Shown in pieces: positions 1 through 64,000 of a DNA stretch of 64,000 bases. The stretch comes from a virus (lineage: Duplodnaviria > Caudoviricetes). Where the stretch lies: the IMG/VR virus record IMGVR_UViG_3300023435_000009; one strand, given 5' to 3'. A program made the translations under genes and the position numbers. The notes under the pieces are model-generated. The model saw nothing but the letters and a program-made list of their open reading frames with translations. It had not been told where the DNA came from and did no database searches. Numbering within the stretch: the stretch's first letter is position 1; the number at the start of each line of letters is the position of its first letter.

Positions 1-768
1 ATCACTAAGGCTGTTGTTGAAGAGGGGCAATTCGACCTCAGCAGCATGGCGGCGGGCAGGAAGTTGGTTGGCATAGAGTTCCAACAGTCAGAGTACGAGG
101 GTCGGAACTTTCGAGCTAAGGTACTCTGGCGGGACCGTTACAAATGCACACGTTGTGGTTTTACCGAGTGGCTCCAGGCGCATCACATCAAACCAAAGAG
201 TGTGGGTGGGGGAAACTCCCCGAGCAATGGTATTACCTTGTGTAGAACTTGTCATAAGGAATTTCACGATGGGTTGTGGGCACTGATTGTCAGACCCAAG
301 CGGTTCCTCTACCCTGCTCATTTACAAGCAGGAAAGAAGTACCTGCGTGAGGGACTGCGTTCATGTGGCCTTGCCGTGAGCACCTGTTGTGGGTGGATGA
401 CTAAGTTATGGCGTAATACCATAGGCATACCCAAGGCGCACGATTTCGATGCTGTGGCGATGGTGTGCCGGAGCTACAGACCGACAATTACGAAAACGGC
501 ATACATAGTTATCCCTCGTCGAACCAAGGTGTGGGAGAACCATCCGACGAAGAAGTGCAATGAGCGTAAGGGATTTCGACATTGGGATTTGGTGCGTGCC
601 AAGCACCGAACTCGTAGAGTTGTTATAGGGTCCGTGCAAAGCCTGAAGGAGCATTGCCTGACGCTACGTACAGGATGGGATTCCGCTTTCCCTGTGGCTT
701 ACAGCAAAACCCGGTTGCTCTGGCGACCGAAAGGTTTGGTGTACATAAGCGCACTTGGACACGTTTGA
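1..768 (+). CDS. iscB: IscB RNA-guided nuclease (RuvC+HNH), 5'-truncated by window edge
   Basis: Frame open from base 1 (ITKAVVEEGQFDLSSM). Contains HNH CTRC..HHIKPKSVGG..NGITLCRTCHKEFH and RuvC-III AHDFDAVA. Closely similar to the C-terminal part of 32084-33346. Confidence 0.9.
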   Translation: MTKAVVEEGQFDLSSMAAGRKLVGIEFQQSEYEGRNFRAKVLWRDRYKCTRCGFTEWLQAHHIKPKSVGGGNSPSNGITLCRTCHKEFHDGLWALIVRPKRFLYPAHLQAGKKYLREGLRSCGLAVSTCCGWMTKLWRNTIGIPKAHDFDAVAMVCRSYRPTITKTAYIVIPRRTKVWENHPTKKCNERKGFRHWDLVRAKHRTRRVVIGSVQSLKEHCLTLRTGWDSAFPVAYSKTRLLWRPKGLVYISALGHV

Positions 769-845
769 CCAAGTGTTTCGTGGGGGATACTCTAGGACTG
801 TGGCCGAAACGATAACCAAGGCCGTGTGAACGTAGGTGGGCACTA

Positions 846-1607
846 ATGTACCGAAAGAAACTGGTCAATTTCCGGGGTCACCTGAAAACCCAGGATACTG
901 TGGAAGCGTTGGAAAGGCTTCTCGTACAACTGGATGAGAACAAATGGAAACCTGTTCTCATCCGTCCGTCCGCCGACATCCCCTGGGAGGCGGCATCCCT
1001 TGCTCCTGCGGGGCGGGAGGTGCAACTCAGGGTTGAGCATCCTGAGGCGGACGATCAGACCTGCCTGGAGGCCCTCTGGGGTCATGCCGTACCTATGGGT
1101 TTTACCCCCTGGCTTCGGTACCCCCAACAAGGGGAAGGTGCCGCTGTGTTCCACTACTTTGGACCCTGGCAGGTTCTCTTTGATAACCTCCTGGAAGCGG
1201 GACGTGGACACCTGGCATGGCCCTCTCTTTGTGCAGCCGCACAGTGCGACATTGGGACGTGGAAAGGGGACAAGGCTGACAACAGGTTCCTTCAGGCCCA
1301 GCTTCACCGAGTAGGCTTCTCGTGCGGACCTGTAGACGGGGTAGTGGGACCGATGACGCTCCGGGCGGTCACCGCTGCGGGGTTGAAGTCAATGTCCTCC
1401 CAACAGATGCTTGAACATCTCAGTCGAATGGAGCCACCCCAGGCACCCCGTCAAGCCCGTCAGATAGGCCACCTGGCCCTTCCAGGTCGTAAGCTGGTCA
1501 TCCACACCACCGGGAGCGTCAAGGCCACACAAACAACGCAGGGGGCCTCCCTGGCTGTGGATGGTGCAGGCCAACTTATCGTTGAGATCGGAGAACGTAA
1601 TGACTGA
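846..1607 (+). CDS. Peptidoglycan-binding domain protein, possible degenerate M15-like peptidase N-terminus
   Basis: FLQAQLHRVGFSCGPVDGVVGPMTLRAV matches the PG_binding_1 signature (DGxxGxxT). The N-terminal resemblance to M15 peptidases is weak. Confidence 0.55.
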   Translation: MYRKKLVNFRGHLKTQDTVEALERLLVQLDENKWKPVLIRPSADIPWEAASLAPAGREVQLRVEHPEADDQTCLEALWGHAVPMGFTPWLRYPQQGEGAAVFHYFGPWQVLFDNLLEAGRGHLAWPSLCAAAQCDIGTWKGDKADNRFLQAQLHRVGFSCGPVDGVVGPMTLRAVTAAGLKSMSSQQMLEHLSRMEPPQAPRQARQIGHLALPGRKLVIHTTGSVKATQTTQGASLAVDGAGQLIVEIGERND

Positions 1608-2199
1608 GCGAAACGCATCGGTAAACTGGGATAGAGTGTATGAGCTTTTGTATGGGCACCCGGCAGACAAGCCAAGGCCCAAGTACCTGGATACCATGTC
1701 GGGCCTGGCCAAGGACATCAACAAGGCATTGCTACACCGAAGCAAAGAGATCATTCGTCAGGTGACACTAGAGGCAGGCAAAGTAGGACTCATTCCCTAT
1801 TTGCAGTACGTGTTTTTTATCCTAATGGAACGGTCACGGGAATGGCCATCAATGTCCCGTGACAAAAGGGAAGCGCTGGAGGTGCTCCGCAGCATCCTTT
1901 CCCGATCAGGGAACACACCGACCTACACTGATGGTCTAAAAACGCCCCCCTCGCCTGCGGAACAGAACCTGGACAAGTTGCTCCTTCAGTTGGCTACCTG
2001 GGGGAGCACGGTTTTCCGGACATCCCTGAAGAAGGAGTACCTCAAGTTGGTACAGAATCACACGGCGGCAGTTCTCAGGGCAACACCGGGATTGGATGAA
2101 CGGATGGTCAGTGCGGTCTTTGAAATGGCGATCCGTAAGTACCCAAACGCTTTCCCCGATGGTCATTTCCTTTTACAGGTGTTTTCTACCCTCCTCTAG
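1600..2199 (+). CDS. Hypothetical protein
   Basis: Long ORF; the ATG at 1600 overlaps the end of the upstream gene. Confidence 0.6.
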   Translation: MTERNASVNWDRVYELLYGHPADKPRPKYLDTMSGLAKDINKALLHRSKEIIRQVTLEAGKVGLIPYLQYVFFILMERSREWPSMSRDKREALEVLRSILSRSGNTPTYTDGLKTPPSPAEQNLDKLLLQLATWGSTVFRTSLKKEYLKLVQNHTAAVLRATPGLDERMVSAVFEMAIRKYPNAFPDGHFLLQVFSTLL

Positions 2200-2237
2200 C
2201 TCCTTTTTCGTTCCCGGTTGAGTAGTACAGGAGGGAG

Positions 2238-5200
2238 GTGCCGATGGCGACGTCTGTGGCAAAAAAATCCCCGTACCAGTTGCTCCAGAAGATTCGCACC
2301 CGGACGGATCTGAAGCTCAAACCTCTGAAACATCTGAAGCCTACTTTCACGGACTTCAATGGGCAGGAACGGCCCTTAGTTGTCCGGTATTATCAAATAC
2401 AAGGAATCGCACATCTTGTTGCTATGAGGCAATTCCTGCTTGGTGACGACACGGGCTTGGGCAAGTGTAAAACGCTAGACTCCAGGGTGCTCACGAACAG
2501 GGGGTTGTTAGAGTTGGGTGCTCTTGCTCCTAAGGGGGACCTTCTGCCGGACAGCTTTTACCCGTTGGACCAACCCACAAGAGTTTGGACTGGACGTGCA
2601 TGGGCACCCGTGTCAAAGTTCTATTGCGGGGGGATCAAACCAATCAAACGGATTAAAACCCGTCGAGGATATGAAACAACAGGTTCGCTAGTACATCCGG
2701 TGTGGGTCCGGCATCCTGATGGGACGGAGGGTTTCGTTGAGATGAGGCACCTTCAGGTAGGGGACCAGTGCTGTTTAGACAGGTCCTCTTCTGAGTTCCC
2801 TTCATCTGAACCGTCAGTGCCAGTACCGACAGCAGATCAGTTTACTTCAAACACGACAGTCTATACTGTACCTGATAGGCTCTCACCTGAACTGGCCTGT
2901 TTGTTAGCCTACATAGTAGCTGAGGGGTGGACTAACTCTAGAATGGGTTTCAATGTATCGCAGAATAGGATGTTAAATCCAGAAACTCATGAGCACATCC
3001 GACAGCTTTGCCGGGATGTTCTGGGTTGGGACGGCAATGGGGGGGCCAAGAACAAGGATAGGGAGATTCAAATTAGTAGTGTTTATTTGCGGGCATACCT
3101 GGAGGGGGTAGGGGTTGTACAGGGTCGGTCGGCAGTAAAACAGGTGCCCTGGCCGATCTTTCAGGGAACCCAAAGTTCCGTGTGTGCCTTCCTCAGAGCC
3201 TATTTTGACAGTGAGGGTTTTGTTTCAAAGGAGGGGGTCATTGAAGTTAGTAGTGCTTCTCAAAAGTTACTTCAAGATGTCCAACTCCTCCTTCTCCGTT
3301 TCGGAATTCTAGCCTCCCGGTGTCCAAAACGAGTCAAAGGTTACGAGCACACCTATTGGCGATTGACTCTCTGTGGGAAGGATGCCCAATTGTTTGGGAC
3401 CGCCATTGGATTCCTGACCCCTCGAAAACAAGCAGCGTTGAAAGGGCAGTCGGATGTTTCCCCCAACGTCAATCTTGATGTTGTTCCCCATGCTCGGAAG
3501 CTGATAGAGGAACTCAAGCAAGAGATCCTAGCTCGTGTGACTGTGTCAGGAAGCAATGCCTCTCGACGGGGCAGTGGGATCAGACAGTTTGGAGTGTCTT
3601 TCGAAAAAACCCTGAACAACATACGCAATGGGGGACGGAGTCCTACTTACGAATTCATGGGCCGACTGTTGGAGGTGTCCCGCCAGGTGGGTGCCAAGAC
3701 CACCAAAGCGCATCATCAAACAAAGGCAGTTTGTGACCGGCATCTGTTTTACGACCCGGTGGAAACCATTGAGGAAGACGTTCAGATGGTGGCGGACATT
3801 GCTGTAGATGATCCGAGTCACGCCTTTGTGGCAGATGGCTTTATTAATCACAACACAATAGAGGCAATAGGTGCTCTTTGTTACCTTTGGGGGTCAGACC
3901 CTAATCTCAAGTCAATGGTGTTAACTACGAAGAGTTCCGCCCCACAGTGGGTCCGGGAGTTCTCAAAGTTCACCACGGGAATCAAGGTTGTCTTGTGTCA
4001 GGGCACCCCGGCGCAACGGGAAAAGGCTCGGAAGACGTTCGAGGAGTCCGATGGTCCCACCGTGATCGTGATGGGTTACCGGAGTGCCTTACAGGATTTT
4101 CGGCACATCCAGGATTGGGAGAAATACATCCTAATTGCGGACGAGTGTTTTGACTATTTCACCCCAATACAGTTGGCGGATGGGACCACTGAACTGATAG
4201 GTAGAGTCGTCACCAAAAGGATGCCAGTGACTGTTCTTTCTGAGAACCCCGACACAGGGGAGGTAGAACCGAAACGAGTTGTAGCTTGGCATCAAGTTCC
4301 CATCTGCAAGGGAAAACGGAAAGCTCTCGTCAAATTACAATTTCGGTTTTCCAAAAGTGTTCGGGTAACCCCAAACCATGAAGTGTATATTCCTGGGGGG
4401 CACACGAGATCAGTACAGCACTTAAGGGTGGGTCATTCCGTTAGACATCTCTGTTGTAAGACACCCACGGAGTTCCAGAAGCAGGTGATTTTAGGTGGCC
4501 TGTTAGGTGACGCTAGTATTTCATTCCCGAAAAGAAAATTGTGGGGTGTGGTTTTCGTTCAGTCAGCGTCTAGAGGAAGGTATCTGCGATTTAAAAGAGA
4601 TGTGCTTTCCTCATTAGGGGTTTCTAAGATTGATGACACCACCGCTGGGTATCAGCCCAAAACAGGAGTAAAAACTCCTGTTGAGCGCTTTCGTGTCAAT
4701 GGGAATGCAGCAGTCACATCTCTCCTGGTACAAGGTCGGGTTTGGAGAGAGGGAAAGAAACGAGTTACCAAGGATTGGTTGACTCATGTTGGTCCTTTGG
4801 GTTTAGCTGTTTGGTATGCTGATGACGGAAGTATTCAGACCTATCTGTGTAAGGACGGACAGACGACCCACACGATCACCTTACACACACAAGGTTTTTC
4901 TAGGGACGAACAGGAACTTCTGGCTGGGTGGTTATATTGGCGATGGGGTGTGAAGGCTGAGATTAAAACAACAAAGGAACGCTCTGACCGTAAGTCGGGG
5001 ATTCGTAAAAGTTACCCCTATCTGTATCTGCCAAAAGACGAGGCACAGAAATTCTTGGATCTACTACCCGGTTCCTTACCTGATGTGGAGTACAAGTTCC
5101 CAGGAAAAAGTCCTTTACAGTGGGCAGAAACGGAATTAACTCCAACTAAGAGTGTCGTGACTGACTGGATTACAGCCAAAGAAAGTTGGTCTCCTAAAAA

Positions 5201-6419
5201 CCCACACATTAAATACGTTTATGATATTGAGGTAGAGGACCACCACCGATACTTTGCTGGTGGGGGTGTGTTAGTTTCGAATTGTACGGTGTTTAAAAAC
5301 CCGGCCACCCAGGTTCATCGGATGTGCCGTCATCTGTCCACAAAGTCAGCCAGGATCTGGGCTCTTACAGCAACCCTGATCAAAAACAATCTGATGGAGG
5401 GCTATGGCATCTATCAGATTGTGGCTCCCGGTTTGTTTCAGTCCGGGGGCAGGATGATGAGCAAAAATCAGTTCATGCTCTATTTCTGCATTACCCGGAT
5501 GCAACAGATCCCCCGGTCCAACCGACAAATCCCCGTTATCGTGGGGTACCACAAGGACAAGATCAAGGAGTTCCGGGATCTCATTGATCCCGTGTTCCTG
5601 GGGCGTCCGAAACATGCCGTGGCCAAGGATCTCCCGGTTGTGGTGATGCGTAACATTGAGGTCGATCTAACAACGGCCCAAGAGGACAAATATATAGAGG
5701 CAAAGGGAGATCTTCTTCTGATTGGGGAGGGCACCAAGGTCACCGAGAAAGAGACGTCCAAGCTCACGGCCCTGATCTACCACCAGGAGATCGTGAACGA
5801 CCTGGGCCTCATCGGCATCACGGGCGAGTCCCCGAAGCTGGATGCCCTTGTGGACCTCCTGATCGAGGGGGACCTTGCAGACGAGAAGGTGATCGTTTAC
5901 AGCCGCTTCAAAAAGTTCGTGGACATCATCGTTGCCCGTCTCAGGAAGCACAAAATCAACACGGTGCGGATCACAGGGGACGAGAACACCGCCCAGCGTG
6001 ATGACGCTATGCAGGAGTTCCAGAACCCCGACTCGGATGTGCGTGTGGTGTGTTTGACGGCTGCGGGGGCGGAATCGATCAACCTTCAGGCAGCCAAGGC
6101 CCTTATTTGTATGGATACGCCCTGGTCAGCGGGCGATTTCCTCCAGCTTATCGGACGGATGATCCGTATCGGATCGACCCACGACCGTTGTTATGTGATC
6201 CACATGCTGGCCCGTGCAAAAGGCTTCGGGGAAACCGATACTATTGACCACGCCGTGATGAAAACACTCCACCGGAAAATGGTTCTCATCGAAGCGGTGC
6301 TCGGGAAGCGGCTGAAGGGAGTAGATGATGACGAGTTCGTGATCTCGGCGGACAACGACATCTCGGACCTTTTCACAGAGTTGAAGTCTACTCTTCAGGG
6401 TGGCGGAGGACCTGCATGA
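2238..6419 (+). CDS. SNF2-family SF2 helicase/ATPase with two inteins
   Basis: After intein removal: YQIQG..GDDTGLGK|T (Walker A), LIADE|CTVFKN (Walker B), LTATLIKN (III), EKVIVYSRF, AGAESINLQAA, QLIGRMIRIG (VI). Confidence 0.93.
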   Translation: MPMATSVAKKSPYQLLQKIRTRTDLKLKPLKHLKPTFTDFNGQERPLVVRYYQIQGIAHLVAMRQFLLGDDTGLGKCKTLDSRVLTNRGLLELGALAPKGDLLPDSFYPLDQPTRVWTGRAWAPVSKFYCGGIKPIKRIKTRRGYETTGSLVHPVWVRHPDGTEGFVEMRHLQVGDQCCLDRSSSEFPSSEPSVPVPTADQFTSNTTVYTVPDRLSPELACLLAYIVAEGWTNSRMGFNVSQNRMLNPETHEHIRQLCRDVLGWDGNGGAKNKDREIQISSVYLRAYLEGVGVVQGRSAVKQVPWPIFQGTQSSVCAFLRAYFDSEGFVSKEGVIEVSSASQKLLQDVQLLLLRFGILASRCPKRVKGYEHTYWRLTLCGKDAQLFGTAIGFLTPRKQAALKGQSDVSPNVNLDVVPHARKLIEELKQEILARVTVSGSNASRRGSGIRQFGVSFEKTLNNIRNGGRSPTYEFMGRLLEVSRQVGAKTTKAHHQTKAVCDRHLFYDPVETIEEDVQMVADIAVDDPSHAFVADGFINHNTIEAIGALCYLWGSDPNLKSMVLTTKSSAPQWVREFSKFTTGIKVVLCQGTPAQREKARKTFEESDGPTVIVMGYRSALQDFRHIQDWEKYILIADECFDYFTPIQLADGTTELIGRVVTKRMPVTVLSENPDTGEVEPKRVVAWHQVPICKGKRKALVKLQFRFSKSVRVTPNHEVYIPGGHTRSVQHLRVGHSVRHLCCKTPTEFQKQVILGGLLGDASISFPKRKLWGVVFVQSASRGRYLRFKRDVLSSLGVSKIDDTTAGYQPKTGVKTPVERFRVNGNAAVTSLLVQGRVWREGKKRVTKDWLTHVGPLGLAVWYADDGSIQTYLCKDGQTTHTITLHTQGFSRDEQELLAGWLYWRWGVKAEIKTTKERSDRKSGIRKSYPYLYLPKDEAQKFLDLLPGSLPDVEYKFPGKSPLQWAETELTPTKSVVTDWITAKESWSPKNPHIKYVYDIEVEDHHRYFAGGGVLVSNCTVFKNPATQVHRMCRHLSTKSARIWALTATLIKNNLMEGYGIYQIVAPGLFQSGGRMMSKNQFMLYFCITRMQQIPRSNRQIPVIVGYHKDKIKEFRDLIDPVFLGRPKHAVAKDLPVVVMRNIEVDLTTAQEDKYIEAKGDLLLIGEGTKVTEKETSKLTALIYHQEIVNDLGLIGITGESPKLDALVDLLIEGDLADEKVIVYSRFKKFVDIIVARLRKHKINTVRITGDENTAQRDDAMQEFQNPDSDVRVVCLTAAGAESINLQAAKALICMDTPWSAGDFLQLIGRMIRIGSTHDRCYVIHMLARAKGFGETDTIDHAVMKTLHRKMVLIEAVLGKRLKGVDDDEFVISADNDISDLFTELKSTLQGGGGPA
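2466..3854 (+). mobile_element. Intein with LAGLIDADG endonuclease in SNF2 Walker A (463 aa)
   Basis: Starts CKTLDSRV and ends FINHN, followed by Thr. LAGLIDADG-like motifs LAYIVAEG and RAYFDSEG. Confidence 0.93.
4146..5282 (+). mobile_element. Intein with LAGLIDADG endonuclease in SNF2 Walker B (379 aa)
   Basis: Starts CFDYFTPI and ends VLVSN, followed by Cys. Motifs GGLLGDAS and LAVWYADDGS; block F VYDIEVEDHH. Confidence 0.92.
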
Positions 6420-7336
6420 CGGATTACCCACAGGGGGATGGAACTCCTGATTGCCCAATTTGCAAAGGGCGTGGAGTAATCCCTCTGTCTATGGGATTGG
6501 ATCATCCCATAGACAGGACACAACCGTGCCCCTGCGTGATGGTGCGGGATGTAGCTCGGAACATTAACAGGGGGTGGAAGGGCCTCCTGTCCGCTGACCC
6601 CGTAGACCAGTCCCCTCTTCGAGGTGACGACCTTACCGAAAGCAACCTCAAGATCACAGGATCTCGCCCTACTTTCCGCAGTCACATGAAACATGTCGCT
6701 GCTCGAATGCCCCCGACCTGGGGTTTTCTCGTGGTGTCCGATGCGGATCTGATGGATGCCTGGTTGTCCTACAAGCTGGATGTCAAGGACGCTGACGTGG
6801 ATCAGATGCGACAGCGGGCTGATATCCAACGATATGATGCCTTGGTAGATCTTGTGGAACCCCCGGTCCTTCTGGTCCTTGTGTGCGGGGTCAAGGCTGC
6901 TCGGAACGAGGCGATGCCCGAGGTGTTGTTGGAGGCCCTGCGGCACCGGGAGCACCTCAACAAGGTGACCTGGGTGGTTGACTCGCCCTCGTATCCCCTG
7001 CAGGAAGGGCACATTTCGTACAGTCATTCAGTGGGGGAATTCCTGAGCGAGTGGGACAATCTGACATTGCCTGAGAAGACGGATGCGGCCTTCCCTGTGG
7101 TTCCCGGCGTCCCCTCTGGGGTAGTACCAACGACGAGGTCCCCATCCCGGACGAAACGCCCACCCATGCAGGAGGTGGCAGACGAGACGGCAGCAGCCTT
7201 TGAGGAGGAAGTTGCGGGGGGGTCACCTGTTAAGGTGGTTGGTCCCAGCCCCTTAGCAAATGGGACGTTCAGTATGCTGGATGGTACGGAGGGGGATGCC
7301 CCGGAGAAGAAGAACAAGTGGGGTAAAAAGCGATGA
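6416..7336 (+). CDS. DnaC/IstB-like helicase loader with degenerate ATPase motifs
   Basis: N-terminal CPICKG..PCPC zinc motif. The domain layout parallels DnaC/IstB, but the P-loop (GSRPTFRS) and Walker B (LLVLVCG) are degenerate. Coupled directly upstream of dnaB. Confidence 0.55.
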   Translation: MTDYPQGDGTPDCPICKGRGVIPLSMGLDHPIDRTQPCPCVMVRDVARNINRGWKGLLSADPVDQSPLRGDDLTESNLKITGSRPTFRSHMKHVAARMPPTWGFLVVSDADLMDAWLSYKLDVKDADVDQMRQRADIQRYDALVDLVEPPVLLVLVCGVKAARNEAMPEVLLEALRHREHLNKVTWVVDSPSYPLQEGHISYSHSVGEFLSEWDNLTLPEKTDAAFPVVPGVPSGVVPTTRSPSRTKRPPMQEVADETAAAFEEEVAGGSPVKVVGPSPLANGTFSMLDGTEGDAPEKKNKWGKKR

Positions 7337-10300
7337 AGGTTCTTCTCCGTTCCTGTTTTATGGTCGGTTCTGGCGACCCTAGAAAAGAATTGTACGATAA
7401 CTACTTCGTACTCCGCTCCTCAGGGTTGGAATTCAATACCAACGAAGATCAGGTGCTGTGGCGGCACGTCCAAGACTTTGTCAGGATGCACAACCACGTA
7501 CCGGACAACCTTTCAGTCCGCCATCACTTTGAACAGCTTCGGGAGGACGAGATCGTCAAGAGGCTGGCTCACCTGAGCAGTCTCCAGGTGATCACCCGAG
7601 GGGATTTCATCACCAGGGTGACGGATCTGGCCGAGGAACGTCGGATCCGTTTGGTCGGAGAAGTGCTCCAGGATGCTGCGGATATTGTCCGTGTAGGACG
7701 GGAGTTTCGTTCTGGTAAAGAAGTCCTCAAGCTCAAAGGCCCCGCCGCTGCCATCAAGTACATCCTGGACAAGAGCCACGACATCGTGGCCCCCACGTTG
7801 GGTGGGAAACTCAGCGGGGAGGTCACCAGGGACGGTACAGATTTCCAGGCCGAGTACAAAAAGATCGCTGAGAATCCTCGTGCGGGAGTTGGCCAGCATA
7901 CAGGCATCTTCCAGATGGATACGGCACTGAATGGAGCCAAGCGGCACGAGTTGTGGGTTCACGCCGCTTTTACAGGCGGGCTCAAGTGTGTAGCGGGAGA
8001 CACCCGTATTTTTGATCTTGCCACAGGAAAACTTCATACCGTTTTTGATCTGTATACCTTGGGACACGCCCCCCTTGTGCATACTCTGGATGAGAAAAGC
8101 TGGGAAATAACACGAGGACAAGCAAGTACCGTTGTTCAAAGTGGTGTGCGACCCATTTTTCGGATCACATCCAAATCGGGTAGGCAAATCAGGGTTTCCG
8201 GGAATCACCCGTTCCTGACACCTGAGGGTTGGATTAACGCTGAGGATCTCCAACCGGGTTCTTGGGTTGCAATGCCGGGGGGGATGCCGGGGTGCACTCT
8301 GCTGTCACCCTTCTCGGATGAAGAGATCGCACTCATTGGTTATTTGTTAGGGGATGGGCACATCAAGGATGACATTTCCTTTACTAATGGGAACCCTGAG
8401 ATACTGGATGACTTTGTTCGGTGTCTAAAGGCACTTGGTTACAAGGAGTATGCTGGGACTGTAAAGTCTAGGACTGCTAGTTTCCGTTTCATGGCTGATC
8501 GTCCGAGTAGTCGGATGATCCGGGTTTCAAAGTCTACCGGTAACAGTCCCAGACATCCTTGGACGTCTCCTCTTAGACTGACACTAGAAAGATTGGGGTT
8601 ATGGGGTTGCACATCAGGGGACAAACATATCCCCCTCGAAATGTGGCAGATGACGGACAAACAGGTGTGGGTGCTTTTAGCTGCTTTATGGGCTGCAGAC
8701 GGGACAGTTAGGACTGAGACATCCGGCAGAGGAAGGCGTCCTAGACCGAAAGCACATTACACGACAAAAAGCAGACGACTCGCCTGGGACATCCAAGCTC
8801 TTTTGCAACGAGTGGGTGTGTCCTCGACCATCGCTCCGATCAATGTTCTCTATCAGGGGGAGTACCGAAGATATTGGACTCTGTTAGTGACTACCAATGA
8901 GGGTAAGAGACAATTTCTGTCTCATGTCAGGATAGCAGGGAAGGGAGCTTTTGTTAAAGAAGCTCTTGCAGCAGTTTCTTCCAATGAGGGGACAGATTGG
9001 GTACCCCCTGCATTGCTCTCTGAGATAGATGACTCGGTAAGAGCTAAAACCCGCCAAGGGGGGTGGCACTATGCTCGACATGCTAAACGCAAAGGAGCGA
9101 TTCAACGTGACACCGCTGTTCGTTTAGCTTTGGCGTCAGCAAATCCGATAGCGCTTAAAAAAGTTCAAAGCACTATCCATTGGGATCGTTTGGTGGAGAT
9201 TGTTCCTGATGGGGGGGAGATGACGTATGACCTCTCCGTACCTGGTACCGCAAACTTTGTGGCTAACGGCTTCATTGTGCACAACTCGACCCTGATGTTG
9301 AACTGGGCATACAATCAGGCAATCTGGTACAAATGGAACTCTCTGATCTTCTCCTTGGAGATGCCCTATCAGCAGTGTCGACGTCTCTTGTACTCGATGC
9401 ATTCCTTCCACAGGAAGTTCGATGCAATCAGACACAAGATGGGGTTGCAAAAGGATCCCACCTCCGCCGTGGGCCTCCCCTACGTCAACATTCGAGATGG
9501 CACACTGGCCGAGTGGCACCCTGAGGCTGAGAAATTCTTAGAGGACTTTGTGATCCCGGACATGAACGGGATCCCCGTGATCAAGACCAAAGACCCCGAA
9601 ACGGGGCAGCCCTGGTTTTGTGACTACGGGAGGATCCACATCGAGGTGGCGGACCCGGAAAAAAGCGACTTCACCGTGATCGACATGCGGCAGAAAGCGG
9701 AACTGCTGTTCAGCCAAGATCCCTTCAGCCTTGTTTTTGTAGACCACGCCGGACTGATGGCCCCACGCAAGTGGGTTTCCAGCACCACCGACCGGCTGAA
9801 CGAGGTGATCCGGGATCTCAAGCGGATGGCAATGTCCTTTAACAAGGGTCAGGGTCTGCCCGTAGTGGCCCTGTTCCAGATCAATCGTGAGGGCTATCGT
9901 TCTGCGATGAAATCCAAGGATAAGGGTGGTGTGGCCCGCTATGATCTGACTCATTTGTCATATAGCAATGAGTGTTGTAAGTCCCTGACATTACTACGCT
10001 TTGCCCGTGGGGCCTTTCCTATCCGTGAAGCTGTGGTGGGAGACCGGGTCTGGTCCAATACCGGGTGGAAGGATGTGTTGGGGGTCTATCCTCAGGGAGA
10101 TCGGCCCATCTGGTGTGTTCAAACCGACAGAGGTTCTAAATTAGAATGTACCGCTGACCATCGTGTGCGGGTGTTCCGTGAAGAGCAACTCGAATGGGAA
10201 CAGGTGGAAAACCTGAAACCAGGAGACTGGTTGCTTGGTTCTCGTGGGGGATCCTTCCCAGAGGTGACTCCTGTACTTCCTGAGTCTTGGGGTAATACCG

Positions 10301-11490
10301 TATCTCTGAGTGATGACCTGGCATATCTGCTTGGGGCTTGGCATGGGGATGGTTCTGTGAGACCCCATGGTGTTGCCTTCACGGAGAATCGAAAGGAAGT
10401 CACAATTGAAAGGTTGCTCATAAACTCGCTGGAAAGGGTGCATGGGGCAAAAAAGGTCGCCTGTTACCATTATGCCAGTCGGCCAGGGTCCTTTGACATG
10501 GAGTTGTACGACGCATCCTTTAAACGTTGGTTCGAGGACTTGGCGGAAAAAAGATGTGTTGCAGTACCTCGGATAGTGCGAGAAGCATCCCAACAGTCTG
10601 TCATTTTTTTCCTGAAAGGTCTTTTCGATACTGATGGTTGGATAAACAATCGGGGTATTATCGGAGTCTCCTCCAAAACGGATTCTCTCTTGCGACAGGT
10701 CCAACTGTTGTTCCAGGCCATGGGGATAGATTCGCATTTGTCGTCACGGCAACAGAAGCTGGAGGTAACGAATAAATCTTACACTGTATGGACTTTGCGG
10801 ATAAGGGGTTGGGAATCTTGTTGCTCCTTCGTTCGATTGGTGGGTTTCAGTGAGCCCTGGAAACAGGAACGAGCGATGAAGCGGTTGAATACCGTGCCGA
10901 AGAGGAAACGTTCGGATCAGGTCTACCCCTTCCCGAAGATGTTCCGGGCACTCGTAAAAAGGCATCTTCCGTATCGCTTGGTTAAGGATGGGACTGTTCG
11001 ACGGTCCTTATACAATCAGGTGCATCGTGTGAAACAAAGGGGTGTCGTTCCTGAGGACACCGTGCGGTACGTCCTGGACGTGTTACACCGTAGAGGTGTT
11101 CAGGATGAGGATGCAACCTTCCTCCAACAGATGTTGGACAACTGGCATGTGCTACAGGTTGTTGCGTGTGATCCTACGGGGGAGATTGCCCCTGTGTATG
11201 ACCTGGAGGTAGGGGGGGATCACGAGTACCAGACGGGGCCGTTGCTCTCCCACAACTGTGAGCGTTCCGCTGATGTGGTGACGGCATCTTGGATCGATGA
11301 GGAACTGTCAAAGGCTAACCGGGTGCAGTTCCAATGCCTCAAATCTCGTGACCAAAAGCCCTTCGAGATGTTCAACGCACGGGTAGAGTGGCCATGCCGG
11401 AGACTTCTCACAAGCAGCGATCCGGTTATGTCAGCGCAGCAGCAGGAATCGGTAGGGAATCAATTGGACAAGATTAAGAAACTGGACTGA
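7333..11490 (+). CDS. dnaB: Replicative DnaB-family helicase with two inteins
   Basis: Spliced motifs AAFTGGLK|ST, IFSLEM, VFVDHAGL, VVALFQINRE, SYSNE|CERSADVV, LKSRD. Confidence 0.9.
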   Translation: MKVLLRSCFMVGSGDPRKELYDNYFVLRSSGLEFNTNEDQVLWRHVQDFVRMHNHVPDNLSVRHHFEQLREDEIVKRLAHLSSLQVITRGDFITRVTDLAEERRIRLVGEVLQDAADIVRVGREFRSGKEVLKLKGPAAAIKYILDKSHDIVAPTLGGKLSGEVTRDGTDFQAEYKKIAENPRAGVGQHTGIFQMDTALNGAKRHELWVHAAFTGGLKCVAGDTRIFDLATGKLHTVFDLYTLGHAPLVHTLDEKSWEITRGQASTVVQSGVRPIFRITSKSGRQIRVSGNHPFLTPEGWINAEDLQPGSWVAMPGGMPGCTLLSPFSDEEIALIGYLLGDGHIKDDISFTNGNPEILDDFVRCLKALGYKEYAGTVKSRTASFRFMADRPSSRMIRVSKSTGNSPRHPWTSPLRLTLERLGLWGCTSGDKHIPLEMWQMTDKQVWVLLAALWAADGTVRTETSGRGRRPRPKAHYTTKSRRLAWDIQALLQRVGVSSTIAPINVLYQGEYRRYWTLLVTTNEGKRQFLSHVRIAGKGAFVKEALAAVSSNEGTDWVPPALLSEIDDSVRAKTRQGGWHYARHAKRKGAIQRDTAVRLALASANPIALKKVQSTIHWDRLVEIVPDGGEMTYDLSVPGTANFVANGFIVHNSTLMLNWAYNQAIWYKWNSLIFSLEMPYQQCRRLLYSMHSFHRKFDAIRHKMGLQKDPTSAVGLPYVNIRDGTLAEWHPEAEKFLEDFVIPDMNGIPVIKTKDPETGQPWFCDYGRIHIEVADPEKSDFTVIDMRQKAELLFSQDPFSLVFVDHAGLMAPRKWVSSTTDRLNEVIRDLKRMAMSFNKGQGLPVVALFQINREGYRSAMKSKDKGGVARYDLTHLSYSNECCKSLTLLRFARGAFPIREAVVGDRVWSNTGWKDVLGVYPQGDRPIWCVQTDRGSKLECTADHRVRVFREEQLEWEQVENLKPGDWLLGSRGGSFPEVTPVLPESWGNTVSLSDDLAYLLGAWHGDGSVRPHGVAFTENRKEVTIERLLINSLERVHGAKKVACYHYASRPGSFDMELYDASFKRWFEDLAEKRCVAVPRIVREASQQSVIFFLKGLFDTDGWINNRGIIGVSSKTDSLLRQVQLLFQAMGIDSHLSSRQQKLEVTNKSYTVWTLRIRGWESCCSFVRLVGFSEPWKQERAMKRLNTVPKRKRSDQVYPFPKMFRALVKRHLPYRLVKDGTVRRSLYNQVHRVKQRGVVPEDTVRYVLDVLHRRGVQDEDATFLQQMLDNWHVLQVVACDPTGEIAPVYDLEVGGDHEYQTGPLLSHNCERSADVVTASWIDEELSKANRVQFQCLKSRDQKPFEMFNARVEWPCRRLLTSSDPVMSAQQQESVGNQLDKIKKLD
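7987..9285 (+). mobile_element. Intein with LAGLIDADG endonuclease in DnaB P-loop (433 aa)
   Basis: CVAGDT...FIVHN|S; GYLLGDG and ALWAADG; block B SGNHPFLT. Confidence 0.93.
9973..11256 (+). mobile_element. Intein with LAGLIDADG endonuclease near DnaB motif H4 (428 aa)
   Basis: CCKSLT...LLSHN|C; GAWHGDG and KGLFDTDG; block B TADHRVR. Confidence 0.92.
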
Positions 11491-11501
11491 CGAGGACTAC
11501 A

Positions 11502-12851
11502 ATGAAAGACCTTTTTGACTTCCTTACCCCCGAGACGGACACCCCAGCGGAGACTTCGGTCAAGACCTCGGTGGAAACATCACAGGAGTGTCTGTTAGTT
11601 ACCCCTGAGTCCACCGCAGAAGTAGAACTCCCCCCTGAGGAGACCCCGATCGAGACTCCTGTGGAAACTCCTGTTGAGATCCTGGAGGAGACTCCAGTAA
11701 AGGCTCCGACTCCTGCTGTTGCAACAGGATACGAATCCAAGGAGGATCTGCTGGGTACCTGTTTGCCGCCGCAGACGGAGCCATGGGGTATCGAGGACTT
11801 GATCGACCCTGTACCTCCCGTTCAGGCAACGGGTTGGACGCCTCCAGAGGAGAAGCGGGACTTCGATTGGTCTACTCCTGAGTCCACCGCAGAAGTAGAA
11901 CTCCCCCCATATGCTTCGGAAGGGTGGACACCCCCGGATGATCTGATCAGCTATTTGTTGACCTTGATCTCCCCGCCGGACGAGAAGGCCCTTTATCTTG
12001 AGGACTTAGCGCTTATCAAGTGGGCTGAATGGGCCAAGCGCCCAGACAACTCGCTGTGCGGGTTGATCACACGGGGGACGCCCACCGATGAGCAGTCGAA
12101 GGAGTTGCACCGAGTCTTGAAACCTGGGGCACATCTCCTGCTTATCGCTCCTGATGCAGAACCGTGGGGATCGACGGGTGCTTGCAGTGTAGAGGATTCC
12201 GGGTTCGAGATCAGGGACGCCATTGCCATTGCCCTGCCGTTGGATGAGTTGGCGAAGCTTCCCTCAGCGAGCACACCACCTTGTCATCCTTTCCACTACG
12301 TTCCCAAGGCCGACAGGGGCGAGCGGGAACTGGGCTGTGATGCCCTGGGTGGGAAGAGCGGAGCGGAGGCCGTAGGTCGGAAGGAGGGGGACGCTGGAAC
12401 CGCTCACGGTGCGGCGGGGGCCGGGCACGGTAACAGCAGAATTCGGAACTTTCATCCAACGGTAAAACCCGTTGATTTAATGGTAAAAATCCTCCATGAC
12501 GTGCCCAAGACCCCTGAGGATTTCGAGGTGCCTACCCCCACGGTGGACACTAAGGCGTCGGACGTGCTGGACCCCTATATGGTCCTCGATCCCTTCCTGG
12601 GTTCCGGGTCCACAGGGCTGGCGTGCATGGAGACAGGCCACAATTTCAGGGGGATGGAGCGGGAGGAACCCTATTTGGAGATCGCCACCGCTCGGGCCGA
12701 ACTGTGGCGCAGCAGGCTCGGAGCGAAGAAGGGTTCCGCAACCCTTCTCGGTGACGAGGGAAGTCGTCCCATCATCATTTCGGACGTGGGCACCACCCTG
12801 TTGGTCACGGAAGAGCCTCAGGAAGAGCCTGAACTCGATGTGTTTTTCTAG
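11502..12851 (+). CDS. Beta-class N4/N6 DNA methyltransferase SAM-binding module (C*) with degenerate DPPY segment and acidic Pro/Glu/Thr N-terminus
   Basis: FHYVPKA..NFHPTVKPVDLM..VLDPFLGSGSTG..FRGMEREEPY. Upstream RVLKPG..DSGFEIRD is present, but LCGLITRGTP stands where IVxDPPY is expected. Confidence 0.85.
   Translation: MKDLFDFLTPETDTPAETSVKTSVETSQECLLVTPESTAEVELPPEETPIETPVETPVEILEETPVKAPTPAVATGYESKEDLLGTCLPPQTEPWGIEDLIDPVPPVQATGWTPPEEKRDFDWSTPESTAEVELPPYASEGWTPPDDLISYLLTLISPPDEKALYLEDLALIKWAEWAKRPDNSLCGLITRGTPTDEQSKELHRVLKPGAHLLLIAPDAEPWGSTGACSVEDSGFEIRDAIAIALPLDELAKLPSASTPPCHPFHYVPKADRGERELGCDALGGKSGAEAVGRKEGDAGTAHGAAGAGHGNSRIRNFHPTVKPVDLMVKILHDVPKTPEDFEVPTPTVDTKASDVLDPYMVLDPFLGSGSTGLACMETGHNFRGMEREEPYLEIATARAELWRSRLGAKKGSATLLGDEGSRPIIISDVGTTLLVTEEPQEEPELDVFF
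11604..11908 (+). repeat. 32-bp exact direct repeat (11604-11635 and 11877-11908) encoding PESTAEVELP
   Basis: CCTGAGTCCACCGCAGAAGTAGAACTCCCCCC read twice. Confidence 0.95.
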
Positions 12852-12860
12852 GGGGACATT

Positions 12861-13583
12861 GTGGGCGCTTACAGTTGCACACAGCTTCAACTTGGGGACT
12901 GCACAGTGCTGATGGATGCTCTCCCGGAGGGTTCCGTGGGGGCCATCGTTTGTGACCCACCTTACGGCTTGGAGTTCATGGCCCTTGACTGGGAGAAACT
13001 TGGAGACAAAGTCCCCAAGTCCATCAGGAACTTCAAGGGGTTCAAAGAAGGCGATGGTGCCCTTCGGTTACCCAAGTATTCATCCACCTCTCGGTACAGC
13101 ACTCCCAACAGAACGTGTTCAGTGTGTGGTGGGATGGAGCGGGGGACACGGCGCAAATGTCCCTGTGAGAGACCCCACGATCATTGGAAGCCTATTGGGA
13201 AGCGGCGCAAGCTGCCTGAGGACACCCCAGATGGTGTGACAGGTGGTGGGATGCAGGATCATCTCCTGGCCATTGGTCTGTGGCACACTCTCTGGTTGAA
13301 GAGCGCCCTGCGAGTACTCCAGCCAGGTGGGATTGCTAAGATTTTCAGCGGAACGAGAACGTTCCACAGGCTGGCTTGGGCGATGGGAGAGGCCGGGTTT
13401 GAGATCCTACGGATCGATGCCTGGACCTATGGTTCAGGCTGGCCCAAGTCCCTGGATGTTGGGCGGTCCATGCGGAAACGGTTGGGTCTCCCTGATGACA
13501 GTCCCGTCCTGTGCGACGGATATGGCACAGCATTGAAGTCCTGCTGGGAACCTTTCCTAGTAGGGAGGAAGGCATTGGTATGA
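12861..13583 (+). CDS. Split MTase catalytic module A1 (DPPY half, no SAM-binding motif)
   Basis: QLGDC..IVCDPPYGLEFM..RVLQPGG..YGSGWPKS..GYGTALKSCWEPFLVGRK, then stop. Confidence 0.88.
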   Translation: MGAYSCTQLQLGDCTVLMDALPEGSVGAIVCDPPYGLEFMALDWEKLGDKVPKSIRNFKGFKEGDGALRLPKYSSTSRYSTPNRTCSVCGGMERGTRRKCPCERPHDHWKPIGKRRKLPEDTPDGVTGGGMQDHLLAIGLWHTLWLKSALRVLQPGGIAKIFSGTRTFHRLAWAMGEAGFEILRIDAWTYGSGWPKSLDVGRSMRKRLGLPDDSPVLCDGYGTALKSCWEPFLVGRKALV

Positions 13584-14200
13584 GAAAACTCCTTCAGTTA
13601 CAACTCGGAGACAGCGCCCGATTGATGCGGGATCTCCCGGAGGGGTGCATCGGAGCCGTCATCTGCGATCCTCCCTACGGACTGGAATTCATGGGGAAGA
13701 GCTGGGATGCCCCCTGGAAAGAAGTGGGCATGGAACCGGAGAACACTGAGGAATACACGGGGTGTGCCTCCGACAGCCGTGCCTTTCAGGAGTGGGCAAC
13801 GATCTGGTTGCGTGAGTGCCATCGTGTCTTGCAACCAGGGGGCCTCATCAAGGTTTTCGGTGGCACACGAAAATACCACCGGATGGGTGCGGCGATGGTT
13901 CAGGCAGGGTTCGAGATCGAACGCCTGGAAGCCTGGGTTTATGGTTCGGGTTTCCCGAAGAGCCTGGATGTCGCCAAGGCCCTGGACAAGTCGCTTGGTG
14001 CTGAACGGGAGGTTCTCTCCACCCGCAAGGGTCATGGGAACACCGGCTCCGGGTGTTACAACTGGAACAACCCGGATGACCTGACTGATCGTTCTGTGGT
14101 CCCTATCACGGAGCCTGCCTCGGACAGCGCCAAGAAATATAAGGGATATGGAACAACGCTGAAACCAGCGTGGGAGCCCTTCCTGGTGGGGCGAAAATGA
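13580..14200 (+). CDS. Split MTase catalytic module A2
   Basis: ATGA-coupled start. VICDPPY..GSGFPKS..GYGTTLKPAWEPFLVGRK, then stop. Confidence 0.88.
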   Translation: MRKLLQLQLGDSARLMRDLPEGCIGAVICDPPYGLEFMGKSWDAPWKEVGMEPENTEEYTGCASDSRAFQEWATIWLRECHRVLQPGGLIKVFGGTRKYHRMGAAMVQAGFEIERLEAWVYGSGFPKSLDVAKALDKSLGAEREVLSTRKGHGNTGSGCYNWNNPDDLTDRSVVPITEPASDSAKKYKGYGTTLKPAWEPFLVGRK

Positions 14201-14628
14201 TCGTGATCACCGTCGCCAGGAAGCCTTTAGAAGGTTCCGTTGCCACTAACGTGCAACGATGGGGCACAGGCGCTTTGAACATCGATGCTTGTAGACTGGA
14301 AATTGGGGACACAGAACGGGCAGTTATAGACAGTCGTAGCGGAGGTACCTCTGTTGACTATGACTGGCAGGGTCCAGTGGTGATGAGATCGGTTGGGGAA
14401 CGGTACACCTCACATGTTGCCGGAAGGTGGCCCTCTAACTTCATCCTCCAGGGAGATTGCTCCGTCAGGGAGTTAAACAATCAGAGTGGCGTTACGAAGA
14501 ACGGCGGGTCAAACGCCAACAAGTTGGTCGTTGGGCTGGGGGTCGTTGGCTGGTGTACCGGGAGTGCCACGAACTATGCGGGTGACGTCGGTGGGGCATC
14601 CAGGTTCTTCAAACAGGTAACGAGATGA
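14197..14628 (+). CDS. Split MTase middle module B1
   Basis: MIVITVARKPLEG..GTGALNIDACR..GRWPSN..GGASRFFKQV. Confidence 0.85.
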   Translation: MIVITVARKPLEGSVATNVQRWGTGALNIDACRLEIGDTERAVIDSRSGGTSVDYDWQGPVVMRSVGERYTSHVAGRWPSNFILQGDCSVRELNNQSGVTKNGGSNANKLVVGLGVVGWCTGSATNYAGDVGGASRFFKQVTR

Positions 14629-15392
14629 TAACCCAGTTTCAACTTGGGGACTGTGTTGCCCTGATGAAGTCAATGTCCGAGGGGTCCGTAGGCTCCATCG
14701 TCAGTGATCCTCCCTATGGGCTGGAGTTCATGGGGATGCAGTGGGACAAGCTCGACACGGGCGACAGCCACGTTGGGCAGATGAGCAACAGCGGGTTCTC
14801 CACCGGCACCGGACCCAACGCTGGGCGACCCAACTATGGGGCCAGCGCCAACCTCAAGTGTCGGACCTGTAACCGCTGGCTTTGGGATCAGGAGAAGCGG
14901 AAGTGCCAGTGTGCCATTCCCGACCTTCCTAACTTCAAAGCGATCCAGAACAGGACCATCCAACAGTGGCATGAGGGCTGGTTGTCTGAGGCTCTTCGTG
15001 TCCTGCGGCCCGGTGGGCTCATTAAGGCATTCAGCAGCCCCCGGCTGTTCCACAGGCTGGCGACAGCGATGACCAATGCCGGGTTCGAGGTGCTCCGCTT
15101 GGAGGCTTGGGTGTATGGCTCAGGGTTCCCCAAGAACCACAACATTTCCAGGGCCATTGACATGACCAAGGGGGTCTTTGACCAGCGGAAGGTCATAGGG
15201 CACAAAAGGGGCGTCATGGCACTAGACAGTCTCGGTTTCGGTGGGATCGCACGGGGGGTGGTAGGGGCGCACCAAAAGGCCACTGACGTGCCCGTGACGG
15301 TCCCAGCGTCTCCTGAGGGTCTCCGCTTCTGGGGCTACGGAACTGCCCTCAAGTCCTGTTGGGAGCCTTTCGTGGTGGGGAGGCGGGCGTGA
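14625..15392 (+). CDS. Split MTase catalytic module A3
   Basis: IVSDPPY..GSGFPKN..GYGTALKSCWEPFVVGRR. Confidence 0.88.
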   Translation: MITQFQLGDCVALMKSMSEGSVGSIVSDPPYGLEFMGMQWDKLDTGDSHVGQMSNSGFSTGTGPNAGRPNYGASANLKCRTCNRWLWDQEKRKCQCAIPDLPNFKAIQNRTIQQWHEGWLSEALRVLRPGGLIKAFSSPRLFHRLATAMTNAGFEVLRLEAWVYGSGFPKNHNISRAIDMTKGVFDQRKVIGHKRGVMALDSLGFGGIARGVVGAHQKATDVPVTVPASPEGLRFWGYGTALKSCWEPFVVGRRA

Positions 15393-15841
15393 TCATCATC
15401 ACAGTCGCCAGGAAGCCCCTGGACGGGACAGTTGTTGCTACGGTTCTCACATGGAGTGCCGGGGGGCTGAACATCGACGGTTGTCGAGTTACTGGTGTTC
15501 CACCCTCCGTCCCACAATGGAACAGAGCGGCTGGAAATGCTCCCTTTGACGCAGACGGTAGAAACGGCAGGATGTCTCAACCATCACAGTTGGGACGTTG
15601 GCCTTCTAACTTGATCCTCTCCCATGCACCCGGTTGCGGAGTAGACTGTGAAGGAGGTTGTCCCGTGTCCGAGATGGCTCGCCAGGGAGACCTTGTGGGA
15701 AGCCACAGTGCAGGAAGTCAGAAGGCTCCGCAATATGGTCCGAGTCAGCATCCCGATTGGTTGTTCAATGGTTTCGGTGCAAATGCCCGCATAGGGGATA
15801 CAGGCTCTGCGGCTCGGTTCTTCAAACAGGTGAAGCGATGA
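15389..15841 (+). CDS. Split MTase middle module B2
   Basis: GTGA-coupled start. ITVARKPLDG..LNIDGCR..GRWPSNL..AARFFKQV. Confidence 0.85.
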   Translation: MIIITVARKPLDGTVVATVLTWSAGGLNIDGCRVTGVPPSVPQWNRAAGNAPFDADGRNGRMSQPSQLGRWPSNLILSHAPGCGVDCEGGCPVSEMARQGDLVGSHSAGSQKAPQYGPSQHPDWLFNGFGANARIGDTGSAARFFKQVKR

Positions 15842-16302
15842 TCGTGATCACCGTCGCCAGGAAGCCTTTAGAAGGTTCCGTTGCCACCAACGTGCAACGA
15901 TGGGGCACAGGCGCTTTGAACATCGATGCTTGTCGGGTCGGCTCGGAACCGATTACGGTCAACAGGTGGGATGACGGCTCTAAGCCCTTCGGCGGGGGTG
16001 CCGGGCACTCCTACCACCCCGAGACCTTCACGGGCCGCTGGCCTGCTAACCTGATCCTCTCCCATGCACCTGGCTGCGGAGTAGACTGTGAGGGGGATTG
16101 TCCCGTGCCTGAGATGTCCCACCAGGGGGCGCTTGTGGGTGCTCACAGTGCAGGAAGCCAAAGGGCACCTCAGTACGGTTTGAGTCAGCATCCCGATTGG
16201 TTGTTCAATGGTTTCGGCGCAAACGCCCGAGTAGGGGACACAGGCTCGGTGGCTCGGTTTTTCAAACAGGTGAGTGATTCCCATGCCAATGTACGAATAT
16301 AG
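15838..16302 (+). CDS. Split MTase middle module B3 (B1/B2 chimera)
   Basis: 5' end nearly identical to B1; 3' part collinear with B2. Confidence 0.85.
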   Translation: MIVITVARKPLEGSVATNVQRWGTGALNIDACRVGSEPITVNRWDDGSKPFGGGAGHSYHPETFTGRWPANLILSHAPGCGVDCEGDCPVPEMSHQGALVGAHSAGSQRAPQYGLSQHPDWLFNGFGANARVGDTGSVARFFKQVSDSHANVRI

Positions 16303-16462
16303 CTGCCCTGATTGCGAGCATGATTTTGAACAGCTTGTCAAAGTAGACGACCCGACCCTTCCCTGTCCCAAGTGCGGGGGGGACCAGGTCCAGAAGAAGG
16401 TCTCCCAGTCCACCTTCAAGCTGGCAGGCGGCGGCTGGGCAAACGACGGATACTCCTCATGA
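16283..16462 (+). CDS. FmdB-family zinc ribbon protein
   Basis: MPMYEYSCPDCEHDFE..CPKCGG..SxSTFKLAGGGW. Confidence 0.88.
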   Translation: MPMYEYSCPDCEHDFEQLVKVDDPTLPCPKCGGDQVQKKVSQSTFKLAGGGWANDGYSS

Positions 16463-17130
16463 TCGTACAGCTTCAACTGGGGGACTGTGTAGAGCGGATG
16501 AAGACCCTCCCAGATTGCTCCATCGGGGCGGTGGTCAGCGATCCTCCTTATGGGCTGGAGTTCATGGGTGAGGACTGGGACAAGTTAGACATGCGGGGGA
16601 GCGCTTCCCGTCCGAACACATCCGAGTCCTCCACCTCTCGTTCTACGAGGGGGATGAATCACGGCATCCATGCGGGCAAACCTGCGTTGGATCTGACGTT
16701 GGATTCCCAGCGGGCGATGCAGGCGTGGCACCTTCAGTGGCTCCAGCAAGTCCACCGCATCCTTCAGCCAGGAGGGATCGCCAAGATATTCAGTGCCACC
16801 CGGACCTTCCACAGGCTCGCTGGAGCGATGACCGAGGCTGGATTGGAGATCCTCCGTCTGGAGATCTGGGACTATGGTTCAGGTTTCCCGAAGGGCCTCG
16901 ACGTGCCCCGTGCCTTGGATAAGCATCTTGGGGTTGAGCGCACTGTAGTGGCGGTAGGGCAACGCAAAGGTCGCTGTCCCCAGCCGATGTGGTGGGAGCA
17001 GGAAGACACTGTCGGTCAGCAGTGGGACATCACGGCCCCGACCTCCCCCCAGGCCCAGAGCTATGCTGGGTACAACACAGCGCTCAAGCCTGCGTGGGAA
17101 CCCTTCCTGGTAGGGAGAAAACCGCTGTGA
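16459..17130 (+). CDS. Split MTase catalytic module A4
   Basis: VVSDPPY..GSGFPKG..GYNTALKPAWEPFLVGRKPL. Confidence 0.88.
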   Translation: MIVQLQLGDCVERMKTLPDCSIGAVVSDPPYGLEFMGEDWDKLDMRGSASRPNTSESSTSRSTRGMNHGIHAGKPALDLTLDSQRAMQAWHLQWLQQVHRILQPGGIAKIFSATRTFHRLAGAMTEAGLEILRLEIWDYGSGFPKGLDVPRALDKHLGVERTVVAVGQRKGRCPQPMWWEQEDTVGQQWDITAPTSPQAQSYAGYNTALKPAWEPFLVGRKPL

Positions 17131-17756
17131 TCATCCAATACCAACTCGGGGACTGCGTTACTCTGATGCAGGAGCTTCCTGACGAGTCTGTGGGGGTTGT
17201 GGTCTGTGATCCACCTTACGGCCTTGGTTTTTTGAATCAGGAGTGGGATCACTTCCGAGACGGGACACAGGGATGGCACTCACAGTGGTTAGGGGAGGCA
17301 TTTAGGGTGCTCCAACCGGGGGGTCTCATCAAGGTGTTCACTGCCCCTAAGCTGATGCATCATTTGATAGTTGCGATGTCCTTTCAGTCCTTTGAGATCC
17401 TACATGTGGAGGCCTGGCTATATGGTAGCGGTTTCCCCAAATCACTGAGTGTCTCCAAGGCTGTAGACTCAGAGGTGTTGACGGGAAAAAGCAACTCGGT
17501 GGCTCTGGCTGTCAGCGAAAAAACTCGTCCTGTCGTAGGCCACAACCGTCGGGTCATTTCTGCGGGTCGGACGAAAGAGAATGAGGGATTACACGGGGGA
17601 GCAGCCTATTGGGAGCGTTGGAACAACTACCACCAGGGGGACGTTCCAGTCACGGTTGCTCGGAGCGATATAGCCCGGACCTTTGACGGTTACGGTACAT
17701 CTCTTCGTCCGGCCTGGGAGTCGTTGGTTGTAGCAAGGAGACAGGCATGTCTCTAG
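17127..17756 (+). CDS. Split MTase catalytic module A5
   Basis: GTGA-coupled start. VVCDPPY..GSGFPKS..GYGTSLRPAWESLVVARR. Confidence 0.86.
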   Translation: MIIQYQLGDCVTLMQELPDESVGVVVCDPPYGLGFLNQEWDHFRDGTQGWHSQWLGEAFRVLQPGGLIKVFTAPKLMHHLIVAMSFQSFEILHVEAWLYGSGFPKSLSVSKAVDSEVLTGKSNSVALAVSEKTRPVVGHNRRVISAGRTKENEGLHGGAAYWERWNNYHQGDVPVTVARSDIARTFDGYGTSLRPAWESLVVARRQACL

Positions 17757-18556
17757 TGCAACTTCAACTCGGGGACTGTGTAGAGAGGATGAGGGCTCTT
17801 CCTGATTGTTCCATCGGGACGCTCGTCAGTGACCCCCCCTATGGCTTGGAGTTCATGGGTCGGGAGTGGGACAAGCTCGAACCCCGCCGCAATCAGCAGC
17901 GCTGGAAAGGCACGGAACGGAAACTCATCGGGGACGGGTCCGGCGTCGGCGGTGACTTCGGGGCCAGGATGGGTGAGCTACCCTCCTACATCCCGAAGCG
18001 GAATGATCACTGCACCAAGTGCGGACACTACAAGTTCAGCGGGAACCCCTGCGTGTGTCCCACGCCCGAGTGGGAGAACCGGACGCTAGAGCACGTCGCC
18101 GCAATGCAAGCGTGGCACGAGGAGTGGCTTCAGGAGGTCTACAGAATCCTTCATCCCGGCGGGATCGCTAAGATCTTCAGTGGGTCTCGGACGTTCCATC
18201 GGTTGGCCGCAGCGATGGTTGCCGTGGGATTCGAGATGCTGCGGATCGAAGCGTGGGTTTATGGATCCGGCTTCCCGAAGTCCCACGACGTCTCACGGGC
18301 CTTGGACAAACACCACGGAGCGACACGAGCGATGGTTCGGATCGTGGGTAGTGGTGCCGGTCGGAACCCGAAGAGTATCGCCGGGGGCGAGGACATAGAG
18401 GGTGGGGATCGACCCTGGATGAGGCTCGCTCGGGAGCAGGGGTACTATGACAAAGAGGGTGGCGTCCCTGTGACTTCTGACGCCATCCGATGGGTGGGTA
18501 GGGGTACAGCCCTAAAACCCGCCTGGGAGCCCTTCCTGGTTGCAAGGAGGCCATGA
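17747..18556 (+). CDS. Split MTase catalytic module A6
   Basis: LVSDPPY..GSGFPKS..GRGTALKPAWEPFLVARRP. Confidence 0.88.
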   Translation: MSLVQLQLGDCVERMRALPDCSIGTLVSDPPYGLEFMGREWDKLEPRRNQQRWKGTERKLIGDGSGVGGDFGARMGELPSYIPKRNDHCTKCGHYKFSGNPCVCPTPEWENRTLEHVAAMQAWHEEWLQEVYRILHPGGIAKIFSGSRTFHRLAAAMVAVGFEMLRIEAWVYGSGFPKSHDVSRALDKHHGATRAMVRIVGSGAGRNPKSIAGGEDIEGGDRPWMRLAREQGYYDKEGGVPVTSDAIRWVGRGTALKPAWEPFLVARRP

Positions 18557-18843
18557 TGCCAGATCTTAGTGACATGGAGTGGGTCGTTTCCTATACGTCC
18601 CGAGGTTCAGAACTCGTCCACGAGACGGCTGCGGAATGGGACCAGCAGATCAAATCGCTCCCAACCTTTGCCCCACTAGACGACATCTACGCCGAGTTAG
18701 GACGACTCGGACGACCGGACATGGTTGACATTTTGAAGAAGGCCAGCATCGGGTTGGACGGAAAGGAACTCAACGCCTTGGTGGAGCTAATCCGGGCGGG
18801 AGTCTACTGGCAAGAAGGTCAGATGGAGTACAAACACCGATGA
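18553..18843 (+). CDS. Hypothetical protein embedded in MTase array
   Basis: ATGA-coupled on both sides. Confidence 0.65.
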   Translation: MMPDLSDMEWVVSYTSRGSELVHETAAEWDQQIKSLPTFAPLDDIYAELGRLGRPDMVDILKKASIGLDGKELNALVELIRAGVYWQEGQMEYKHR

Positions 18844-19496
18844 TTATCATCACCGTAGCCCGTAAACCTCTGAGTGGTACTGTAGCCCAAACTGTGCAGG
18901 AGCATGGAACGGGCGCACTGAACATTGACGGTTGCCGCATCTCTACCGAGGGCGAGTCATTCGTGACCCCGTTGATCTCCTCTGTGGACAACCGGACGGG
19001 AGGAGACCGAGACCTGACCTTCTGGAGTCGGTCCAATGATGAGAGGTTTAAACAAGCCCAGCGGGAGAGCATCGAGCGGACTCGTTCACTGGGTCGGTGG
19101 CCCGCCAACCTGATCATCCAACATTCAGTGGATTGTACTTGCCGGGGCCAAAAGAGGGTAAAGGGGACCAACAATGCTTCTCTCGTCAATACGGTCGCCG
19201 GATCTCTCCCAACGAAGGTGGGGGCAGTAGGATTGAAAAGAGACGCTCCCGGAATCTATGGGTATTCCGACGCAGAGGGCATGGAGACGGTTCCTGACTG
19301 GCATTGTGATCTAGGGTGCCCCGTTTTGATGTTGGATGCCCAGAGCGGTGTTCACAAGTCTCCTCCTGTAGATCGTGGGGCGGATCGGGACAAGATCTCA
19401 GGGGGCACGGGTGCCTGCTACTGCTTCGCTGGACAGTCCCCAGGGTATGGTGACGTCGGTGGGGCATCCAGGTTCTTCAAACAGGTGAAGCGATGA
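18840..19496 (+). CDS. Split MTase middle module B4
   Basis: MIIITVARKPLSG..LNIDGCR..GRWPANL..GGASRFFKQV. Confidence 0.85.
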   Translation: MIIITVARKPLSGTVAQTVQEHGTGALNIDGCRISTEGESFVTPLISSVDNRTGGDRDLTFWSRSNDERFKQAQRESIERTRSLGRWPANLIIQHSVDCTCRGQKRVKGTNNASLVNTVAGSLPTKVGAVGLKRDAPGIYGYSDAEGMETVPDWHCDLGCPVLMLDAQSGVHKSPPVDRGADRDKISGGTGACYCFAGQSPGYGDVGGASRFFKQVKR

Positions 19497-20092
19497 TCGT
19501 GATCACCGTTGCCAGGAAGCCCTTGGAGGGCACTGTGGCCCAAACTGTGATGGGATACGGAACGGGTGGTCTGAACATTGGTGCCTGTCGCCTCCGAACC
19601 ACTGAGGTGGGGAAGGAGCGGGAGTACAAGGACCGGGAAGATCGAGAGAACTGGCGGATCACTGGAGGCTCCACGGGGAGTGGGGCGACATCCTCTGCGG
19701 GACGTTGGCCTGCTAACCTGATCCTCCAGCATCACCCTGACTGCGTTCGGTTGGGGACGGTGATGGTGGATGGTTTCAAGGGGCACACGGTCAAGGAACA
19801 AGCGGATGGTCACATCCAGTTCAACCACAAACCTCCTGGTTACGAGAAGGTGAACCACACGGATGCGGATGGGAAGGAGCCGGTGGAGACGTGGCATTGT
19901 GCTCCGGGTTGCCCCGTTCAGGCCCTGGATGGACAGAGTGGTGTTTCCACGAGCCAGGTTAGAGTAGAAGAGGGGGCAGGGGAGCATCTTGATCCCTCCC
20001 GAGAGGACTGGCGCTTCAAGAGAGTCCCTGGCGGTTATGTGGATACCGGGGGAGCATCGAGATACTTCAAAAGGATCGGAGGTCGATCATGA
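19493..20092 (+). CDS. Split MTase middle module B5
   Basis: MIVITVARKPLEG..GRWPANL..GGASRYFKRI. Confidence 0.85.
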   Translation: MIVITVARKPLEGTVAQTVMGYGTGGLNIGACRLRTTEVGKEREYKDREDRENWRITGGSTGSGATSSAGRWPANLILQHHPDCVRLGTVMVDGFKGHTVKEQADGHIQFNHKPPGYEKVNHTDADGKEPVETWHCAPGCPVQALDGQSGVSTSQVRVEEGAGEHLDPSREDWRFKRVPGGYVDTGGASRYFKRIGGRS

Positions 20093-20640
20093 TCGTTATC
20101 CATGTTGCAAGAAAGCCCCTCATCGGGTCCGTGGCCAAGAACGTTCTGGCACATGGCACAGGAGGTCTGAACATCGACGGTTGTCGGATCGGTTCAGACG
20201 AAGCGGGCTGGGGTGGACGTGGGGGTGGCCTCAAGAACTGGAACGACAAGGGGGTCGGAATGAAGGAGGGTGCTGCTCGTCCCGTCGTTGGACGTTGGCC
20301 CGCCAACCTTGTGTTGGAGCACACCCCACAGTGCAAACTGAAGGGGCGTCGTCCGATGTCTACCCTTGACGTTGTAGAACAGGGCACCATCGTGGATAGT
20401 GCAGGTTATGTGGAGATCTGGGATTGTGTGGAGGGGTGTCCCGCCAAGGAGACCGTCACACAAGGTGGCAGTTCCGACTTCTTCTTCCAGGTCCAGGGTA
20501 TTGAAGACCCGCCGGAGTACAGCCACGCCGCTGGGGATGTCGTCTGTCAAACGTGTGGGAAGCCCTACAGCGAGCATCCCCTGGATGCCCGTTATGACTG
20601 GCTGAACGTATTGTGTGATGGGTCGCTGGTGAAACTCTAG
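20089..20640 (+). CDS. Split MTase middle module B6 with extra Cys/His tail
   Basis: MIVIHVARKPLIG..LNIDGCR..GRWPANL..GGSSDFFFQV, followed by CQTCGKPYSEH. Confidence 0.83.
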   Translation: MIVIHVARKPLIGSVAKNVLAHGTGGLNIDGCRIGSDEAGWGGRGGGLKNWNDKGVGMKEGAARPVVGRWPANLVLEHTPQCKLKGRRPMSTLDVVEQGTIVDSAGYVEIWDCVEGCPAKETVTQGGSSDFFFQVQGIEDPPEYSHAAGDVVCQTCGKPYSEHPLDARYDWLNVLCDGSLVKL

Positions 20641-21596
20641 GAAACCTTCCTGATGATCCGTTTGACGTGGCGACCCTTGTCCAACGTCCCTGGTTCCACC
20701 AGAACTTTAGTCCCGATTTTCAACCGGAGTTCCCTGAGACAGGTGTTGCAGATCCACCGGGTTGTTCCATCATCCAGCCACACCTTAATCGAAGCGACAT
20801 TCCCACAGGCTTGGGCGCTGATGATATCTGCGAAGGCCCTGTTCCTTTTGTTCGTGGCGACGTCCTTTTTTCGCACCACCCCGCATTTGCCCTTATGCGG
20901 TTTCGGAGGAGCATATTCTTCGGTCCTTTGGTACTCGAAGATGTACCGCACGATCACCTGATCGGGTGAGTAGACGACATTCTCATCGTGTTTGAGCTTC
21001 CCACCCCAGCTTGAGGTATGGCCCGCCACCCCGGCTACCGAGTGGAACCCTTCGGCTTGTACCTTGTCCAGGGTGTACTTTGTCGGGGACGGGCACTCCA
21101 GCACTTTTCCCAGGGCCGCATCCACCTGGAGGATATAGCAGGCATCTCCGCCACGGTATCGCCAGCCCCAGCCCGTGTATCCGAAGGCCTTGGTGGGGGA
21201 TCCCATGTAGATGCCGGAACCGAACAGGCAACCGCCTCGGCCCGTCTGCAAGCCCTTTCGGGTGATGTCCCCGATGTTGCGCGAGGTGGTCCCGTGGTAA
21301 AGGGATCGGACGTTCCCGACTTCCTGTGTCACCTCCGCAAAGAGGGCCTCCTGTTCCTCGGTGTTCTTGACCACCCAGGCTGCGGAACAAATGTAGCCCC
21401 GGTACCGAGGAGCCAGACTCCGTCGTGCCTTCCCGATGGCCAGAGGTTTGCCCTTCTCTTTGAACTCGGCCAAGACCCGGATCTTCCCCAGTGGGATGGG
21501 TTTGGGCGGTGGTGGGTCCGGCGGGACAGTACGAGGATCGATCCTTTTGCTCTGGGGTCGGCTCTTCCCGCTGCTCCTGTTCTTTCGTTTGCCCAT
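20637..21596 (-). CDS. PARP-catalytic-domain ADP-ribosyltransferase (H-Y-E type)
   Basis: LYHGT..GL..FGSGIYM..KAFGY..VDAALGK..SVAG..DENVVY..Q, plus a C-terminal Cys cluster. Confidence 0.8.
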   Translation of the reverse strand: MGKRKNRSSGKSRPQSKRIDPRTVPPDPPPPKPIPLGKIRVLAEFKEKGKPLAIGKARRSLAPRYRGYICSAAWVVKNTEEQEALFAEVTQEVGNVRSLYHGTTSRNIGDITRKGLQTGRGGCLFGSGIYMGSPTKAFGYTGWGWRYRGGDACYILQVDAALGKVLECPSPTKYTLDKVQAEGFHSVAGVAGHTSSWGGKLKHDENVVYSPDQVIVRYIFEYQRTEEYAPPKPHKGKCGVVRKKDVATNKRNRAFADIISAQACGNVASIKVWLDDGTTRWICNTCLRELRLKIGTKVLVEPGTLDKGRHVKRIIRKVS

Positions 21597-21616
21597 GCAC
21601 CTCTCCTACACCTTTT

Positions 21617-21644
21617 CTACTCTAACTAGAGGGCGGATGATCCC
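21617..21644 (-). promoter_or_regulatory. Bipartite motif GGGATCATC-N13-GAGTAG upstream of the PARP-like gene
   Basis: One of seven intact copies with exact 13-nt spacing. Confidence 0.7.
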
Positions 21645-21664
21645 GTGATGGAGTAGGATAACAC

Positions 21665-22264
21665 ATGGCGACGTTGAGAGAACGCATCGACCGGATTCAT
21701 AAAGAGATTGACATCACTCAGGTGTTGTCGGATCTGGGGTATCCAGTACATATGGGAGGGGGCTATCGGGAGCAGCAGTTCCCGTGTGACTTGCACGGTG
21801 ATGGGCACGACAACAAACCTTCGGCTCGGGTGTATCCTGAGTCATCTTCTTGGTACTGTTTTGGCTGCTCTAAGGCAAGAGACGCTATTGATACAATACA
21901 GGCTAAGGAGGGAATCACCTTCCATGAAGCCATCCGCAAACTGGAGGCAGACTACAATCTCCCGTCGCTTCCCTGGGACGATGATCGCCCCCTTCCCCCT
22001 TCGGAAACGCTACGGGGGACTGTTAAAGCTTCCGTGGATCCTACCAGGACGTTGGCAGATGACCTGAAAACGATCCGGTCCACGTTAGGTTGGATCACTG
22101 AAGAACGGTTGTTGGGGATGGACAGAACGCTTACGTTTTGGGAGGCCGTAGATCAGGTGGCTTACAAGGTAGAGAACGAGTTGATGCCGGAACAGATGGG
22201 CCGTCAGGTTCTGACGGTTTTCCAAGAGCGGTTGGATGGGGCTATTCAGGGGGGCGAAGGATGA
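21665..22264 (+). CDS. Stand-alone primase CHC2 zinc-finger protein (no TOPRIM)
   Basis: FPCDLHGD..KPSARVY..WYCFGC..DAI..EGITFHEAIRKL. Confidence 0.8.
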   Translation: MATLRERIDRIHKEIDITQVLSDLGYPVHMGGGYREQQFPCDLHGDGHDNKPSARVYPESSSWYCFGCSKARDAIDTIQAKEGITFHEAIRKLEADYNLPSLPWDDDRPLPPSETLRGTVKASVDPTRTLADDLKTIRSTLGWITEERLLGMDRTLTFWEAVDQVAYKVENELMPEQMGRQVLTVFQERLDGAIQGGEG

Positions 22265-22704
22265 GGATCTTCCTGGAGTTCAAGCTGCAAACCGCTGAGT
22301 GGGGTGAGGTGCCAGTTTCCAGGATCCTCCCTACCCCAGATGAACCGCTGTGGGGCCGAGCGGCACCGCTGCGGGACACGCCGTGGGGGGGTGGGATCCA
22401 AACCGTGTCCGGCGAGGATTTCTCCAATGCCCTGCACGGACACGTCGTGCCGTTGGTTCGTTCGCTGGGTACCCCTCCGGCAGTCAGGTTGCGCCGTATC
22501 CCCGAGGGATGGCGCACCTGTGACATGTCGAATGGGTGCATCTCGTACAAGCCAGAAAACTGCCACCCCTGCAAGGATCTCCCGGACTGTTACGTTCCTC
22601 CTCAGGTGTCCTCGGACGCCCTGGCGTTGGCAACCCACGTTGTCCTCGCCTGGAGGGACGGATTTCATGTGGTTGTTGTGAAGGGCGGAGAGTTCACGCT
22701 GTAG
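22261..22704 (+). CDS. Hypothetical Cys-rich protein
   Basis: ATGA-coupled; contains CDMSNGC..CHPCKDLPDC. Confidence 0.6.
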   Translation: MRIFLEFKLQTAEWGEVPVSRILPTPDEPLWGRAAPLRDTPWGGGIQTVSGEDFSNALHGHVVPLVRSLGTPPAVRLRRIPEGWRTCDMSNGCISYKPENCHPCKDLPDCYVPPQVSSDALALATHVVLAWRDGFHVVVVKGGEFTL

Positions 22705-22727
22705 AGTAGGACAAGGGTGGAGGAAAG

Positions 22728-25700
22728 ATGGATAAAGACAACGACGGTCTGGTAATGCTCATTCCCGGAGAGGAATCCCCCAAGGTCACCCCAAAGACCG
22801 AAGAACCCGTGACGGAGGACCCGGAGGCCATTGACGTCTTCAACTTTTTTGCGGACAACGACGAGTTGAACCCGCAGCGGCTCTGGAAACCCTGGATGGA
22901 CGAAAAGAAGTTCGTCCTCGGGACCGTGGACAACATCACTCAGATCATGGACGAGTGCATCGAATCAGGGCGGTATGCCCTTGATCTTGAGACCACGGGT
23001 TTGGACAATCGGCTCAAGAAGACGGCCAGCGGGCACTACTGCACCGTTGACCACATTGCTGGCGTTTGTCTGAGCGCCGATGGTGTCACAGGGTATTACA
23101 TTCCGATTCATCATGTGAAGGTGGGGGAGGACGGACTCAGGGAAGACCGAGCCTGCAACATCCCGATAGGCATCTTCGACCGGGAATTCCGGCGGCTCAT
23201 CAAAGCGACCGAGGATGGTCTCACCGTCGCAGACTTCCACAACGGTAAATTTGACCAGGAGTTCCTCCAGTTCAATGAGACAGGAATCCCCTGGGGTGAA
23301 TGGGACCGCCCCGCAATGTGGGACGACACCCTCATCGCCGCCTACATGCGGAACACCCGAGCCAGACGCCGGGGTCTTAAGGCATTGTCCGAAGCTCCCG
23401 TGGATTCTCCCCCGGAGAACACCGTGGGTGGTCCGGGTCTGGGCATGGAGATGATCGACCTCTACGAGTTGTGGGGGCACAAGAAGGAGCAGCGAGGTTT
23501 CAACTATGACTTCTCGGTCCTTGACCCGACCGAGGGGCCTGCCCTGTGGTACGGATGCAGCGACGCCATCTGCACCTGGCTGCTCGACCCGGTCCTGATG
23601 CCCTCTGCCAAGGAAAAGGACACGGATGGGATCAGCCAGGCGGCGATCTACAAGATCGAGAAGGTCTGCGTAGCAGCCACTCGTTGGATGGAGCGCAATC
23701 TCATCCACATCAACCGAGACAAGGTCCAAGAGTTGGTTTCGTTGGGCCAGCAGGAATGGTTCGACTCCATCGTAGAGGTCTACACGGAGGCGTCCAAGAT
23801 CTTGGGCCGGGACGTGATGCCTGATCTCTACAAGGAGGTCCAGCGGAACTTTGTGGCCAATGACCCTGACAACCTCCTGCGAACGCAGCTTGAGAAGGCG
23901 GACAGCCTCACGAAGCGCAATCCTGGCATGCCCCCCGTGTTGAAGGGGGAGGAGTCCTGGCCTGCAGTCTACGACGTGAACTCCCAGAAGCAGCTTGGGA
24001 CGATGTTCAATGAGATGGAGGTGCCGGGCCTCAAGTTCACGGAGAAGTCCGGTCAGGTCAAAACGTCCAAGGACGAGTTGAACAGGATCATTGAGGAAGC
24101 GGGCCAGAAGTTCCCGTTCATGGCGAAGATCAAACGCTTCCGGGAGGTGGCCAAGGCGCTGTCTACCTACCTGGAGTCGATGTTGCTGGCGAGTGACCCT
24201 GAAGATGACTCCATGCGGATCAACTTCAACGGGCACAAAGTGGATACGGGCCGCTTCAGCACCCCTGCGAAGGAGTCCGCAGGCGACAGGCGCAAAGGTC
24301 GGATGATCGGTTGGCCAGAGTTGAACGTCCAGTCAATGCCGAACCGTTACGATCCTGACCGCCCGGAGTGCATGAACAGATTGCGGGAATGTTTCGGTGT
24401 CAGGACTGTGCCCAAGGATGCACCACCCCGTTTCCTAGTGGCAATAGATTATGCTGGCGTGGAATTACGGTTGGCTACCAATATTTCGGGTGAGCCTAAA
24501 TGGTTGGCTGAGTTTTTCCATTGTTCTTCCTGTGACCGAACCTTCGAACGAACACCTCGCACAGGTGCTGACATAATAGCCACTATAACCCCCGTACCTC
24601 CTCCTGCACGGTGCCCGAACTGTGGTAGTGACAAGATAGGGGACTTGCACACCCTGACAGGACTCTCCATTTATGGGGCTGACGCTACGAGCAGGCCCGA
24701 TTGGAAGAACCTTCGTGGTCATTCGAAAGCAACCAACTTTGCATTGTCCTACGGTGGCGGAGGGAGCGCTGTGTGTCGGGCTACGGGAGTGGATCGGAAC
24801 GAGGGTCAGCGGATTAAGAACCAGTTCGACAACACCTACTACGGCCTGAAGCGGTGGTGGAACAGTCAGCATAAATACGCCAAAACATACGGTTACGTGC
24901 GGACAGCCTTCGGTCGGAAGTATCCTGTACCGGACATCTACAACGAAGACGGGGGTTTCCGGTCCAAGGCAGAGAGGAATAGTGTGAACGGACCCATTCA
25001 AGGTTGTATTCGATTTGATGAAAGGGTAGCTAGTAGTATAGGGTTGCTAGACATCCAGACGTTGTTCCAGAGGCAATTTCCAGGTCTTCTGTTTTGGACT
25101 GGTGTAAAATGGGTGGCTGGGCGTGTGCTGGCTTCAGGGGAAAAGCTCGATTGTTGTACGGAACTAAGCAATGGCAATACGTTACACACTAGTCCAGATC
25201 ATCAGTTTCGAGTACTGACGGAACAGGGGCTGGGGTGGGTGGCACAGAAAGAACTGTGTTCCGAAACTTGGGTAGTTACCAATGCAACATCTGTAACAAC
25301 GACGGATGTTCCCCATTACCAATGGGATAGAGCAAGAGATCCTCAACGAGGACACCTGTTTTCGAAAGGAATGACGTCGCACAATGCCAAACGTTTTCTG
25401 TTTGCTGGTAATTCCGCCGTACTATGGGAGTTTTTGGGTGCTATCTACGGGGACGGTTCAATCCAACAGAACGCCTTCATCTTGCACATTGGTGAGTCCA
25501 ACCTTTCAAAAATCCCAGCGGGGCAGCGGTCTTCAGAATGGATGCTGAAACTCAACACCCATTTGCAGGTGGAAGCAATAACAAGGAAGCAACGACGACG
25601 AGAAGACGACAACAGACAGGACATGTGGCAGGTTAAAGTACTGAACAAAGATTTCAGGACGTTTTGTCGTGACGTGCTCGGTGTGTTAGATCAAACAACA

Positions 25701-27083
25701 CACACAAAAAGATTTCCTGTTGCTTTGTGGAGCGAAACATCTGAAAACAGGGCGGCTTTTTTGCGAGGTTATTTTGATACTGACGGCACAGTGTCACCTC
25801 GAACCCCCAAAAAAGCGGATGCAGCGCCTGCTTTTCGTAGTGCCAATTTTGAACTTCTTTCAGACACCCAAAAATTACTCCATTCGTTAGGTATCCGGGC
25901 GTCCCTGCGACGACGGGGAATGTGGGTACGTGTGCTTGACAGAACACGTTTTCGGGATTTGGTCGGATCGTCTTTAGACTACAAACGGAAAAGGCTCGAC
26001 GATATGCGTGTGGGTTACTACCATAACCAGCGACATTGTCTTCCGCCTTTCCTGGTGAAAAAGATCGGGAGACTAGTCAAAACCTCTAGTGTTTACGCTC
26101 CTTTGCCTAGAGCTAAAAAGTCTGCGGTGCTAAGAATGGTCGCAGGAGCAGCAAGTAAAGAACAGTGTCTTGTTTATTTCAATCAACTTCCGATAGAGGA
26201 ACAACCGGAGGAGTTGCGGCGGTTGTTGCAGTATGACTATGAAAAAGCAGTTCTTACGGAACAGTCGGAACGAACCGTCCCAATGTACGATGTTGAGATC
26301 TTTGATGAAGACCATGCCTTCGTTTGCAACAATATCATCGTTCACAACAGTTCCGCTGACGTCACCAAAACTGCGATGGCTCTGATTTACAAGGAATGTA
26401 AGCGTCGGGGTTGGTTGGACAAGGTGGCCATGAACATCACTATGCATGATGAGCTTGTCTTTGAGGTAGATGCTGACGTGCTGGAAGAGGCTGTTCCTGT
26501 CCTGGTCGATTTAATGGTGGCCAACGATTACATTTTGGTCAAGAACTGGCCTGTACCGTTCACCACCGATGTCGAGATCGGTACTGACTGGACAGTTCCC
26601 TGGGACCTCAATGCGATGAGGTATGGGGAGGTGCGGTTCCACGAAGGCAAAAAGTATGGCAAAAAGAAGGATCTCCCGGAAGGTGTTGTTTGGGATGATC
26701 TCCCGTCTTGGCCTGAGGAGTTGGCCCCCTGGTTCAAGGAGGCCCAGGGCGCACCAGCCGCTGGGGTGTCTACGTCGCTTTCTGTGGCGTTCCCGAAGGG
26801 AGAGGCCCCCGAGGTGCCCAGTGTCGTCCCAGTGACGTCTCTCGCCCCCACAGCGGTTCCTGGGGAGGACTACTTCTTTCAGCTTCCTGGTCCGATGACG
26901 TACAAACTGGCGGGTCAGCTTGCAGAGATCATTGCCGAGTGTCACGGAAAAGGATCAAGTCCATTGCGCCTCAGGACAGTTGAGGGTATAGAGGTAGAAG
27001 GTTGGTTGGAGGGATTGAACCTCACGACGATCCGGGTGAGCCCTGTACAATTAGAAACCCTGATCCAGTACGTTTTCCGGTAG
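22728..27083 (+). CDS. polA: Family A DNA polymerase (3'-5' exo + pol) with intein
   Basis: ALDLETTG, FHNGKFD, TGRFST..LNVQS, motif A IDYAGVELR, motif B RGHSKATNFALSYG, NGPIQG|SSAD, motif C ITMHDELVFE. Confidence 0.93.
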   Translation: MDKDNDGLVMLIPGEESPKVTPKTEEPVTEDPEAIDVFNFFADNDELNPQRLWKPWMDEKKFVLGTVDNITQIMDECIESGRYALDLETTGLDNRLKKTASGHYCTVDHIAGVCLSADGVTGYYIPIHHVKVGEDGLREDRACNIPIGIFDREFRRLIKATEDGLTVADFHNGKFDQEFLQFNETGIPWGEWDRPAMWDDTLIAAYMRNTRARRRGLKALSEAPVDSPPENTVGGPGLGMEMIDLYELWGHKKEQRGFNYDFSVLDPTEGPALWYGCSDAICTWLLDPVLMPSAKEKDTDGISQAAIYKIEKVCVAATRWMERNLIHINRDKVQELVSLGQQEWFDSIVEVYTEASKILGRDVMPDLYKEVQRNFVANDPDNLLRTQLEKADSLTKRNPGMPPVLKGEESWPAVYDVNSQKQLGTMFNEMEVPGLKFTEKSGQVKTSKDELNRIIEEAGQKFPFMAKIKRFREVAKALSTYLESMLLASDPEDDSMRINFNGHKVDTGRFSTPAKESAGDRRKGRMIGWPELNVQSMPNRYDPDRPECMNRLRECFGVRTVPKDAPPRFLVAIDYAGVELRLATNISGEPKWLAEFFHCSSCDRTFERTPRTGADIIATITPVPPPARCPNCGSDKIGDLHTLTGLSIYGADATSRPDWKNLRGHSKATNFALSYGGGGSAVCRATGVDRNEGQRIKNQFDNTYYGLKRWWNSQHKYAKTYGYVRTAFGRKYPVPDIYNEDGGFRSKAERNSVNGPIQGCIRFDERVASSIGLLDIQTLFQRQFPGLLFWTGVKWVAGRVLASGEKLDCCTELSNGNTLHTSPDHQFRVLTEQGLGWVAQKELCSETWVVTNATSVTTTDVPHYQWDRARDPQRGHLFSKGMTSHNAKRFLFAGNSAVLWEFLGAIYGDGSIQQNAFILHIGESNLSKIPAGQRSSEWMLKLNTHLQVEAITRKQRRREDDNRQDMWQVKVLNKDFRTFCRDVLGVLDQTTHTKRFPVALWSETSENRAAFLRGYFDTDGTVSPRTPKKADAAPAFRSANFELLSDTQKLLHSLGIRASLRRRGMWVRVLDRTRFRDLVGSSLDYKRKRLDDMRVGYYHNQRHCLPPFLVKKIGRLVKTSSVYAPLPRAKKSAVLRMVAGAASKEQCLVYFNQLPIEEQPEELRRLLQYDYEKAVLTEQSERTVPMYDVEIFDEDHAFVCNNIIVHNSSADVTKTAMALIYKECKRRGWLDKVAMNITMHDELVFEVDADVLEEAVPVLVDLMVANDYILVKNWPVPFTTDVEIGTDWTVPWDLNAMRYGEVRFHEGKKYGKKKDLPEGVVWDDLPSWPEELAPWFKEAQGAPAAGVSTSLSVAFPKGEAPEVPSVVPVTSLAPTAVPGEDYFFQLPGPMTYKLAGQLAEIIAECHGKGSSPLRLRTVEGIEVEGWLEGLNLTTIRVSPVQLETLIQYVFR
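25005..26348 (+). mobile_element. Intein with LAGLIDADG endonuclease in PolA (448 aa)
   Basis: CIRFDE...IIVHN|S; GAIYGDG and RGYFDTDG. Confidence 0.92.
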
Positions 27084-27109
27084 ATGGTGGGTAGGGTGTT
27101 CTCGGGGGT

Positions 27110-27487
27110 GTGCCGATGAGAATATTACGTGCCGAGTTGGATGGGAAAAAGGTACAATTAGCCTGTGCTCATTGGCGGAGTTTTCCGCCTTTGGCAGCGG
27201 GCCGAAAGAAGTCCTCCGACGAGCTACGTTCCGAAGGCATCATCGATGACGCCGAGTATCAACGTTTCCAGATCTGGGAGAAGATTTGTGGCCTCATCAC
27301 AATGGACCCAGACAAGTGTCTCAAATGCCCCCATGTCCGTAAAGCCATGTTCCATAAACAACTTCCTTCGCTTGTTAGCCTAGACGGAAAAATCGTCACC
27401 CCCACTTTGGATCTGCCTTCTTTGGAAAGTTCCGCCCGGCATCGTAAATTCCTGGAGATGATTACCCCTCCAGGCGGAGGGAGATGA
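27110..27487 (+). CDS. Hypothetical protein
   Basis: ORF in coupled operon; CLKCPH motif. Confidence 0.6.
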   Translation: MPMRILRAELDGKKVQLACAHWRSFPPLAAGRKKSSDELRSEGIIDDAEYQRFQIWEKICGLITMDPDKCLKCPHVRKAMFHKQLPSLVSLDGKIVTPTLDLPSLESSARHRKFLEMITPPGGGR

Positions 27488-28179
27488 TGCAGGACTTGTT
27501 ACAGGGGTGCATGGCAGAGGATCGGGGCCTTGACGCTAAGAGTTTTCAGGAGATATTCTGTGCTCATTGCCGAAACCCAGGGTGCCGATTGGCAAAGTGG
27601 GGGGTGGACAGGTTCGGGGCCAGGGTTGCAGTCCAGGTGGACCGGATGCTCAACCCCCTCAGGGTTGATGCTCGGGACTATGCTGCACTGGCAGACTTTC
27701 CTGATATGTCCGAGTACGCCGAAGCAATTGCAGCGGCGGAACAGAAGGGGGATTGGTCTGTACCGGAAATCCCAATCAGGGATGGAAACACCGAGACCGC
27801 CACTCTGACTACCACCTCAGCGGTAGATGCCGCTGCCCAGGTGCTGGCCCGGAGTCGGGGTCAGGAGATGAACCTGGACCCGCCTGAACAGACTCCCGTC
27901 CCCACCGAATTCCCTGAGGACACTGAAGCGTTGATGGGGGGCACGCCTGTCCCGGAACCAGTCCCCGAGCCGGAACCCCCGGCACCGTCAAAGAAGGAAG
28001 CTCCGTCGCCTCATCCCCCAACGGGGAACACTGAGGCCCCCTCCGGTGGGTTGATGATAGATGAGGGACCTCCCCCAGCGTCGCCGCACATCCCGCAGGG
28101 GGATCCCTGGACAGCGAGTCCCGTGGTAGACAACTTGGTCAAGCCAGGGGCACGCATCCAGTTAGGGGGGAAGAAATGA
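27484..28179 (+). CDS. Hypothetical protein with Pro-rich C-terminus
   Basis: ATGA-coupled; CAHCRNPGC. Confidence 0.65.
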   Translation: MMQDLLQGCMAEDRGLDAKSFQEIFCAHCRNPGCRLAKWGVDRFGARVAVQVDRMLNPLRVDARDYAALADFPDMSEYAEAIAAAEQKGDWSVPEIPIRDGNTETATLTTTSAVDAAAQVLARSRGQEMNLDPPEQTPVPTEFPEDTEALMGGTPVPEPVPEPEPPAPSKKEAPSPHPPTGNTEAPSGGLMIDEGPPPASPHIPQGDPWTASPVVDNLVKPGARIQLGGKK

Positions 28180-29207
28180 CCGAAGATCCAAGGACCCTTC
28201 TGGACGCCCTGGCCTCTCTGGAGAAGGAAGTCACGGAGGAGTCCCCTGCGTTGGGGCAGATCCTGGCTGACGCTCGTGACAAAAAGATTGAGGTAACGGA
28301 AGCCGTTCGTTGGATCATGCAGATCAGCGAGGAGGATCCGAAGGCCCGAGAGGCACTGGAGAAGGCCGCTGAGAAGCTGCCTGAACCTCAGCTTGAGACA
28401 CATAACCCGACCAACAAGCTCCCTCGGATCAATCCTCTGGTAGAAGCCGGACTGATTGAGCGTGCCCAGTTGGATGGTGACATGCCTGAGTTACGGTCAG
28501 GACCGATCCTCAAGGGGCAACTCCCTTCTGTCCCTGTGGACACCACTGCTAGGAACTCTGTGATGGTAGGTCGGATGCTTGCCGCTGCCGCATTGGAAAC
28601 CCAGACACAGTTGGACACCCACGAGAAGAAACGGCTTCAAGGTATTACAGCCGATCCCGCAGTCCTCAAAGTTATAGCCGACCATGGGAGGGCTGTTGTC
28701 AAACCGGACGTAGCCCTAGACATCGCCAAGTTCGGGTCTGCGGGAACGGATCTGTCAGGGTATCGCCGGGGGCAACTCCCGGCCCTGGCAAAAACGGCCA
28801 AACCTACTGGGGCGGAGTTGGCTGTGCTCAAAAAGAAGGAAACCCTGGAGGCCACCTGGGCAGCGGTGGCAACATCCCAGGGGCGGCGTTCTGTGTCGCC
28901 CGTGATCAGGGATGGGATCATCCAGGCTCTGGCCCGGTTGAGGTTCGATGTGACACCCCGAGATCCTGTGGAGGGAAATGAGACCCCCTGCGCCCTTGCA
29001 ACGTGGGCAGTGGACATCTCAGGTCGGGAATCCTTGTCCCCGAACTTTTCTTTTTTTGACATAGCAGCGATGGCCTTGGCCTCTGACCTTGTGGACAAGC
29101 TCCAGGACAAAACACCTAGACCCCTGATCCTTGAGGTTGCACCGATGCACCAGATCAATGAGAGGACGGTGGGTTGGTGCGGGCGCTTGTACGAGTCCTC
29201 ACCATGA
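28176..29207 (+). CDS. Hypothetical protein
   Basis: 343-aa ATGA-coupled ORF. Confidence 0.7.
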   Translation: MTEDPRTLLDALASLEKEVTEESPALGQILADARDKKIEVTEAVRWIMQISEEDPKAREALEKAAEKLPEPQLETHNPTNKLPRINPLVEAGLIERAQLDGDMPELRSGPILKGQLPSVPVDTTARNSVMVGRMLAAAALETQTQLDTHEKKRLQGITADPAVLKVIADHGRAVVKPDVALDIAKFGSAGTDLSGYRRGQLPALAKTAKPTGAELAVLKKKETLEATWAAVATSQGRRSVSPVIRDGIIQALARLRFDVTPRDPVEGNETPCALATWAVDISGRESLSPNFSFFDIAAMALASDLVDKLQDKTPRPLILEVAPMHQINERTVGWCGRLYESSP

Positions 29208-29512
29208 TCGTAGAACTGATCGCAGCCATCCAGAGTCTCCCTGCCAAGCCCGACTGGATCGTTTTTCTGTGCCCCACAGTTGAGTCCGCCCTCCAACATA
29301 GTCGGATGCTAGCGGTACTGTTACCTAAGGATGCAAAGTTCTCAGGGCGGACGGCGGTGTTGAGATCCCACAGGATCTCGGTGGCTGCTGTCTCCGAGGA
29401 GGTCTTTGTTCCCCCAGCGAGCCCCTTCCTTCTGAAGTTGTTCGGTTGGGACCAAACCTCTGCGGAGGAGACAACGGAATGGCAAACGAGATCAGCAGGG
29501 TGGCTCCCCTAA
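29204..29512 (+). CDS. Hypothetical protein
   Basis: ATGA-coupled ORF. Confidence 0.5.
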   Translation: MIVELIAAIQSLPAKPDWIVFLCPTVESALQHSRMLAVLLPKDAKFSGRTAVLRSHRISVAAVSEEVFVPPASPFLLKLFGWDQTSAEETTEWQTRSAGWLP

Positions 29513-29784
29513 GGGTAGAGCCTTCCCGTGTTTGGACGCTGGTGATAACTGGCGGTAACTCCTTCATCATCGAGATGACCATGACACCGACCCTCCATCA
29601 TGACGGGGGGCGTACTGTGTGGAAGATGCACGGAACGGAGGAGGCTGTGATGGCCGTGGAGGAGTTGATCAAGGAACGGGCGGGCGTCCGAGTGGAAAGG
29701 CTCACCGAGATCCAGTCGGCATCTCAGAAGCGTGAGCGCATGGGGTTGCTGGGCCTGAACGAGGACACCGTTCTCCTAAACTGA
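29479..29784 (+). CDS. Hypothetical protein
   Basis: GGAGGAG RBS before the ATG at 29479. Confidence 0.5.
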   Translation: MANEISRVAPLRVEPSRVWTLVITGGNSFIIEMTMTPTLHHDGGRTVWKMHGTEEAVMAVEELIKERAGVRVERLTEIQSASQKRERMGLLGLNEDTVLLN

Positions 29785-30134
29785 CCCAATCAAGGACACA
29801 CCCGATTGGTGTTAGGTTCCTGCTTCACAGAAGACAGTTTCACTTGATCTAGGACCAAGCCAGCGCTCCCCTCTCCACAGGCTGTCACCGTCGAACTGAC
29901 GGTCAAAAAACAATCGCAAAAGACATTAAGTCTCTCAACGATTTGGATTTTACGGTGAGATCTTTTCTCACCAACCACCGAATCCAAAATTCCAAAGAAC
30001 ACTTTGAAGAGCTTGGCTATCGCCCTTACGCCAATCACGATAAGAAGAAAGAGAAAAGAAGTCAAGGATTCTTGACCTCGCAAGGACTAATGTCCTATTA
30101 AAGGCTGTTTTAACCCACTGTTAGCAACCCCCTC

Positions 30135-30701
30135 TTAGCCCTTCCGGTTCCTCCAGCGCCACCACAGCCGTTTCCACCATCCAGCCCGGCACAGTGCGTT
30201 GTAGACTCGTAAAGCCCTGATAGCGCCGTTCTCGGCCCTGTGTGTAGCCTGCTCAGGTTCGATGCCCAGGAAAACGCAGACGTTGTGAAGGGAGGCACTC
30301 TCTAACCCGCAGAGGGGCAGGTGCTCCATGGCCAGCACTGAGGTGTCGATGTGTCGGTGGTCGATCCAGGCATCGATCTCTTCCCGTTTCAGGAGGGCCT
30401 TGATGAAGCCGATGTCGAAGCCGACGTTGTGTCCCACCAGGATGCAGTTGTCCAGCAACTTGCCGATCCTCTCAGCAGCATCCAGAGGGGCTAAAGCGTC
30501 TTTCCAGTCCTCCGGTTTGTAGCCGTTGACTTCCAGAGCCTTGGGACTGGCCGTCTCTATGTGCTGTGGTTTGATCCTGAACCCTTGGCCAACGGTCCCA
30601 TCCTGAAACACTGCTGCAAACTCGATCATCTCGTGAACAAAAGGATCGAGCCCAGTTGTTTCCGTGTCGATAAAGCAAAGTCTGCGATCTTTCAGTTTCA
30701 T
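30135..30701 (-). CDS. DEDDh 3'-5' exonuclease (DnaQ/epsilon-like)
   Basis: IDTETTGLDP, GHNVGFD, IDT, HRAENGA (last Asp replaced by Gly). Confidence 0.85.
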   Translation of the reverse strand: MKLKDRRLCFIDTETTGLDPFVHEMIEFAAVFQDGTVGQGFRIKPQHIETASPKALEVNGYKPEDWKDALAPLDAAERIGKLLDNCILVGHNVGFDIGFIKALLKREEIDAWIDHRHIDTSVLAMEHLPLCGLESASLHNVCVFLGIEPEQATHRAENGAIRALRVYNALCRAGWWKRLWWRWRNRKG

Positions 30702-30817
30702 TGGTACCTCCGTCCTCTGACTCTACCCCAAATCCCTTGAAACTTTCTGAAAGGAAGGGAAACTAATGCCCTTTCCCCGCCCTGATGAGTAGATGAAGGT
30801 AAGGTACCGGAAAGGAG

Positions 30818-31411
30818 ATGCAGATGGATCGAAAAACATACAGGGAATCCCTGGACGGTCGTTGGGCGGAAGCACTACTGGCTGCTACAACGGAAGGGTC
30901 GGACGGTCCTTTGTATCAGCGTTTGTTGGCTGCTCGTGAACATCTTGAAACAGTTGTGGACGAGGCCAATGAAGCTCTGGCAGCCAACCCCCTGACTGAA
31001 ACGGTGGCGAAAGCAGCAGCCCAGAAGTCCAACAGGAAAGGCGTCTGTACCATCAAGGTTGACGCCCTCGGGATCGTTCAGTTGGAGGTTGCGGCGAACA
31101 CGGATGGGGACAAGAACTGGACGAGCACCCTCCCGTCGTTGGATGCTCTTCGGAAAGCTGCGAAGGAAGCTGGGATCGATCCTGAACCCTTTGGTAGAGG
31201 CAAACGTGCCCTGATGGAGGCGATTCAGGAGGCGACTGCGAAGCCCACCCCGAAACGTCGGATGGTTAAAACGGCCCCAGCACTTGGTCAGGCTATCATC
31301 GTCACTCTCCCCGAGTCCAACACCTCCGACATCGTGGGAAGACTTGAGGCCGATCCTACTGCAGATGGTCGGAACGACATCCTTCGTGATCCTCACGGGA
31401 ACAACTCCTAA
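30818..31411 (+). CDS. Hypothetical protein
   Basis: AAAGGAG RBS and a long ORF. Confidence 0.6.
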   Translation: MQMDRKTYRESLDGRWAEALLAATTEGSDGPLYQRLLAAREHLETVVDEANEALAANPLTETVAKAAAQKSNRKGVCTIKVDALGIVQLEVAANTDGDKNWTSTLPSLDALRKAAKEAGIDPEPFGRGKRALMEAIQEATAKPTPKRRMVKTAPALGQAIIVTLPESNTSDIVGRLEADPTADGRNDILRDPHGNNS

Positions 31412-31460
31412 TCTCGTTGATCTGCCTTTATAGATCCTGTCAGCAGGATGGGGGACTAGA

Positions 31461-31784
31461 ATGGCAGAGGACTTCTGGATAGACAATGTAGGGCAGAACA
31501 TGCTTAAAGGGGTTGATGGCGACGTCACCAACCCGTTGAGACTGAGCGACCACTACATCAATCAGTTTCTATTGCACATCCCCAGTGCCCGAGCCTCCTA
31601 CAATCGTCTTTACCCCAGTTTGTTACCGGAAGAGCAGGCCCGATTAGACAGGCTCACAGAGACTGCGGCTTCGGAAATGATCCTGGATGACGTGGTCGCA
31701 GCCGACCGTCTACAAAACGTAATGAATACGGCTGGTGTTCAACGTGGGGGCCGGTGGAAACCACCCCCCTACAAGGCACCTTGA
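31461..31784 (+). CDS. Hypothetical protein
   Basis: ORF with RBS. Confidence 0.55.
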   Translation: MAEDFWIDNVGQNMLKGVDGDVTNPLRLSDHYINQFLLHIPSARASYNRLYPSLLPEEQARLDRLTETAASEMILDDVVAADRLQNVMNTAGVQRGGRWKPPPYKAP

Positions 31785-31789
31785 TGGGT

Positions 31790-32083
31790 ATGGTACAACG
31801 GACAGGAGCTTCGTGAAAGGTAGACAAAACTGGACATGCGGCTTTGAGGCTAAGGAGGAGTGTTAAGGTGAACCACCAGAATAAAAATGGTGGAACTAAG
31901 GGTGAGACTCCTACGTTCTCCGGGTTGTCCTTAAGGACAGCTACCCTGGAATGTGTCCAGTTCCAGGCTCTAGCGGTATCAAAGGACGAAACAAGACCTG
32001 AAATGGTTGGTAACATCTTCGATACAACCAGAGGCCCGGAAACTTTGCCGAGGACAACAATTTCCCTTCGGGAGGTGTCTTAA
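31790..32083 (+). ncRNA. Putative omegaRNA of IscB element (boundaries approximate)
   Basis: About 290 nt of non-coding leader directly 5' of iscB, with omegaRNA-like blocks CTACCCTGGAATGT..CCAGTTCCAGGCTCT and TTGCCGAGG near the RBS. Confidence 0.6.
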
Positions 32084-33346
32084 ATGACACAGAAAGTCTT
32101 TGTGATAGACGCTGACGGGAAGCAGTTACTTCCCACTCATCCGGCACGGGCTAGAAAGTTAGTGCAAGCTGGTCGTGCCCAGGTACACCAAGTGGTACCC
32201 TTTACAATCCAATTGGCCCGTGTTGTTGAGAATCCTGTTGGAACTTTTACTGTTGGCATCGATGATGGGGCAAAACACGTTGGCATAGCGATGGTAAACG
32301 AGCATACCAAGGAAGTAGTTTTCCGAGGTACTGTCCGGTTACGTCAGGATGTTACAAGGAAGATGACGCAACGGGCAGCGTATCGACGAACAAGAAGAAA
32401 TCGGAAGCTCCGACATCGCCCAGCTCGATTCCTGAACCGAGGAAGGAAGGGTTTTTTGTCCCCGACTATTCGACAGAAGAAGGATAGCATACTTCGAGTG
32501 ATTAGAGATCTTGGGAAGGTTCTTCACATCACCAAGGCTGTTGTTGAAGAGGGGCAGTTTGACATTAGCAGTATGGCGGCAGGCAGGAAGTTGGTTGGTG
32601 CAGAGTTCCAACAGTCGGAATACGAGGGTCGGAACTTCCGTGCCAAGGTACTCTGGCGGGATCGTTACAAATGCACACGTTGCAGCTCTACTGAGTGGCT
32701 CCAAGCACATCACATCAAGCCAAAGAGTGTGGGTGGTGGGAACTCCCCGAGCAACGGCCTTACCCTGTGTAGAACTTGCCACAAGGAACTTCACGATGGG
32801 CTGTGGGTGCTAACTGCCAGACCCAAGCGGTTCCTCTACCCTGCTCATTTACAAGCAGGAAAGAAGTACCTGCGTGAAGGGTTGCGTTCATGCGGTCTCG
32901 CTGTGAACACTTGTTGTGGGTGGATGACTAAGTTGTGGCGTGACACCTTAAAGTTGCCCAAGGCGCACGATCTCGATGCTGTAGCGATGGTGTGCCGAGC
33001 ATACAGACCGACAATCACGGAAAGGATGTTCACTATAATCCCCCGTCGAACTAAGGTGTGGGAGGACAACCCAACGAAGAAATGTCATGAACGTATGGGG
33101 TTTCGGCATTGGGACTTGGTACGAGCAAGACATCGTAGTCGGGGAGTGGTTGTAGGGTCGGTACGGAGCTTAAAGGAGCGTGGCCTAACCTTACGAACAC
33201 ATGGGGATAGTAACTTCCCTGTGTCATATAGTAAAACCCAGTTGCTATGGCGACCAAAAGGTCTAGTGTATATAGGTGTGCTTGGGCTTTTTTGTCCTAG
33301 TGCCTTACAGGAGGAAGTCAGATGCGTACTTTTGTGGTCTTCGTGA
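32084..33346 (+). CDS. iscB: IscB RNA-guided nuclease, full length
   Basis: PLMP-like QLLPTHPARAR, RuvC-I GIDDG, Arg-rich RRTRRNRKLRHR, RuvC-II VVEE, HNH, RuvC-III HDLDA. Confidence 0.92.
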   Translation: MTQKVFVIDADGKQLLPTHPARARKLVQAGRAQVHQVVPFTIQLARVVENPVGTFTVGIDDGAKHVGIAMVNEHTKEVVFRGTVRLRQDVTRKMTQRAAYRRTRRNRKLRHRPARFLNRGRKGFLSPTIRQKKDSILRVIRDLGKVLHITKAVVEEGQFDISSMAAGRKLVGAEFQQSEYEGRNFRAKVLWRDRYKCTRCSSTEWLQAHHIKPKSVGGGNSPSNGLTLCRTCHKELHDGLWVLTARPKRFLYPAHLQAGKKYLREGLRSCGLAVNTCCGWMTKLWRDTLKLPKAHDLDAVAMVCRAYRPTITERMFTIIPRRTKVWEDNPTKKCHERMGFRHWDLVRARHRSRGVVVGSVRSLKERGLTLRTHGDSNFPVSYSKTQLLWRPKGLVYIGVLGLFCPSALQEEVRCVLLWSS

Positions 33347-33678
33347 TTTCTGCGGCTCTGTTGTGGGGGTGCTCCTCCACATGTCTCGTGCGGGACGAGG
33401 CTGTCTACCGCACCGAGATGGACTTCATGGAGCAGGCGGCTCTACAACCTGCAGCTTCCCTGGAGATCTTCATCCAGCAGCATTGTGTGTGCGTGGCTGG
33501 TCAGTTTACGACTGATGTTTGCCGGGATGCTGCGGACAAGGTCGTGACGGTACAGGCGAGGGTACCCTGGCATAAAGCGATGTCATTGTACCTGGGTGGG
33601 TTGTCGAAAAAACGGCCCCCGAAAGAGCCGCCTGTCATTCCGTTGCCTGAGTCACTGTGCCTGAAGAGAGGTAACTGA
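33322..33678 (+). CDS. Putative lipoprotein
   Basis: Signal peptide with lipobox LWGC. Confidence 0.6.
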   Translation: MRTFVVFVISAALLWGCSSTCLVRDEAVYRTEMDFMEQAALQPAASLEIFIQQHCVCVAGQFTTDVCRDAADKVVTVQARVPWHKAMSLYLGGLSKKRPPKEPPVIPLPESLCLKRGN

Positions 33679-33680
33679 TC

Positions 33681-34049
33681 ATGGATTTTGACAAGCTGCT
33701 AGAGAAGTTGCTTCCTATTCTTGGACAGAAGGTCATCGACAAGATCACGGACGAATTGGACGGTGTCATTGACAAGTCCAAGGGCTGGCAGAAGTCAGTC
33801 CTGGCGTTGGCCGCCGATGCAATCGAGAAGTTTGGTCCCGAGGGGATCGTCATGGCCATCAATGTGGTCAAAGATCTGAAGAAAAACAAGGTGCCGGATA
33901 TGCCCTGGGCAAATCTGCGGGTGTCCAGTGATATACTGGCGGAACTCCAGAACGCCGAGGCGGACAAGAAAACTGCTGCTCATGACTTCCTGGTGAAAAT
34001 CTCGAGGGTATTCGGATTGATCCTGGGTGGTTTGTTCAAACTGATTTGA
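33681..34049 (+). CDS. Hypothetical protein
   Basis: ORF with RBS in the operon. Confidence 0.65.
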   Translation: MDFDKLLEKLLPILGQKVIDKITDELDGVIDKSKGWQKSVLALAADAIEKFGPEGIVMAINVVKDLKKNKVPDMPWANLRVSSDILAELQNAEADKKTAAHDFLVKISRVFGLILGGLFKLI

Positions 34050-34065
34050 GGAAGAGGAGGACGTC

Positions 34066-34593
34066 ATGTCTAATTTGTTTACACCCCCATCTGCACGGGG
34101 ACGTTCAATCGCCGCCAACGCAAGGGAGCAGTTGGAGGCCGAGGCCCTGTTCCGTAAGCGGGGCATCCCTATCCCCACCCAGGCGCTTCCCGAGGTAGAG
34201 GTCCCCGTGGTGGAGCCGGAGCCTGTCATCGAGGCCGAACCTGAGGTCGTGCCTCCTGCGGAACCCGACCCGGCATTGGCCGAGGAAGAGCCCGAGGTCG
34301 AAGCGGTGCCTGAGGACAAGCTGGAAGACGAACCTGAGAACGTGGACGACCTCATCCTAGAGGACGAGGAAGCGGTCGAGGCGGCTCTGGATGCCAAGCC
34401 AGAGGTCAAAGAGGAACAGGAGCCTGAGGTAGAGGCGGACCCTGAGGCCAAGCCCGAGTACGTGGTTCCCGAGTTCTCGTCCAAGACGAACAAGACGAGG
34501 CTCTTGGAGATCGCAGATGCCCTGGCGGTCCATGTGACCATGGACGACACCAAGAAAGAGATCCTGAAGGCTCTGGAGAAGGCCCTGGCCTGA
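34066..34593 (+). CDS. Acidic Glu/Pro-rich protein with C-terminal HeH/Rho-N-like domain
   Basis: Low-complexity EPE region; NKTRLLEIADALAV..TKKEILKAL. Confidence 0.6.
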   Translation: MSNLFTPPSARGRSIAANAREQLEAEALFRKRGIPIPTQALPEVEVPVVEPEPVIEAEPEVVPPAEPDPALAEEEPEVEAVPEDKLEDEPENVDDLILEDEEAVEAALDAKPEVKEEQEPEVEADPEAKPEYVVPEFSSKTNKTRLLEIADALAVHVTMDDTKKEILKALEKALA

Positions 34594-34596
34594 TCC

Positions 34597-35091
34597 ATGA
34601 GTAAGGTTACCGCACCAACATCTCTGATGCGGGTCGCAAAGTACATCCCCGAAAGGATGTATGGCTTCCTGCAACCGGACTCGGGCGACGAGGTCTTTTT
34701 CCATCTACGGGTGTTCCACCCGCCAACGGAATGGACTGTCAACCCGGTATGTGCAGCGTGTGCGTTGTCCTGTCAGTGGGCCGAAGCTCCGCCGCCTCCG
34801 ATCCTTGGGGAGGAGGTAGAGGTGGAAATGGACACGTCCTCTTTGCAGTCACGGGCGAAAACGGTCACCAGGCTGAAATCACCCCTTCCTGTCGCCGGAA
34901 AAGTCGACACCTTTGATGTCACACGAGGGTACGGTTTTATCCGGGGTGAGGACGATGTTGTCTACCATCTCCATCGTAGTGAAGTGGTGGAGGGGAGACT
35001 CCCCATCCCAAGTCAGTCCGTGATGTTTTTTGCGGGCGTCAGGCAGGGCAAGCCTAGAGCTTGTCACATTCGGATTTGTGGAGATGTGTGA
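34597..35091 (+). CDS. Tandem cold-shock domain protein
   Basis: Two RNP1/RNP2 sets: MYGFL..DEVFFH and RGYGFI..VYHLH. Confidence 0.8.
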   Translation: MSKVTAPTSLMRVAKYIPERMYGFLQPDSGDEVFFHLRVFHPPTEWTVNPVCAACALSCQWAEAPPPPILGEEVEVEMDTSSLQSRAKTVTRLKSPLPVAGKVDTFDVTRGYGFIRGEDDVVYHLHRSEVVEGRLPIPSQSVMFFAGVRQGKPRACHIRICGDV

Positions 35092-35672
35092 TGGCCAAGG
35101 ATAAAAACATTTTCGGGGGCGGAAATCCGCACGGTCTGTACGTTCCGATGTCAGAGGATGAACAGGAAACCATCCAGCGTATCATCGACTCCCAGACCAT
35201 ACGGATCGTGGTCCACCCCTGGAACATGGTCGTCACGCCATCCTGGATCGGTGTGGGTGACAAGCGGGTCGCCGTGAAGTTCGGACTGGCATTCACGGCC
35301 CCGGAAACGCTGATCCCTGTGAAGTCCCTAGACATAGAACTCCAGGCATATGGTGGCGTTACGCTCCTTCGCAGACCCTACCCCACGATCATGCCCGATG
35401 GGTCCCCCATGTTGATCGGTGCTGGCCTGTCCGTAGAGCTTCAATGGGACATCGCCATCGACCATATCGATCCCAGGCTCGTCAAAGCTGTCAAGCCTGG
35501 GGCAAAGGGACTCACTTCACGGCGGATCGATCCTGACACGAAGGAACGGACACCTGAGGGGAACCTGCGGTACAAGGGGGAAAAGAGGGCCAAGCTTCGT
35601 GTGGTTGACGCCGCTGACGAGAAAATGCGACGGAGCGACGCCGAGAAGGTCAGGAAGCTTGAAGGTCAATAG
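35088..35672 (+). CDS. Hypothetical protein
   Basis: Coupled ORF. Confidence 0.65.
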   Translation: MMAKDKNIFGGGNPHGLYVPMSEDEQETIQRIIDSQTIRIVVHPWNMVVTPSWIGVGDKRVAVKFGLAFTAPETLIPVKSLDIELQAYGGVTLLRRPYPTIMPDGSPMLIGAGLSVELQWDIAIDHIDPRLVKAVKPGAKGLTSRRIDPDTKERTPEGNLRYKGEKRAKLRVVDAADEKMRRSDAEKVRKLEGQ

Positions 35673-35710
35673 CTGCTCTATCCTCTACCCCGGATAGGGG
35701 GAACGACTCC

Positions 35711-36157
35711 ATGGGTAGAATCGCAGCACGCCGTCATGCAGCAGCCGTCCGTAGGCTGGCGGTCAAGTATCAGCAAGAGCGGCTGACACTGATGGACCCC
35801 CTGTTCAACGTCCGAGAGATCCTGAAGCAGTGTGTCCTGTTAGAGGACCACCTCCTCCATCCCTACAAGCTCTGTCCCGACTGCATTCACAAGCATCTAC
35901 TGACCATAGAGGCCCTCGGGGACGAGGGCGTGACCCTGGACACTCCAAACGGTGTTTACACCGATGCCTTGGAGGGTGTAGCCGAGTTCGCTCGGGGGAC
36001 AATGGAAAACTTCCATGACGGGGAGTCACCTGCCGAGATCGCTCAACAGGTACGCCAGCTACGCAAAATCCTCACACCCGTTGCCTGCGACCCCCGTAGC
36101 ACCATCAATCGTATTGCTTCCGTTTATTTAATGATGCAGGAAGCCCACCCTCATTAG
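35711..36157 (+). CDS. Hypothetical protein with RIAxx motifs
   Basis: RIAARR, RLAVKY, RIASVY; CPDCIHKH. Confidence 0.6.
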   Translation: MGRIAARRHAAAVRRLAVKYQQERLTLMDPLFNVREILKQCVLLEDHLLHPYKLCPDCIHKHLLTIEALGDEGVTLDTPNGVYTDALEGVAEFARGTMENFHDGESPAEIAQQVRQLRKILTPVACDPRSTINRIASVYLMMQEAHPH

Positions 36158-36194
36158 CCTTTTCCGGGTAGAGTAAGAGGAACGGGAGGGGTCG

Positions 36195-36749
36195 ATGCGA
36201 TTAGGTCAGTTAGAGTTGATCTGCGGCTGCATGTTTTCGGGAAAAACGGTGAAGTTGATACACCGTTTACAAAATGCACAGAACGATCAACAGCACACAC
36301 TAGCAGTAAAGCCCCAAACGGACACCCGTTCAGGGGGGCGATTAGCTTCTCATGTGCAATCCGAATTTCCTGCAACGGAGGTGGGGTGCGCTGCGGAAAT
36401 CCTTAGCCTTGTTCATCGGGAACCTCACGTGGATGTTGTGGGGATAGACGAGGCTCAGTTTTTCGATTCCGACATTGTGCCCGTGTGTCAGTCCATGGTT
36501 GACCGAGGTATCCGGGTCATTGTGGCAGGGTTGGATCTGGATTACCGTGGGGTGCCTTTTGGCTCGATGCCTCAACTGCTCGCCCTGGCTGACAAATTTC
36601 TCAAGCTCACTGCCATCTGCACCGTGTGTGGTGGTGAGGCGACTAGATCCCAGCGTTTGACCGAGTCAACGGAACAGATAGAGTGCGGGGCTAAGGCCGA
36701 ATACGCAGCCCGGTGCCACGAACACTTCACACCCCCAAAGGAGTCCTGA
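36195..36749 (+). CDS. tdk: Thymidine kinase (type II)
   Basis: GCMFSGKT, GIDEAQFF, GLDLDYRG.PFG, KLTAICTVC, YAARC. Confidence 0.95.
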   Translation: MRLGQLELICGCMFSGKTVKLIHRLQNAQNDQQHTLAVKPQTDTRSGGRLASHVQSEFPATEVGCAAEILSLVHREPHVDVVGIDEAQFFDSDIVPVCQSMVDRGIRVIVAGLDLDYRGVPFGSMPQLLALADKFLKLTAICTVCGGEATRSQRLTESTEQIECGAKAEYAARCHEHFTPPKES

Positions 36750-38089
36750 TGGATCCTGTCACTGTATTTGCTCCTCTTGGGGACGACCCCCCGAAAGCGG
36801 ATCTTTACTACGGTGCTAACGTCATAGACACGCTTCGGCAATTACCCGCTGAGAGTGTCCACACCATTTGCACCAGTCCTCCTTTTTGGGGTCTTCGTGA
36901 CTATGGAACGCCTCCTCAGGTGTGGGGCGGAGAACCCGGATGTGACCATCTGTGGAAGGACGCATCATGTGTTAAGTGTGGGGCATGGCTAGGGGAATTA
37001 GGTGCAGAGCCGACCCCTGCGCTCTATGTCATCCACATTATATTGGTGTTTCGCGAGTTACATCGGATACTCCGCAAAGACGGGACAGCGTGGCTGAATC
37101 TTGGGGACAGTTATGCGAATGACGGGAAGTGGGGGGGATCAACAGGGGGTAAGCATGCCTCAGGGCTTCATGGAAAGAGTGGGATTGGTAGGGGCAAAAC
37201 AACCTCTGGTTTAAAGCCTAAGGATCTGGTTGGCACTCCCTGGAGGGTGGCCTTTGCACTTCAAGCGGATGGGTGGTGGTTACGTCAGGATATCATTTTT
37301 TGTAAACCTAACCCCATGCCAGAACCCGTGCGGGATCGCTGCACCCGACAACATGAATACATTTTCATGTTGTCGAAATCGAAACGGTATTTCTACGACA
37401 ATGAGGCACTTCGAGAGCCTGCGGTAATGAAACCATTAAGGAGACCTGTTGGGCGTCCTAAAGATGTTATTTCTCGTCAGGGACAGTTGCGTCAAGCTTG
37501 GTCAACGGTATCTCGTGAGGTAAGTGCTCAGGATACCCCTGATGGGAAACGAAATAGGCGTTCTGTTTGGACAATCAGTACACAGCCTTATAGAGGTGCT
37601 CATTTCGCCGTATGGCCGGAAGCCCTGGTTGAACCTATGATCAAAGCGGGAACGAGCGAAAAGGGTTGCTGTCCGGCCTGTGGGGCACAGTGGGAACGGG
37701 TGATAGAAAAGGAAGGGGGGCGTGACTGGCGCAAGGACAAAATGATCCCCAAGGGTATACCCGGAGAACTTGCTGGGGAGGGTAGTTACAAAAGAGGACA
37801 ATCGTCGTCACCCCTAACGGACACAATCCAAAAACGAACTGTTGGATGGCAGGCTTCCTGTGCCTGTGCCCTTGAAAAACCTATCCCTTGTACTGTACTT
37901 GATCCTTTTTCGGGTTCGGCAACCACGGGAGTCGTAACAATGCGTTTCGGCAGGGACTACATAGGGATTGATCTTCAAGAAGATTATCTGGATCTCGCCC
38001 TGACCCGTTTAGGGGGTGCGCCCTCCTCCTCACAGAAGAGTACTGAAACTGATGAGAGCAACCTCATCCTAGACCTGTTCGGGGAGTAA
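36749..38089 (+). CDS. Intact beta-class N4/N6 DNA methyltransferase
   Basis: CTSPPFWGLRDY..WLNLGDSY..KPNPMPE..HFAVWP..VLDPFSGSATTG..IGIDL. Confidence 0.92.
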   Translation: MDPVTVFAPLGDDPPKADLYYGANVIDTLRQLPAESVHTICTSPPFWGLRDYGTPPQVWGGEPGCDHLWKDASCVKCGAWLGELGAEPTPALYVIHIILVFRELHRILRKDGTAWLNLGDSYANDGKWGGSTGGKHASGLHGKSGIGRGKTTSGLKPKDLVGTPWRVAFALQADGWWLRQDIIFCKPNPMPEPVRDRCTRQHEYIFMLSKSKRYFYDNEALREPAVMKPLRRPVGRPKDVISRQGQLRQAWSTVSREVSAQDTPDGKRNRRSVWTISTQPYRGAHFAVWPEALVEPMIKAGTSEKGCCPACGAQWERVIEKEGGRDWRKDKMIPKGIPGELAGEGSYKRGQSSSPLTDTIQKRTVGWQASCACALEKPIPCTVLDPFSGSATTGVVTMRFGRDYIGIDLQEDYLDLALTRLGGAPSSSQKSTETDESNLILDLFGE

Positions 38090-38103
38090 GCCCGAACCCC
38101 TAA

Positions 38104-38131
38104 GAGATCATCTTCCGGCCCCTTGGAGTAG
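38104..38131 (+). promoter_or_regulatory. Bipartite motif GAGATCATC-N13-GAGTAG
   Basis: Exact 13-nt spacing, just upstream of the RBS of 38146. Confidence 0.65.
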
Positions 38132-38145
38132 TTAAGGGTACGGAG

Positions 38146-39492
38146 GTGCTCATGAAAAAGATACTTGTCGCCGGAGGTGCCCGTTCCCTCGTGTACGGTA
38201 ATCTCTCCAGGAAGCTCGAAAAGAACGACCTCACGGTCGGGTGGTACATCTCGGATTTGGATGGTGACCCTTTCAGGGGAATCCCCTCGGACTGCGATGC
38301 AGTCCTGGTCATCCGAGATATCATCAGTCACAGCCTCTACCATGAGGTCAACAAGGCTGCGAAGGAGAAGCCCGTCCCCATTGCCGTCATCCCACGGAAG
38401 TGGAGCAAAGCCGAACCCCTCCTACGGATGCACGGGATACTACCCCCGGCCCGACAACCGTCGAAGGGGGTGCCCAAGGGGAGGGTTACGGAGACCGCCA
38501 AGGACTACGTCCACATGGAGATGCTCGGGGGCAGGGTTCCCAAAGCAGCCGAGGTCGAAGCCGCCGTGCAAACGGCCCTGGGACCGAAGGTCACCGTCTC
38601 TGCCAAATCCGTACATGGCATCATCTCCTGGGTGCGCCAGGGGCTGCCCGTGCAACCGGAGAAGATCGCAGAGGATCTCAAGCAGGGCCTCAAGGATGCC
38701 ACCGTCATGGTGGACCTTTTCGCAGAGGACAATCCCGCTGCAGCGCTGCGGGTGCCTGACCTGATGAAGGGTGCCTCTCTCCCTACCAAGGAGATGGCTG
38801 GAGACGAGATCGATCGTCTCCGTGCCCGTTGGCTCAAGGACAAGGCATGGCGACACAAATGCCAGGGGAACTGGCTGCGACGAGTCCTGATCAAGGTACA
38901 GGCCGAGGATCTCCCCTGGCCAAACCTCAAGCAGTTGTACGCACAATCCAGGGCGCTTTTCGGGTTGATGCTACCCCATACCCTTGCCGTGGATGTTCGG
39001 GCAGACGTGTTGGGGGAATGGGCACGACACCTGGACGCTAATAAGGCCAGTGCCTATCTGAAGCAGCACGCTCCCGAGTTGGACCTGATCACCCTCTGCA
39101 AAACGGGTCACGTCAAGCACCTTCACATTGGCACACGATACGTGACCTCGGTGATGGCCATCACCGAGTACCTGGATGAGACCAACCCTGAGCAAGTGGA
39201 GGCTCAGGGGACGGAGGAAGCTCCCACCTCTGCCCCGGCTCCCACCCCTGCCCCCAACGATGACCTGATGACCCTGGCATCCCTGGTGGAGGAGAAGCTG
39301 GCAGGGTTGATACGCCCCTTGATCGATGAGGTGATAGCCTTGAGGCACCGGGTCGAGGAGGTTGAGTCGGTCTCTCCCGAGGCACCTGTCACTCTGCCAC
39401 CCGAGTCCCCCGTTGCCGGGGTCCTGGATTTATTCAAACATATCCACGGGTTAGAAATCCGCTTCATAACGGACCCCAAAAAGGGGGGATGA
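38146..39492 (+). CDS. DUF2325-like N-terminal domain protein
   Basis: ILVAGG..IPSDCDAVLVIRDIISHSLYHEVNKAAKEKPVP resembles DUF2325. Confidence 0.55.
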   Translation: MLMKKILVAGGARSLVYGNLSRKLEKNDLTVGWYISDLDGDPFRGIPSDCDAVLVIRDIISHSLYHEVNKAAKEKPVPIAVIPRKWSKAEPLLRMHGILPPARQPSKGVPKGRVTETAKDYVHMEMLGGRVPKAAEVEAAVQTALGPKVTVSAKSVHGIISWVRQGLPVQPEKIAEDLKQGLKDATVMVDLFAEDNPAAALRVPDLMKGASLPTKEMAGDEIDRLRARWLKDKAWRHKCQGNWLRRVLIKVQAEDLPWPNLKQLYAQSRALFGLMLPHTLAVDVRADVLGEWARHLDANKASAYLKQHAPELDLITLCKTGHVKHLHIGTRYVTSVMAITEYLDETNPEQVEAQGTEEAPTSAPAPTPAPNDDLMTLASLVEEKLAGLIRPLIDEVIALRHRVEEVESVSPEAPVTLPPESPVAGVLDLFKHIHGLEIRFITDPKKGG

Positions 39493-39794
39493 TACCCCGT
39501 TACGAAGACCCAGGTGGGCACGGACATCCCGGCTGATGCCCCTTCAGATGTTTCCGGGGATGAGCGGGAGATGATTAGGATGAGAGGGGGAAGTCCCGCC
39601 TCTGCTACGAGTTTGCCCTCACCCAGCCCCAACTTGCCCACCTCAGATGAGAACCCCGGTTGAAGTTTGACCTCTGGTGACGCAGATTTCGGTTTCTCAC
39701 CCTGAAACTAGACAAGGGGGCAGAAAAGTTTTGAAAAGGCCCCAACTTATCAGACACATCCGGCGACCCCTTTAACGGGGGCTTTTGGGAGGAT

Positions 39795-40496
39795 TCAGAG
39801 AGTACGACGGTGCATGTCCAGGAACAGATCAGGTGGGGTGAGATTCTTGATCCGGGAGGCAATACTGTCAACGGCACTCGCCCTCGATTCAGGGGTTGCC
39901 CGGTCGTCCTCCCAGGGGATCTGATACACTGTGACGCCTTGTTGTTGGAGAACACTGATCATGTGGCTGATCTCCTGATCGAGATCCCGGAGGTACTCCA
40001 GGCTGATCCCGCTTTCACAATCCCGTCCCAGCTCAGTCCTCATCCGCTTGGCTATGCGCTCTTGGGCGACCTCTGGGGACACCAGGATGTGGAGGCACAC
40101 GGTCGGGAGAAGTACTGATGCTGTCATCCCGTGGTACAGGGTCTGATAGGTTTTGAACTCCCGGTCACTCATCATCCCATTCTTGAGTTGAAGCCTGGCG
40201 AAAGCTGTGTCGCCCTGGTAACTCCGATCCAGCACGGCGTGCCCGTGGCCCTGCATGGCGTGCCACTGGGCGTGAAGGTGCATCCGGTACCTCATCGCCA
40301 ACAGGTGAATTTGCATCGGGAAGGCCCAAGCCTTGGGATCCGAGTAGTAGTCCGCCAGGTAAGGATTGGCGTTGTCCTTCTCATCCGGCTCGATCAGGGT
40401 GAGGGTGCCCTCGCCCAGCGCCACACCCAGTTCTTGAGCCAGCGTGGTTTTTCCAGCGCTGATCAGTCCTTCAACTATCACGACCTTCTTTGCCAT
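39795..40496 (-). CDS. Deoxynucleoside kinase (dNK family)
   Basis: IVEGLISAGKTT, EP, DRSYQGD, ERIAKR. Confidence 0.9.
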   Translation of the reverse strand: MAKKVVIVEGLISAGKTTLAQELGVALGEGTLTLIEPDEKDNANPYLADYYSDPKAWAFPMQIHLLAMRYRMHLHAQWHAMQGHGHAVLDRSYQGDTAFARLQLKNGMMSDREFKTYQTLYHGMTASVLLPTVCLHILVSPEVAQERIAKRMRTELGRDCESGISLEYLRDLDQEISHMISVLQQQGVTVYQIPWEDDRATPESRASAVDSIASRIKNLTPPDLFLDMHRRTL

Positions 40497-41367
40497 TCGT
40501 ATCTCCCGTGTCTATGAGGATCATTTGGATGCTCTGGTTGAGTGTGACGTAGGGGTCGGCGTCGACCTTGAAGCCCCTGATCTCGATACAAACACGGCCT
40601 CCGAAGGCCAGGGACAAACGGGACCGGACGGTGAGGCCCTTGGCGTACTTCCGCACCTCTGTGACCACGTCGGGCGTGGAGACTACCTTGTTCCGCATGT
40701 CCTCCGAGGAGAAGAACACGGAACCAACGGACCCGTGCGGGTACACCACCGTCAGACCCATTTCTCGGGCAGCTCGACTGAGAAGATACCGGGCGATCCA
40801 GAGGTGGTCGGCAACCACCAGGGCGACAGGAGGCTCCGGGTCGATGTTTGTCGGCAAACTCCGGTACCCCACTTTGAAGTCCCAATGGCCGAGGATGTCA
40901 TCATGTTGGGCACTGTGGATCATGATCCCGGCGTCCACGCACATCGCCAGATGCCTTTCGGCAACGGTTTGGCAGCCCACCTTACTCTGAGGTTCCAGAC
41001 AGTAGGGCTGGCAAAGGCCCCACCAGAATCTGGAGTCCTCCGCAGCGGTGTGTTTCCTGAGGGCTGCTCGTTTGTTGTCGTCTGTTGGAACGTTCTGGGG
41101 ATCCCGAACCTCACACAGGGCGATGAAGCTGGGCTGTGGGCGTACCGGGTCCGGGAGGTAGTGGCAGACGGACAGGATGGTCTGCTCGTCTGAGGCGCTA
41201 CTTGAGGTAGTCCAGGGTTCCAGGATCGGAACGTCAGCCCCTTTCCCTGAGGCGACCGGGATCGTGCGGGTTTTGACCCTGGAGGTACCTTTTTCATCTA
41301 TCCAAACGTAATCGGCAACCCCGAGACGCTGGTCCTCCCTCCCGGTGATCACACGTAGTCCAGCCAT
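40471..41367 (-). CDS. Glutamine synthetase type II-like protein, catalytic residues degenerate
   Basis: DYVWID..RVKTRT..DPVR..LCEV..N.R..WWG..H..C..AGI..W.F.VG..D.LWIARYLL.R. The EQEY and NAEV metal ligands are replaced. Confidence 0.7.
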   Translation of the reverse strand: MAGLRVITGREDQRLGVADYVWIDEKGTSRVKTRTIPVASGKGADVPILEPWTTSSSASDEQTILSVCHYLPDPVRPQPSFIALCEVRDPQNVPTDDNKRAALRKHTAAEDSRFWWGLCQPYCLEPQSKVGCQTVAERHLAMCVDAGIMIHSAQHDDILGHWDFKVGYRSLPTNIDPEPPVALVVADHLWIARYLLSRAAREMGLTVVYPHGSVGSVFFSSEDMRNKVVSTPDVVTEVRKYAKGLTVRSRLSLAFGGRVCIEIRGFKVDADPYVTLNQSIQMILIDTGDTNGKEGRDS

Positions 41368-41395
41368 TGCGCCTCCTGGATCATCCTACCCCGTA

Positions 41396-42757
41396 CAGCT
41401 TACCTTGATAAGAAGGCTTGTGTTTTTTGTTTTTCTTTAGTAAACTGCAACCATGGGATTGAGAACTTAAGGTAGCGAAATGATTCGGTCTTCTGCTCAT
41501 AGCTTGCGGTTTGCAAACCCAGGTAAGGTGAGATTGGTAGGGGAACTTATCGGAGAGTATCGCCTTTTTGTCCAACGCATTCTAAACGACATATGGGAGA
41601 ATGGCTTTCCAACGTGGGACTTTTTCCCAAGCTCAAACAGACTGGATTTCAAAGGCAAGAGCCTTCTACCCACAAAGTACCTCAAGCAGTTCCCAACAGA
41701 GATATCAGCAAGGCTTCAACAAGCTGCTGGTAAACAAGCCGTTATGATGCTCAAGGCAGCCACGGAGAAACGACGGAAACAACTTTTCGTGCTGGCTAAC
41801 CTTCAGCGAGAAGGTAAGAAGTACCAGTACCTCCAGTCAAGGGTTGACCGGCAACCTCTTGTGAAACCGGACGCTTCAGGAATCAATCTGGAACTAGATT
41901 CTCGTTTTGTGGGTTTCCAAGAGACAGACATCTTTTTGTTTGTTCAACTCTCATCCCTTGGAATCCCACACATTAGAATTCCTATCAAAAAGACCCGTTG
42001 CTCTAACAAGTGGCAGACTAGGGGACTCCTGAAAGTATGTGTTAGGATCTCTGAGGACACACTACATCTAATTTACGAAGTGCCAAACAAAAGCGCCTCA
42101 GGAAGTCAGATAGTTGGTGCAGACCAAGGTATCACAACTGCGTTGACTCTCTCAAATGGAGAAGCAACCAAACGTTGTCCTCATGGGCATACCCTCCAAA
42201 CGATCCAAGCAAAACTTGCTCGTAAGCAAAAGGGGTCGAATGGTTTTCGTCGTACCCAAGAGCATCGCAAGAACTACATCCATTGGTCCTTGAATCAACT
42301 CAACTTCAAGGACGTGAAAGAAGTTCGTTTTGAGAAAATCAAGCATCTCCGCTTATCAAAGCGGAGTTCACGCTATATGTCACATTGGCGCTATACTTTG
42401 ATCAAAGACAAACTTGTTCGTCTCTCTGAGGAGGAAGGTTTCCTTTTTCGGGAGGTTGCGAACGAGTTTAGGTCTCAGAGGTGTAGCGAGTGTGGCTGGG
42501 TCCGTAAGAGTAACAGGAAAGGTAAGACGTTCAAATGTGGCAAATGTGGCTTTACCATAGATGCTGATTTGAATGCGGCTTCCAACTTGAAGCTCGATCT
42601 CTTTGAGATCCAATGGTGGGTACGGCTAAGTCAAATAAATCGTAAAGGGTTCTTTTGGACTTCTGATGGTTTGTTTGACGAAGGGCGGGAGTCTATAGTC
42701 CCCGCCACCATAAAAGACAATGAAAGTAAGAAATTGCTACAACATTGTTGACTATCA
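41396..42757 (+). mobile_element. IS200/IS605-family TnpB-only element (ends approximate to within about 3 nt)
   Basis: AT-rich block. Removing it rejoins TGGATCATC-N13-GAGTAG. Confidence 0.7.
41480..42751 (+). CDS. tnpB: TnpB RNA-guided nuclease
   Basis: IVGADQG, RFEKI, SQRCSECG..CGKCG, DADLNAASN. Confidence 0.92.
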   Translation: MIRSSAHSLRFANPGKVRLVGELIGEYRLFVQRILNDIWENGFPTWDFFPSSNRLDFKGKSLLPTKYLKQFPTEISARLQQAAGKQAVMMLKAATEKRRKQLFVLANLQREGKKYQYLQSRVDRQPLVKPDASGINLELDSRFVGFQETDIFLFVQLSSLGIPHIRIPIKKTRCSNKWQTRGLLKVCVRISEDTLHLIYEVPNKSASGSQIVGADQGITTALTLSNGEATKRCPHGHTLQTIQAKLARKQKGSNGFRRTQEHRKNYIHWSLNQLNFKDVKEVRFEKIKHLRLSKRSSRYMSHWRYTLIKDKLVRLSEEEGFLFREVANEFRSQRCSECGWVRKSNRKGKTFKCGKCGFTIDADLNAASNLKLDLFEIQWWVRLSQINRKGFFWTSDGLFDEGRESIVPATIKDNESKKLLQHC

Positions 42758-42783
42758 GAGTAGATGGTGCAAGGGAGGTGTGA

Positions 42784-43008
42784 ATGAAACGCCCCGACAT
42801 CCATTTAGATCGTGTTTACGGGATCATCCATCAGTGGCGTGTTTGTATTGAGGCGGCGCTTCTGGGGAACACGAAACCACTTGAAGCCGAGTTGCAGGCG
42901 CTTCACGACGGGGGCATCCCTTCAGGCTGTCACGCCCTTACCGCTGCGGACAAGGGCCGTCAGTATCGGTTCCGTGAGGAGAAACCGGACTGGGTAGAGG
43001 AGAAGTAA
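42784..43008 (+). CDS. Hypothetical protein
   Basis: GGGAGG RBS. Confidence 0.55.
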   Translation: MKRPDIHLDRVYGIIHQWRVCIEAALLGNTKPLEAELQALHDGGIPSGCHALTAADKGRQYRFREEKPDWVEEK

Positions 43009-43009
43009 C

Positions 43010-43393
43010 GTGGTTAAACTTTGGCCCCTTCCGTGGCGTTGTCCTCATTGCGGGGGCACCCACTGCGACGTACACCCGACCTCTACCGTCGCCCTCACGC
43101 TGTACGTCAACACCGGGGACATGACGTCCACGACGAGCTATACCGCACACGGGAGCACCCTGACGTGCGGGGCAACCATCACCATCTCCAGCACGAGTAG
43201 CGGTAGCACCCATTACGAGATAGGCGACCCCGTTTCCGAGGTTGACGCACCAGCCCGTCGCAAACTCGTTTATCCTCATCCTCGGGGAAGCCCCCGCCCG
43301 ACGTTGAAACCGCCGCCACGGACCGTTCAGCGGCGTCAGAGAGGACGTTACAACGCACGTCACTGTCCGACCCGACACTTCCATCGAACCTAA
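43010..43393 (+). CDS. Hypothetical protein, possible zinc ribbon
   Basis: CPHCGGTHC; weak support. Confidence 0.35.
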   Translation: MVKLWPLPWRCPHCGGTHCDVHPTSTVALTLYVNTGDMTSTTSYTAHGSTLTCGATITISSTSSGSTHYEIGDPVSEVDAPARRKLVYPHPRGSPRPTLKPPPRTVQRRQRGRYNARHCPTRHFHRT

Positions 43394-43399
43394 ATCTGT

Positions 43400-43427
43400 G
43401 GGATCATCTCCCCGACCCGCAGAGTAG
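43400..43427 (+). promoter_or_regulatory. Bipartite motif GGGATCATC-N13-GAGTAG
   Basis: Exact spacing, upstream of 43463. Confidence 0.7.
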
Positions 43428-43462
43428 GGTAAGTGAGGAGCAAATGACCCCTGGAGGAAACA

Positions 43463-43690
43463 ATGCTCATCCGAGACGCTATCTGGGCAATCAGGGAAGA
43501 CCCCACCAAGTGGGTTCGCCCCGTTGAGTGGCGGGCCAAGTTTTCAGCCATCCGGTGTATCGAGGGTGGGTTGCGACGGTACAATTCTCCCGTAGGACAC
43601 GAAATCTGCGCCCTCTCCGAGGTCCGCTACATTACTGGAGAGTGGGAGATCCTCACCGAAGTTCAGGTCGCTGAGATGCTGGAGCACTGA
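43463..43690 (+). CDS. Hypothetical protein
   Basis: GGAGG RBS; coupled to the downstream gene. Confidence 0.6.
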   Translation: MLIRDAIWAIREDPTKWVRPVEWRAKFSAIRCIEGGLRRYNSPVGHEICALSEVRYITGEWEILTEVQVAEMLEH

Positions 43691-44601
43691 TGGATAAACC
43701 AGGACTCATGGTGGCCCTAGCTATCGGGGATGCTTACGGTGCCGGTTTTGAATTTGCCCCACCTGAGATGGTCGCCAAGACCAACACGGTGCAGGGTTAT
43801 CGCCCGCACCCCAAGGGCGGGATCAAGCCGGGACGGTACACCGACGATACTCAGTTGAGTTGCGGGGTGGCCGAGTTCATGCTCTCGGATGATCCCTGGA
43901 CGACCGTGTACCTCGCTCGTCGCCTTCTCATCGCTTTCAAGCGTGACCCCCGACCGGGATACGCTTCGGGCTTCTACAACGTCCTGCTGGAGTGTCAGAA
44001 TGGCACGGAGTTGGTACAAAAACTGACCCCTCAGAGCGACAGGTCAGGAGGTGCAATGCGGGCTGGTCCTTGTGGGCTGTACCCAACCGTGTGGGAAGCG
44101 ATGAATTTGGCCGTGTGGCAGGCCAGCATAACCCATGCAACGGTAGATGGAATGAATGCAGCCGCTGCCGCTGCGGCCCTGGTGTTTGCTTGCCGTGAGG
44201 GTCATGACCAGAAAGATCTCCCCCACTACCTGAACGATGTGGTGCCGGGGTACTCCTGGGCGACACCCTGGGAGGGGCCAGTCTCCAACAGGGGAATCCC
44301 GGTGCTCCGTGCGGTGGTCACGGCGCTCGCCGGTCACAAGACGATGAAGGGGATCCTCAAGGCCAGCGTCGCCTTCACCGGGGACACCGACACGGTCGCC
44401 GCCCTGGCAATGGGCGCAGCGGCGATGCACCCGGACATCCCCTGCGATCTGCCCGACGTGTTGTGGGACAAGCTGGAGAACGGTCCCTACGGGCGGGACT
44501 ACCTGCGAAAGCTGGACGCACAACTTCTCCAGTCCTTTCATGTGGTTCCACCCGTGCCCGAGGAAGACCCACCGGATGAGGAGGGTTTGTTTTATGCCTA
44601 G
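43690..44601 (+). CDS. ADP-ribosylglycohydrolase (ARH/DraG family)
   Basis: AIGDAYG..EF, YTDDTQ, GGAMR, GDTDTVAA. Confidence 0.93.
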   Translation: MDKPGLMVALAIGDAYGAGFEFAPPEMVAKTNTVQGYRPHPKGGIKPGRYTDDTQLSCGVAEFMLSDDPWTTVYLARRLLIAFKRDPRPGYASGFYNVLLECQNGTELVQKLTPQSDRSGGAMRAGPCGLYPTVWEAMNLAVWQASITHATVDGMNAAAAAAALVFACREGHDQKDLPHYLNDVVPGYSWATPWEGPVSNRGIPVLRAVVTALAGHKTMKGILKASVAFTGDTDTVAALAMGAAAMHPDIPCDLPDVLWDKLENGPYGRDYLRKLDAQLLQSFHVVPPVPEEDPPDEEGLFYA

Positions 44602-44899
44602 TCCATTAGACCTTCGCCGTTTGGCTGTTCAGATCGACAACCTGATGCGAACCAGCACCCACGGGTGGCACCCCGGCGATGAGATGGAGTTCAGACGTAA
44701 ACTGAGGCCCTTGGAAACCCTGAAGGAGAGCCTTCCAGAGTCCCACCGGGGTTCCCCCGAGGGGGCTAGTCTCACGATGCAGGAGTACCGGGTGGCTCTG
44801 CGAACGATCCAGGATCTAGAGGGTCTCGTTCGTGACAATGATCCTCGCAACCCGAAACGGATGATACGGGATAGGGCTCGGGGCCGATGGGTCCGGTGA
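44594..44899 (+). CDS. Hypothetical protein
   Basis: Coupled ORF. Confidence 0.5.
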   Translation: MPSPLDLRRLAVQIDNLMRTSTHGWHPGDEMEFRRKLRPLETLKESLPESHRGSPEGASLTMQEYRVALRTIQDLEGLVRDNDPRNPKRMIRDRARGRWVR

Positions 44900-45198
44900 C
44901 ACCCAAAGCTCGCTACAACATCCCTGGCAGAGGGAACTTCTCCAGCTATGAGTTGGCACTGCATGAGGGGAAGCGGGGCCTCTGGGTCACAGAGGCCGGT
45001 GAACGCATTTTCTTGGATGGTGTGTTGATAGTTTCACGCTCCAGGAAAAGCTCCCACACGGGGGGTGTTCCGGCCACCTGTCCCTATTGTGGCCGCACAA
45101 CCTCGACCTATCCCAATGGACGTTTTCGCCGTCATGTTGTTGAACCAGGAGTACCCTGTCCCGGTTCGGGGCGATTCCCTGCGGATCTCCCCCGTTAG
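44887..45198 (+). CDS. Hypothetical protein with C-terminal zinc ribbon
   Basis: CPYCG..FRRH..CPGSG. Confidence 0.55.
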   Translation: MGPVTPKARYNIPGRGNFSSYELALHEGKRGLWVTEAGERIFLDGVLIVSRSRKSSHTGGVPATCPYCGRTTSTYPNGRFRRHVVEPGVPCPGSGRFPADLPR

Positions 45199-45253
45199 CC
45201 TCCCTATACAGTAGCCTTGTCGACCAGGGGTTGCCCCAGGGTGGAGGCTCAAC

Positions 45254-45700
45254 ATGAGGAGAGGAACGGAAGAGAAGGTGCCCGGCGGACTGGCTGTCGG
45301 CAAAAAGCCCTCCGATTTCAACCCCAAGCAATTGGGGAAGGGTCGGAAGGTGGAAATGGAACACACCACCGACCCCGACCTCGCTCGTGAAATTGCAATG
45401 GATCACCTCACCGAAGACCCCGACTATTACAAAAAGTTGGAAGTTATGGAAAGTCAGAAAAATGCAGCCCACAGAATCGCCACCCGGTATTTCCAAGAGC
45501 GCAGAGCAGCCGAGTCTGCGAAGCAAGCCTTCGCCAAACGGACTCGTGAAGTCAACACGATGTGGGCGAAGATTGAGCGCCGTATGAAGAAGAACGCCCA
45601 GGAGTTCAAAACCCAGGGAGAGACCGACTGGGGCTACGTCGGTGACCTCGGGTATATCATCGAGCAACTGGGGCATGTGATGGAAGGGTGGGATGAGTAG
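45254..45700 (+). CDS. DUF5661-like phage protein
   Basis: LGKGRKVEMEHT.D..AREIAMDHL.EDPDYYKKL. Confidence 0.65.
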   Translation: MRRGTEEKVPGGLAVGKKPSDFNPKQLGKGRKVEMEHTTDPDLAREIAMDHLTEDPDYYKKLEVMESQKNAAHRIATRYFQERRAAESAKQAFAKRTREVNTMWAKIERRMKKNAQEFKTQGETDWGYVGDLGYIIEQLGHVMEGWDE

Positions 45701-46514
45701 GCGGAACAACACGATTGGCGAGGTCTACGACGTCGCCAAGGCCATGCTCCTGAAAGGGCAGTCCCCCGATGGTAAGCCGTGGAACGGGGGCGCTCCCCGG
45801 ATTGGGATGAGCTACGTCAATCCCGCCGTGCGACCACCCAAGGAAACGGTTCACCCGAAGGATGGCAGTGTCACCTTCAGGACGACGTGGGTGTACGGGT
45901 ACAACCGCTTCAGTGACGGCTACTACTGCGACGACTTTCGACTGATCCAACGCTTCCGAACAGCCCACCCTGCGTATGACACCACGTTGGAGTCGGCTTT
46001 CTACGACATTGCCGAATCTCGGCAAGCGAAATTGACTCAGGAGATAAAAAAGTTCTTTCAGACCCAAACTTGGAAGCCTTTTAGTGATCTGAAGGGGGTC
46101 CATGGGTCCGCAGAATGGGAAACCCCAACGTTAGTTAGCTTCCAGGGCATTGACTTCGAGACCCCTCCTGGTGGTATTCTGTCGATCCGGGACAAGCTCA
46201 AGCTCAAGGTCGTCGTCGGGGCCACCATCAATGCAGTGCCCTTGGATGCTGTGACGGACAGGCCCTTCTCCAATATGTCGGACAGGGAACTGAACGAATG
46301 GGTCGCCTTCTATGAGGGCCAGGCTCCCGAGAACTTCTGGATGGACGGAGAGCTTCGGATGAGCCGCCTGGCTGTTTATGCAATGTACCGGAAACGGTGG
46401 CGTGCGATGAGCCCTCGTGCTCAGACCGAGTTGCTGAAGTCTTTCCAGCGGAACAAGAGGGCTTCAGGAACCACGAAGCTGGCGCAACGATACTTTCAGG
46501 CCCTAGAGGACTAA
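45693..46514 (+). CDS. Hypothetical protein (IAxRY-motif group)
   Basis: Ends KRASGTTKLAQRYFQ. Confidence 0.65.
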   Translation: MSRRNNTIGEVYDVAKAMLLKGQSPDGKPWNGGAPRIGMSYVNPAVRPPKETVHPKDGSVTFRTTWVYGYNRFSDGYYCDDFRLIQRFRTAHPAYDTTLESAFYDIAESRQAKLTQEIKKFFQTQTWKPFSDLKGVHGSAEWETPTLVSFQGIDFETPPGGILSIRDKLKLKVVVGATINAVPLDAVTDRPFSNMSDRELNEWVAFYEGQAPENFWMDGELRMSRLAVYAMYRKRWRAMSPRAQTELLKSFQRNKRASGTTKLAQRYFQALED

Positions 46515-46517
46515 CCG

Positions 46518-47261
46518 ATGGATAGGCAAGCATCTGCGAGTAAACTGGGATCTTTGCTGGGTTTTCTAAAGGCCCTCTACCAGCAGCACCAGTCAGCGCA
46601 CTGGCAGGTGGTTGCTGACTATGGGGACCATCTCCTGTTCGAGCGGTTGTACGAGAACCTTCCTGACGAGATCGATACGCTGGCTGAGAAGATTGTAGCT
46701 TCCTACGGGGGCAGCCCCGTTGACGCCATTAAGGTGACCGAAGCCGAACTGAAGTACCTCAAGAAGTGGGCGAAGGAAAAGGGTCCGGTCACACGGTCCC
46801 TGAAGGCGGAGCAGGAGTTTCAGAAGTTCCTGGACACGACCCTTCAGTCTTTGGCCACGGGTGCTCTGACCACCGGGATGGAGAGTTTCCTGGGTGATTT
46901 GGCTGACAAGCACGAAACAGCGATCTACCTCCTCAAGCAACGCATGGCCCCCACCGCAGCGGGTCGCCTGGCATCACGTTACCTGGAGGCTGTCAGGGGC
47001 ACACTGGAGGAAAGACGGCAAGCGGTCAAAGACCACGTTCGGAAGGACCGGACATGGTTCGAGTTTGAAGATGACGTTCACAACACTATCATTTTCACCA
47101 CCCGAGATCATGGGGATGTGGCCGATGGAGAACCAGGGGGACGAGATCTTCGGGAGGCCCGCAGTCTCTACCGGGCGTTGCATCTGGCCTTCAACCACGT
47201 AATCAAAGGTGAAGTAGATGTGGTTGACGAGTGGGTCAGTCTCATCGTGACCATTAAATGA
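46518..47261 (+). CDS. Dps/ferritin-like domain protein with extra C-terminal domain
   Basis: HQSAHWQV..DHLLFERLY..EIDTLAEK..DKHE; RLASRY linker. Confidence 0.7.
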   Translation: MDRQASASKLGSLLGFLKALYQQHQSAHWQVVADYGDHLLFERLYENLPDEIDTLAEKIVASYGGSPVDAIKVTEAELKYLKKWAKEKGPVTRSLKAEQEFQKFLDTTLQSLATGALTTGMESFLGDLADKHETAIYLLKQRMAPTAAGRLASRYLEAVRGTLEERRQAVKDHVRKDRTWFEFEDDVHNTIIFTTRDHGDVADGEPGGRDLREARSLYRALHLAFNHVIKGEVDVVDEWVSLIVTIK

Positions 47262-48283
47262 ACACCTGGGACGCAAATTCCTTCGACTGGAAGGCCCTGG
47301 AAGAGATCTACTGGTGGGTCAAAGGGCACCAGGCCCACCACCATGGGATCTGGGAGTTACCCTCCGGGTCCGACCGACACGTTCTCATCGCAGCCGGTAA
47401 CATCCTGCTGGGGATGGCCTTCCTTGACACCCTTCCGGGCTCTCGGAACATCCTCAACCCGATGACGCTTCCCCGTGAGTATTTCGCCACCTTCCCTTCA
47501 GGGGGTGAGGCCGAAGCCGATGAGTTCGAGACTCAGATGAAGGCCCAGGCAGCCTACCCGAAAGAAGCCGCCGAAGTGGCTACGGACACGGCCAGCTTCT
47601 ACACCATTGCCCCGGAGCAACTCGCCACCGTCTTTGAGGACGGCAAATGGACGGAGCACGCCAAGGCGCTCTGGAAAGATCACAAGGGCGACACGACGGC
47701 TCACGTCCGGGCCATGGACAAGATCATCAGGCAGCACGGTGGTGCTGTGTTCAACACCGGGGCGGACGGCGTGTGGGAGATGAAGGTCTTCGACATAGAT
47801 GACAAACCAATGGCCGAATCCAGCAAGGGCTTGCACGTTGAGGAGAAGGGGATGCTTTCACGCAAAAGTAGCCATAGAATTGCACTCAGGTACTTAGGGG
47901 TGTTGTCACGAAACTCCTCCAGTAGAGGGACACGGCAAGCATCCAAACCTTGGATCGGAGTCAGTACTAATGATCCTGATCTTCCGAAGCCCCTCCGTTC
48001 ATTAGCAAGTAAGATCGCCAAGGAGCTGGACAAACTAGTCAGTCTAAGCGTTCACATCCACTTCTTGCAACGAGGTCAGGCGTGGAGAGCAGATGTGGTG
48101 CTTGCAGAAAGTGGGCGTGGGTATATAACACCCACAATAATGTTATCAGGATATAACGGTGAAAACACCGTAGATGTTTCAATTGGGGGGACTGACGTTA
48201 TTGGAAGTCCCATCAGCATAGCGAAAAAGTATGCAAAGATCATGGCAAGAGAACACGGGGAGCACATCCGCAGGTACAGGTGA
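47258..48283 (+). CDS. Multi-segment hypothetical protein (IAxRY-motif group)
   Basis: KEAA, RIALRY and RQAS linkers. Confidence 0.65.
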   Translation: MNTWDANSFDWKALEEIYWWVKGHQAHHHGIWELPSGSDRHVLIAAGNILLGMAFLDTLPGSRNILNPMTLPREYFATFPSGGEAEADEFETQMKAQAAYPKEAAEVATDTASFYTIAPEQLATVFEDGKWTEHAKALWKDHKGDTTAHVRAMDKIIRQHGGAVFNTGADGVWEMKVFDIDDKPMAESSKGLHVEEKGMLSRKSSHRIALRYLGVLSRNSSSRGTRQASKPWIGVSTNDPDLPKPLRSLASKIAKELDKLVSLSVHIHFLQRGQAWRADVVLAESGRGYITPTIMLSGYNGENTVDVSIGGTDVIGSPISIAKKYAKIMAREHGEHIRRYR

Positions 48284-48390
48284 GTACTGTGAGGTGTCTT
48301 CATCTCGGGGAGAAGGGGTACTTGACAGTATCCGACTTACTTGCTAGAGATTAATTATTCCTGCTTGAATCAGGAAGCAGAGGTTAGCAA

Positions 48391-49812
48391 ATGAAGTGTC
48401 GCATCTTCCGACTTCACAAGGATACCAATCAGTCCAAGATCGATAAGTTGGAAGCCCTACACAAAGCATACGTCAAGTACGTCCGCATTTGCGTACAAAC
48501 GATGCTTGACCAGCAGGTCTATAATCTCCCGAAAGCCGCCAAACAAACGTTCTTCCCACGGGCCACCAACCTTACGTCCCAAATCGAAAAGATCGCACGA
48601 GACCACGCTATCCAAATTGTGAGCGCTTGGGCCAAAGCCACTTACGCCCGCAAGTTGAAACCGACTATCACCAACCTCAAGCACGAGGGTACCCTCACCG
48701 AACAGGACGCCAAAGCACTCTGTGTCATCGGATTAAAAGCCATCAGTAAGCCCTGGAAGTTTATCACCCAAGACCATCTCGACGCCTACCACACCCTGTT
48801 GGACACCTACGGAGGTAATAAGCCTATCGTAAGGGACAACCTGCCCATGCGGTTGTCGGAGATGACGGCTCGGTTGGAGGACGCATCTAAAGCCCCTCTC
48901 GGGGACTTCTGGTTGAGGGTGTCTTCGTTAGAAGCTCGTAAGTCCGTCTGGTTGCCTCTCGTTGGGAATCTTTACATTCAACAAGCTGATCAGGTCAGCA
49001 AAGGGATCTCAGCCCGCAAAACCAAGCGAGGCTTTTGGCGCTTTGAGGCGGTCAGTAAGGCTGAATGGGTTGTTCCCGAAGCACAGGAAGGTTGGCCTAA
49101 GTTGGGCGTTGACGTTGGTCTGAACGTCCTTGCAGCTACATCAGATGGAGTGATTTACGGTGAACACGTCAAACCTAAGTTCGACAAACTCTACGCTCGT
49201 GTCAGAAATCTTCGAGCAAATCGCCAACGGCAGGATTTGAAGGATAACAGCCCAAAGTTGGATCACCTTGAGAGCAAATTGAGTGGGTTGATCAAGACAG
49301 AGACGGGTCGTGTGGTAAACACCCTTATCGTTCGTCATCCCGAGACGGTGTTCGTGGTCGAAGATCTCGATCTTCGAGGTTGTAGGGGTCAAAAAAGGTT
49401 TGCTTACAGGGCGTTACAGATCAACTTGGAAAGGAAAGCTCCAACAAAGAAAGTGAACCCTGCTTACACGTCGCAGGAGTGTCCTTCTTGTGGTTATGTT
49501 CATCGAGGAAACCGAAGTTCAATAAGGTTCCGTTGCCGCTCGTGCGGCAGGAAAGCTCATGCTGATTGGGTAGGAAGCGCTGGTGTGCTCAGACGTTCTG
49601 GAGACGAACACATCAAAGCTAATGATCACCCACGAGGCGTAAAACGAGTGCTAAGAGAGCGATTCCGTATTAAGCGGACCAGTTCCTTGGGATTCGGACG
49701 GCAAGAGCAACCGTCATCCGAGCCCTTACCGTTGGGCCGGGAGCTTACTACCGAGGCACTTGGGTTACCAAGGATCGGCACAGCCTCAAACTTGATGCCT
49801 GTTACATTCTAG
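48391..49812 (+). CDS. tnpB: TnpB RNA-guided nuclease (IS200/IS605 family, no TnpA)
   Basis: LGVDVG, VVEDL, NPAYTSQECPSCG..CRSCG, HADW. Upstream hairpin CTGCTT-N8-AAGCAG at 48361-48380. Confidence 0.9.
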   Translation: MKCRIFRLHKDTNQSKIDKLEALHKAYVKYVRICVQTMLDQQVYNLPKAAKQTFFPRATNLTSQIEKIARDHAIQIVSAWAKATYARKLKPTITNLKHEGTLTEQDAKALCVIGLKAISKPWKFITQDHLDAYHTLLDTYGGNKPIVRDNLPMRLSEMTARLEDASKAPLGDFWLRVSSLEARKSVWLPLVGNLYIQQADQVSKGISARKTKRGFWRFEAVSKAEWVVPEAQEGWPKLGVDVGLNVLAATSDGVIYGEHVKPKFDKLYARVRNLRANRQRQDLKDNSPKLDHLESKLSGLIKTETGRVVNTLIVRHPETVFVVEDLDLRGCRGQKRFAYRALQINLERKAPTKKVNPAYTSQECPSCGYVHRGNRSSIRFRCRSCGRKAHADWVGSAGVLRRSGDEHIKANDHPRGVKRVLRERFRIKRTSSLGFGRQEQPSSEPLPLGRELTTEALGLPRIGTASNLMPVTF

Positions 49813-49817
49813 CAGGT

Positions 49818-50023
49818 TTTAAGGAATGGTACCGTAGTGACCTCCCGAAGGGGGGGCCAGCGATGTCGGAGAGTACAAATACGACGAGATGGTGGGCGAA
49901 GAAATCAGTCGCTTCCGTAAGAAGCTGGACCCATTGTTGAAGTCCTACCGGAAGCACATCAAAGAGGTCCAGTTCGGGGGCGAAGAAAAGTCCTGGATTC
50001 ACGCCTACATCGAACTCAAATAG
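49818..50023 (+). pseudogene. Orphan coding tail downstream of tnpB with a frameshift in a G7 run
   Basis: FKEWYRSDLPKG, then in another frame ASDVGEYKYDEMVG..SWIHAYIELK-stop. Confidence 0.35.
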
Positions 50024-50099
50024 CCTCTCCTCGGTAGAACGCCTATCTGACATCCCACAGCATTGACTCCCACAGCGAAAGTGGGCAAAGGAGAAAGAC

Positions 50100-50447
50100 A
50101 TGAAAAGGATTCTGATTGCACTGTTGACACTGATCTTGGCGGCAGCATTCGTCTTGTCCTGTAACACCACGGAAGAGAATGCCGAGGACGTGACTGTTGC
50201 CGAGGACACCCTGGCAGACCTCATCGAGGGCGACGTGCCCCTGACGGACGGAACCGTCGAGACTGTCGCAGCCCTGGACACCGTCCCCACCGAAGACACC
50301 CTTCTGGAAGAGATGCCCACCCCGGTGGACGTGATCCAGGACGAGCACACCCCAATGGACGCCGTTGGGGATGCGCCTCCGATGTACGACAACCTGGAGG
50401 AAACGCACACCCCGGTGGACGTACTCCCCGAGGTCGCATCCAACTAG
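50100..50447 (+). CDS. Acidic putative lipoprotein with HTPxD repeats
   Basis: Signal peptide ending VLSC; PTPVDV/HTPMDA/HTPVDV. Confidence 0.7.
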   Translation: MKRILIALLTLILAAAFVLSCNTTEENAEDVTVAEDTLADLIEGDVPLTDGTVETVAALDTVPTEDTLLEEMPTPVDVIQDEHTPMDAVGDAPPMYDNLEETHTPVDVLPEVASN

Positions 50448-51128
50448 CCCACCAGTTTGTCCAACTCACCCCTCAGATACTTCACGGCTGAGATACGTTT
50501 CCCCAGTCGATGATCTGTGACCTGATCCCTCTGGAGAGCGATAGTTCGTACCTTGTCGGACATCATGCCTCTCCCCACCTGAGCTTTCCGTTGCTGGTTA
50601 CGTTGGTCCAACTGAGAGGATGCCTCTGCCTCCTGTAATCGGGCAGACAGGATTGCCTTCGCCGTTTGTAAATTCCGGTACTGTGATCGTTCGTTCTCTA
50701 CTCGGACAACCAGACCCGTGGGTTTGTGTGTGAGGATTACTGCAGACGAGGTTTTATTCCGATGTTGGCCTCCAGGACCTGAGCCACGGGTCGCCTGCCA
50801 CTCCAGGTCTCGCTCGTTCAGTTTGACGGTCTGCTCGTCCACGAGAGAGAGTATAGCGATAGTAACTGTTGACGTGTGTGTCCTGCCCCGTTTCTCCGTG
50901 GGGGGTACCCGCTGCCATCTCATACCACCGGCTTCATGCCGAAAAGCCCTTACAGCCCCCTTCCCGACCGCCTGGAAGGCAAGGAAACCGGGACGGTCCT
51001 CCAGCAACACCACGTCAAAGGGACCTCCTCTGTGCCCATCGCACATAAACACCGTACTGTTCATGAACCAATAAGGAGGCATCCCGACCTCCCTCACCTG
51101 CTCTTATTTCTATTATGACAGTTTCCAT
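50444..51128 (-). CDS. Peptide chain release factor-like protein (no domain 1, PxT + GGQ) made by +1 programmed frameshift, 227 aa
   Basis: Frame 0 (51128-51015): METVIIEIRAGEGGRDASLL..RRSL-TGA. The +1 frame continues DVVLLEDRPG..QRVPPTEKRGRTHTS..GPGGQHRNK..RSQ. Confidence 0.88.
51014..51029 (-). promoter_or_regulatory. prfB-type +1 frameshift cassette AGGAGG-TCC-CTT-TGA-C
   Basis: Internal SD, 3-nt spacer and CUU-UGA-C, as in bacterial RF2 genes. Confidence 0.88.
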
Positions 51129-52243
51129 TAGTTTGACTCCTTCTCTAGCCCTAGTCGTCGGCAGGCCCACCCAGCCCATGCCGGGGTCATTTGAAAATGT
51201 TCCGCAATGCGTTTTTGTGTCCAGCCTTGCCCCCTCAGTTGACGGAGTTCCTTTTCGACTTGATCAATTTTTGCGGGAGCTTTACCCCTCACCTGAAGCT
51301 TGTATCGGAAGCAATCAGGACAAAAAGGTTCCGTTAGGGCCACCAGTTCCAGTCGGTGTTTTCGTTGGCTTAGGACCAGTCTAGGATTCCCTCTGTGGCT
51401 CTGCACACGAGGAGACCAACCATAAAGTAGCCGCAGTCTAGAGGCTAGAAACTCGACATCCTCCCAGGTGAAACCGTCCGTGCAAAAGGCTACCCCATAC
51501 CCTGTATTAATCAGCCCACCATCACCCCAGTACCAATGCGCTAACGCTCGGGGGGTTAGCCGGATGTCCAGAGGAATAATTTTTTTACCCTTTGGGTACC
51601 AACGGAGGCGCTGGTCCGTAAATGTTTTGTATTTCAGTGTCCTTAACTGTAAACTCGGGTTACCTCGGAGAACCTGTTTCCCAATGTGACCGATTCTTGC
51701 CGGACGTGGTTTTATGTTGCTTTTAACACCCCCGGCCCTAAGTTCCCTTTGAACCTGTTCAAGCCATTCCTTTCGGTCTGCTCTTTGTGCTAGTCCCAGA
51801 CGACCCTCACTGCCACCTGTTTTTTCCAACCAGGCGTCACCAAGAAGTAAACCATCGATTAATTCAAGGGACTCCTCTGTGGTAGGGAAGGTCTTGTGAC
51901 AAATCAGAGTATGTGCCTCCTGTACCCCCCGTAGAGGAACACCAGCCCGCTCTAAACGGATACGCACCCAGTTGCGACTGAAACCCGTTGCCTTCGCTAA
52001 CTCAGAGACAGAACGTCCTGACAGATACTCAGCGGGAAGGCTTTCCGTTGTTTTTGCATCTCGTTTGCCTTGAGCGATTGTTGCAGCCTCACTGTGGGTG
52101 CGGAAAGAAACATCTGCTTTAGCCAACCGTCGATGAATCACAGGTGCTGAAACACCTAGTGCCTTAGCAATGTGCAACTCCAGTTCCCCCGCTTGGTACC
52201 GACGAACAATGTCTGCGTCATCCAACGTGAGTCTTTTGGGCAT
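51128..52243 (-). CDS. Free-standing LAGLIDADG homing endonuclease with HTH segments
   Basis: LIDGLLLGDAW and LAHWYWGDGG. Likely start MPKRLT after GAGGAGG; TAATG overlap with the release factor gene. Confidence 0.85.
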   Translation of the reverse strand: MPKRLTLDDADIVRRYQAGELELHIAKALGVSAPVIHRRLAKADVSFRTHSEAATIAQGKRDAKTTESLPAEYLSGRSVSELAKATGFSRNWVRIRLERAGVPLRGVQEAHTLICHKTFPTTEESLELIDGLLLGDAWLEKTGGSEGRLGLAQRADRKEWLEQVQRELRAGGVKSNIKPRPARIGHIGKQVLRGNPSLQLRTLKYKTFTDQRLRWYPKGKKIIPLDIRLTPRALAHWYWGDGGLINTGYGVAFCTDGFTWEDVEFLASRLRLLYGWSPRVQSHRGNPRLVLSQRKHRLELVALTEPFCPDCFRYKLQVRGKAPAKIDQVEKELRQLRGQGWTQKRIAEHFQMTPAWAGWACRRLGLEKESN

Positions 52244-52299
52244 AACGTCCTCCTCTGACAGCCCCACTCTACACGACGATCTCTGACCGGCAAGGACTT

Positions 52300-52608
52300 T
52301 CACACCCACTTGTTCCGGGGGACAAAGATCAGGGTGACGCTGTCGTCCTCCCAATCCACACCCTGGCATCGTGCCCATGTCCTAAACTCTCGTGTTTCTC
52401 GTCGCCACCGATAGATCCGGTCACGGCACCCGATGTCACAGATGCCCCGGCTCATACGAGGACGACCGAAAGTGCGCTTGCGGCAGTGGCAGGCTAACGA
52501 TGGGGTCTTGGCGTACCGATGTGGCTCCACATCCTCGGGAGCGCTGTAGATTTCAAGACGTGAACGGATGACATTTGCTGTCCTCTGGCGGCGGGTTCCA
52601 CGGTCCAT
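52300..52608 (-). CDS. Hypothetical basic Cys-containing protein
   Basis: GGAGGAGG RBS; CHC..GRP..C. Confidence 0.55.
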   Translation of the reverse strand: MDRGTRRQRTANVIRSRLEIYSAPEDVEPHRYAKTPSLACHCRKRTFGRPRMSRGICDIGCRDRIYRWRRETREFRTWARCQGVDWEDDSVTLIFVPRNKWV

Positions 52609-52701
52609 AGCATCCTCCTCCAGCGGGCGTCACCCGCTCGGATATGAAGGCACTATCGATGTGGTTCCTCGTGTCCATTGCTGAAGGATACCTCTGTCGT
52701 G

Positions 52702-52926
52702 TCAGGCTTGTCCAGTCGTTTTCGACTTAGGACAGGTCCATCGGCCATGGGCGTCCTTGGTCAGGGTCTTCGCTCTGCGGGCGTTGAACAGGACCGCTCC
52801 CGTGGAGCGCTTGTTGGTGTAGCCCACGCTGGCGCACAGGGACACGACCTGCTTCCCGAGGATCGGTCCGTGGTGTGCAACGATACGCTGAACGAGTTCG
52901 AGTGGTGTTTTGTGTTCCATTTTCAC
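52702..52926 (-). CDS. Small hypothetical protein (wHTH-like)
   Basis: GTGA-coupled to the upstream HA gene. Confidence 0.45.
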   Translation of the reverse strand: MKMEHKTPLELVQRIVAHHGPILGKQVVSLCASVGYTNKRSTGAVLFNARRAKTLTKDAHGRWTCPKSKTTGQA

Positions 52927-53258
52927 TCCTTGGTGTCCCAGGTGAATCCGAGAGCGTTCAACTGGGCGATCCTTTCCGGGGTCATCCTGACCTTGTGCTG
53001 CCCCTCCTGGACCGTTCCGACACGGCTTCCCAGCTTGTAGCCGTCCGGGCTGACGTAGTTGTGGGGCACGGCACAGTGGCCGTGCGCCCGCTTGAACGCC
53101 GTCAGGTGGGAAAGGAAGTTGGGGAGCCAGGGCTTCTCGGATGTCCTGTTCGTCCTCCCAAGGCGTTGCACCACACAGTGACCGTGTGCCTTTCGGTAGG
53201 CCGTCAGGCGACTCAGGAACTCGGGGAACCAGGGCGTCTCAGGTGTCTTGTTCTTCAT
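52923..53258 (-). CDS. HA (helicase-associated) domain protein, 1 truncated + 1 full repeat
   Basis: WLPNFL..L..FKRAHGHCAVP..Y..DGYKLG..LNALGFTWD. Confidence 0.85.
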   Translation of the reverse strand: MKNKTPETPWFPEFLSRLTAYRKAHGHCVVQRLGRTNRTSEKPWLPNFLSHLTAFKRAHGHCAVPHNYVSPDGYKLGSRVGTVQEGQHKVRMTPERIAQLNALGFTWDTKE

Positions 53259-53281
53259 GTTCGTCCTCCTTGTACTGGAGA

Positions 53282-53309
53282 CTACTCAGGGGTGGGCTTG
53301 GATGATCCC
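53282..53309 (-). promoter_or_regulatory. Bipartite motif GGGATCATC-N13-GAGTAG overlapping a gene end
   Basis: Exact spacing; the TAG of the motif is the stop codon. Confidence 0.7.
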
Positions 53310-54001
53310 CTGAGACTCCAGACAAAACCCAGAGCGTCCAGTTCGGTGACCATTTCGGGAGTCACCTTGACCTGACCCCCACCATTACGGGATGAACGAA
53401 TACTGTTTGTTCGAACACCGAGTTGGTAGCCATCGGGGCATTTGTAGGATTGCGCCGGAGAATAGTCCCCGAATTTGGCATGGTACTCCTTCAGCCTCTT
53501 CAGGAATTGGGGAAACCACTCGTTCCCATTCCAGACGAACCCAAGAAGGTCCAGCGCCGCTATCATCTCTGAGGTAGGGCTTACACGTTTCTTGTCCTTT
53601 TTTCTTGTCCGGACATCAGATACCCTCATCCCAAGGGCGTAACCATCGGGACATTTGTAGGACTTTGGGACACGGCAGTGCCCGTGGGTCTTTTTGTACT
53701 CCTTCATGTGGGACAGGAATTCAGGGAACCATTCGCACACAACCCAAACGAACTTCAGGGCATCAAGTTCAGCGATCATTTCGGGAAGGTGTCTGGACTT
53801 GTTATGCCGGACACTACTTACACGGGCACCCAACCTGTACCCGTCGTCACACAGGTAGGACTGCGGCACTCGGCAATGTCCATGACATTTCTGATAGGCT
53901 TTGATTTCCCCCAGGAACACATCGAACCACGCTGGCCAAGGTTTTATCCGCCCAAGCTCAGTGAGGCGTTTACGGAATTTGTTGCTGTTACTCCTGCCCA
54001 C
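53282..54001 (-). CDS. HA domain protein, 3 repeats
   Basis: Repeated WF..FL..Y...HGHC.VP..Y.C.DGY.LG..L..LGFVW. Confidence 0.88.
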   Translation of the reverse strand: MGRSNSNKFRKRLTELGRIKPWPAWFDVFLGEIKAYQKCHGHCRVPQSYLCDDGYRLGARVSSVRHNKSRHLPEMIAELDALKFVWVVCEWFPEFLSHMKEYKKTHGHCRVPKSYKCPDGYALGMRVSDVRTRKKDKKRVSPTSEMIAALDLLGFVWNGNEWFPQFLKRLKEYHAKFGDYSPAQSYKCPDGYQLGVRTNSIRSSRNGGGQVKVTPEMVTELDALGFVWSLRGSSKPTPE

Positions 54002-54011
54002 GGACGACCTC

Positions 54012-54665
54012 CTACCAGCCGTAGGAAAGGCGGAGGAGTTGCATCGGAATGACTCGGCTGCGGTACGTAGTGAACGCTTGCTTCGGCACCTGGACGCCGC
54101 AGTGTTTGTGGACGATGGCCTCGAACTGCCGCTTCGCCTTTTCCAAGGGAGCGCTGGCGTTGCCCCGGAGGGCTAGGTTGATGACCAGGAGGAATTGTCC
54201 CAGGCGCTGCTGTTGGGACTGGGCAAAGGCGAACATCGGAAGGAGGATGCTCTCCAGGTGGAGGTTGCTGGGACTGCGAAACCCGTCGAACACGAGGACG
54301 CCGATGTTGCGGAGGGTCGGGTCGTCCAGGTCCAGGAGGAGCCGGGACATGTCGCCGCAACGCCACTCGGTGCGGTCGTCGTTGTAGTGGGTGGCGTTGC
54401 GGTCAAGGATCCCCTGGTTGGTGTTGACGCCGATGTATCGGCCATGGTCGGGGGCAAGGACGCCTTCGTCCAGGAGGAGGCCACAGGTAGCGTCAGGGGC
54501 ATCACCGCACAACTCCATCCAGTCCCTGGTCAGGTGCCCGTCGTAGAAGAGGTTCGTGGGGCACTCTGGGTCACGGAGGAGGTCGAGGGTCGTGGTCCTG
54601 GTCTTGTGCTTCTCCGGGTGTTGTTCAGGGGGGAAGGAATGGATGTCAGCCTGCGGGGTGGTCAT
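54012..54665 (-). CDS. Class I SAM-methyltransferase-like fold protein (divergent)
   Basis: WMELCGD, YIGVNTN, WRCGDM and VLVFDG occur in Rossmann motif order. Confidence 0.45.
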   Translation of the reverse strand: MTTPQADIHSFPPEQHPEKHKTRTTTLDLLRDPECPTNLFYDGHLTRDWMELCGDAPDATCGLLLDEGVLAPDHGRYIGVNTNQGILDRNATHYNDDRTEWRCGDMSRLLLDLDDPTLRNIGVLVFDGFRSPSNLHLESILLPMFAFAQSQQQRLGQFLLVINLALRGNASAPLEKAKRQFEAIVHKHCGVQVPKQAFTTYRSRVIPMQLLRLSYGW

Positions 54666-55547
54666 GGGGTGTTGTCCTTCTTCTGATTGCGGAGATCCCA
54701 AACGAAACCGAGGACATCAATCTGGTTGATCTGAGTGGGTGTCAGTTTACGGCCATCCGCCGGGGCAGACGTATTTTTGGGGGGGTGTCTGTCCCCCGTG
54801 TGCGTCCATGTACTCTCTGAGGTGACAAAGGAACTCCGGCCACCACTGCCCTTTCGTGGTGGCGTCCCAGACAAAGCCGAGAGCACCGAGTTGGCTCCGC
54901 ATAGTGGGGGTCAAGACCCGGTGATTTCGTACCCCCGCTGTGTGATGGCCTAGTTTGTAGCCATCATCGCATACATAGGTGCCACGCACCTGACAACGGC
55001 CATGCACGGCCTTGTACGCCTTCAAATGTTCCAGGAACTCCGGGAACCACTCTGTCGGGACATCCCACAGGAAACCTAGTTGCTCAAGTTTCTCCGCCCT
55101 GCTCGGGGTGATTTGGACGCCCACTTTGTGCCTTTTGCCTGTCCGAACAGCATTCACTTTTGGGCCAAGTCTATACCCGTCCTGACATCTGTACTGGGTG
55201 GGCACCTGACAATGGCCGTACTCGGCTTTATAGTCCTTCAGACGCCGGAGGAACTCGTCGAACCAACAGGGGATCTCCCAAAGGAAACCGAGTTGATCCA
55301 GTACAGGCACCATTGAGGGAGTCACTGTCCGAACACTTTTCCCTTGTCGAAACCTGCGAATGTCCCCGACCCTGTTCCCCAATGTGTACCCGTCAGTACA
55401 CTTGTAAAGCTGCGGCACCTTACAGTCCCCGTGTTCTTCCTTGTACGCCTTCAGATGTGCCAGGAACACATCGAACCACGCTGGCCAAGGTTTCATCAGC
55501 CCAAGCTTGGCGAGACGTTCACGGAATTTGTTGTTCCTTTTGCCCAC
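54662..55547 (-). CDS. HA domain protein, 4 repeats, last repeat frameshifted near 54762-54765
   Basis: ORF 54747-55547 stops at YVCPGGWP. Another frame continues PADGRKLTPTQINQIDVLGFVWD to an ATGA overlap at 54662. Confidence 0.75.
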
Positions 55548-55566
55548 GGACGACCTCCTACCAAGA

Positions 55567-55594
55567 CTACTCTGTAGGTGGCCGAGATGATCCC
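55567..55594 (-). promoter_or_regulatory. Bipartite motif GGGATCATC-N13-GAGTAG overlapping a gene end
   Basis: Exact spacing; the TAG is the stop codon. Confidence 0.7.
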
Positions 55595-56571
55595 GTTATT
55601 CGAACATCCCACATAAAGTCGAGGGCAGCTAGATCAGCAACCATGGGCAGGGTGATTTTCCTCCGACCTGTTGCGTCCCTACGGCCCTCTCTAACGCTGT
55701 TCGTCATGGCCCCTAACTTGTACCCATCCCGACAGCAATATCCCCTGGGCACCATGCTGTCGCCGTGCTCCCGGTAGAACTTCGTCAGGTGACTGAGGTA
55801 CTTGGGGAACCATTTGCCCGTCAGGTTCCGGTCCCGCTCGAACCCGAGGGCATCCAGTTTTAAGACCATCTCTGGGGTGACCTGGAGGGGCATCGACTCA
55901 TCGCTGCCCTCCTCCAACCGGCGGATGCTCGTTCGGATGCGTTGGACCCTCAGGCCTAACTTGTGTCCATCCGCACATTCAAATTTGACAGGGATCGAAC
56001 AGTTCCCATGTTCCGCCTTGTATTCACGCAAACGCTGCACAAAGTCGGGGAACCATTCCGAGGGTTCCCATTCAAATCCAAGTGCGTCCAGGTCAGCAAT
56101 TATCTCATCCGTGAGTTGCCGGAACGCCTTCTTATTCAGTGCCCTTGCCCGTTTCGCTGCCCGAACAGCGGCGGCAGTTTTACCCAGGGTGTATCCATCG
56201 GGGCACTCATAAGGAACGGGTGGGTTTTGGCCGTCGTGAGCGGTCATATATTCCACCAGACGAACCCGGAACTTTTGGAACCAGCGATCTTTTGGAGCCA
56301 GCCAGTCAAAACCGATGGCATCGAGGGCAGTACTCATCTCCTCCGTCAACACACGGTTTGATGGGCGCTTCCTTGCGGAACGGATTCGCCCCACCTTGTT
56401 CCCTAAGCGGTACCCGTCTTCACACTTGTAGTTGTGGGGCACTTCACAATCCCCGTGCTCCGCCTTGTACGTCTGAAGGTGGGAGTGGAACTCATCGAAC
56501 CACGCTGGCCAAGGTTTCATCCGCCCAAGCTCAACGAGCCGCAGTCTGAATTTGTTGCTCCTCCTACGCAC
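55567..56571 (-). CDS. HA domain protein, 4 repeats
   Basis: Four HA units; leader SNKFRLRLVELG. Confidence 0.88.
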   Translation of the reverse strand: MRRRSNKFRLRLVELGRMKPWPAWFDEFHSHLQTYKAEHGDCEVPHNYKCEDGYRLGNKVGRIRSARKRPSNRVLTEEMSTALDAIGFDWLAPKDRWFQKFRVRLVEYMTAHDGQNPPVPYECPDGYTLGKTAAAVRAAKRARALNKKAFRQLTDEIIADLDALGFEWEPSEWFPDFVQRLREYKAEHGNCSIPVKFECADGHKLGLRVQRIRTSIRRLEEGSDESMPLQVTPEMVLKLDALGFERDRNLTGKWFPKYLSHLTKFYREHGDSMVPRGYCCRDGYKLGAMTNSVREGRRDATGRRKITLPMVADLAALDFMWDVRITGSSRPPTE

Positions 56572-57490
56572 GGATGACCTCCCACACGAAACCGATGGCG
56601 TCGAGTTCCTTGATCATCTCGGGAGTCACTTTGATCCTGCCTATGCCTCTCTTAGCTTGTCGGACACCCTTTACCCGTGTCCCGAGCTTGTACCCGTCCT
56701 CGGGACACTTGTAGGATGTGGGCACCTGATAGTCCCCGTGCTCCTTTTTGTATTCCTTCAGCCTCACCAGGAACTCAGGGAACCACTCCTTCGGATCCCA
56801 CACGAACCCGATGGCATCGAGTTCCTTGGTCATCTCGTCGGTCAGGATGACCGTCCCTTTGCCTCTCTTAGCTGACCGAACACCCCTTACCCGTTCCCCC
56901 AGATGGTATCCGTCCTCGGGCCACTTGTAGGACGTCGGCACCTGACAGTGGCCATGCTCCCTTTTGTATTCCCTCAGCCTCACCAGGAACTCAGGGAACC
57001 ACTCCCTCGGATCCCACACGATCCCAATGGCGTCGAGTTCCTTGATCATTTCGGGGGCTATTTTGAGTCTCCCTTTGTCTCTCTTAGCTTGTCGGACATT
57101 ATCTACTCTGCCCCCGAGCTTGTACCCGTCCTCGGGACACTTGTAGGATTTAGGCACCTGACAGTGCCCACGCTCCTTTTTGTATTCCTTCAGTTTCTCC
57201 AGGAACTCAGGGAACCACTCCCTCGGATCCCATACGAAACCGATGGCGTCGAGTTCCTTGGTCATCTCGTCGGTCAGTGTGACGTTCCCTTTGCCTCTCT
57301 TAGCTGACCGAACAACCATTACCCGTTCCCCCAGATGGTACCCGTCCTCGGGACACTTGTAGGATTTAGGCACCTGACAGTGCCCACGCTCCTTTTTGTA
57401 TTCCTTCAGTTTCTCCAGGAAGAGGTCAAACCAAGCTGGCCAGGAAGGCACATAACCCAACACACTGAGGCGTTGCCGGAACTTGTTCAT
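56564..57490 (-). CDS. HA domain protein, 4 near-identical 72-aa repeats
   Basis: Leader MNKFRQRL; four HA units. Confidence 0.9.
   Translation of the reverse strand: MNKFRQRLSVLGYVPSWPAWFDLFLEKLKEYKKERGHCQVPKSYKCPEDGYHLGERVMVVRSAKRGKGNVTLTDEMTKELDAIGFVWDPREWFPEFLEKLKEYKKERGHCQVPKSYKCPEDGYKLGGRVDNVRQAKRDKGRLKIAPEMIKELDAIGIVWDPREWFPEFLVRLREYKREHGHCQVPTSYKWPEDGYHLGERVRGVRSAKRGKGTVILTDEMTKELDAIGFVWDPKEWFPEFLVRLKEYKKEHGDYQVPTSYKCPEDGYKLGTRVKGVRQAKRGIGRIKVTPEMIKELDAIGFVWEVIRA
56575..57430 (-). repeat. Tandem 216-bp coding repeat, 4 units
   Basis: Homologous CAGGAA anchor (AGG at 56769, 56985, 57201, 57417) recurs at a period of 216. Confidence 0.9.
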
Positions 57491-58194
57491 CTCGGAACCA
57501 CCCAGAGGAAACCGAGGGCATCAAGTTTGGCGATCATCTCGGGGATCACTTGGAGGAAACCTTTGCCTCGTCTCCCGCATCGAACATGGCTCGCCTTTTC
57601 TCCCAACTTGTACCCATCGGGGCACACGTAGTCCTTCGGGATGTGGCCCACGGGGTACTTTTCCAGCACCGCTTTGATGTGGGCGTAGAACTCTGGCCAC
57701 CATTTGCCAGTGTTGCAGGCGTCCCAGACAAACCCTATAGCGTCAAGCTGCTCGACCATCTCGGAGGTGACCTTGAGACTACCTATGCCCCTCCTTCCGG
57801 AACGGATCACTTGTACTCGTTTCCCCAGCTTGTATCCGTCATGGTGGACATGCGTGCCAGGGGGGGCGCAGTGACCGTGTTCCGCCTTGTACTCAATCAG
57901 ACGGCGAAGGACACCTTTGAACCACCCGTTCCCGTTCCACGGGAAGCCAATGTCATCGAGCATCCGAATCATCTCGGACGTAAGCTTATGACCAGTTCCT
58001 CGGCGGTAGCTAGTTCGGATGGAGTTGGTTTTCGACCCTAGCTTGTACCCATCTTCGCAGGCATACGTCTGAGGGGGTGTCCTCCCGTCATTTTCCTCCA
58101 TGTACCGTGTCATACGGGCCACGTAGTCCAGGAACCATTCGGATACGGGTTCCACCAGCCCCATTTCGGCCAGTCTTTTGCGGAACTTGTTCAT
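57487..58194 (-). CDS. HA domain protein, 3 repeats
   Basis: Leader MNKFRKRLAEMG; ATGA-coupled to the helicase. Confidence 0.88.
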   Translation of the reverse strand: MNKFRKRLAEMGLVEPVSEWFLDYVARMTRYMEENDGRTPPQTYACEDGYKLGSKTNSIRTSYRRGTGHKLTSEMIRMLDDIGFPWNGNGWFKGVLRRLIEYKAEHGHCAPPGTHVHHDGYKLGKRVQVIRSGRRGIGSLKVTSEMVEQLDAIGFVWDACNTGKWWPEFYAHIKAVLEKYPVGHIPKDYVCPDGYKLGEKASHVRCGRRGKGFLQVIPEMIAKLDALGFLWVVPR

Positions 58195-60170
58195 GGCATC
58201 TGCCCGTAGACCTGCTTCCAGTTGATTGTGATCGGGGGGAGCTTGAAGTGAGGGGAAGCGTCGGTGTTATCAATAGGGGGTTCAACTTTGTGCTCCTCAA
58301 AGTAGGACATCAAGGCGTCATCTATCTGAGCCAAGGTGAACTGTGGCGGAGGTATCGCAGCTTTCAGACGTTCAGCGACCTGCTTCGCTGTCCTGCCCTC
58401 GAAACGGGACAGGAAGTCAACGACCCTGTCCGCCTGACCAATGTCCGCCGTCGCCCCTTCGAACTCTTGGATCACTGCGTCGAAGACCGGCCTCAACTCC
58501 TCTCGGATGATGCGGTAGTCAGACAAATCCCCGCCCTGGGCCTTCCTCCACAGGGTCTTGTGAAAGTAGGAGAAGGCTCGGGTTTGTTTTTTGAGGATGC
58601 TGTACGCCAGTGCTCGTTCAGCCTGTTCCATCTGCTCCTTGGACAACCGCATCGCTGTCCTCAGGTAGTGGGCCACCTCTTTGTTGGTCGGTTTCTTGAC
58701 CCCACTCTCACGGAGAAGGATAACGGCCTTGACCATGAGACCCATGGCCTCCCGGCACTGTTGAACATCAGCCCCGATGAACTGGGTGACATCCTCCCAG
58801 GTTTCCTCCGCCGGGCGATGCTTTTTGCCCTGACGCTTGTGCCCGATGTCCTCCAAACGTCGCTGGATGTCCCCCAGGATGTAGTCCTGGCCGACACTAA
58901 AATCCGCCATGAAGCACGCCGTCAGGAAGGCATGATCCTGGTGCTGCTGTTCGAACTGGGCAAACAAGTTCTCGGTCACACAGGGTACCAGGAAGGTGAA
59001 GGTGGCCGTGTTCTTGTGCTCCTCGGGGTAGCCATCGATGGCTCCCTTGAAGCGCAACGCCCGCCCCAGGCGTTGAAGGATGCGGACGAAGGAACTGGTC
59101 AGGCCGATGTTGTAGACATGGCTGCACAGGGGCCAGTCGGTTCCCTCATTGAACCGGGCACAGGCAAGGATCACGTCTACGGTGGAGTCCTCGTAGGCTC
59201 GGACCCGACGTTCCTTTCGGAGGAGGTGCTTGAGGGCGTCGGTGGCTCGTTGCCCCCCCTTGATGGCGTTGTGTACCCTCGCTCCCTGCCTGGTGAACTC
59301 GTCCTCCAGCCGTTTAGACCACGCATCGGCACTGTTAGCGGGGACGATGATGACAGCCTTGGGGCGCTTGTCCTTGACCCACAAGTCCACGATGTCGATA
59401 CAGGTTTGGAGTGGGGCAGTACTGGTCATGGACTCGCCAGCAAGCTGATTCGTCGTGTTCGCCTTTATGCCCAGAGGATGTGTGCGGAAAGAAAGCTGCC
59501 CCGGTGCGTACTGGCCTCCCTCCATGTGGGATGCCAGCGTGCGGTCCCAGCGGGGGGCGTTGTCATCAATAAGGGTATCACCGTCCGTGCGGAAGGGCGT
59601 GGCAGTCACGTGAATGACTGTGCCCCCTCGGGTCTGCCACTCCTTGACGAAGGTACCCACACCGTTCTCGGGGGCTGTGTGGTGTGCCTCGTCCACGATC
59701 AGGAGACGCCCGGTCATGTCCTTGGGGAGAAGGTCAGGGGCAAACCAGACTGCCGCCGCCATATGTGTCGTGACCAGCACCCGGTTAACCGGGCGGACAC
59801 TTCTGACGTGATCTTTGAGGTACTCCCGGCGCTTACCATCCCGAACTTGGAACCACTGAAGGGCCGCTACCGTGAGTGGCCCCCCAACAGACACTCTTCC
59901 CTGGGGTACTTCCTCGCTGGGGCGGATCTTCAGGTCTCCCTCATAGATGAAGGCATCCGAAATCTGACACTGTGGGGCGAGAACAACGGCTAACCGAAAC
60001 ATCTCCGTGTTGAGCAACCGTTCGGCCAGATAGGTCACCATGAGGGATTTGCCGCTTCCGGTGGGACCACTCAGCACTACCTCTCGTCTCCCGTTGGTGA
60101 CGTGCCGGAACAAGTGCCGGAAACAGTCCTGCTGATAGGGGCGCAAGGTACGAGTTTCAGGGGTTTTCAT
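58191..60170 (-). CDS. SF2 DExH helicase (type III restriction Res-like)
   Basis: YQQDC, GPTGSGKS, IVDEAHH, TATPFRTD, FNEGTDWP, QRLGRALR. Confidence 0.9.
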   Translation of the reverse strand: MKTPETRTLRPYQQDCFRHLFRHVTNGRREVVLSGPTGSGKSLMVTYLAERLLNTEMFRLAVVLAPQCQISDAFIYEGDLKIRPSEEVPQGRVSVGGPLTVAALQWFQVRDGKRREYLKDHVRSVRPVNRVLVTTHMAAAVWFAPDLLPKDMTGRLLIVDEAHHTAPENGVGTFVKEWQTRGGTVIHVTATPFRTDGDTLIDDNAPRWDRTLASHMEGGQYAPGQLSFRTHPLGIKANTTNQLAGESMTSTAPLQTCIDIVDLWVKDKRPKAVIIVPANSADAWSKRLEDEFTRQGARVHNAIKGGQRATDALKHLLRKERRVRAYEDSTVDVILACARFNEGTDWPLCSHVYNIGLTSSFVRILQRLGRALRFKGAIDGYPEEHKNTATFTFLVPCVTENLFAQFEQQHQDHAFLTACFMADFSVGQDYILGDIQRRLEDIGHKRQGKKHRPAEETWEDVTQFIGADVQQCREAMGLMVKAVILLRESGVKKPTNKEVAHYLRTAMRLSKEQMEQAERALAYSILKKQTRAFSYFHKTLWRKAQGGDLSDYRIIREELRPVFDAVIQEFEGATADIGQADRVVDFLSRFEGRTAKQVAERLKAAIPPPQFTLAQIDDALMSYFEEHKVEPPIDNTDASPHFKLPPITINWKQVYGQMP

Positions 60171-60489
60171 TTGCTGTCACCTCCGTCCTCAACGGGACGT
60201 CTTCGGGTTTTCGTAATCTCCACTGGTAGGAGGGGGACATGTATCTTGAGGGGGTGATCCATCCGACACGCAGATCCCCTGTGCGGCTCATCATGTTTTC
60301 CTGCACCCAAAAACCGACATAGCGTTTGAACCTGTTCCTGTTGTCAGCGTGGCGGAACACGAAGTCGAAGGCGTCCTCTATGGTCTCGGCCTCGATACGC
60401 CCCTCATAGAGGTGGTGTGACTGCGTGGGAGACCGAAACCCAAAAGCGTACCACATCTTCAGTTCTTTGGTGTCGTCCTTTTCCGCCAT
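60157..60489 (-). CDS. Hypothetical protein
   Basis: AGGAGG RBS; first gene after the motif at 60511. Confidence 0.6.
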   Translation of the reverse strand: MAEKDDTKELKMWYAFGFRSPTQSHHLYEGRIEAETIEDAFDFVFRHADNRNRFKRYVGFWVQENMMSRTGDLRVGWITPSRYMSPSYQWRLRKPEDVPLRTEVTANENP

Positions 60490-60510
60490 AGTCAGACCCT
60501 CCTACCAAGT

Positions 60511-60538
60511 CTACTCAGTGGGCCTCTCAGATGATCCC
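60511..60538 (-). promoter_or_regulatory. Bipartite motif GGGATCATC-N13-GAGTAG heading the helicase/HA operon
   Basis: Exact spacing. Confidence 0.7.
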
Positions 60539-60570
60539 TTCGTTTCCCGATGGAGTAGTACAGACAGGAG

Positions 60571-61398
60571 GTGCAGCAAATGACGACACAAGTGATTGCA
60601 ACGGATACGGAAATGGCCCAGACTTTGACTGACATCGGTTCCCTTGGTCAGGGAACGTTGGTGTCCCTCACCCTACGGAAGAAGGGGGTCGTCCGGGGCG
60701 GACAGATCTACGGTGACGACTTCGTCCAAGTTCTCATGTGGACGGGATTCCATTATCAGGCGCTGGTAGAGCGGAGCAACGCCAAGCTCACAGCGGAGTG
60801 GAGGGGCCATTTTCTTACTGATCTTCTCGGTGAGGTTCACGCCACAGGGCACCTGGAGGCTACAATCCGGGACGTTTCCGAAGCTGTTCAGGAAATTCAG
60901 GACAACTTCAGGGAGGTAATGGGGGGTCTCAAGGCTGACAGGATGCTGGACTCGGGGGTGGAACCTTTGACTCTTCCGGGGAAGGAGATGGACGAGGGTA
61001 CTACGCTGGGTGGTCCTCCCGTGTCCAAGCCCGTCTTCGAGACGCTCAAGGTGGACGGCAACGTCATCTTGGGGGCCAAGGTCTACGTCGGAGAAGGGGA
61101 GGAGGGGAACCCCAGGGCACCTACTCCGGGTACCATCTATATTGATGGGGTGAAGCTCGGGGAAATCGTCCGGGAGCCTGCACCGAACGGTAAATGGTCT
61201 CCGAAGCAGAGTGCCAAGACCGTGGCCAAGGAGATTATCCGCAAACGCCTCCCTGTGGGCCTGTACGTCCGTTACAGCCTGGATCGGGAGAAGCTGGTCA
61301 CATGCAAGGTGGGGAAGGAAGCGTCGGCACACGCAAAGGAAGCGGGCGTTCCCATCGATCCTGAAGCTATCCGGTCCCTGTTCAAGATCGCCCCGTGA
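60571..61398 (+). CDS. Hypothetical protein, paralog of 63452-64000
   Basis: Shared VFE.L.VDG..G.KVY..PGTIY..EPAPNG..KT.AK..R..LPV..YV.Y.L. Confidence 0.75.
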   Translation: MQQMTTQVIATDTEMAQTLTDIGSLGQGTLVSLTLRKKGVVRGGQIYGDDFVQVLMWTGFHYQALVERSNAKLTAEWRGHFLTDLLGEVHATGHLEATIRDVSEAVQEIQDNFREVMGGLKADRMLDSGVEPLTLPGKEMDEGTTLGGPPVSKPVFETLKVDGNVILGAKVYVGEGEEGNPRAPTPGTIYIDGVKLGEIVREPAPNGKWSPKQSAKTVAKEIIRKRLPVGLYVRYSLDREKLVTCKVGKEASAHAKEAGVPIDPEAIRSLFKIAP

Positions 61399-61404
61399 CC
61401 CTGC

Positions 61405-61977
61405 TCAGGGGATGGGCGGAGCGTCGTCCGCTGTTTCCTGCCAGTCGCTAAACTCCTGGAACTCGTTGTCCTGGAACAGGACGACCTGGACCTCCTCGAT
61501 GGGGAGGCGGGCTTCCTGTTTCATGGCCTCGTGGAGGGCGTGGGCAAAGGCCGACACGCTGCCCCCGTAGACCCCTGCTGAGATGGCGGGGAAGGCGACC
61601 CTGTTGGCTCCGATCCGGGCCGCTTCCTTCAGGCAGTTGACGATGCAGTGCATGAGTTCATTGAGGGGCCGGGGTTCGACCCGCTCGCCCGGTCGGAGGC
61701 TTCGTATGCCGTACCCAGCGAAGATCGGCCCCGCCGTGTGGATGACGAAATCGGCGTCCAGGTCGAAGCCCTCGGTCGTCCGAACCTGTCCGACCCGAAT
61801 GCGGACACCCTGTTCCAACTCGGGGAACTCCCTGCACGCAGCCCTCAGCCCCGGACCCGCCGCTCGGTGAATGGCCCCGTCGACCCCCCCACCGCCAAGC
61901 ATCCTGGGGTTGGCAGCGTTCACGATGGCGTCCACCTGTGCGTGGACGATGTTCCCCCGGTAGTAATGCAGCCTCAT
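61405..61977 (-). CDS. Macrodomain ADP-ribose hydrolase (YmdB/MacroD-like)
   Basis: GNI..VDAIVNAAN..GGGGVDGAIHRAAG..VIHTAGP..FPAISAGVYG. Likely start MRLHYY after AAGGAG. Confidence 0.93.
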   Translation of the reverse strand: MRLHYYRGNIVHAQVDAIVNAANPRMLGGGGVDGAIHRAAGPGLRAACREFPELEQGVRIRVGQVRTTEGFDLDADFVIHTAGPIFAGYGIRSLRPGERVEPRPLNELMHCIVNCLKEAARIGANRVAFPAISAGVYGGSVSAFAHALHEAMKQEARLPIEEVQVVLFQDNEFQEFSDWQETADDAPPIP

Positions 61978-62018
61978 TTTGCGTGTCTCCTTGCGGGGGT
62001 CCTTTGCCCTCACCTAGA

Positions 62019-62046
62019 CTACTCTGTAGGTCGGTCAGATGATCCC
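62019..62046 (-). promoter_or_regulatory. Bipartite motif GGGATCATC-N13-GAGTAG upstream of the macrodomain gene
   Basis: Exact spacing. Confidence 0.7.
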
Positions 62047-62062
62047 GGTACCTATCGTTTGC

Positions 62063-62635
62063 TCACTTGTTCAGCCCATTTCCCCACCGACTTGGTGAGG
62101 GGGTGTCTTCCTGTCGTCTGTTCATCCGTGCCAGCAGATCCCGTTTCCGGGCCAGCCGCTCGATCACAGAGGCCATGCGCTTCCGTCCTACCGGGTTGGC
62201 GGAGTGGACCCTGATATCGTTCGGGATCGGGAAATTGATGTCTCGATCGAGTTGCTCTTCCAGCCAGCACAGGACATCATATCCCGTCACCTCACGCCCC
62301 TTCTCGGGACTGTAGTCAGCGATGTCGTGGTCCAGGGACAGGGTCCCGATGGCCTCCTGCTGGAGCATCTCGATGCACCGTGCGTAGGTGCGGACGACGA
62401 ACCAATCGATACCCTCACCTGGTTCGTCTGGGATGATCTTCATGTGTCTTGATTCGTACCAGGGACCTTCCGTGTCGCCGGGAAAGGGACAACCCCGGAC
62501 GTCATCCAGGTAGAGGTTGATCTTCGTTGGACGGCCCCGGTAGTTCTTCCGGGCCACCACACGACAGTGGGAACAGTCCAGGTTACAGCCGATCTGAGGG
62601 TTGCCACACAGGGGGCATCTGTTGGAAGCGGTCAT
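62063..62635 (-). CDS. Cyclic-phosphate-processing receiver-like domain protein with N-terminal Cys motif
   Basis: LYLDDVR.CP..SLDHDI..TGYDVLCWLEE..VHSANPVG..M. Confidence 0.75.
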   Translation of the reverse strand: MTASNRCPLCGNPQIGCNLDCSHCRVVARKNYRGRPTKINLYLDDVRGCPFPGDTEGPWYESRHMKIIPDEPGEGIDWFVVRTYARCIEMLQQEAIGTLSLDHDIADYSPEKGREVTGYDVLCWLEEQLDRDINFPIPNDIRVHSANPVGRKRMASVIERLARKRDLLARMNRRQEDTPSPSRWGNGLNK

Positions 62636-63267
62636 ATGGGGATCTCCTTGCTTTGACGGGACAGGACACTCCTCGAAACCTCGTTCCCAGGAAGGCATGC
62701 TGTCAACCATTTGATGTCCTCGTCACACAGCCGCTTGGCTGCGTCTAACGTCCGCACAGGTTTCATTGGTGCAACTAGCGGTCGGTCCTGGTCTGACAGC
62801 CTCACGGGCAGGTACACGCTGTCAGGGCCTCCGAGAACCATGTGGGTGGTGGCCCCGGAACCGTCTTTGTAAAACACCGTCCGAACGTAGATCAAGGGGT
62901 TGCCCTCGGTGGCTATCCTGGTAGTGAAATTACTCCACCAATGGATACGGACCACAGCAGCTTCGATCTGGTCTCGTTGTCGTTGGTCCTGTCGCTCTGC
63001 TGTCCGCAGCACCCACTCGTCAGGGGTCTGGTGTGCCTGACATGCCCTGAGGAAGATGAACAGGAAGACCGGCCACATCCCCAGGAGAAGGAAGAGGGTC
63101 TTCGGGGTCATCGGTCTGTCCTTGGGCCTGTGGGGGTGCTCGTTCACCCAGGTGGCGTACTCGGGTCCTCGGGTGTAACTCCCAGCCAGTCCTGCGAGGA
63201 ACAACAGCATCTGGACAAACCCCCCGACCACAAACCAGCTCAGGACGATCTGGATGAATGTAACCAT
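62632..63267 (-). CDS. Putative membrane protein
   Basis: Two hydrophobic segments at the N-terminus; coupled on both sides. Confidence 0.55.
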   Translation of the reverse strand: MVTFIQIVLSWFVVGGFVQMLLFLAGLAGSYTRGPEYATWVNEHPHRPKDRPMTPKTLFLLLGMWPVFLFIFLRACQAHQTPDEWVLRTAERQDQRQRDQIEAAVVRIHWWSNFTTRIATEGNPLIYVRTVFYKDGSGATTHMVLGGPDSVYLPVRLSDQDRPLVAPMKPVRTLDAAKRLCDEDIKWLTACLPGNEVSRSVLSRQSKEIPI

Positions 63268-63452
63268 CAGACAGCCACCTGTTCCTGGGTTTGGGCTACG
63301 ATCAATTGTTGCTTCAGACGTTCTTGTAGTGAACGGTAACACTGGAAACAGAGAGGGTGATCCTGCCGCCACCGGAAGTTTCGCCCTCGGACAGAGGAGA
63401 CCGCTTTCCTTTGCTTGCACCATTTACACTGGTGTTTGTCAGTGCCCTTCAT
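63267..63452 (-). CDS. Small zinc-finger protein
   Basis: MKGTDKHQCKWC..LCFQC; coupled starts and stops. Confidence 0.55.
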   Translation of the reverse strand: MKGTDKHQCKWCKQRKAVSSVRGRNFRWRQDHPLCFQCYRSLQERLKQQLIVAQTQEQVAV

Positions 63453-64000
63453 CAGATCACCTGCTGTACGATCTGGACAACCTCGTCGGTTGCAATGAAG
63501 CCATTTTCCGCTGCCATGATTTTCGCCACCCCGCCTGCAGCGAGAATGAAGCCTGTACCCGGCTCCAGGACATAGCTGACGTAGCGGCTGACCGGGAGCA
63601 TTGACCGCAGGGTGTTCTTGGCGATGGTTTTGGGTTTGCTGTTGGGCTCCGGGATTGGACCATTTGGGGCAGGTTCCAGCACCTTGGAATGTGTCTTGAG
63701 AGCGTGGAGATAAATGGTTCCCGGCAAGGCGGCACGGGGTTCTCCCGTACAGTTCCGGCAGTGGCACATCCGGTAGGCTCCATTCCTGTCCCGTGTTCCC
63801 TTTACGCAATGATAGACCTTGCTCCCCCGGACGGTCTCCCCGTCAACCACCAGCGGTTCGAATACGTGACTGTTGGTTGCGGTGCTGTCCGAGGTGTTGT
63901 TCCCGGCGAGGCTCCTCTCGAAGGAGGCAATCAACTCGCCCCGTGCCTGCTCAACGTCCGCTACCGTGATTGTGTGGCCCTCGGCTGCGGCCTTGGTGAT
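63452..64000 (-). CDS. Hypothetical protein, paralog of 60571-61398, 5' part beyond window
   Basis: Frame open to the window end; shared motifs as listed for 60571-61398. Confidence 0.75.
   Translation of the reverse strand: MTKAAAEGHTITVADVEQARGELIASFERSLAGNNTSDSTATNSHVFEPLVVDGETVRGSKVYHCVKGTRDRNGAYRMCHCRNCTGEPRAALPGTIYLHALKTHSKVLEPAPNGPIPEPNSKPKTIAKNTLRSMLPVSRYVSYVLEPGTGFILAAGGVAKIMAAENGFIATDEVVQIVQQVI

Follow-up and report, generated by a model that had tools for sequence, protein, structure and literature searches.

Type I and AhdI-type M/S enzymes combine a gamma-class HsdM with HsdS, whose fold comprises two target-recognition domains (TRDs) and a coiled coil. Among beta-class enzymes, the MettL3-MettL14 and MTA1-MTA9 heterodimers place a catalytic unit beside a partner with an eroded motif IV (PMC7544214). 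Separately encoded fragments are known from the C5-methyltransferases: M.AquI and M.EcoHK31I are naturally split, and M.SssI has been engineered for fragment complementation, in which cuts between motif VIII and the TRD complement best and overlapping fragments work (PMC3404938). Finally, according to the summaries of Trautner et al. 1996 in PMC7544214 and PMC12707154, the Bacillus phages SPR, phi3T and rho11s encode multispecific C5-methyltransferases.

Here we describe an array of methyltransferase (MTase) parts at positions 11502-20640 of the window, by which we mean the whole 64,000-nucleotide stretch of DNA that was analysed. The source is a huge salt-lake phage, and the array is located inside its replication gene block. 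We found no published description of a three-part split MTase array in the literature, and the conserved and selected split-array design of this phage is apparently undescribed. With interchangeable MTase parts, a small number of genes could shield the phage genome at a wide range of sequences.

Results

The array contains 15 genes, all co-directional: one gene for a shared AdoMet-binding subunit (C*), six catalytic halves (A), six target-recognition-type modules (B), a zinc ribbon and an orphan reading frame, X (Table 1). ORF coordinates agree with the gene order listed in an earlier note on this DNA, which had also remarked on near-universal ATGA/GTGA coupling; 4-nt overlaps of this type occur at 11 of the 14 junctions, and the other three consist of one gap of 9 nt and overlaps of 10 and 29 nt. 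The sequence blocks that the note ascribed to each module type are likewise present. All six A modules contain DPPY and end in WEPFLVGRK or a variant (WESLVVARR in A5), and all six B modules start with MI[VI]I[TH]VARKPL, continue through NI[DG][AG]CR and GRWP[AS]N, and end in an RFFKQV-like block, with tails past that block in B3 and B6. HPTVKP and FLGSG are restricted, within the array, to C*. When aligned to Pfam N6_N4_Mtase (221 positions), as the note had suggested, all six A modules match positions of about 3-90, the motif-IV half (three above and three below the curated cut-off), and C* matches positions 156-220, the AdoMet half. No Pfam family was matched by the B modules or X. Identity between paralogues of the array is 34-52% for A and 31-67% for B.

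Table 1. Coordinates and characteristics of the array features within the window
Feature	Position	Strand	Characteristics
C*	11502..12851	+	449 aa; Pfam N6_N4_Mtase positions 156-220, E 1.4e-11
C* N-terminal region	11502..11948	+	low-complexity, acidic; 36-nt direct repeat (D10)
Cdead, truncated MTase-like domain	11949..12314	+	GLITRGTP in place of DPPY (eroded motif IV)
Csam, AdoMet-binding half	12441..12734	+	HPTVKP helix, strand beta1 with DPFLGSGST, strand beta2; Pfam match
A1	12861..13583	+	DPPY; CxxC...CxC insert; 77% identical to positional orthologue in L091
A2	13580..14200	+	DPPY; shortest A; Pfam E 5.2e-9; L091 orthologue 74% identical
B1	14197..14628	+	target-recognition-type; first 96 nt 99% identical to those of B3, last 49 nt 94% to those of B4
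A3	14625..15392	+	CxxC...CxC insert; dN/dS vs L089 0.034; L091 orthologue 73% identical
B2	15389..15841	+	target-recognition-type; GTG start; dN/dS 0.25; 62% aa identity to L089 counterpart
B3	15838..16302	+	mosaic, B1-like head and B2-like tail; dN/dS 0.285
FmdB-type zinc ribbon	16274..16462	+	62 aa; Pfam Zn_ribbon_8, E 1.2e-14
A4	16459..17130	+	catalytic half; dN/dS 0.048 vs L089; L091 orthologue 78% identical
A5	17127..17756	+	exchangeable catalytic half; Pfam E 3.5e-8
A6	17747..18556	+	CxxC...CxC insert; dN/dS 0.10 vs L089; L091 orthologue 76% identical
X	18553..18843	+	orphan ORF, 96 aa
B4	18840..19496	+	target-recognition-type; dN/dS 0.125
B5	19493..20092	+	target-recognition-type; dN/dS 0.066; L091 orthologue 53% identical
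B6	20089..20640	+	target-recognition-type; Cys-rich C-terminal tail; dN/dS 0.059

C* consists of an acidic, Pro/Thr-rich disordered N-terminus, a catalytically eroded MTase-like domain (Cdead) and a true AdoMet-binding half (Csam). Residues 1-150 include 34 D/E versus 6 K/R, together with 24 P and 21 T, and the N-terminal region is 45 residues shorter in the relative P0253. Across the C* family, motif IV of Cdead has the consensus GLIxxGxPT (56 sequences), and the Csam motifs DPFLGSGTTG and HPTVKP are nearly invariant; the protein as a whole is 61% identical to C* of the related locus L091. The earlier reading of C* as a bare SAM module was right about the AdoMet half, on the Pfam match, but not about its being bare, as the degenerate A-like domain with its GLIxxGxPT consensus is also present. 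In principle, this domain could fill the AdoMet half itself and so compete with A.

Two genes stand apart from the three module types. The zinc ribbon is 100% identical in the related locus L089 and absent from L091, and its homologues occur near intact MTases in L102 and L127. X matched no family in Pfam or PHROG, had no homologue in the fetched loci outside this genome, and is missing between A6 and B4 in L089; it probably does not belong to the core of the system.

The break points are best read against single-chain relatives. In most of 80 fetched viral loci, DPPY, ARKPL, NIDGCR, GRWPAN, RFFY, HPTVKP and FxGSG follow one another in one chain, and the homologue order given in the earlier note is therefore real. 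Intact phage homologues run A-B-Csam, the closest solved relative of an intact homologue is CcrM (E 7.7e-23), and B corresponds to the variable region between the A-type and AdoMet halves in more than 500 single-chain phage homologues. The phage of the window itself also encodes two intact MTases. The strand EP(F/I)(L/V)V(G/A)RK(PL) closes A and is repeated where B begins, and a natural A-B-C* fusion retains both copies. One enzyme divided at the same two places is thus upheld, but a clean cut is not, because A and B each carry a copy of the junction strand.

The same split recurs elsewhere. L089 and L091 have syntenic arrays, flanked by DnaB on one side and PARP/primase/PolA on the other, so that the split points, when sought in relatives, prove conserved in diverged phages from independent assemblies. 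In every case found in other contigs, a C*-type gene adjoins free A and B genes (for example in L074, L093, L094, L096-L101 and L107). Natural fusions take the forms B-B-B-C* (P0001/L095), B-C* (L099, L100 and L107) and A-B-C* (L096), and tandem B domains share one chain in P0001, P0006 and P0020. Inteins of relatives fall in conserved motifs, between HP and TVKP of C* (as in P0253) and between YG and SGFPKS of A. Free modules are also abundant: B4 matches 2424 proteins of similar size (E <= 1e-5), and among the matches listed most are 200-220 aa and matched over their whole length. The split design is a widespread phage family and not peculiar to this genome.

Tandem enzyme fragments are the expected product of decay or of frameshift errors, and the array might on that ground be taken for the debris of several intact MTase genes or for an artefact of assembly or sequencing. 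The evidence already contradicts this reading, which is almost certainly wrong. The dN/dS values called for in the earlier note range from 0.03 to 0.29 across all ten modules compared between the window and L089, indicating purifying selection like that on the flanking genes (0.10 and 0.235). The break points are identical in the diverged relatives, and free proteins of the B and C* types number in the thousands elsewhere. As for mis-assembly, which the note had named as a danger, the contigs of four salt-lake runs show full identity to the window and span the whole stretch with no indel and no joint; these independent contigs run across the gene junctions and are interrupted only at internal repeats. 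The note's argument against random decay holds, and the pieces are supported as functional rather than decayed.

A and B were both amplified, as the note had it, but their variability is uneven, with B evolving much faster than A. Positional orthologues of A1, A2, A3, A4 and A6 in L091 are 73-78% identical, and those of B4-B6 only 45-56% (56% for B6, which carries the same tail there, matching phrog_11394). A5 is the exception among the A modules: it shares only 41% identity with the A that occupies its position in L089, and no orthologue was found in L091. B3 is a mosaic: a 96-nt stretch shares 99% identity with B1, and a 242-nt stretch shares 84% with B2. We propose that B modules turn over fast via replacement and recombination.

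Such footprints, including the 94% identical 3' ends of B1 and B4, would also be expected of a DNA-level cassette library, in which silent donor modules are recombined into one expressed site by a shufflon-like process or gene conversion. We consider this very unlikely, given that each module is translationally coupled and begins at a start codon of its own, all lie on one strand with no recombinase gene adjoining, the four-run contigs contain no joints or rearranged forms, and purifying selection extends over the full length of the modules. Programmed frameshifting, hopping or protein splicing could instead join neighbouring modules into single chains; the A2/B1 junction (CGA AAA TGA) could permit a -1 slip into the B frame, and the genome is rich in inteins. 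Yet read-through of A A B A B B ... A A A X B B B yields no A-B-C chains, a fusion would duplicate the junction strand, the module ends have no intein boundary residues, and the same 4-nt overlap is found at A-A, B-B and B-A junctions, which leaves such recoding with a minute probability.

Co-folding, also suggested in the earlier note, was carried out with three chains, C*(150-449), B1 and A2. The median ipSAE is 0.75 versus 0.45 for the best control; 58 of 80 solved complexes attained the mark, as did 2 of 110 mismatched pairs. A control with C* replaced still gave 0.45. At least 80% of contacts are common to the runs, and partner pLDDT is 71. In the model, the DPPY strand of A2 lies beside the motif-I strand of C*, the lowest-error contacts being C* 212-215 with A2 24-28 (beta1 beside beta4) and C* 234-236 with A2 7-8 (beta2 beside beta3). 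Cdead residues 72-95 are predicted to contact A2 residues 96-104, and the B1 interface comprises residues 1-6, 25-31 and 78-82. The model supports A and C* rebuilding the canonical fold, but the ipSAE value may reflect likeness to solved single-chain MTases, because the fold is the one that these enzymes have.

Modelled alone by AF2, the C* fragment reaches pLDDT 90-98 at residues 1-70. Two half-domains (residues 1-92 and 119-280) match MTases only when taken apart, with Cdead matching parts of class I MTases at Z 5-6.6 and C* matching whole beta-MTases at a TM of about 0.2. B4 alone is predicted to fold poorly, with a disordered N-terminal strand.

These single-chain models bear on whether B, and perhaps A, act outside any MTase as DNA-binding decoys, regulators or inhibitors of host restriction or methylation enzymes, with C* as an unusual stand-alone MTase. 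A and B do occur as free proteins in thousands of cases, and C* has its own full set of secondary-structure elements. We nevertheless regard this as improbable: motif IV of C* is eroded family-wide, an isolated B is predicted to fold badly and to leave its N-terminal strand loose, the parts are linked in natural B-C* and A-B-C* fusions, and DPPY of A is invariant and under purifying selection.

Discussion

We propose that the array probably encodes a three-component beta-class DNA amino-methyltransferase, likely N6-adenine-specific, that assembles non-covalently; the DNA (rather than RNA) substrate and the adenine target are suggested by family membership. Of the two halves of the Rossmann fold, C* would give the AdoMet-binding one (the HPTVKP helix, the FLGSG-bearing strand beta1 and strand beta2) and A its complement (strand beta3, the DPPY-bearing strand beta4 and strands beta5 to beta7), so that one catalytic domain would be rebuilt from the two. 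B would dock on A as the target-recognition domain, through its N-terminal strand and its conserved NIDGCR and GRWPAN anchors, and read DNA with its variable loops. Cdead may pack against A and take the place of the second protomer that beta-class dimers usually have. From a single C* together with six A and six B, the phage could then obtain several methylation specificities, at least six, whose likely purpose would be to protect phage DNA from host restriction.

How freely the modules combine is a separate question. Each A might bind one B, six fixed pairs sharing C* and giving six rather than up to 36 specificities. Equal counts in the window (three A and three B, then three A and three B) and the A B A B C* order of L094 fit such pairing, as do the zinc-ribbon-like inserts that distinguish A modules and the five A paralogues kept as distinct orthologues (73-78%), which are not interchangeable copies. 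B outnumbers A in most other arrays, however (at least 7 B to 2 A in L074, 3 to 1 in L093, 2 to 1 in L107 and 6 to 5 in L091), so some A must serve several B, and A and B have changed independently between the window and L089. We therefore hold fixed pairing to be possible but doubtful; a B count that usually equals or exceeds the A count implies that B modules share A/C* cores.

Five A paralogues are each kept as orthologues, and the copies are therefore not redundant; if A were merely a catalytic half, one should suffice, so A must do something more, with partner choice, flanking-base reading and the target base as candidates.

The closest known enzymes are single-chain phage beta-class N6_N4 amino-MTases of the PHROG 67 type, with an ARKPL/NIDGCR/GRWPAN/RFFY insert, which have the same motifs in the same order and are 35-50% identical to the array modules; A and Csam align to the two halves of CcrM (PDB 6PBD), the nearest solved relative. 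In contrast to these, the array has the three regions as separate genes in 6, 6 and 1 copies, its junction strand is duplicated, and its AdoMet part adds an eroded MTase-like domain. Two-piece forms exist under the PHROG label 'DNA methyltransferase', phrog_6025 being A only and phrog_3008 B plus Csam; we found no functional description of them. Their A/B break point is the same as that of the array, and B1, B4 and B6 match the head of phrog_3008, but they comprise one A and one B-Csam without Cdead, with no arrays and no shared subunit.

Among more distant systems, the split C5-MTases are, like the array, built from separately encoded fragments, and both the best M.SssI cut site and its fragment overlap match the A/B junction; they consist of two single-copy fragments without amplification, shared subunit or dead domain (PMC3404938). 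The predicted contact of Cdead with A recalls the eroded partners in MettL3-MettL14 and MTA1-MTA9, but Cdead is truncated and fused to an active AdoMet-binding half, and the active fold is made of two chains (PMC7544214). In Type I and AhdI-type M/S systems a separate, fast-evolving, recombining specificity subunit plugs into the methylase, as B would; there the catalytic fold itself is unsplit, and B matches no Pfam family, Methylase_S included. Finally, the Bacillus phage C5-MTases, as summarized in the accounts cited above, carry several target-recognising domains on one catalytic core and provide several anti-restriction specificities, as proposed here, and the relatives with tandem B domains in one chain (P0001, P0006 and P0020) resemble them. 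Those enzymes are of the cytosine-C5 class with their TRDs in one polypeptide, whereas the array encodes its TRDs and catalytic halves as individual proteins.

Organization and family assignment of the array

The array's 15 genes all lie on the + strand and run C*, A1, A2, B1, A3, B2, B3, Zn, A4, A5, A6, X, B4, B5, B6, where A modules are catalytic halves, B modules are of target-recognition type, C* is the shared AdoMet-binding subunit (449 aa), Zn is an FmdB-type zinc-ribbon gene, and X is an orphan ORF. At 11 of the 14 gene junctions the neighbors overlap by 4 nt (ATGA or GTGA); of the remaining three, one is a 9-nt gap and two are longer overlaps, of 10 and 29 nt. All six A modules contain DPPY and terminate in WEPFLVGRK or a variant of it. 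B modules begin with MI[VI]I[TH]VARKPL, continue through NI[DG][AG]CR and GRWP[AS]N, and end, in all six cases, in an RFFKQV-like block. The stretches separating these anchors are variable and very unequal in length, and paralogues are 34-52% identical within A and 31-67% within B. This gene order, the near-complete ATGA/GTGA coupling, and the module motifs had been claimed in an earlier note from the sequence alone, and ORFs, junctions, and Pfam matches bear them out in every checkable detail.

The Pfam family N6_N4_Mtase (PF01555) is matched by all six A modules at positions ~3-90 of its 221 (three of the six above the curated cut-off) and by C* at positions 156-220; B lies between these two parts in single-chain homologues, as the alignment suggested in the earlier note now makes visible. 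No Pfam family was found for any B module (E <= 0.01) or for X, hence no HsdS/Methylase_S match, and the MTase matches of the array are to N6_N4_Mtase only, not to the cytosine-C5 type (motifs PCQ, ENV). In beta-class amino-methyltransferases (MTases), motif IV, (D/S/N)PP(Y/F/W), lies N-terminal to the target recognition domain (TRD), and motifs X and I (FxGxG) lie C-terminal to it. The array keeps this order (DPPY in A; HPTVKP and FLGSG in C*) but spreads it over three proteins: no ORF within 11502-20640 combines DPPY and FxGSG, and none of the array proteins holds the complete fold in one polypeptide. Enzymes of this family use AdoMet to methylate adenine N6 or cytosine N4 of DNA; the use of DPPY instead of SPPY in A is, we presume, a hint at adenine as the target base. 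One promoter-like site lies directly before C*; because terminator-like sites in the array scan were not above chance, we make no claim of an operon.

Coordinates of the array, its parts, and associated features
Feature	Location	Strand	Remark
DnaB-type helicase	window 7333-11490	+	upstream of array
Methyltransferase array	window 11502-20640	+	15 genes
C* acidic N-terminus	window 11502-11948	+	150 residues
36-nt direct repeat	window 11600-11635 and 11873-11908		within C* N-terminus
Cdead	window 11949-12314	+	eroded MTase-like domain
Csam	window 12441-12734	+	AdoMet half
Zinc-ribbon gene (Zn)	window 16274-16462	+	FmdB-type
ORF X	window 18553-18843	+	96 aa
B6 C-terminal tail	window 20515-20640	+	Cys-rich
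PARP-family ADP-ribosyltransferase-like gene	window 20637-21596	-	directly after array
Intact N6_N4 MTase	window 36713-38089	+	other subfamily, same genome
Intact N6_N4 MTase	L002:814-2556	-	other subfamily, same genome
Locus with intein in A module	L096:6133-8055		
Distant zinc-ribbon homologue	L102:1819-1986		adjoins intact same-family MTase
Distant zinc-ribbon homologue	L127:2405-2575		adjoins intact same-family MTase
Enzyme split inside B	L141:8735-10414		two ORFs

Single-chain homologues and the identity of B

A profile of the six B modules retrieved 15,284 cluster representatives at E <= 0.001 from 1.84 billion proteins, and it occurs at more than 586 places in viral contigs. In nearly all of 80 fetched loci, the B-like stretch sits inside one ORF of ~370-500 aa with DPPY upstream and HP(T)xKP and FxGSG downstream, the one-chain order that the earlier note gave for long phage homologues. 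The nearest solved relative of an intact homologue is CcrM (E 7.7e-23), which aligns with its A part and C part, not with B. Since B falls outside the CcrM alignment and the B-like stretch lies between DPPY and HP(T)xKP, sequence comparison identifies B as the variable, putatively target-recognizing insert of a beta-class amino-MTase, specific to this family. The B profile has no match among PDB sequences at E <= 1. Folded alone, B4 gave a model (pLDDT 65, pTM 0.48) too poor for a fold search and with a disordered N-terminal strand, which fits a module in need of a partner. A megablast search of the array against 50,697 phage records returned no match.

The C* subunit and the modeled complex

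C* represents a large family: ~100 proteins of 250-340 aa among its best matches cover 83-100% of the query, and the search gave 4291 matches at E <= 1e-5, intact enzymes among them. The N-terminal family consensus features a conserved helix, DLxxYLxTLISPP, and a strand, GLIxxGxPT, in place of DPPY, followed by RVLKPGAHLLLIAP and EDxGFEIRDA; we interpret this region as an A-like domain, eroded and shortened, and name it Cdead. In the AdoMet half, Csam, HYVPKAxRxERE is followed by a linker and then by HPTVKP and DPFLGSGTTG, both nearly invariant. The earlier count of six A, six B, and one SAM-binding module holds, but the last is no bare SAM module. When the C* profile was run against 185,579 reference prokaryote genomes (one per species), no C*-type gene was recognized at that sensitivity, only matches to the Csam part or to intact enzymes (best E 1e-12). 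The N-terminus of C* is Pro/Thr-rich, with 34 D/E versus 6 K/R, includes a direct repeat, and is 45 residues shorter in the relative P0253; it is possibly a spacer or a DNA mimic.

An AlphaFold2 model of C* residues 150-449 reached pLDDT 81. Its halves match MTases only apart (residues 1-92 and 119-280; Z 5-7, VIA-align), and Foldseek matched beta-class MTases only locally (TM ~0.2 to whole enzymes); the model thus faintly hints that the fold is not simply Csam completed by Cdead. When C*(150-449), B1, and A2 were modeled as three chains, with A2 as the scored partner, the median ipSAE was 0.75 versus 0.45 for the best control, in which A2 and B1 were kept and C* was replaced. In the calibration of the tool, 58 of 80 solved complexes attained the ipSAE mark, as did 2 of 110 mismatched pairs. 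Three runs had at least 80% of contacts in common, with a partner pLDDT of 71. The lowest-error contacts join C* 212-215, the strand before FLGSG, to A2 24-28, the strand before DPPY, and C* 234-236 to A2 7-8. These are the canonical beta1-beta4 and beta2-beta3 pairings of the class I MTase sheet, from which we infer that A and Csam would together restore a single catalytic domain in trans. In the model, Cdead residues 72-95 lie against A2 helix 96-104, and B would dock on A, with B1 meeting the C-terminal strand of A2 (186-202) via its N-terminal strand (1-6), its NIDAC region (25-31), and its WPSNF region (78-82). Co-folding, as the earlier note had suggested, predicts the canonical fold from A and C*, but this pass may reflect likeness, because solved single-chain beta-class MTases have the same fold; the model supports binding rather than showing it.

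Gene orders, fusions, and inteins in related loci

HMMs for A, B, Cdead, and Csam were run on all fetched loci. Ordinary phage contigs encode A-B-Csam as one ORF, and wherever a Cdead-Csam gene is present, free A and B genes accompany it, in some loci with B-C* fusions.

Module order in fetched viral loci
Locus	Order
L089	A B B Zn A A A B B B
L091	C* A A B A A A B B B B B
L074	B x6, C*, A, A, B
L093	B, B, A, B, C*
L094	A, B, A, B, C*
L098	B, A, B, C*
L099, L100	A, then B-C* fusion
L107	A, B-C* fusion, B
L095 (P0001)	B-B-B-C* fusion, then A
L096	A, A, A-B-C* fusion, B

The B-C*, B-B-B-C*, and A-B-C* fusions are Rosetta-stone evidence for joint action of A, B, and C*. The A-B-C* fusion of L096 is informative for the junction strand, EP(F/I)(L/V)V(G/A)RK(PL), present at the A end and again at the B start: it is kept twice in tandem (EPIIVCRK, then LIYIGRKPL), and the duplication is therefore a structural feature of the split system, not a gene-calling accident. 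The earlier picture of one enzyme cut at the same points in all copies stands as to the conserved split; the cut is not a clean one, the junction strand occurring in both A and B. Overall, the array probably encodes a trans-assembling three-part MTase, and the interpretation first given to it is supported with four amendments, namely the dead domain of C*, the overlapping junction strand, the widespread family, and the hypothetical standing of the figure of 36 combinations.

Inteins typically sit at functionally critical, conserved sites. One interrupts HPTVKP (between HP and TVKP) in the C* relative P0253 (749 aa; 93% identical in the query region), and others interrupt YGSGFPKS (between YG and SGFPKS) in A modules of L096 and P0020; the window's own A and C* copies are intein-free. 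Frameshift fusion of modules and split-intein splicing were both considered and rejected.

Four relatives (P0001, P0002, P0006, and P0020) carry two to five B domains, or repeated B halves, in tandem in one chain (e.g., A-B-B-B-Csam and B-B-B-C*) and are candidate multispecific beta-class MTases. In L141, the enzyme is split inside B, with A and the B head in one ORF and the B tail and Csam in the next, which may reflect either another fission event or breakage of the gene.

Conservation, selection, and module turnover

The source IMG/VR record is 125.7 kb and rated 24% complete, and an identical C* protein occurs on a 528 kb contig; the carrier is a huge phage, found in salt-lake metagenomes. 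Two independent assemblies, L089 and L091, have syntenic split arrays between DnaB and PARP/primase/PolA genes, the occurrence in relatives that the earlier note had proposed to look for. Between the window and L089, dN/dS of the modules compared is 0.03-0.29 (flanking primase 0.10, PARP 0.235), unlike the ~1 named there as a sign of pseudogene debris. Mis-assembly, another doubt raised there, finds no backing: contigs of four runs reproduce the array stretch with breaks only at internal B repeats, and no rearranged forms, joints, or indels were seen in them. The only loose end, at 15833 in run X19, matches the start of the zinc-ribbon gene; it is the B3 3' end aligned on paralogue B2 rather than a deletion variant. 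By these comparisons, the split is both conserved and selected.

Module turnover is visible even at the short distance to L089, where A3, A4, A6, and Zn are 98-100% identical and A5, B2, B3, and B4 are 41%, 62%, 75%, and 83% identical, respectively. Relative to the more distant L091, C* is 61% identical; A1, A2, A3, A4, and A6 each have an evident orthologue in the matching position (73-78%), and B4, B5, and B6 are only 45-56% identical to theirs. B thus changes far more rapidly than A, as would be expected of a specificity element. DNA-level mosaics also point to recombination among B modules: B1 and B3 are 99% identical over their first 96 nt, B2 and B3 have 242 nt in common at 84%, and B1 and B4 are 94% identical over their last 49 nt. 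The A paralogues are old and individually maintained.

Such long conservation of five distinct A orthologues favors cognate A-B pairs, or at least non-redundant A modules, as do the Cys-rich inserts in which the A modules differ and the equal A and B counts in the window and L094. Shared cores are favored instead by the excess of B over A in most arrays, by systems consisting of one A, one B-C* fusion, and one more free B, and by the independent exchange of A and B between the window and L089. We consider it less likely than not that exchange is fully free, with every B, and perhaps every A, interchangeable on one C* core and the duplicated junction strand serving as a common docking element. 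If it were true, thirteen small genes would yield as many as 36 sequence specificities, a phage would change its specificity by swapping one 0.5-kb cassette, and huge phages would have in such arrays a widespread epigenetic counter-defence that is programmable and combinatorial.

Neighboring and accessory genes

The upstream DnaB-type helicase (1385 aa) appears to be broken up by two intein-like inserts with LAGLIDADG-type segments; its L091 orthologue is 528 aa with a DnaB_C match only. The PARP-family gene keeps its position in L089 and L091. The zinc-ribbon gene is 100% identical in L089 though its neighbors differ, and it is absent from L091. The Cys-rich tail of B6 matches phrog_11394 (unknown function) and is also kept in the L091 B6 orthologue. 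ORF X has no PHROG family and no homologue in the fetched loci beyond this genome; it is missing at the same place in L089 and so looks like a recent insertion. Besides the split system, the same genome encodes two intact N6_N4 MTases of other subfamilies and so has more than one methylase.

Significance and comparison with known systems

If the parts assemble as modeled, huge phages would answer many restriction systems economically, with one common cofactor-binding subunit and only the small specificity and catalytic parts multiplied. Among natural beta-class amino-MTases, the array would be the first in three pieces, with a dead domain built in, and in phage metagenomes it would account for thousands of 200-aa hypothetical proteins that lack annotation (free B) and for "partial methylases". 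For technology, it would offer ready-made fragments that complement each other naturally and, for targeted or multiplexed DNA methylation, a large stock of recognition modules that can be exchanged. The literature searched, including a jumbo-phage genomics review and a beta-class review in which the word "split" is absent (PMC7544214), gives no description of split beta-class MTases or such arrays, though absence there is not proof.

None of the named near designs unites a beta-class fold split three ways with amplified A and B subunits and an AdoMet subunit that is shared and carries a dead domain. Single-chain phage homologues belong to the same N6_N4_Mtase family but hold in one protein the whole enzyme, which no array protein does. 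The PHROG two-piece forms phrog_6025 and phrog_3008 are near designs, already catalogued yet undescribed. Type I-like M/S methylases use an HsdS-family specificity subunit, whereas array B modules are without a Methylase_S match. Multispecific phage MTases of the SPR/phi3T type, which are C5 enzymes of Bacillus phages, carry tandem TRDs in one polypeptide with a single catalytic core, an arrangement seen in P0001, P0006, and P0020 and not in the window, where each B is a separate ORF. Beta-class enzymes are commonly dimers with division of labor; motif IV is eroded in the partner proteins MettL14 and MTA9 (PMC7544214). Cdead, too, has an eroded motif IV and in the model contacts A, and it may play a partner role of this kind; it is, however, truncated and fused to the AdoMet half, whereas the MettL3-MettL14 type has a full-size paralogous partner packed against the active subunit.

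Finally, split MTases of the M.AquI/M.EcoHK31I type, like the array, divide one fold among separate neighboring genes kept by selection, but they are cytosine-C5 enzymes, whereas the array has N6_N4_Mtase matches only. Fragments of that type associate and are all required for activity; for the array, the complex model predicts association. M.AquI and M.EcoHK31I are natural two-chain enzymes, and for M.SssI complementation is most effective with a cut between motif VIII and the TRD, overlapping fragments also being functional (PMC3404938). By analogy, these C5 cases show that active enzymes of such a split design are possible, and the overlapping-strand junction of the array resembles the solution that protein engineers reached for split C5 enzymes.

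Follow-up and report, generated by a model that had tools for sequence, protein, structure and literature searches.

A prfB-like +1 frameshift cassette in the predicted gene for a short RF1-type release factor of a virus

The bacterial prfB gene is the textbook case of a gene that gauges the activity of its own product on the ribosome. Pairing between an internal Shine-Dalgarno (SD) sequence and 16S rRNA, together with slow termination at UGA-C, lets the peptidyl-tRNALeu shift from CUU to UUU, and the fraction of shifted ribosomes drops as the cognate release factor gains activity. To our knowledge, this has so far been the sole example of a frameshift that senses a release factor. The locus described here lies on the minus strand of a 64,000-nt stretch (hereafter, the window) of the virus record IMGVR_UViG_3300023435_000009, and raises the question of whether the same device can control a different release-factor gene and, if so, what it would sense. 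The record is a 125,741-bp IMG/VR entry from salt-lake metagenomes; because its CheckV completeness is 24%, it probably represents only part of a phage genome of very large size. We consider it likely that the gene encodes an RF1-type factor without domain 1, produced through a prfB-like +1 slip at CUU-UGA-C, and that its output rises when termination by the host RF2 is slow.

The features of the locus and of the related loci mentioned below are listed in Table 1. The gene starts with an ATG whose ribosome-binding site falls within the 3' end of the upstream homing-endonuclease gene, and its first frame is closed by UGA directly after the Leu codon CUU. A single four-base step at CTT-T joins this part to the +1 frame and gives a product of 227 aa, with SLDVVLLEDRPGFLAFQAVGK as the predicted peptide spanning the frame junction. 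The frame-0 part corresponds to the start of release-factor domain 2 (a strand and helix alpha5) and, in alignments with solved structures, matches RF1 residues ~105-140, whereas the +1-frame part supplies the remainder of domain 2/4 and the GGQ domain 3. A reading of the sequence alone had proposed a hidden release-factor gene split by a frame change and equipped with the full prfB-type architecture. Direct reading reproduced its details exactly (the ATG, the cassette, the +1 frame, QRVPPTE, GPGGQ, and the length of 227 aa); the SD, the 3-nt spacer, CUU, UGA, and the following C, a base of weak termination, are each present, and the alignment with RF1 is colinear across the junction. No significant stimulatory RNA structure was found on the 3' side of the site (80-nt fold, z = -1.41; 17 of 200 shuffles equal), and a scan for promoters and terminators around the gene gave nothing exceeding shuffled sequences.

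Table 1. Positions of features in the window and, where a genome or locus handle is given, in related sequences.
Feature	Position	Strand	Details
Putative ribosome-binding site AAGGAG	51137..51142	-	8 nt 5' of ATG 51128; read from sequence
Frame-0 part, Met1-Leu37	51018..51128	-	ATG 51128-51126; 37 codons; METVIIEIRAGEGGRDASLLVHEQYGVYVRWAQRRSL
GGRD codons	51092-51081	-	in frame-0 part
Internal SD-like AGGAGG, codons (C)AG AGG AGG	51024..51029	-	presumed +1-slip stimulator; 3-nt spacer TCC separates AGGAGG (51029-51024) from CTT (51020-51018)
Shift site CTT TGA C	51014..51020	-	P-site Leu codon CUU; frame-0 stop UGA 51017-51015; C 51014
+1-frame part, Asp38-Gly227 and stop	50444..51016	-	GAC 51016 first; 190 open codons; TAG 50446-50444
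PPT codons (RF1-type PxT)	50897..50905	-	in QRVPPTEKRGRTHTST; QRVPPTE read in +1 frame
Catalytic GGQ codons	50765..50773	-	in GSGPGGQ; RF-1 domain E 2.8e-29
Homing endonuclease	51128-52378	-	416 aa; free-standing, LAGLIDADG_2
115-aa frame	50100-50447	+	lipoprotein-like signal (…AAAFVLSC)
TnpB/OrfB_IS605-type protein	48391-49812	+	Cas12f1-like TNB domain
Four HA-domain genes (PF03457)	52923-56571	-	52923-53258; 53282-54001; 54747-55547; 55567-56571
Suppressor tRNA locus, G002	202917-202992
Suppressor tRNA locus, G006	302460-302537
Suppressor tRNA loci, G008	228801-228949; 288775-288850
CTT TGA C with upstream GAGG, L038	~3115-3135
Short continuous factor with SPF, L044	3001-3690
Apparently divided factor gene, L055	3001-3301; 5424-5591
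Factor gene with apparent second frame change, L041	3001-3635

It might be supposed that the extra T interrupts an ordinary gene, either because the gene is a pseudogene or because of a sequencing or assembly error, since a single-base frame break is the commonest type of error and gene callers give only the downstream frame. We regard this as extremely improbable, based on the following observations: (i) the stretch occurs in 24 sequencing runs (no RNA run among them), and contigs independently assembled from three other runs span the shift site with 0 gaps, so that the suspicion of an erroneous T finds no indel at the site to rest on; (ii) a variant with 96% identity, from a run labelled marine, differs by 30 substitutions, none of them close to the site, and has no indel; (iii) both halves of the gene remain open and conserved; and (iv) the identical break, codon, and heptamer recur in 37 diverged loci, isolate genomes included. 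The same split in these loci and in isolate genomes, together with the indel-free assemblies, excludes an error or a pseudogene for practical purposes.

Relatives were sought in viral contigs, in a set with one genome per prokaryotic species, and among the GenBank phages. In 37 distinct loci, with 39-59% protein identity, a +1 shift is found at the equivalent alignment position, and tblastn places residues 1-37 of these relatives one frame back from the remainder of the gene. CTT precedes the stop in all 37 of them; the stop itself is TGA in 30 and TAG in seven, and it is followed by C in 28. GGAGG with the exact 3-nt spacer is perfect in 22 of the 37 loci and retains at least four of its five bases in 25, and because the other 12 have no good SD, the stimulator is not universal. 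About two protein clusters also imply a UAA gate, which, with the seven TAG loci, means that the codon at the gate differs between members of the family. In other words, the cassette is kept among the homologues, whereas the sensing of UGA, which the sequence-only reading had placed at the center, does not extend to the seven CUU-UAG relatives and the few with an apparent UAA gate. The theme common to the family would seem to be a premature stop that senses the efficiency of termination, rather than UGA sensing as such.

Among phages, the frameshifted gene is carried by, for example, the huge LR745208.1 (485 kb) and by complete genomes of 191, 309, and 395 kb; among isolates with a sequenced genome, it is carried by Archangium gephyra SDU49, whose chromosome is complete, and by Pyxidicoccus fallax DSM 14698. 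The closest cellular homologue, with 57% identity, is in a Bradymonadia metagenome-assembled genome and is frameshifted too, which may hint at the host group. Of the 120 nearest clusters in a large protein collection, 53 are continuous, 44 have the N-terminus GG.F[D/E/S], which is the +1-frame translation of the cassette DNA, and 23 begin 3' of the junction. It should be mentioned that, because gene callers give the downstream frame only, these genes are systematically truncated in the databases. At the homologous position, no cassette is seen in 13 continuous loci of the family, and among 71 bacterial prfA genes GGAGG is found in none and CTTT in one.

Which class of factor does the joined frame encode? 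In Pfam, the product matches positions 101-194 of the 194 of the PCRF model (its C-terminal half) and then a complete RF-1 (GGQ) domain. Among the NCBIfam models, it ranks RF1 (213 and 208 bits) above RF2 (141), PrfH (87), and ArfB (40), each score being below the curated cut-off of its own model. For the RF1 equivalogs TIGR00019 and NF001859, the scores are 207.6 and 212.8 bits against cut-offs of 423.25 and 400, with a match that covers only model positions 105-343 and not the full length. RF2 (TIGR00020) reaches 141.4 bits against 370, with PPT standing in place of SPF, and for ArfB only residues 98-133 match, with 40 bits against a cut-off of 100, in a protein that has a codon-recognition domain. 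The best matches among solved structures are the RF1 proteins of Thermotoga and Thermus (E 3e-49 to 1e-44; PDB 2fvo, E 2.9e-49), and the alignment is unbroken over residues 30-45, which span the frame junction. An AlphaFold model built with 20 family sequences has a mean pLDDT of 88.8, and of 96-97 near the junction, where the helix of residues 15-34 leads directly into a strand of residues 38-45. In Foldseek, this model aligns with ribosome-bound RF1 at a TM of 0.92 (rmsd 2.0 Å), with RF2 complexes at 0.81-0.89, and with PrfH (9mor) at 0.65.

The residues that read the codon agree with this ranking. Gln72, Pro75, Thr77, His84, and Thr85 align with Q181, P184, T186, H193, and T194 of Thermus thermophilus RF1, so that the PxT motif (P75-P76-T77), the third-base readers Q72 and T85, and the catalytic G119-G120-Q121 are all there, which bears out the RF1-type assignment first made from PxT. 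Two marks in the codon-reading regions are specific to the family by comparison with 12 bacterial RF1 proteins: PPT takes the place of P[E/A/V/Q/D/S]T, and GGxD that of GGxE, the latter being a change from Glu to Asp at the tip of helix alpha5. The proposed lack of domain 1 also holds, given the PCRF coverage of 101-194 only. The possibility that domain 1 is encoded elsewhere, or was severed by the homing endonuclease, was considered and rejected: no match to the N-terminal part of PCRF was found in the whole 125.7-kb record, the frame is closed 17 codons 5' of the ATG, and the relatives begin at the same Met. By its sequence, then, the gene is a class-I release factor of the RF1 type that consists of domains 2/4 and 3, without domain 1, and the factor most likely reads UAA and UAG.

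How would such a gene be expressed? By analogy with prfB, we infer slippage, its dependence on RF2, and the specificity of the factor. After 37 codons, ribosomes that initiate at ATG 51128 would have CUU as the P-site codon and UGA-C at the A site, while AGGAGG, separated from CUU by three bases, is able to pair with the anti-Shine-Dalgarno sequence of 16S rRNA. The peptidyl-tRNALeu would slip from CUU onto UUU, and reading of the +1 frame would then yield the complete factor; on ribosomes where a release factor recognizes the UGA before the slip, the product would be no more than the 37-aa fragment. Slow termination at UGA, which depends on the activity of the host RF2, would lead to more of the phage factor. 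When RF2 is limiting, therefore, more RF1-type factor would be produced and would take over termination at UAA and UAG, in what would be a cross-regulatory loop. About half of the long frames of the phage terminate in UAA or UAG. Because the UGA gate is read by RF2 and the reader residues of the factor are of the RF1 type, cross-regulation is the most economical reading; since an RF1-type factor would be unable to feed back on a UGA gate, the logic of this cross-regulation is a conjecture. In the CUU-UAG relatives, the same device would be autoregulatory.

One objection to cross-regulation is that the short factor may have a broadened specificity and read UGA in addition to UAG and UAA, in which case the gate would sense the activity of its own product as in prfB. 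The varying gate codon (TGA in 30 loci, TAG in seven, and UAA in about two clusters) would be explained most easily by a factor that reads all of them; the PPT and GGxD substitutions are absent from the 12 bacterial RF1 proteins compared, and SPT occurs in the relative L015 and PPN in several others. RF1-type PxT and third-base readers, however, are known from structures to exclude G at the second position of the stop codon, and Pro75, Thr77, Gln72, and Thr85 are all of this type. Moreover, the tripeptide variant shows no link to the gate codon, and both sequence and fold are nearer to RF1 than to RF2. True autoregulation therefore appears unlikely to us: the suggestion that the PPT factor itself reads UGA finds no support in the decoding residues, and on the assumption of RF1-like specificity the gate stop is not one that the encoded factor reads. 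A different view is that the frameshift is a fixed attenuator, which keeps a factor that does harm in excess at a low and near-constant level, with no biologically important sensing. Overproduction of release factors is indeed harmful (PMC12421855), and the many continuous relatives without the cassette, whose states are interleaved on the tree, suggest that gating is dispensable. Yet a low output would be set more simply by a weak start signal, the prfB layout, including the C after the stop (28 of 37), makes the output depend on release-factor activity, and it is always a stop codon that stands at the gate, as also in the sister group with its in-frame UGA-C/A. We judge a mere attenuator improbable on these grounds.

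The sequence-only reading had also raised a likeness to PrfH and a role in rescue, by which a PrfH-like or ArfB-like factor would free damaged or non-stop ribosomes without terminating at stop codons. Such a role would suit the missing domain 1, as in PrfH, the RtcB encoded in the record, and the tmRNA genes of the complete relatives, one of which lies 1 kb from the factor gene. The likeness does not hold up under comparison: the product scores 86.7 bits with the PrfH model TIGR03072, against a cut-off of 166.65 and against 213 bits for RF1, its fold has a TM of 0.65 to PrfH and 0.92 to RF1, and all the residues with which RF1 reads stop codons are kept, whereas the C-terminal tail of the ArfB type is missing. 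A linkage of the RtcB-PrfH type was also looked for and dismissed, because RtcB is ~50 kb distant and is absent from three complete phages with the frameshifted gene; no neighbor is conserved across the family. Taken together, these observations make a rescue factor very unlikely, and an RF1-type terminator under cross-regulation by UGA decoding is retained as the preferred reading.

The stop codons of the record itself bear on what such a factor could do. Its frames of at least 200 aa end in TGA (47%), TAG (35%, an uncommonly large share), and TAA (18%), and the 35% TAG and 18% TAA together are an unusually high demand on RF1-type activity. A recoded genetic code was considered and rejected, as TGA, TAG, and TAA all act as stops here and in four complete relatives, with a short in-frame continuation after each; a crude comparison of ORF coverage under codes 11, 4, and 15 in 6-kb loci did not discriminate among them. 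No suppressor tRNA was found in the record, which represents ~24% of the genome; tRNA-Ile is the only tRNA given by name, and a later count gave two tRNAs. Amber-suppressor tRNAs (anticodon CUA) are present in three of the four complete short-factor phages (Table 1), where TAG is still a genome-wide stop, and G008 adds an ochre-type tRNA (UUA). A tmRNA is encoded in all four of these phages (G002, G006, G007, and G008), and it is in G007 that it lies ~1 kb from the factor gene.

The neighborhood of the gene varies. In an all-against-all comparison of flanking frames, only the factor itself is common to the whole family. Directly upstream in the window is the gene for the homing endonuclease, which also has several helix-turn-helix domains and is a neighbor in no relative; its TAA overlaps the ATG of the release-factor gene by one base (TAATG), so that translational coupling may occur. 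Farther upstream are four paralogous genes made of repeated HA domains. On the opposite strand, the 115-aa frame, with an acidic repetitive body and no family match, runs toward the release-factor gene and extends over its stop codon, and the gene for the TnpB-type protein is also convergent with it. The locus in Archangium contains a glycosyltransferase, a weak TIR-like match, and a beta-propeller protein, with no phage marks within 3 kb.

Maximum-likelihood analysis places the short factors in a single group, which a long, well-supported stem (SH-aLRT 95) separates from bacterial RF1. Frameshifted genes with TGA, frameshifted genes with TAG, and continuous genes are interleaved within this group, and at least five changes of the TGA state are required when well-supported branches alone are counted. 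This interleaving implies that the cassette is old in the family and that it was repeatedly lost or had its stop exchanged. One well-supported subgroup has, instead of the frameshift, an in-frame TGA ~10 codons downstream in the context GGY-TGA-C/A. It was seen at about codon 43-47 in L012, L014, L028, L029, L032, and L043; in addition, L037 has an in-frame TGA at the frameshift position, and L093 has two TGAs. In the complete 345-kb phage that carries L032, TGA otherwise serves as a normal stop, and the in-frame TGA of this sister group therefore looks like a read-through gate specific to the gene.

Several members of the family are unusual in other ways. In L038, CTT TGA C with an upstream GAGG is situated ~10 codons downstream, where the sister genes have their in-frame TGA. 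L044, on the most divergent branch, encodes a short, continuous, domain-1-less factor with SPF, and so short factors of the RF2 type also exist in viral contigs. Odd tripeptides occur in frameshifted relatives, namely SPT in L015 (gate CTT-TAG) and APN in L035, and the gene of the 485-kb phage LR745208.1 (L084) has the shortened loop QRTSNGR; among the relatives, no association was seen between the variants PPT or PPN and the gate codon. The factor gene of L055 appears to break off near residue 105 and to resume ~2.1 kb farther on, the intervening stretch being perhaps an intron or a mobile insert, and L041 has an apparent second frame change near residues 150-160.

It is tempting to combine these elements into one scheme, in which huge phages and some Myxococcota possess a self-contained termination-capacity circuit: the factor would be unlocked by a +1 slip (CUU-UGA/UAG/UAA) or by UGA read-through, its PPT/GGxD specificity might include UGA, and with the suppressor tRNAs and tmRNA it would retune the stops during infection. 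We offer this as a speculation whose chances, taken as a whole, are rather low. What the locus offers apart from such a scheme is a prfB-like cassette that, at a non-homologous position, would gate a family of RF1-type factors in UGA, UAG, and probably UAA versions. The family can be regarded as a natural experiment on the origin of release-factor-sensing frameshift sites, whether by convergence or by transfer of a cassette, and as a testable case in which the synthesis of one release factor may be set by the activity of the other. It also offers a way into the question of how termination is managed by huge phages during infection, and it has value for annotation, as the frameshifted genes for short factors are truncated in databases. 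It should thus be of interest to the fields of recoding and of phage translation.

With what known systems, then, can the gene be compared? PrfH (RF-H) has lost the canonical reading of stop codons and is found in an operon with RtcB. Domain 1 is missing and the GGQ domain is kept in both PrfH and the phage factor, but the latter keeps the decoding residues of RF1, fits the structure of PrfH badly, and does not have RtcB as a neighbor. Bacterial RF1 (prfA; TIGR00019 and NF001859) is the best match in both sequence and structure; the two share the PxT motif, Gln and Thr as third-base readers, GGQ, and the fold in domains 2-4. The phage factor differs from it in being without the ~105-residue domain 1, in scoring about half of the cut-off (208-213 against 400-423 bits), in belonging to a separate clade, and in carrying Pro as the central residue of PxT and Asp where alpha5 of RF1 has Glu.

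Release factors have been reported from phages before. Huge phages encode RF1 and RF2 (PMC7162821, in which no frameshift is mentioned), and RF1 is found in the TGA-recoded Jade phages and RF2 in the TAG-recoded Lak/Agate phages, as part of a code-change module and again with no mention of a frameshift (bioRxiv 10.1101/2021.08.26.457843). These are likewise phage-borne class-I factors able to shift the balance of termination among the stops during infection, but those phages are recoded, whereas in this record and its four complete relatives each of the three stop codons acts as a stop. In the full texts covered, which come from outside the subscription journals, no frameshift is described in a release-factor gene that is of a phage or of the RF1 type.

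The closest parallel to the shift itself remains prfB, whose consensus is AGGGGG-N3-CTTTGA-C (PMC12421855). The phage site matches it element by element, with an SD-like run inside the gene, a spacer of 3 nt, CUU as the P-site codon, an in-frame stop, a C, and the rest of a class-I factor in the +1 frame. prfB genes that do not have the stop do not have the SD and the slippery run either (PMC12421855), and the same pattern is seen in the continuous members of the phage family, which are without stop, SD, or slippery run. In a 2025 survey of 12,753 genomes, prfA had no such frameshift and UAG was never the gate codon in prfB (PMC12421855), unlike in some relatives of the phage gene, where UAG serves as the gate. 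The phage gene is of the RF1 type (PPT) and not RF2 (SPF), and its site at codon 37 in domain 2 is not homologous in position to the prfB site at codon 25-26 of domain 1. prfB is a core bacterial gene, whereas the carriers of the short factor are huge phages and Myxococcota. Finally, prfB is autoregulatory, whereas the UGA gate of the phage gene should not be read by the RF1-type factor behind it and would make for cross-regulation. Judged on sequence, this is prfB-type recoding in another gene, with what would be another regulatory logic.

Follow-up and report, generated by a model that had tools for sequence, protein, structure and literature searches.

A conserved helicase and methyltransferase-fold gene pair with six HA-repeat genes in a huge phage from a salt lake

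Genes and sequence features of the locus

The window analyzed here is a 64,000-nt stretch from a salt-lake huge phage with a 528-kb genome. It contains a gene set made up of an SF2 helicase, a methyltransferase-fold protein (X) and six genes composed of helicase-associated (HA) repeats (HA1 to HA6), every member of which is encoded on the minus strand (Table 1). The set is conserved and has so far been uncharacterized. Coupling of the helicase to the run of HA genes through ATGA, described in the first-pass annotation, was confirmed as 4-nt overlaps at both the helicase–HA1 and HA1–HA2 junctions; HA2 and HA3 overlap by 8 nt. A 110-aa ORF at the head of the helicase matched no family in Pfam or PHROG and has no homologue at related loci; its only other occurrences are in copies of this phage with the same sequence. 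For X, a TTG at 54701 was rejected as the start codon, and the gene is corrected to begin at the ATG at 54665, which gives the form on record in at least 19 contigs.

Table 1. Features of the helicase–X–HA locus (window coordinates).
Feature	Position	Strand	Description
HA6, 111 aa	52923..53258	(-)	No leader; one truncated and one full repeat; Pfam HA E 2.4e-20; pI 10.1
HA5, 239 aa	53282..54001	(-)	Leader and 3 HA repeats; Pfam HA E 1.1e-32
X, 217 aa	54012..54665	(-)	Class I SAM-methyltransferase fold, unclassified; conserved helicase partner
HA4 fourth-repeat remnant, out of frame	54662..54754	(-)	Read from sequence; closing TGA overlaps the ATG of X (ATGA)
HA4, 266 aa	54747..55547	(-)	Leader, 3 HA repeats and truncated fourth; Pfam HA E 4.2e-36
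HA3, 334 aa	55567..56571	(-)	Leader and 4 HA repeats; Pfam HA E 5.4e-39
HA2, 308 aa	56564..57490	(-)	Leader and 4 tandem 72-aa (216-nt) repeats; Pfam HA E 2.8e-53
HA1, 235 aa	57487..58194	(-)	Leader and 3 HA repeats; ATGA-coupled to helicase; Pfam HA E 3.8e-24; pI 9.4
SF2 ATPase/helicase, 659 aa	58191..60170	(-)	Pfam ResIII, DEAD, Helicase_C
110-aa ORF	60157..60489	(-)	Overlaps helicase start by 14 nt; local add-on
Promoter-like motif GGATCATC-N13-GAGTAG, then leader/RBS TGGTAGGAGG	60511..60537	(-)	Upstream of 110-aa ORF and helicase

All six HA-only proteins exceeded the Pfam HA (PF03457) gathering score of 28.4 bits (73–178 bits; E from 2e-20 to 3e-53), in agreement with their initial identification as HA-domain genes. 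Among 18 separate HA HMM matches, 16 pass alone, one passes only with its in-frame neighbours and one lies below the threshold (25.3 bits); all 18 of the matches in the 125.7-kb virus record fall in this locus. We count 18 full and two truncated units (the fourth of HA4 and the first of HA6), which fits the earlier estimate of about 20 repeats. The idea that the repeats multiplied recently holds for the four units of HA2, which are 66–80% identical to each other (the HA2 of a variant contig, L007, has three units and 236 aa), but not for the remaining units, which are 26–61% identical. An internal deletion that breaks the reading frame of the fourth repeat has shortened HA4, whose sequence is identical in L006–L008 and in contigs from four other runs. 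With HA4 cut short and HA6 reduced to a fragment, some of the six proteins may not be functional adaptors.

The HA proteins are basic (pI 9.3–10.1), a composition consistent with DNA binding. The Pfam entry describes the HA domain as only possibly nucleic-acid binding. An NMR structure has been solved for the HA domain of BVU_0683, under a title that reports DNA binding (Mills et al., 2013, cited in PMC12191111). The stand-alone HA proteins have a common N-terminal leader (consensus N-x-F/L-R/G-x-R/K-L-x-x-M/L-G, usually with E before M/L-G), which is present in five of the six proteins here, in all three at the related locus L001 and in the only one at L030; such a leader would fit docking adaptors. 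HA-only proteins are also widespread, some of them far from any helicase, so that HA proteins may act on their own.

The motif GGATCATC-N13-GAGTAG is present six times in exact form in the window, where 0.01 copies would be expected, and the leader/RBS sequence TGGTAGGAGG that follows the copy ahead of the 110-aa ORF is common to the region upstream of HA4. One copy coincides with the last nine codons of HA3 (55567–55593) and another with the final codons of HA5 (53282–53308). We infer a promoter role from these patterns; the two internal promoter-like motifs, before HA4 and HA6, suggest that the array is divided into separate units.

The helicase, its partner X and their relatives

The helicase has two RecA-like domains and the SF2 motifs Q, I (GxGKS), II (DExH), III (TAT) and VI (QxxGRxxR), with invariant positions at Q13, GxGK 38–41, DExH 160–163, TAT 189–191 and QxxGRxxR 366–373. 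Neither Pfam nor a purpose-built HA HMM detected an HA repeat in it, as the first-pass annotation had stated. No nuclease family was matched in Pfam, and the chain opens with motif Q at residue 13. Fold neighbours of the AF2 model (pLDDT 80) include XPB/Ssl2, Chd1/ISWI, HsdR, LlaBIII, YeeB and Irc3, and the top matches are dsDNA translocases (XPB, Chd1/ISWI, HsdR and the type ISP enzyme). In sequence searches of the PDB, only RIG-I-like RNA helicases were matched (E ~1e-3).

X, previously noted as an MTase-like gene, proved to have the corresponding fold: its AF2 model (pLDDT 90.5) shows a seven-stranded Rossmann-like fold with a terminal beta hairpin and the expected class I methyltransferase strand order. 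SAM-methyltransferase-type enzymes made up the best 50 of 500 Foldseek matches in the PDB and, with Z of 11.7–13.4, the matches listed (best 50) in the VIA fold search, and named AFDB matches were nearly all of the same class. These matches are spread flat over all methyltransferase classes, many of the neighbours being RNA or protein methyltransferases. At the sequence level X has no Pfam family and falls in no curated methyltransferase sequence family; one of 13 relatives gave Methyltransf_25 (E 0.012), and the X profile matched only YecO in the PDB (E 0.78). X is without the canonical GxGxG, its motif I loop reading ELCGD with a single Gly, and the ribose-binding Asp that ends strand 2 in most family members is Asn93 here. 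Across 60 diverse representatives, a K, an R, a D (end of strand 4) and a Y are invariant and the consensus retains the acidic residue closing strand 2, which argues that X is an enzyme rather than a scaffold. X has no (D/N)PPY-type motif and matches no Pfam methyltransferase model, so that its methyl transfer and a DNA target are putative. In the module proposed below, X is the likely catalytic output. The first-pass annotation had passed over its role as the conserved partner of the helicase, with HA as the optional part.

In most relatives (L001–L004, L009–L014, L019–L021 and L024) the gene immediately downstream of the helicase is X, and HA is absent from most helicase–X loci. Our chief new finding is a conserved core of helicase and X, with the HA repeats an add-on of one clade: the six HA-bearing helicases group together with support of 100/99. 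Some relatives lack HA genes, others have one, three (placed downstream or upstream of the helicase) or six, and in some the HA repeats are fused. The search for synteny called for at the outset found helicase and HA kept together in four related lineages, namely this phage, L001 (three HA genes with 12 repeats, flanking the helicase), L030 (one flanking HA gene) and the P0004 contig (three HA genes upstream). Fusions take several forms: P0005 is a helicase fused to five HA repeats and followed by X, P0068 is a helicase–X fusion, and P0130 joins helicase, HA and X in a single chain. Since these parts are fused into one protein in related phages, helicase, X and HA proteins very probably work together. 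The initial proposal that helicase and HA proteins form one functional unit likewise gains from the conserved synteny, the P0005 and P0130 fusions, the common leader and a weak co-fold signal (below).

The direction of change was another matter. The repeats had been thought to have split off from a fused helicase. The helicase tree does not settle this history, as it places the fused form within a group of split ones; within the HA-bearing clade, secondary fusion is at least as parsimonious as repeated fission. The helicase family is almost confined to huge-phage contigs, occurring in only two MAG contigs among 185,579 species genomes vs. many large viral contigs.

Proposed mode of action and alternative readings

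Our preferred reading, to which we give about an even chance, is a three-part huge-phage module of SF2 motor, methyltransferase-fold partner X and DNA-binding HA proteins that dock on the helicase. The motor would be an SF2 ATPase that has no nuclease and belongs with the dsDNA translocases (XPB/HsdR/Snf2-like), with X, of class I SAM-methyltransferase fold, as its constant partner. DNA binding would be supplied by the basic HA proteins, six separate polypeptides of which five have the common leader; they would bind DNA and dock on the helicase via their N-terminal unit, tethering or targeting the motor–X core. The core would then move along DNA and modify its substrate there, possibly a DNA base or, less likely, a DNA-bound protein or RNA. 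DNA preferences may differ by HA subunit, which would amount to a division of labour among them.

Docking was addressed by co-folding the helicase with X and HA1(1–93), which gave a median ipSAE of 0.49 (best control 0.00) and the tool verdict "weak support" with no interface given, in a range (≤0.60) where a score is wrong more often than it is right, except for pairings that were already likely. Among solved complexes 58 of 80 attain this co-fold mark, compared with 2 of 110 mismatches. At least 89% of contacts agree between runs, the partners have pLDDT of 79 or more, and the score vanished once the helicase was replaced.

Alternatively, the HA proteins could be independent phage DNA-binding proteins, nucleoid-organizing or transcription factors of a 528-kb genome, that stand beside the helicase through shared ancestry or co-regulation only, while helicase and X work without them. 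Most helicase–X loci do have no HA, HA-only proteins are widespread and can be remote from any helicase, repeat and gene number vary freely in relatives, and the copies of the promoter-like motif ahead of HA4 and HA6 point to transcription as separate units. We nevertheless consider this unlikely in view of the helicase–HA and helicase–HA–X fusions, the adjacency of HA and helicase in four lineages despite changes in gene order, the ATGA coupling of helicase to HA1 and HA1 to HA2, and a co-fold signal that is weak but helicase-dependent. It is very unlikely that the module acts on RNA, combining an RNA helicase, an RNA methyltransferase and RNA-binding HA repeats in, e.g., modification of phage transcripts or host RNA. 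Many of the best fold matches of X among the matches listed are tRNA, rRNA or snRNA methyltransferases (Trm14, TrmN, TrmK, METTL16, RlmJ, METTL5, RsmD-like), the helicase has RIG-I-like RNA helicases as its only PDB sequence matches, and the Pfam wording on HA is guarded; however, by fold the helicase best matches dsDNA translocases, the fold matches of X show no preference for any methyltransferase class, the title on the solved HA domain reports DNA binding, and elsewhere HA repeats accompany DNA enzymes, e.g., TniQ and PLD nucleases.

Type I-C CRISPR-Cas genes near some of the helicases raise a further reading, in which Cascade would recruit the helicase–X core, either instead of Cas3 or alongside it, as an accessory or effector, with HA as an alternative, protein-based route to DNA. 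In L003 the gene order is helicase, X, a 215-aa ORF, Cas5d–Csd1–Cas7 and a short repeat array, and in L028 and L029 Cas5d, the large subunit and Cas7 lie directly 5' of a helicase–HA–X fusion; Cas3 was not found within the flanks of L003 or of L028/L029. L003 and L028, where a member of the helicase family (in L003 with 36% identity) adjoins Cas5d–Cas8c–Cas7 without Cas3, have the layout of the type I-C variant with "a helicase protein instead of Cas3", which might be of this family, in two huge phages (Al-Shayeb et al., 2020; PMC7162821), a report that in the excerpt compared makes no mention of X or HA repeats. This phage also carries type I-C genes, comprising Cas3 (with Cas3 C-terminal domain), Cas5d, Csd1, Cas7 and an array, but they lie ~16 kb from the helicase. 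With its own Cas3 and with Cascade at that distance, a type I-C variant in which the helicase replaces Cas3 was rejected for this phage. Type I-C Cas7 is moreover absent from ten other helicase-bearing viral records, two of them 95–100% complete, and we regard the CRISPR role as highly improbable. A wider proposal, which seems to us quite unlikely, would cast helicase–X as an effector of general use to huge phages, a "motor plus modifier" that has no nuclease and whose DNA targeting is interchangeable, either by HA subunits with a docking leader (this phage, L001, L030) or by an RNA-guided Cas3-less type I-C Cascade (L003, L028). If true, it would imply programmable epigenetic marking or remodelling, not cutting.

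Resemblance to known systems

The three-part module of motor, X and HA proteins has partial counterparts among described systems. SF2 helicases with C-terminal HA repeats (PF03457) have the same domain family and SF2 link, and P0005 has their classical fused layout. Here, in contrast, the helicase has no HA and the repeats are distributed over six genes with a common leader; the helicase family is phage-restricted and has a methyltransferase-fold protein as partner. Type I restriction-modification (R-M) systems display the same division of labour in one operon, with an HsdR-like motor, a methyltransferase-fold subunit and separate DNA-recognition subunits, and EcoR124I and EcoKI HsdR are among the fold matches of the helicase. 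Unlike those systems, the motor here has no nuclease domain, the HA repeats are unrelated to HsdS, and X is not an HsdM-type N6-adenine methylase (no NPPF/Y motif, no Pfam N6_Mtase match). Membership of type I R-M was rejected on finding no PD-(D/E)xK nuclease and no match of X or the HA proteins to an HsdM or HsdS family in Pfam; the resemblance is one of design. The first-pass suggestion of a restriction-like system is not supported, since no nuclease domain was found in the helicase, X or the HA proteins, and the local 110-aa ORF matches no family.

Type ISP enzymes (LlaGI, LlaBIII) likewise combine an SF2 translocase with a DNA-reading module, and LlaBIII is a fold match of the helicase. 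They differ from the present set, which has no Mrr/PD-(D/E)xK nuclease, has its parts on separate chains together with a methyltransferase fold, and is phage-encoded rather than located in a defence island. In Swiss-Prot, the whole helicase is matched best in fold by Bacillus subtilis YeeB (TM 0.51/0.55, with identity of only 14%), a putative helicase that is itself uncharacterized; its gene presumably adjoins that of the putative methylase YeeA in B. subtilis.

Anatomy of the gene row

The window comes from a 125.7-kb IMG/VR virus record, and the same phage was also recovered as a 528-kb contig and is present in many salt-lake metagenomes; the 24 runs listed are all contig sets from salt-lake DNA metagenomes, with no RNA data set among them. 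A tight row of minus-strand genes encodes, in order, a 110-aa ORF, a 659-aa superfamily 2 (SF2) helicase, HA1, HA2, HA3, HA4, a protein with a class I SAM-methyltransferase fold (here called X), HA5, and HA6. In Pfam searches the helicase matched ResIII, DEAD, and Helicase_C and had no helicase-associated (HA, PF03457) repeat, whereas the six HA genes matched HA and essentially nothing else. The locus holds 18 complete HA units of ∼71 aa each plus two truncated ones, and every HA match in the 125.7-kb record falls within it. ATGA overlaps join the helicase to HA1 and HA1 to HA2. The Pfam calls, unit count, and overlaps bear out the first-pass annotation, which had described a helicase free of HA repeats coupled to a row of six HA genes, and its view of the locus was correct. 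The 110-aa ORF was considered as a further part of the module and ruled out, as related loci have no homologue of it.

HA2 is built from four tandem units of 216 nt, 66–80% identical as protein, and the other units (26–61% identity) are old, judging from their sequences. In L007, a contig of the same phage from a different sample, HA2 has three such units vs. four in the window, the remaining 8 kb being near-identical; either the copy number truly varies or the repeat collapsed during assembly, and the aligned contigs break inside the HA2 repeats. HA6 comprises half a unit and one unit. The gap between HA4 and X is the tail of the fourth HA4 repeat, out of frame and ending in an ATGA overlap with X, so HA4 has lost ∼20 codons through a frameshifting deletion. 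The same sequence was seen in three more contigs of the phage and, without differences, in contigs from four further runs, so an assembly error in a single sample does not account for it. The 217-aa form of X is likewise recorded on many contigs.

Coordinates of the features discussed (window positions unless a contig is named)
Feature	Position	Strand	Remark
SF2 helicase	58191-60170	−	659 aa
X	54012-54665	−	217 aa; ATG start at 54665
HA4–X gap	54662-54754	−	
HA2, four units	56564-57490	−	
HA2, three units	L007:5392-6102		
27-nt motif	21617-21643	−	
27-nt motif	43401-43427	+	
27-nt motif	53282-53308	−	
27-nt motif	55567-55593	−	
27-nt motif	60511-60537	−	
27-nt motif	62019-62045	−	
X homologue, two ORFs	L005:9928-10673		142 + 120 aa
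X homologue, one ORF	L004:9928-10674		248 aa
Helicase–X relatives directly beside Cas5d-Cas8c-Cas7	L003:8001-14885; L028:2732-9468		Two different gene orders
Type I-C CRISPR-Cas set of this phage	G000:C1:36508-43527 (L031:2509-9527)		∼16 kb outside window; Cas3, Cas5d, Csd1, Cas7, array
Inteins and LAGLIDADG insertions in SNF2-type helicase, DnaB-like helicase, and family A DNA polymerase	2238-6419; 7333-11490; 22728-27083	+	
Genes downstream of the HA array	48391-52378		

A 27-nt motif, GGATCATC-N13-GAGTAG, has six exact copies in the window, where 0.01 would be expected, and looks like a phage-specific promoter. Three copies lie in the locus: one before the 110-aa ORF and helicase, one coinciding with the final codons of HA3, immediately ahead of HA4, and one with those of HA5, immediately ahead of HA6, with the same leader/RBS following the first two of these. 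Another copy precedes a Macro-domain gene. If the motif is indeed a phage promoter, the row would comprise three transcription units, and the unusual C-termini of HA3 and HA5 would be promoter sequence read as protein.

A helicase and methyltransferase-fold core

All SF2 motifs of the helicase are invariant. Its structural model (pLDDT 80) matched dsDNA translocases best, with XPB/Ssl2, Chd1/ISWI, EcoR124I HsdR, LlaBIII, and RadD found in a first fold search and YeeB, EcoKI HsdR, Irc3, and RapA in a second. Comparison of its sequence with the PDB gave marginal RIG-I-like matches only. No nuclease domain was found in the helicase. The possibility that its C-terminal 100–260 residues form an HNH_repeat-like unit had no Pfam support here or in the related locus L001, and summed weak HNH_repeat matches were seen only in two relatives (L019 and P0008).

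A scan of viral contigs with the single helicase protein as query returned nothing, whereas an alignment-based query returned homologues. Down to ∼30% identity, these came almost exclusively from large viral or metagenomic contigs, and among 185,579 species genomes the helicase occurred in only two MAG contigs. In L001–L004, L009–L014, L019–L021, and L024, the gene immediately downstream of the helicase encodes an X homologue; because this holds for most relatives, helicase and X constitute a conserved core. HA repeats occur in one helicase clade (support 100/99), in which their layout varies: six genes in this phage, three genes after the helicase in L001, one gene after it in L030, three genes before it in the P0004 contig, and fusion to the helicase C-terminus in P0005, L002, and L009. 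More distant fusions join helicase to X (P0068) and helicase to HA to X (P0130). Together, the fusions and the conserved but rearranged synteny provide strong evidence, at the level of sequence, that helicase, X, and HA proteins act together.

The first-pass annotation had proposed that the repeats were split off a helicase and multiplied into adaptors for one motor. In the helicase tree, this phage forms the first branch and P0005, the fused form, falls inside a group of split ones, so that a single fusion explains the clade more parsimoniously than two fissions would. That one motor works with separate HA subunits is a reasonable idea, but the module is better described as a phage-specific core of motor and methyltransferase-fold protein, to which HA is an optional DNA-binding part, either fused or separate.

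X matched no Pfam or PHROG family, and its profile had no significant match in the PDB. Its model (pLDDT 90.5) has the seven-stranded class I methyltransferase topology; all PDB fold matches listed were SAM-methyltransferase-type enzymes, and nearly all named AlphaFold DB matches belonged to the methyltransferase class. The list of fold matches is flat (Z 11.7–13.4), and the subclass of X therefore cannot be named. Four residues are invariant in 60 representatives of the family, namely a Lys, an Arg, the Asp that ends strand 4, and a Tyr (K31, R35, D139, and Y213 in a 229-aa frame), and the position after strand 2 has the usual acidic residue in the family consensus and Asn in this phage. From conserved residues and predicted fold, X is probably an enzyme. 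A profile search returned 159 cluster representatives, defining an unclassified methyltransferase-fold family that travels with a phage-only helicase. In one pair of near-identical contigs the X homologue is two ORFs in L005 vs. one in L004, which is either a frameshift variant or a sequencing error.

HA proteins and their proposed docking

Of the unexplained appendages found on bacterial helicases, HA repeats are one of the commonest; to our knowledge nothing is known of how they work with the motor. They are also found on TniQ target selectors and PLD nucleases, and stand-alone HA proteins are common and can elsewhere occur alone. The HA proteins of this phage are basic (pI 9.3–10.1), and a PDB sequence search with one of them gave no match. 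The only solved HA domain has been reported to bind DNA (Mills 2013, as cited in PMC12191111).

An N-terminal leader is shared by five of the six HA proteins here (HA6 lacks it), all three in L001, and the single one in L030, the helicases of this phage and L001 being only ∼45% identical. Asn2, Leu8, and Gly12 are invariant in an alignment of the eight leaders from this phage and L001; that of L030 has Lys in place of Asn2. Derivation of the leader from the helix that lies ahead of HA in fused helicases was ruled out, since the best helicase segment scored 0.0 bits against the leader HMM, whereas shuffled controls reached 5.3. P0011, a related helicase with a long C-terminal extension, contains in that extension three repeats (near residues 658, 792, and 860) with I-E-M-G-L-R-x-P-P, which resembles the leader core L-x-E-M-G-L-x-E-P. 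The leader may derive from a repeat specific to this family.

Three chains were co-folded, namely helicase, X, and residues 1–93 of HA1 as the scored partner. Interface scores (ipSAE) were 0.55, 0.47, and 0.49, vs. 0.00 in all three controls, one of which swapped the helicase and kept X; at least 89% of contacts agreed between runs, with partner pLDDT of at least 79. These scores rate as weak support. Tested on known cases, the mark applied passes 58 of 80 solved complexes and 2 of 110 mismatches, and a pass at or below 0.60 is wrong more often than right unless the pairing is likely beforehand. Because the fusions give a good prior, we take the predicted complex as a modest addition to the docking case and no more.

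The locus offers a natural dissection, with motor, enzyme-like partner, and DNA-binding repeats on separate small proteins, open to individual expression and to mixing, the fused relatives serving as controls and the shared leader as a testable docking signal.

Possible roles and neighboring genes

In design the module is similar to a type I restriction-modification enzyme, but it lacks a nuclease and stands outside that family. The first-pass annotation suggested a restriction-like, anti-defense, or transcription-control system; our leading guess is self-protection or control of the phage’s own very large genome. If the pair does modify or remodel DNA without cutting it, phages would have in it a novel type of tool, used to protect themselves, take over the host, or control genes.

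Some relatives adjoin CRISPR-Cas genes. In L003, Cas5d-Csd1-Cas7 and a short array lie after helicase and X, and in L028 and L029 these Cascade genes stand ahead of a helicase-HA-X fusion; no Cas3 was found in the flanks of these three loci. Al-Shayeb et al. (2020; PMC7162821) describe a “helicase protein instead of Cas3” in two huge phages. The L003 and L028 layouts fit these unexplained type I-C variants, linking the helicase–X pair to them; the helicase of those variants may be the same protein. This phage carries its own type I-C set, complete with Cas3, ∼16 kb from the helicase; its array has a 36-nt repeat ending in ATTGAAAC, and a TnpB-like gene lies just upstream. Type I-C Cas7 was absent from ten other viral records carrying the helicase. 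The CRISPR association is real in a subset of relatives and is not the general role of helicase and X.

Elsewhere in the window, the SNF2-type helicase, DnaB-like helicase, and family A DNA polymerase each carry intein and LAGLIDADG insertions (see table). Three genes found downstream of the HA array are probably mobile insertions: one for a free-standing LAGLIDADG endonuclease that has HTH domains, one with an RF-1 domain (release-factor-like), and one that is TnpB-like. The gene after X in relatives is instead HU-like.
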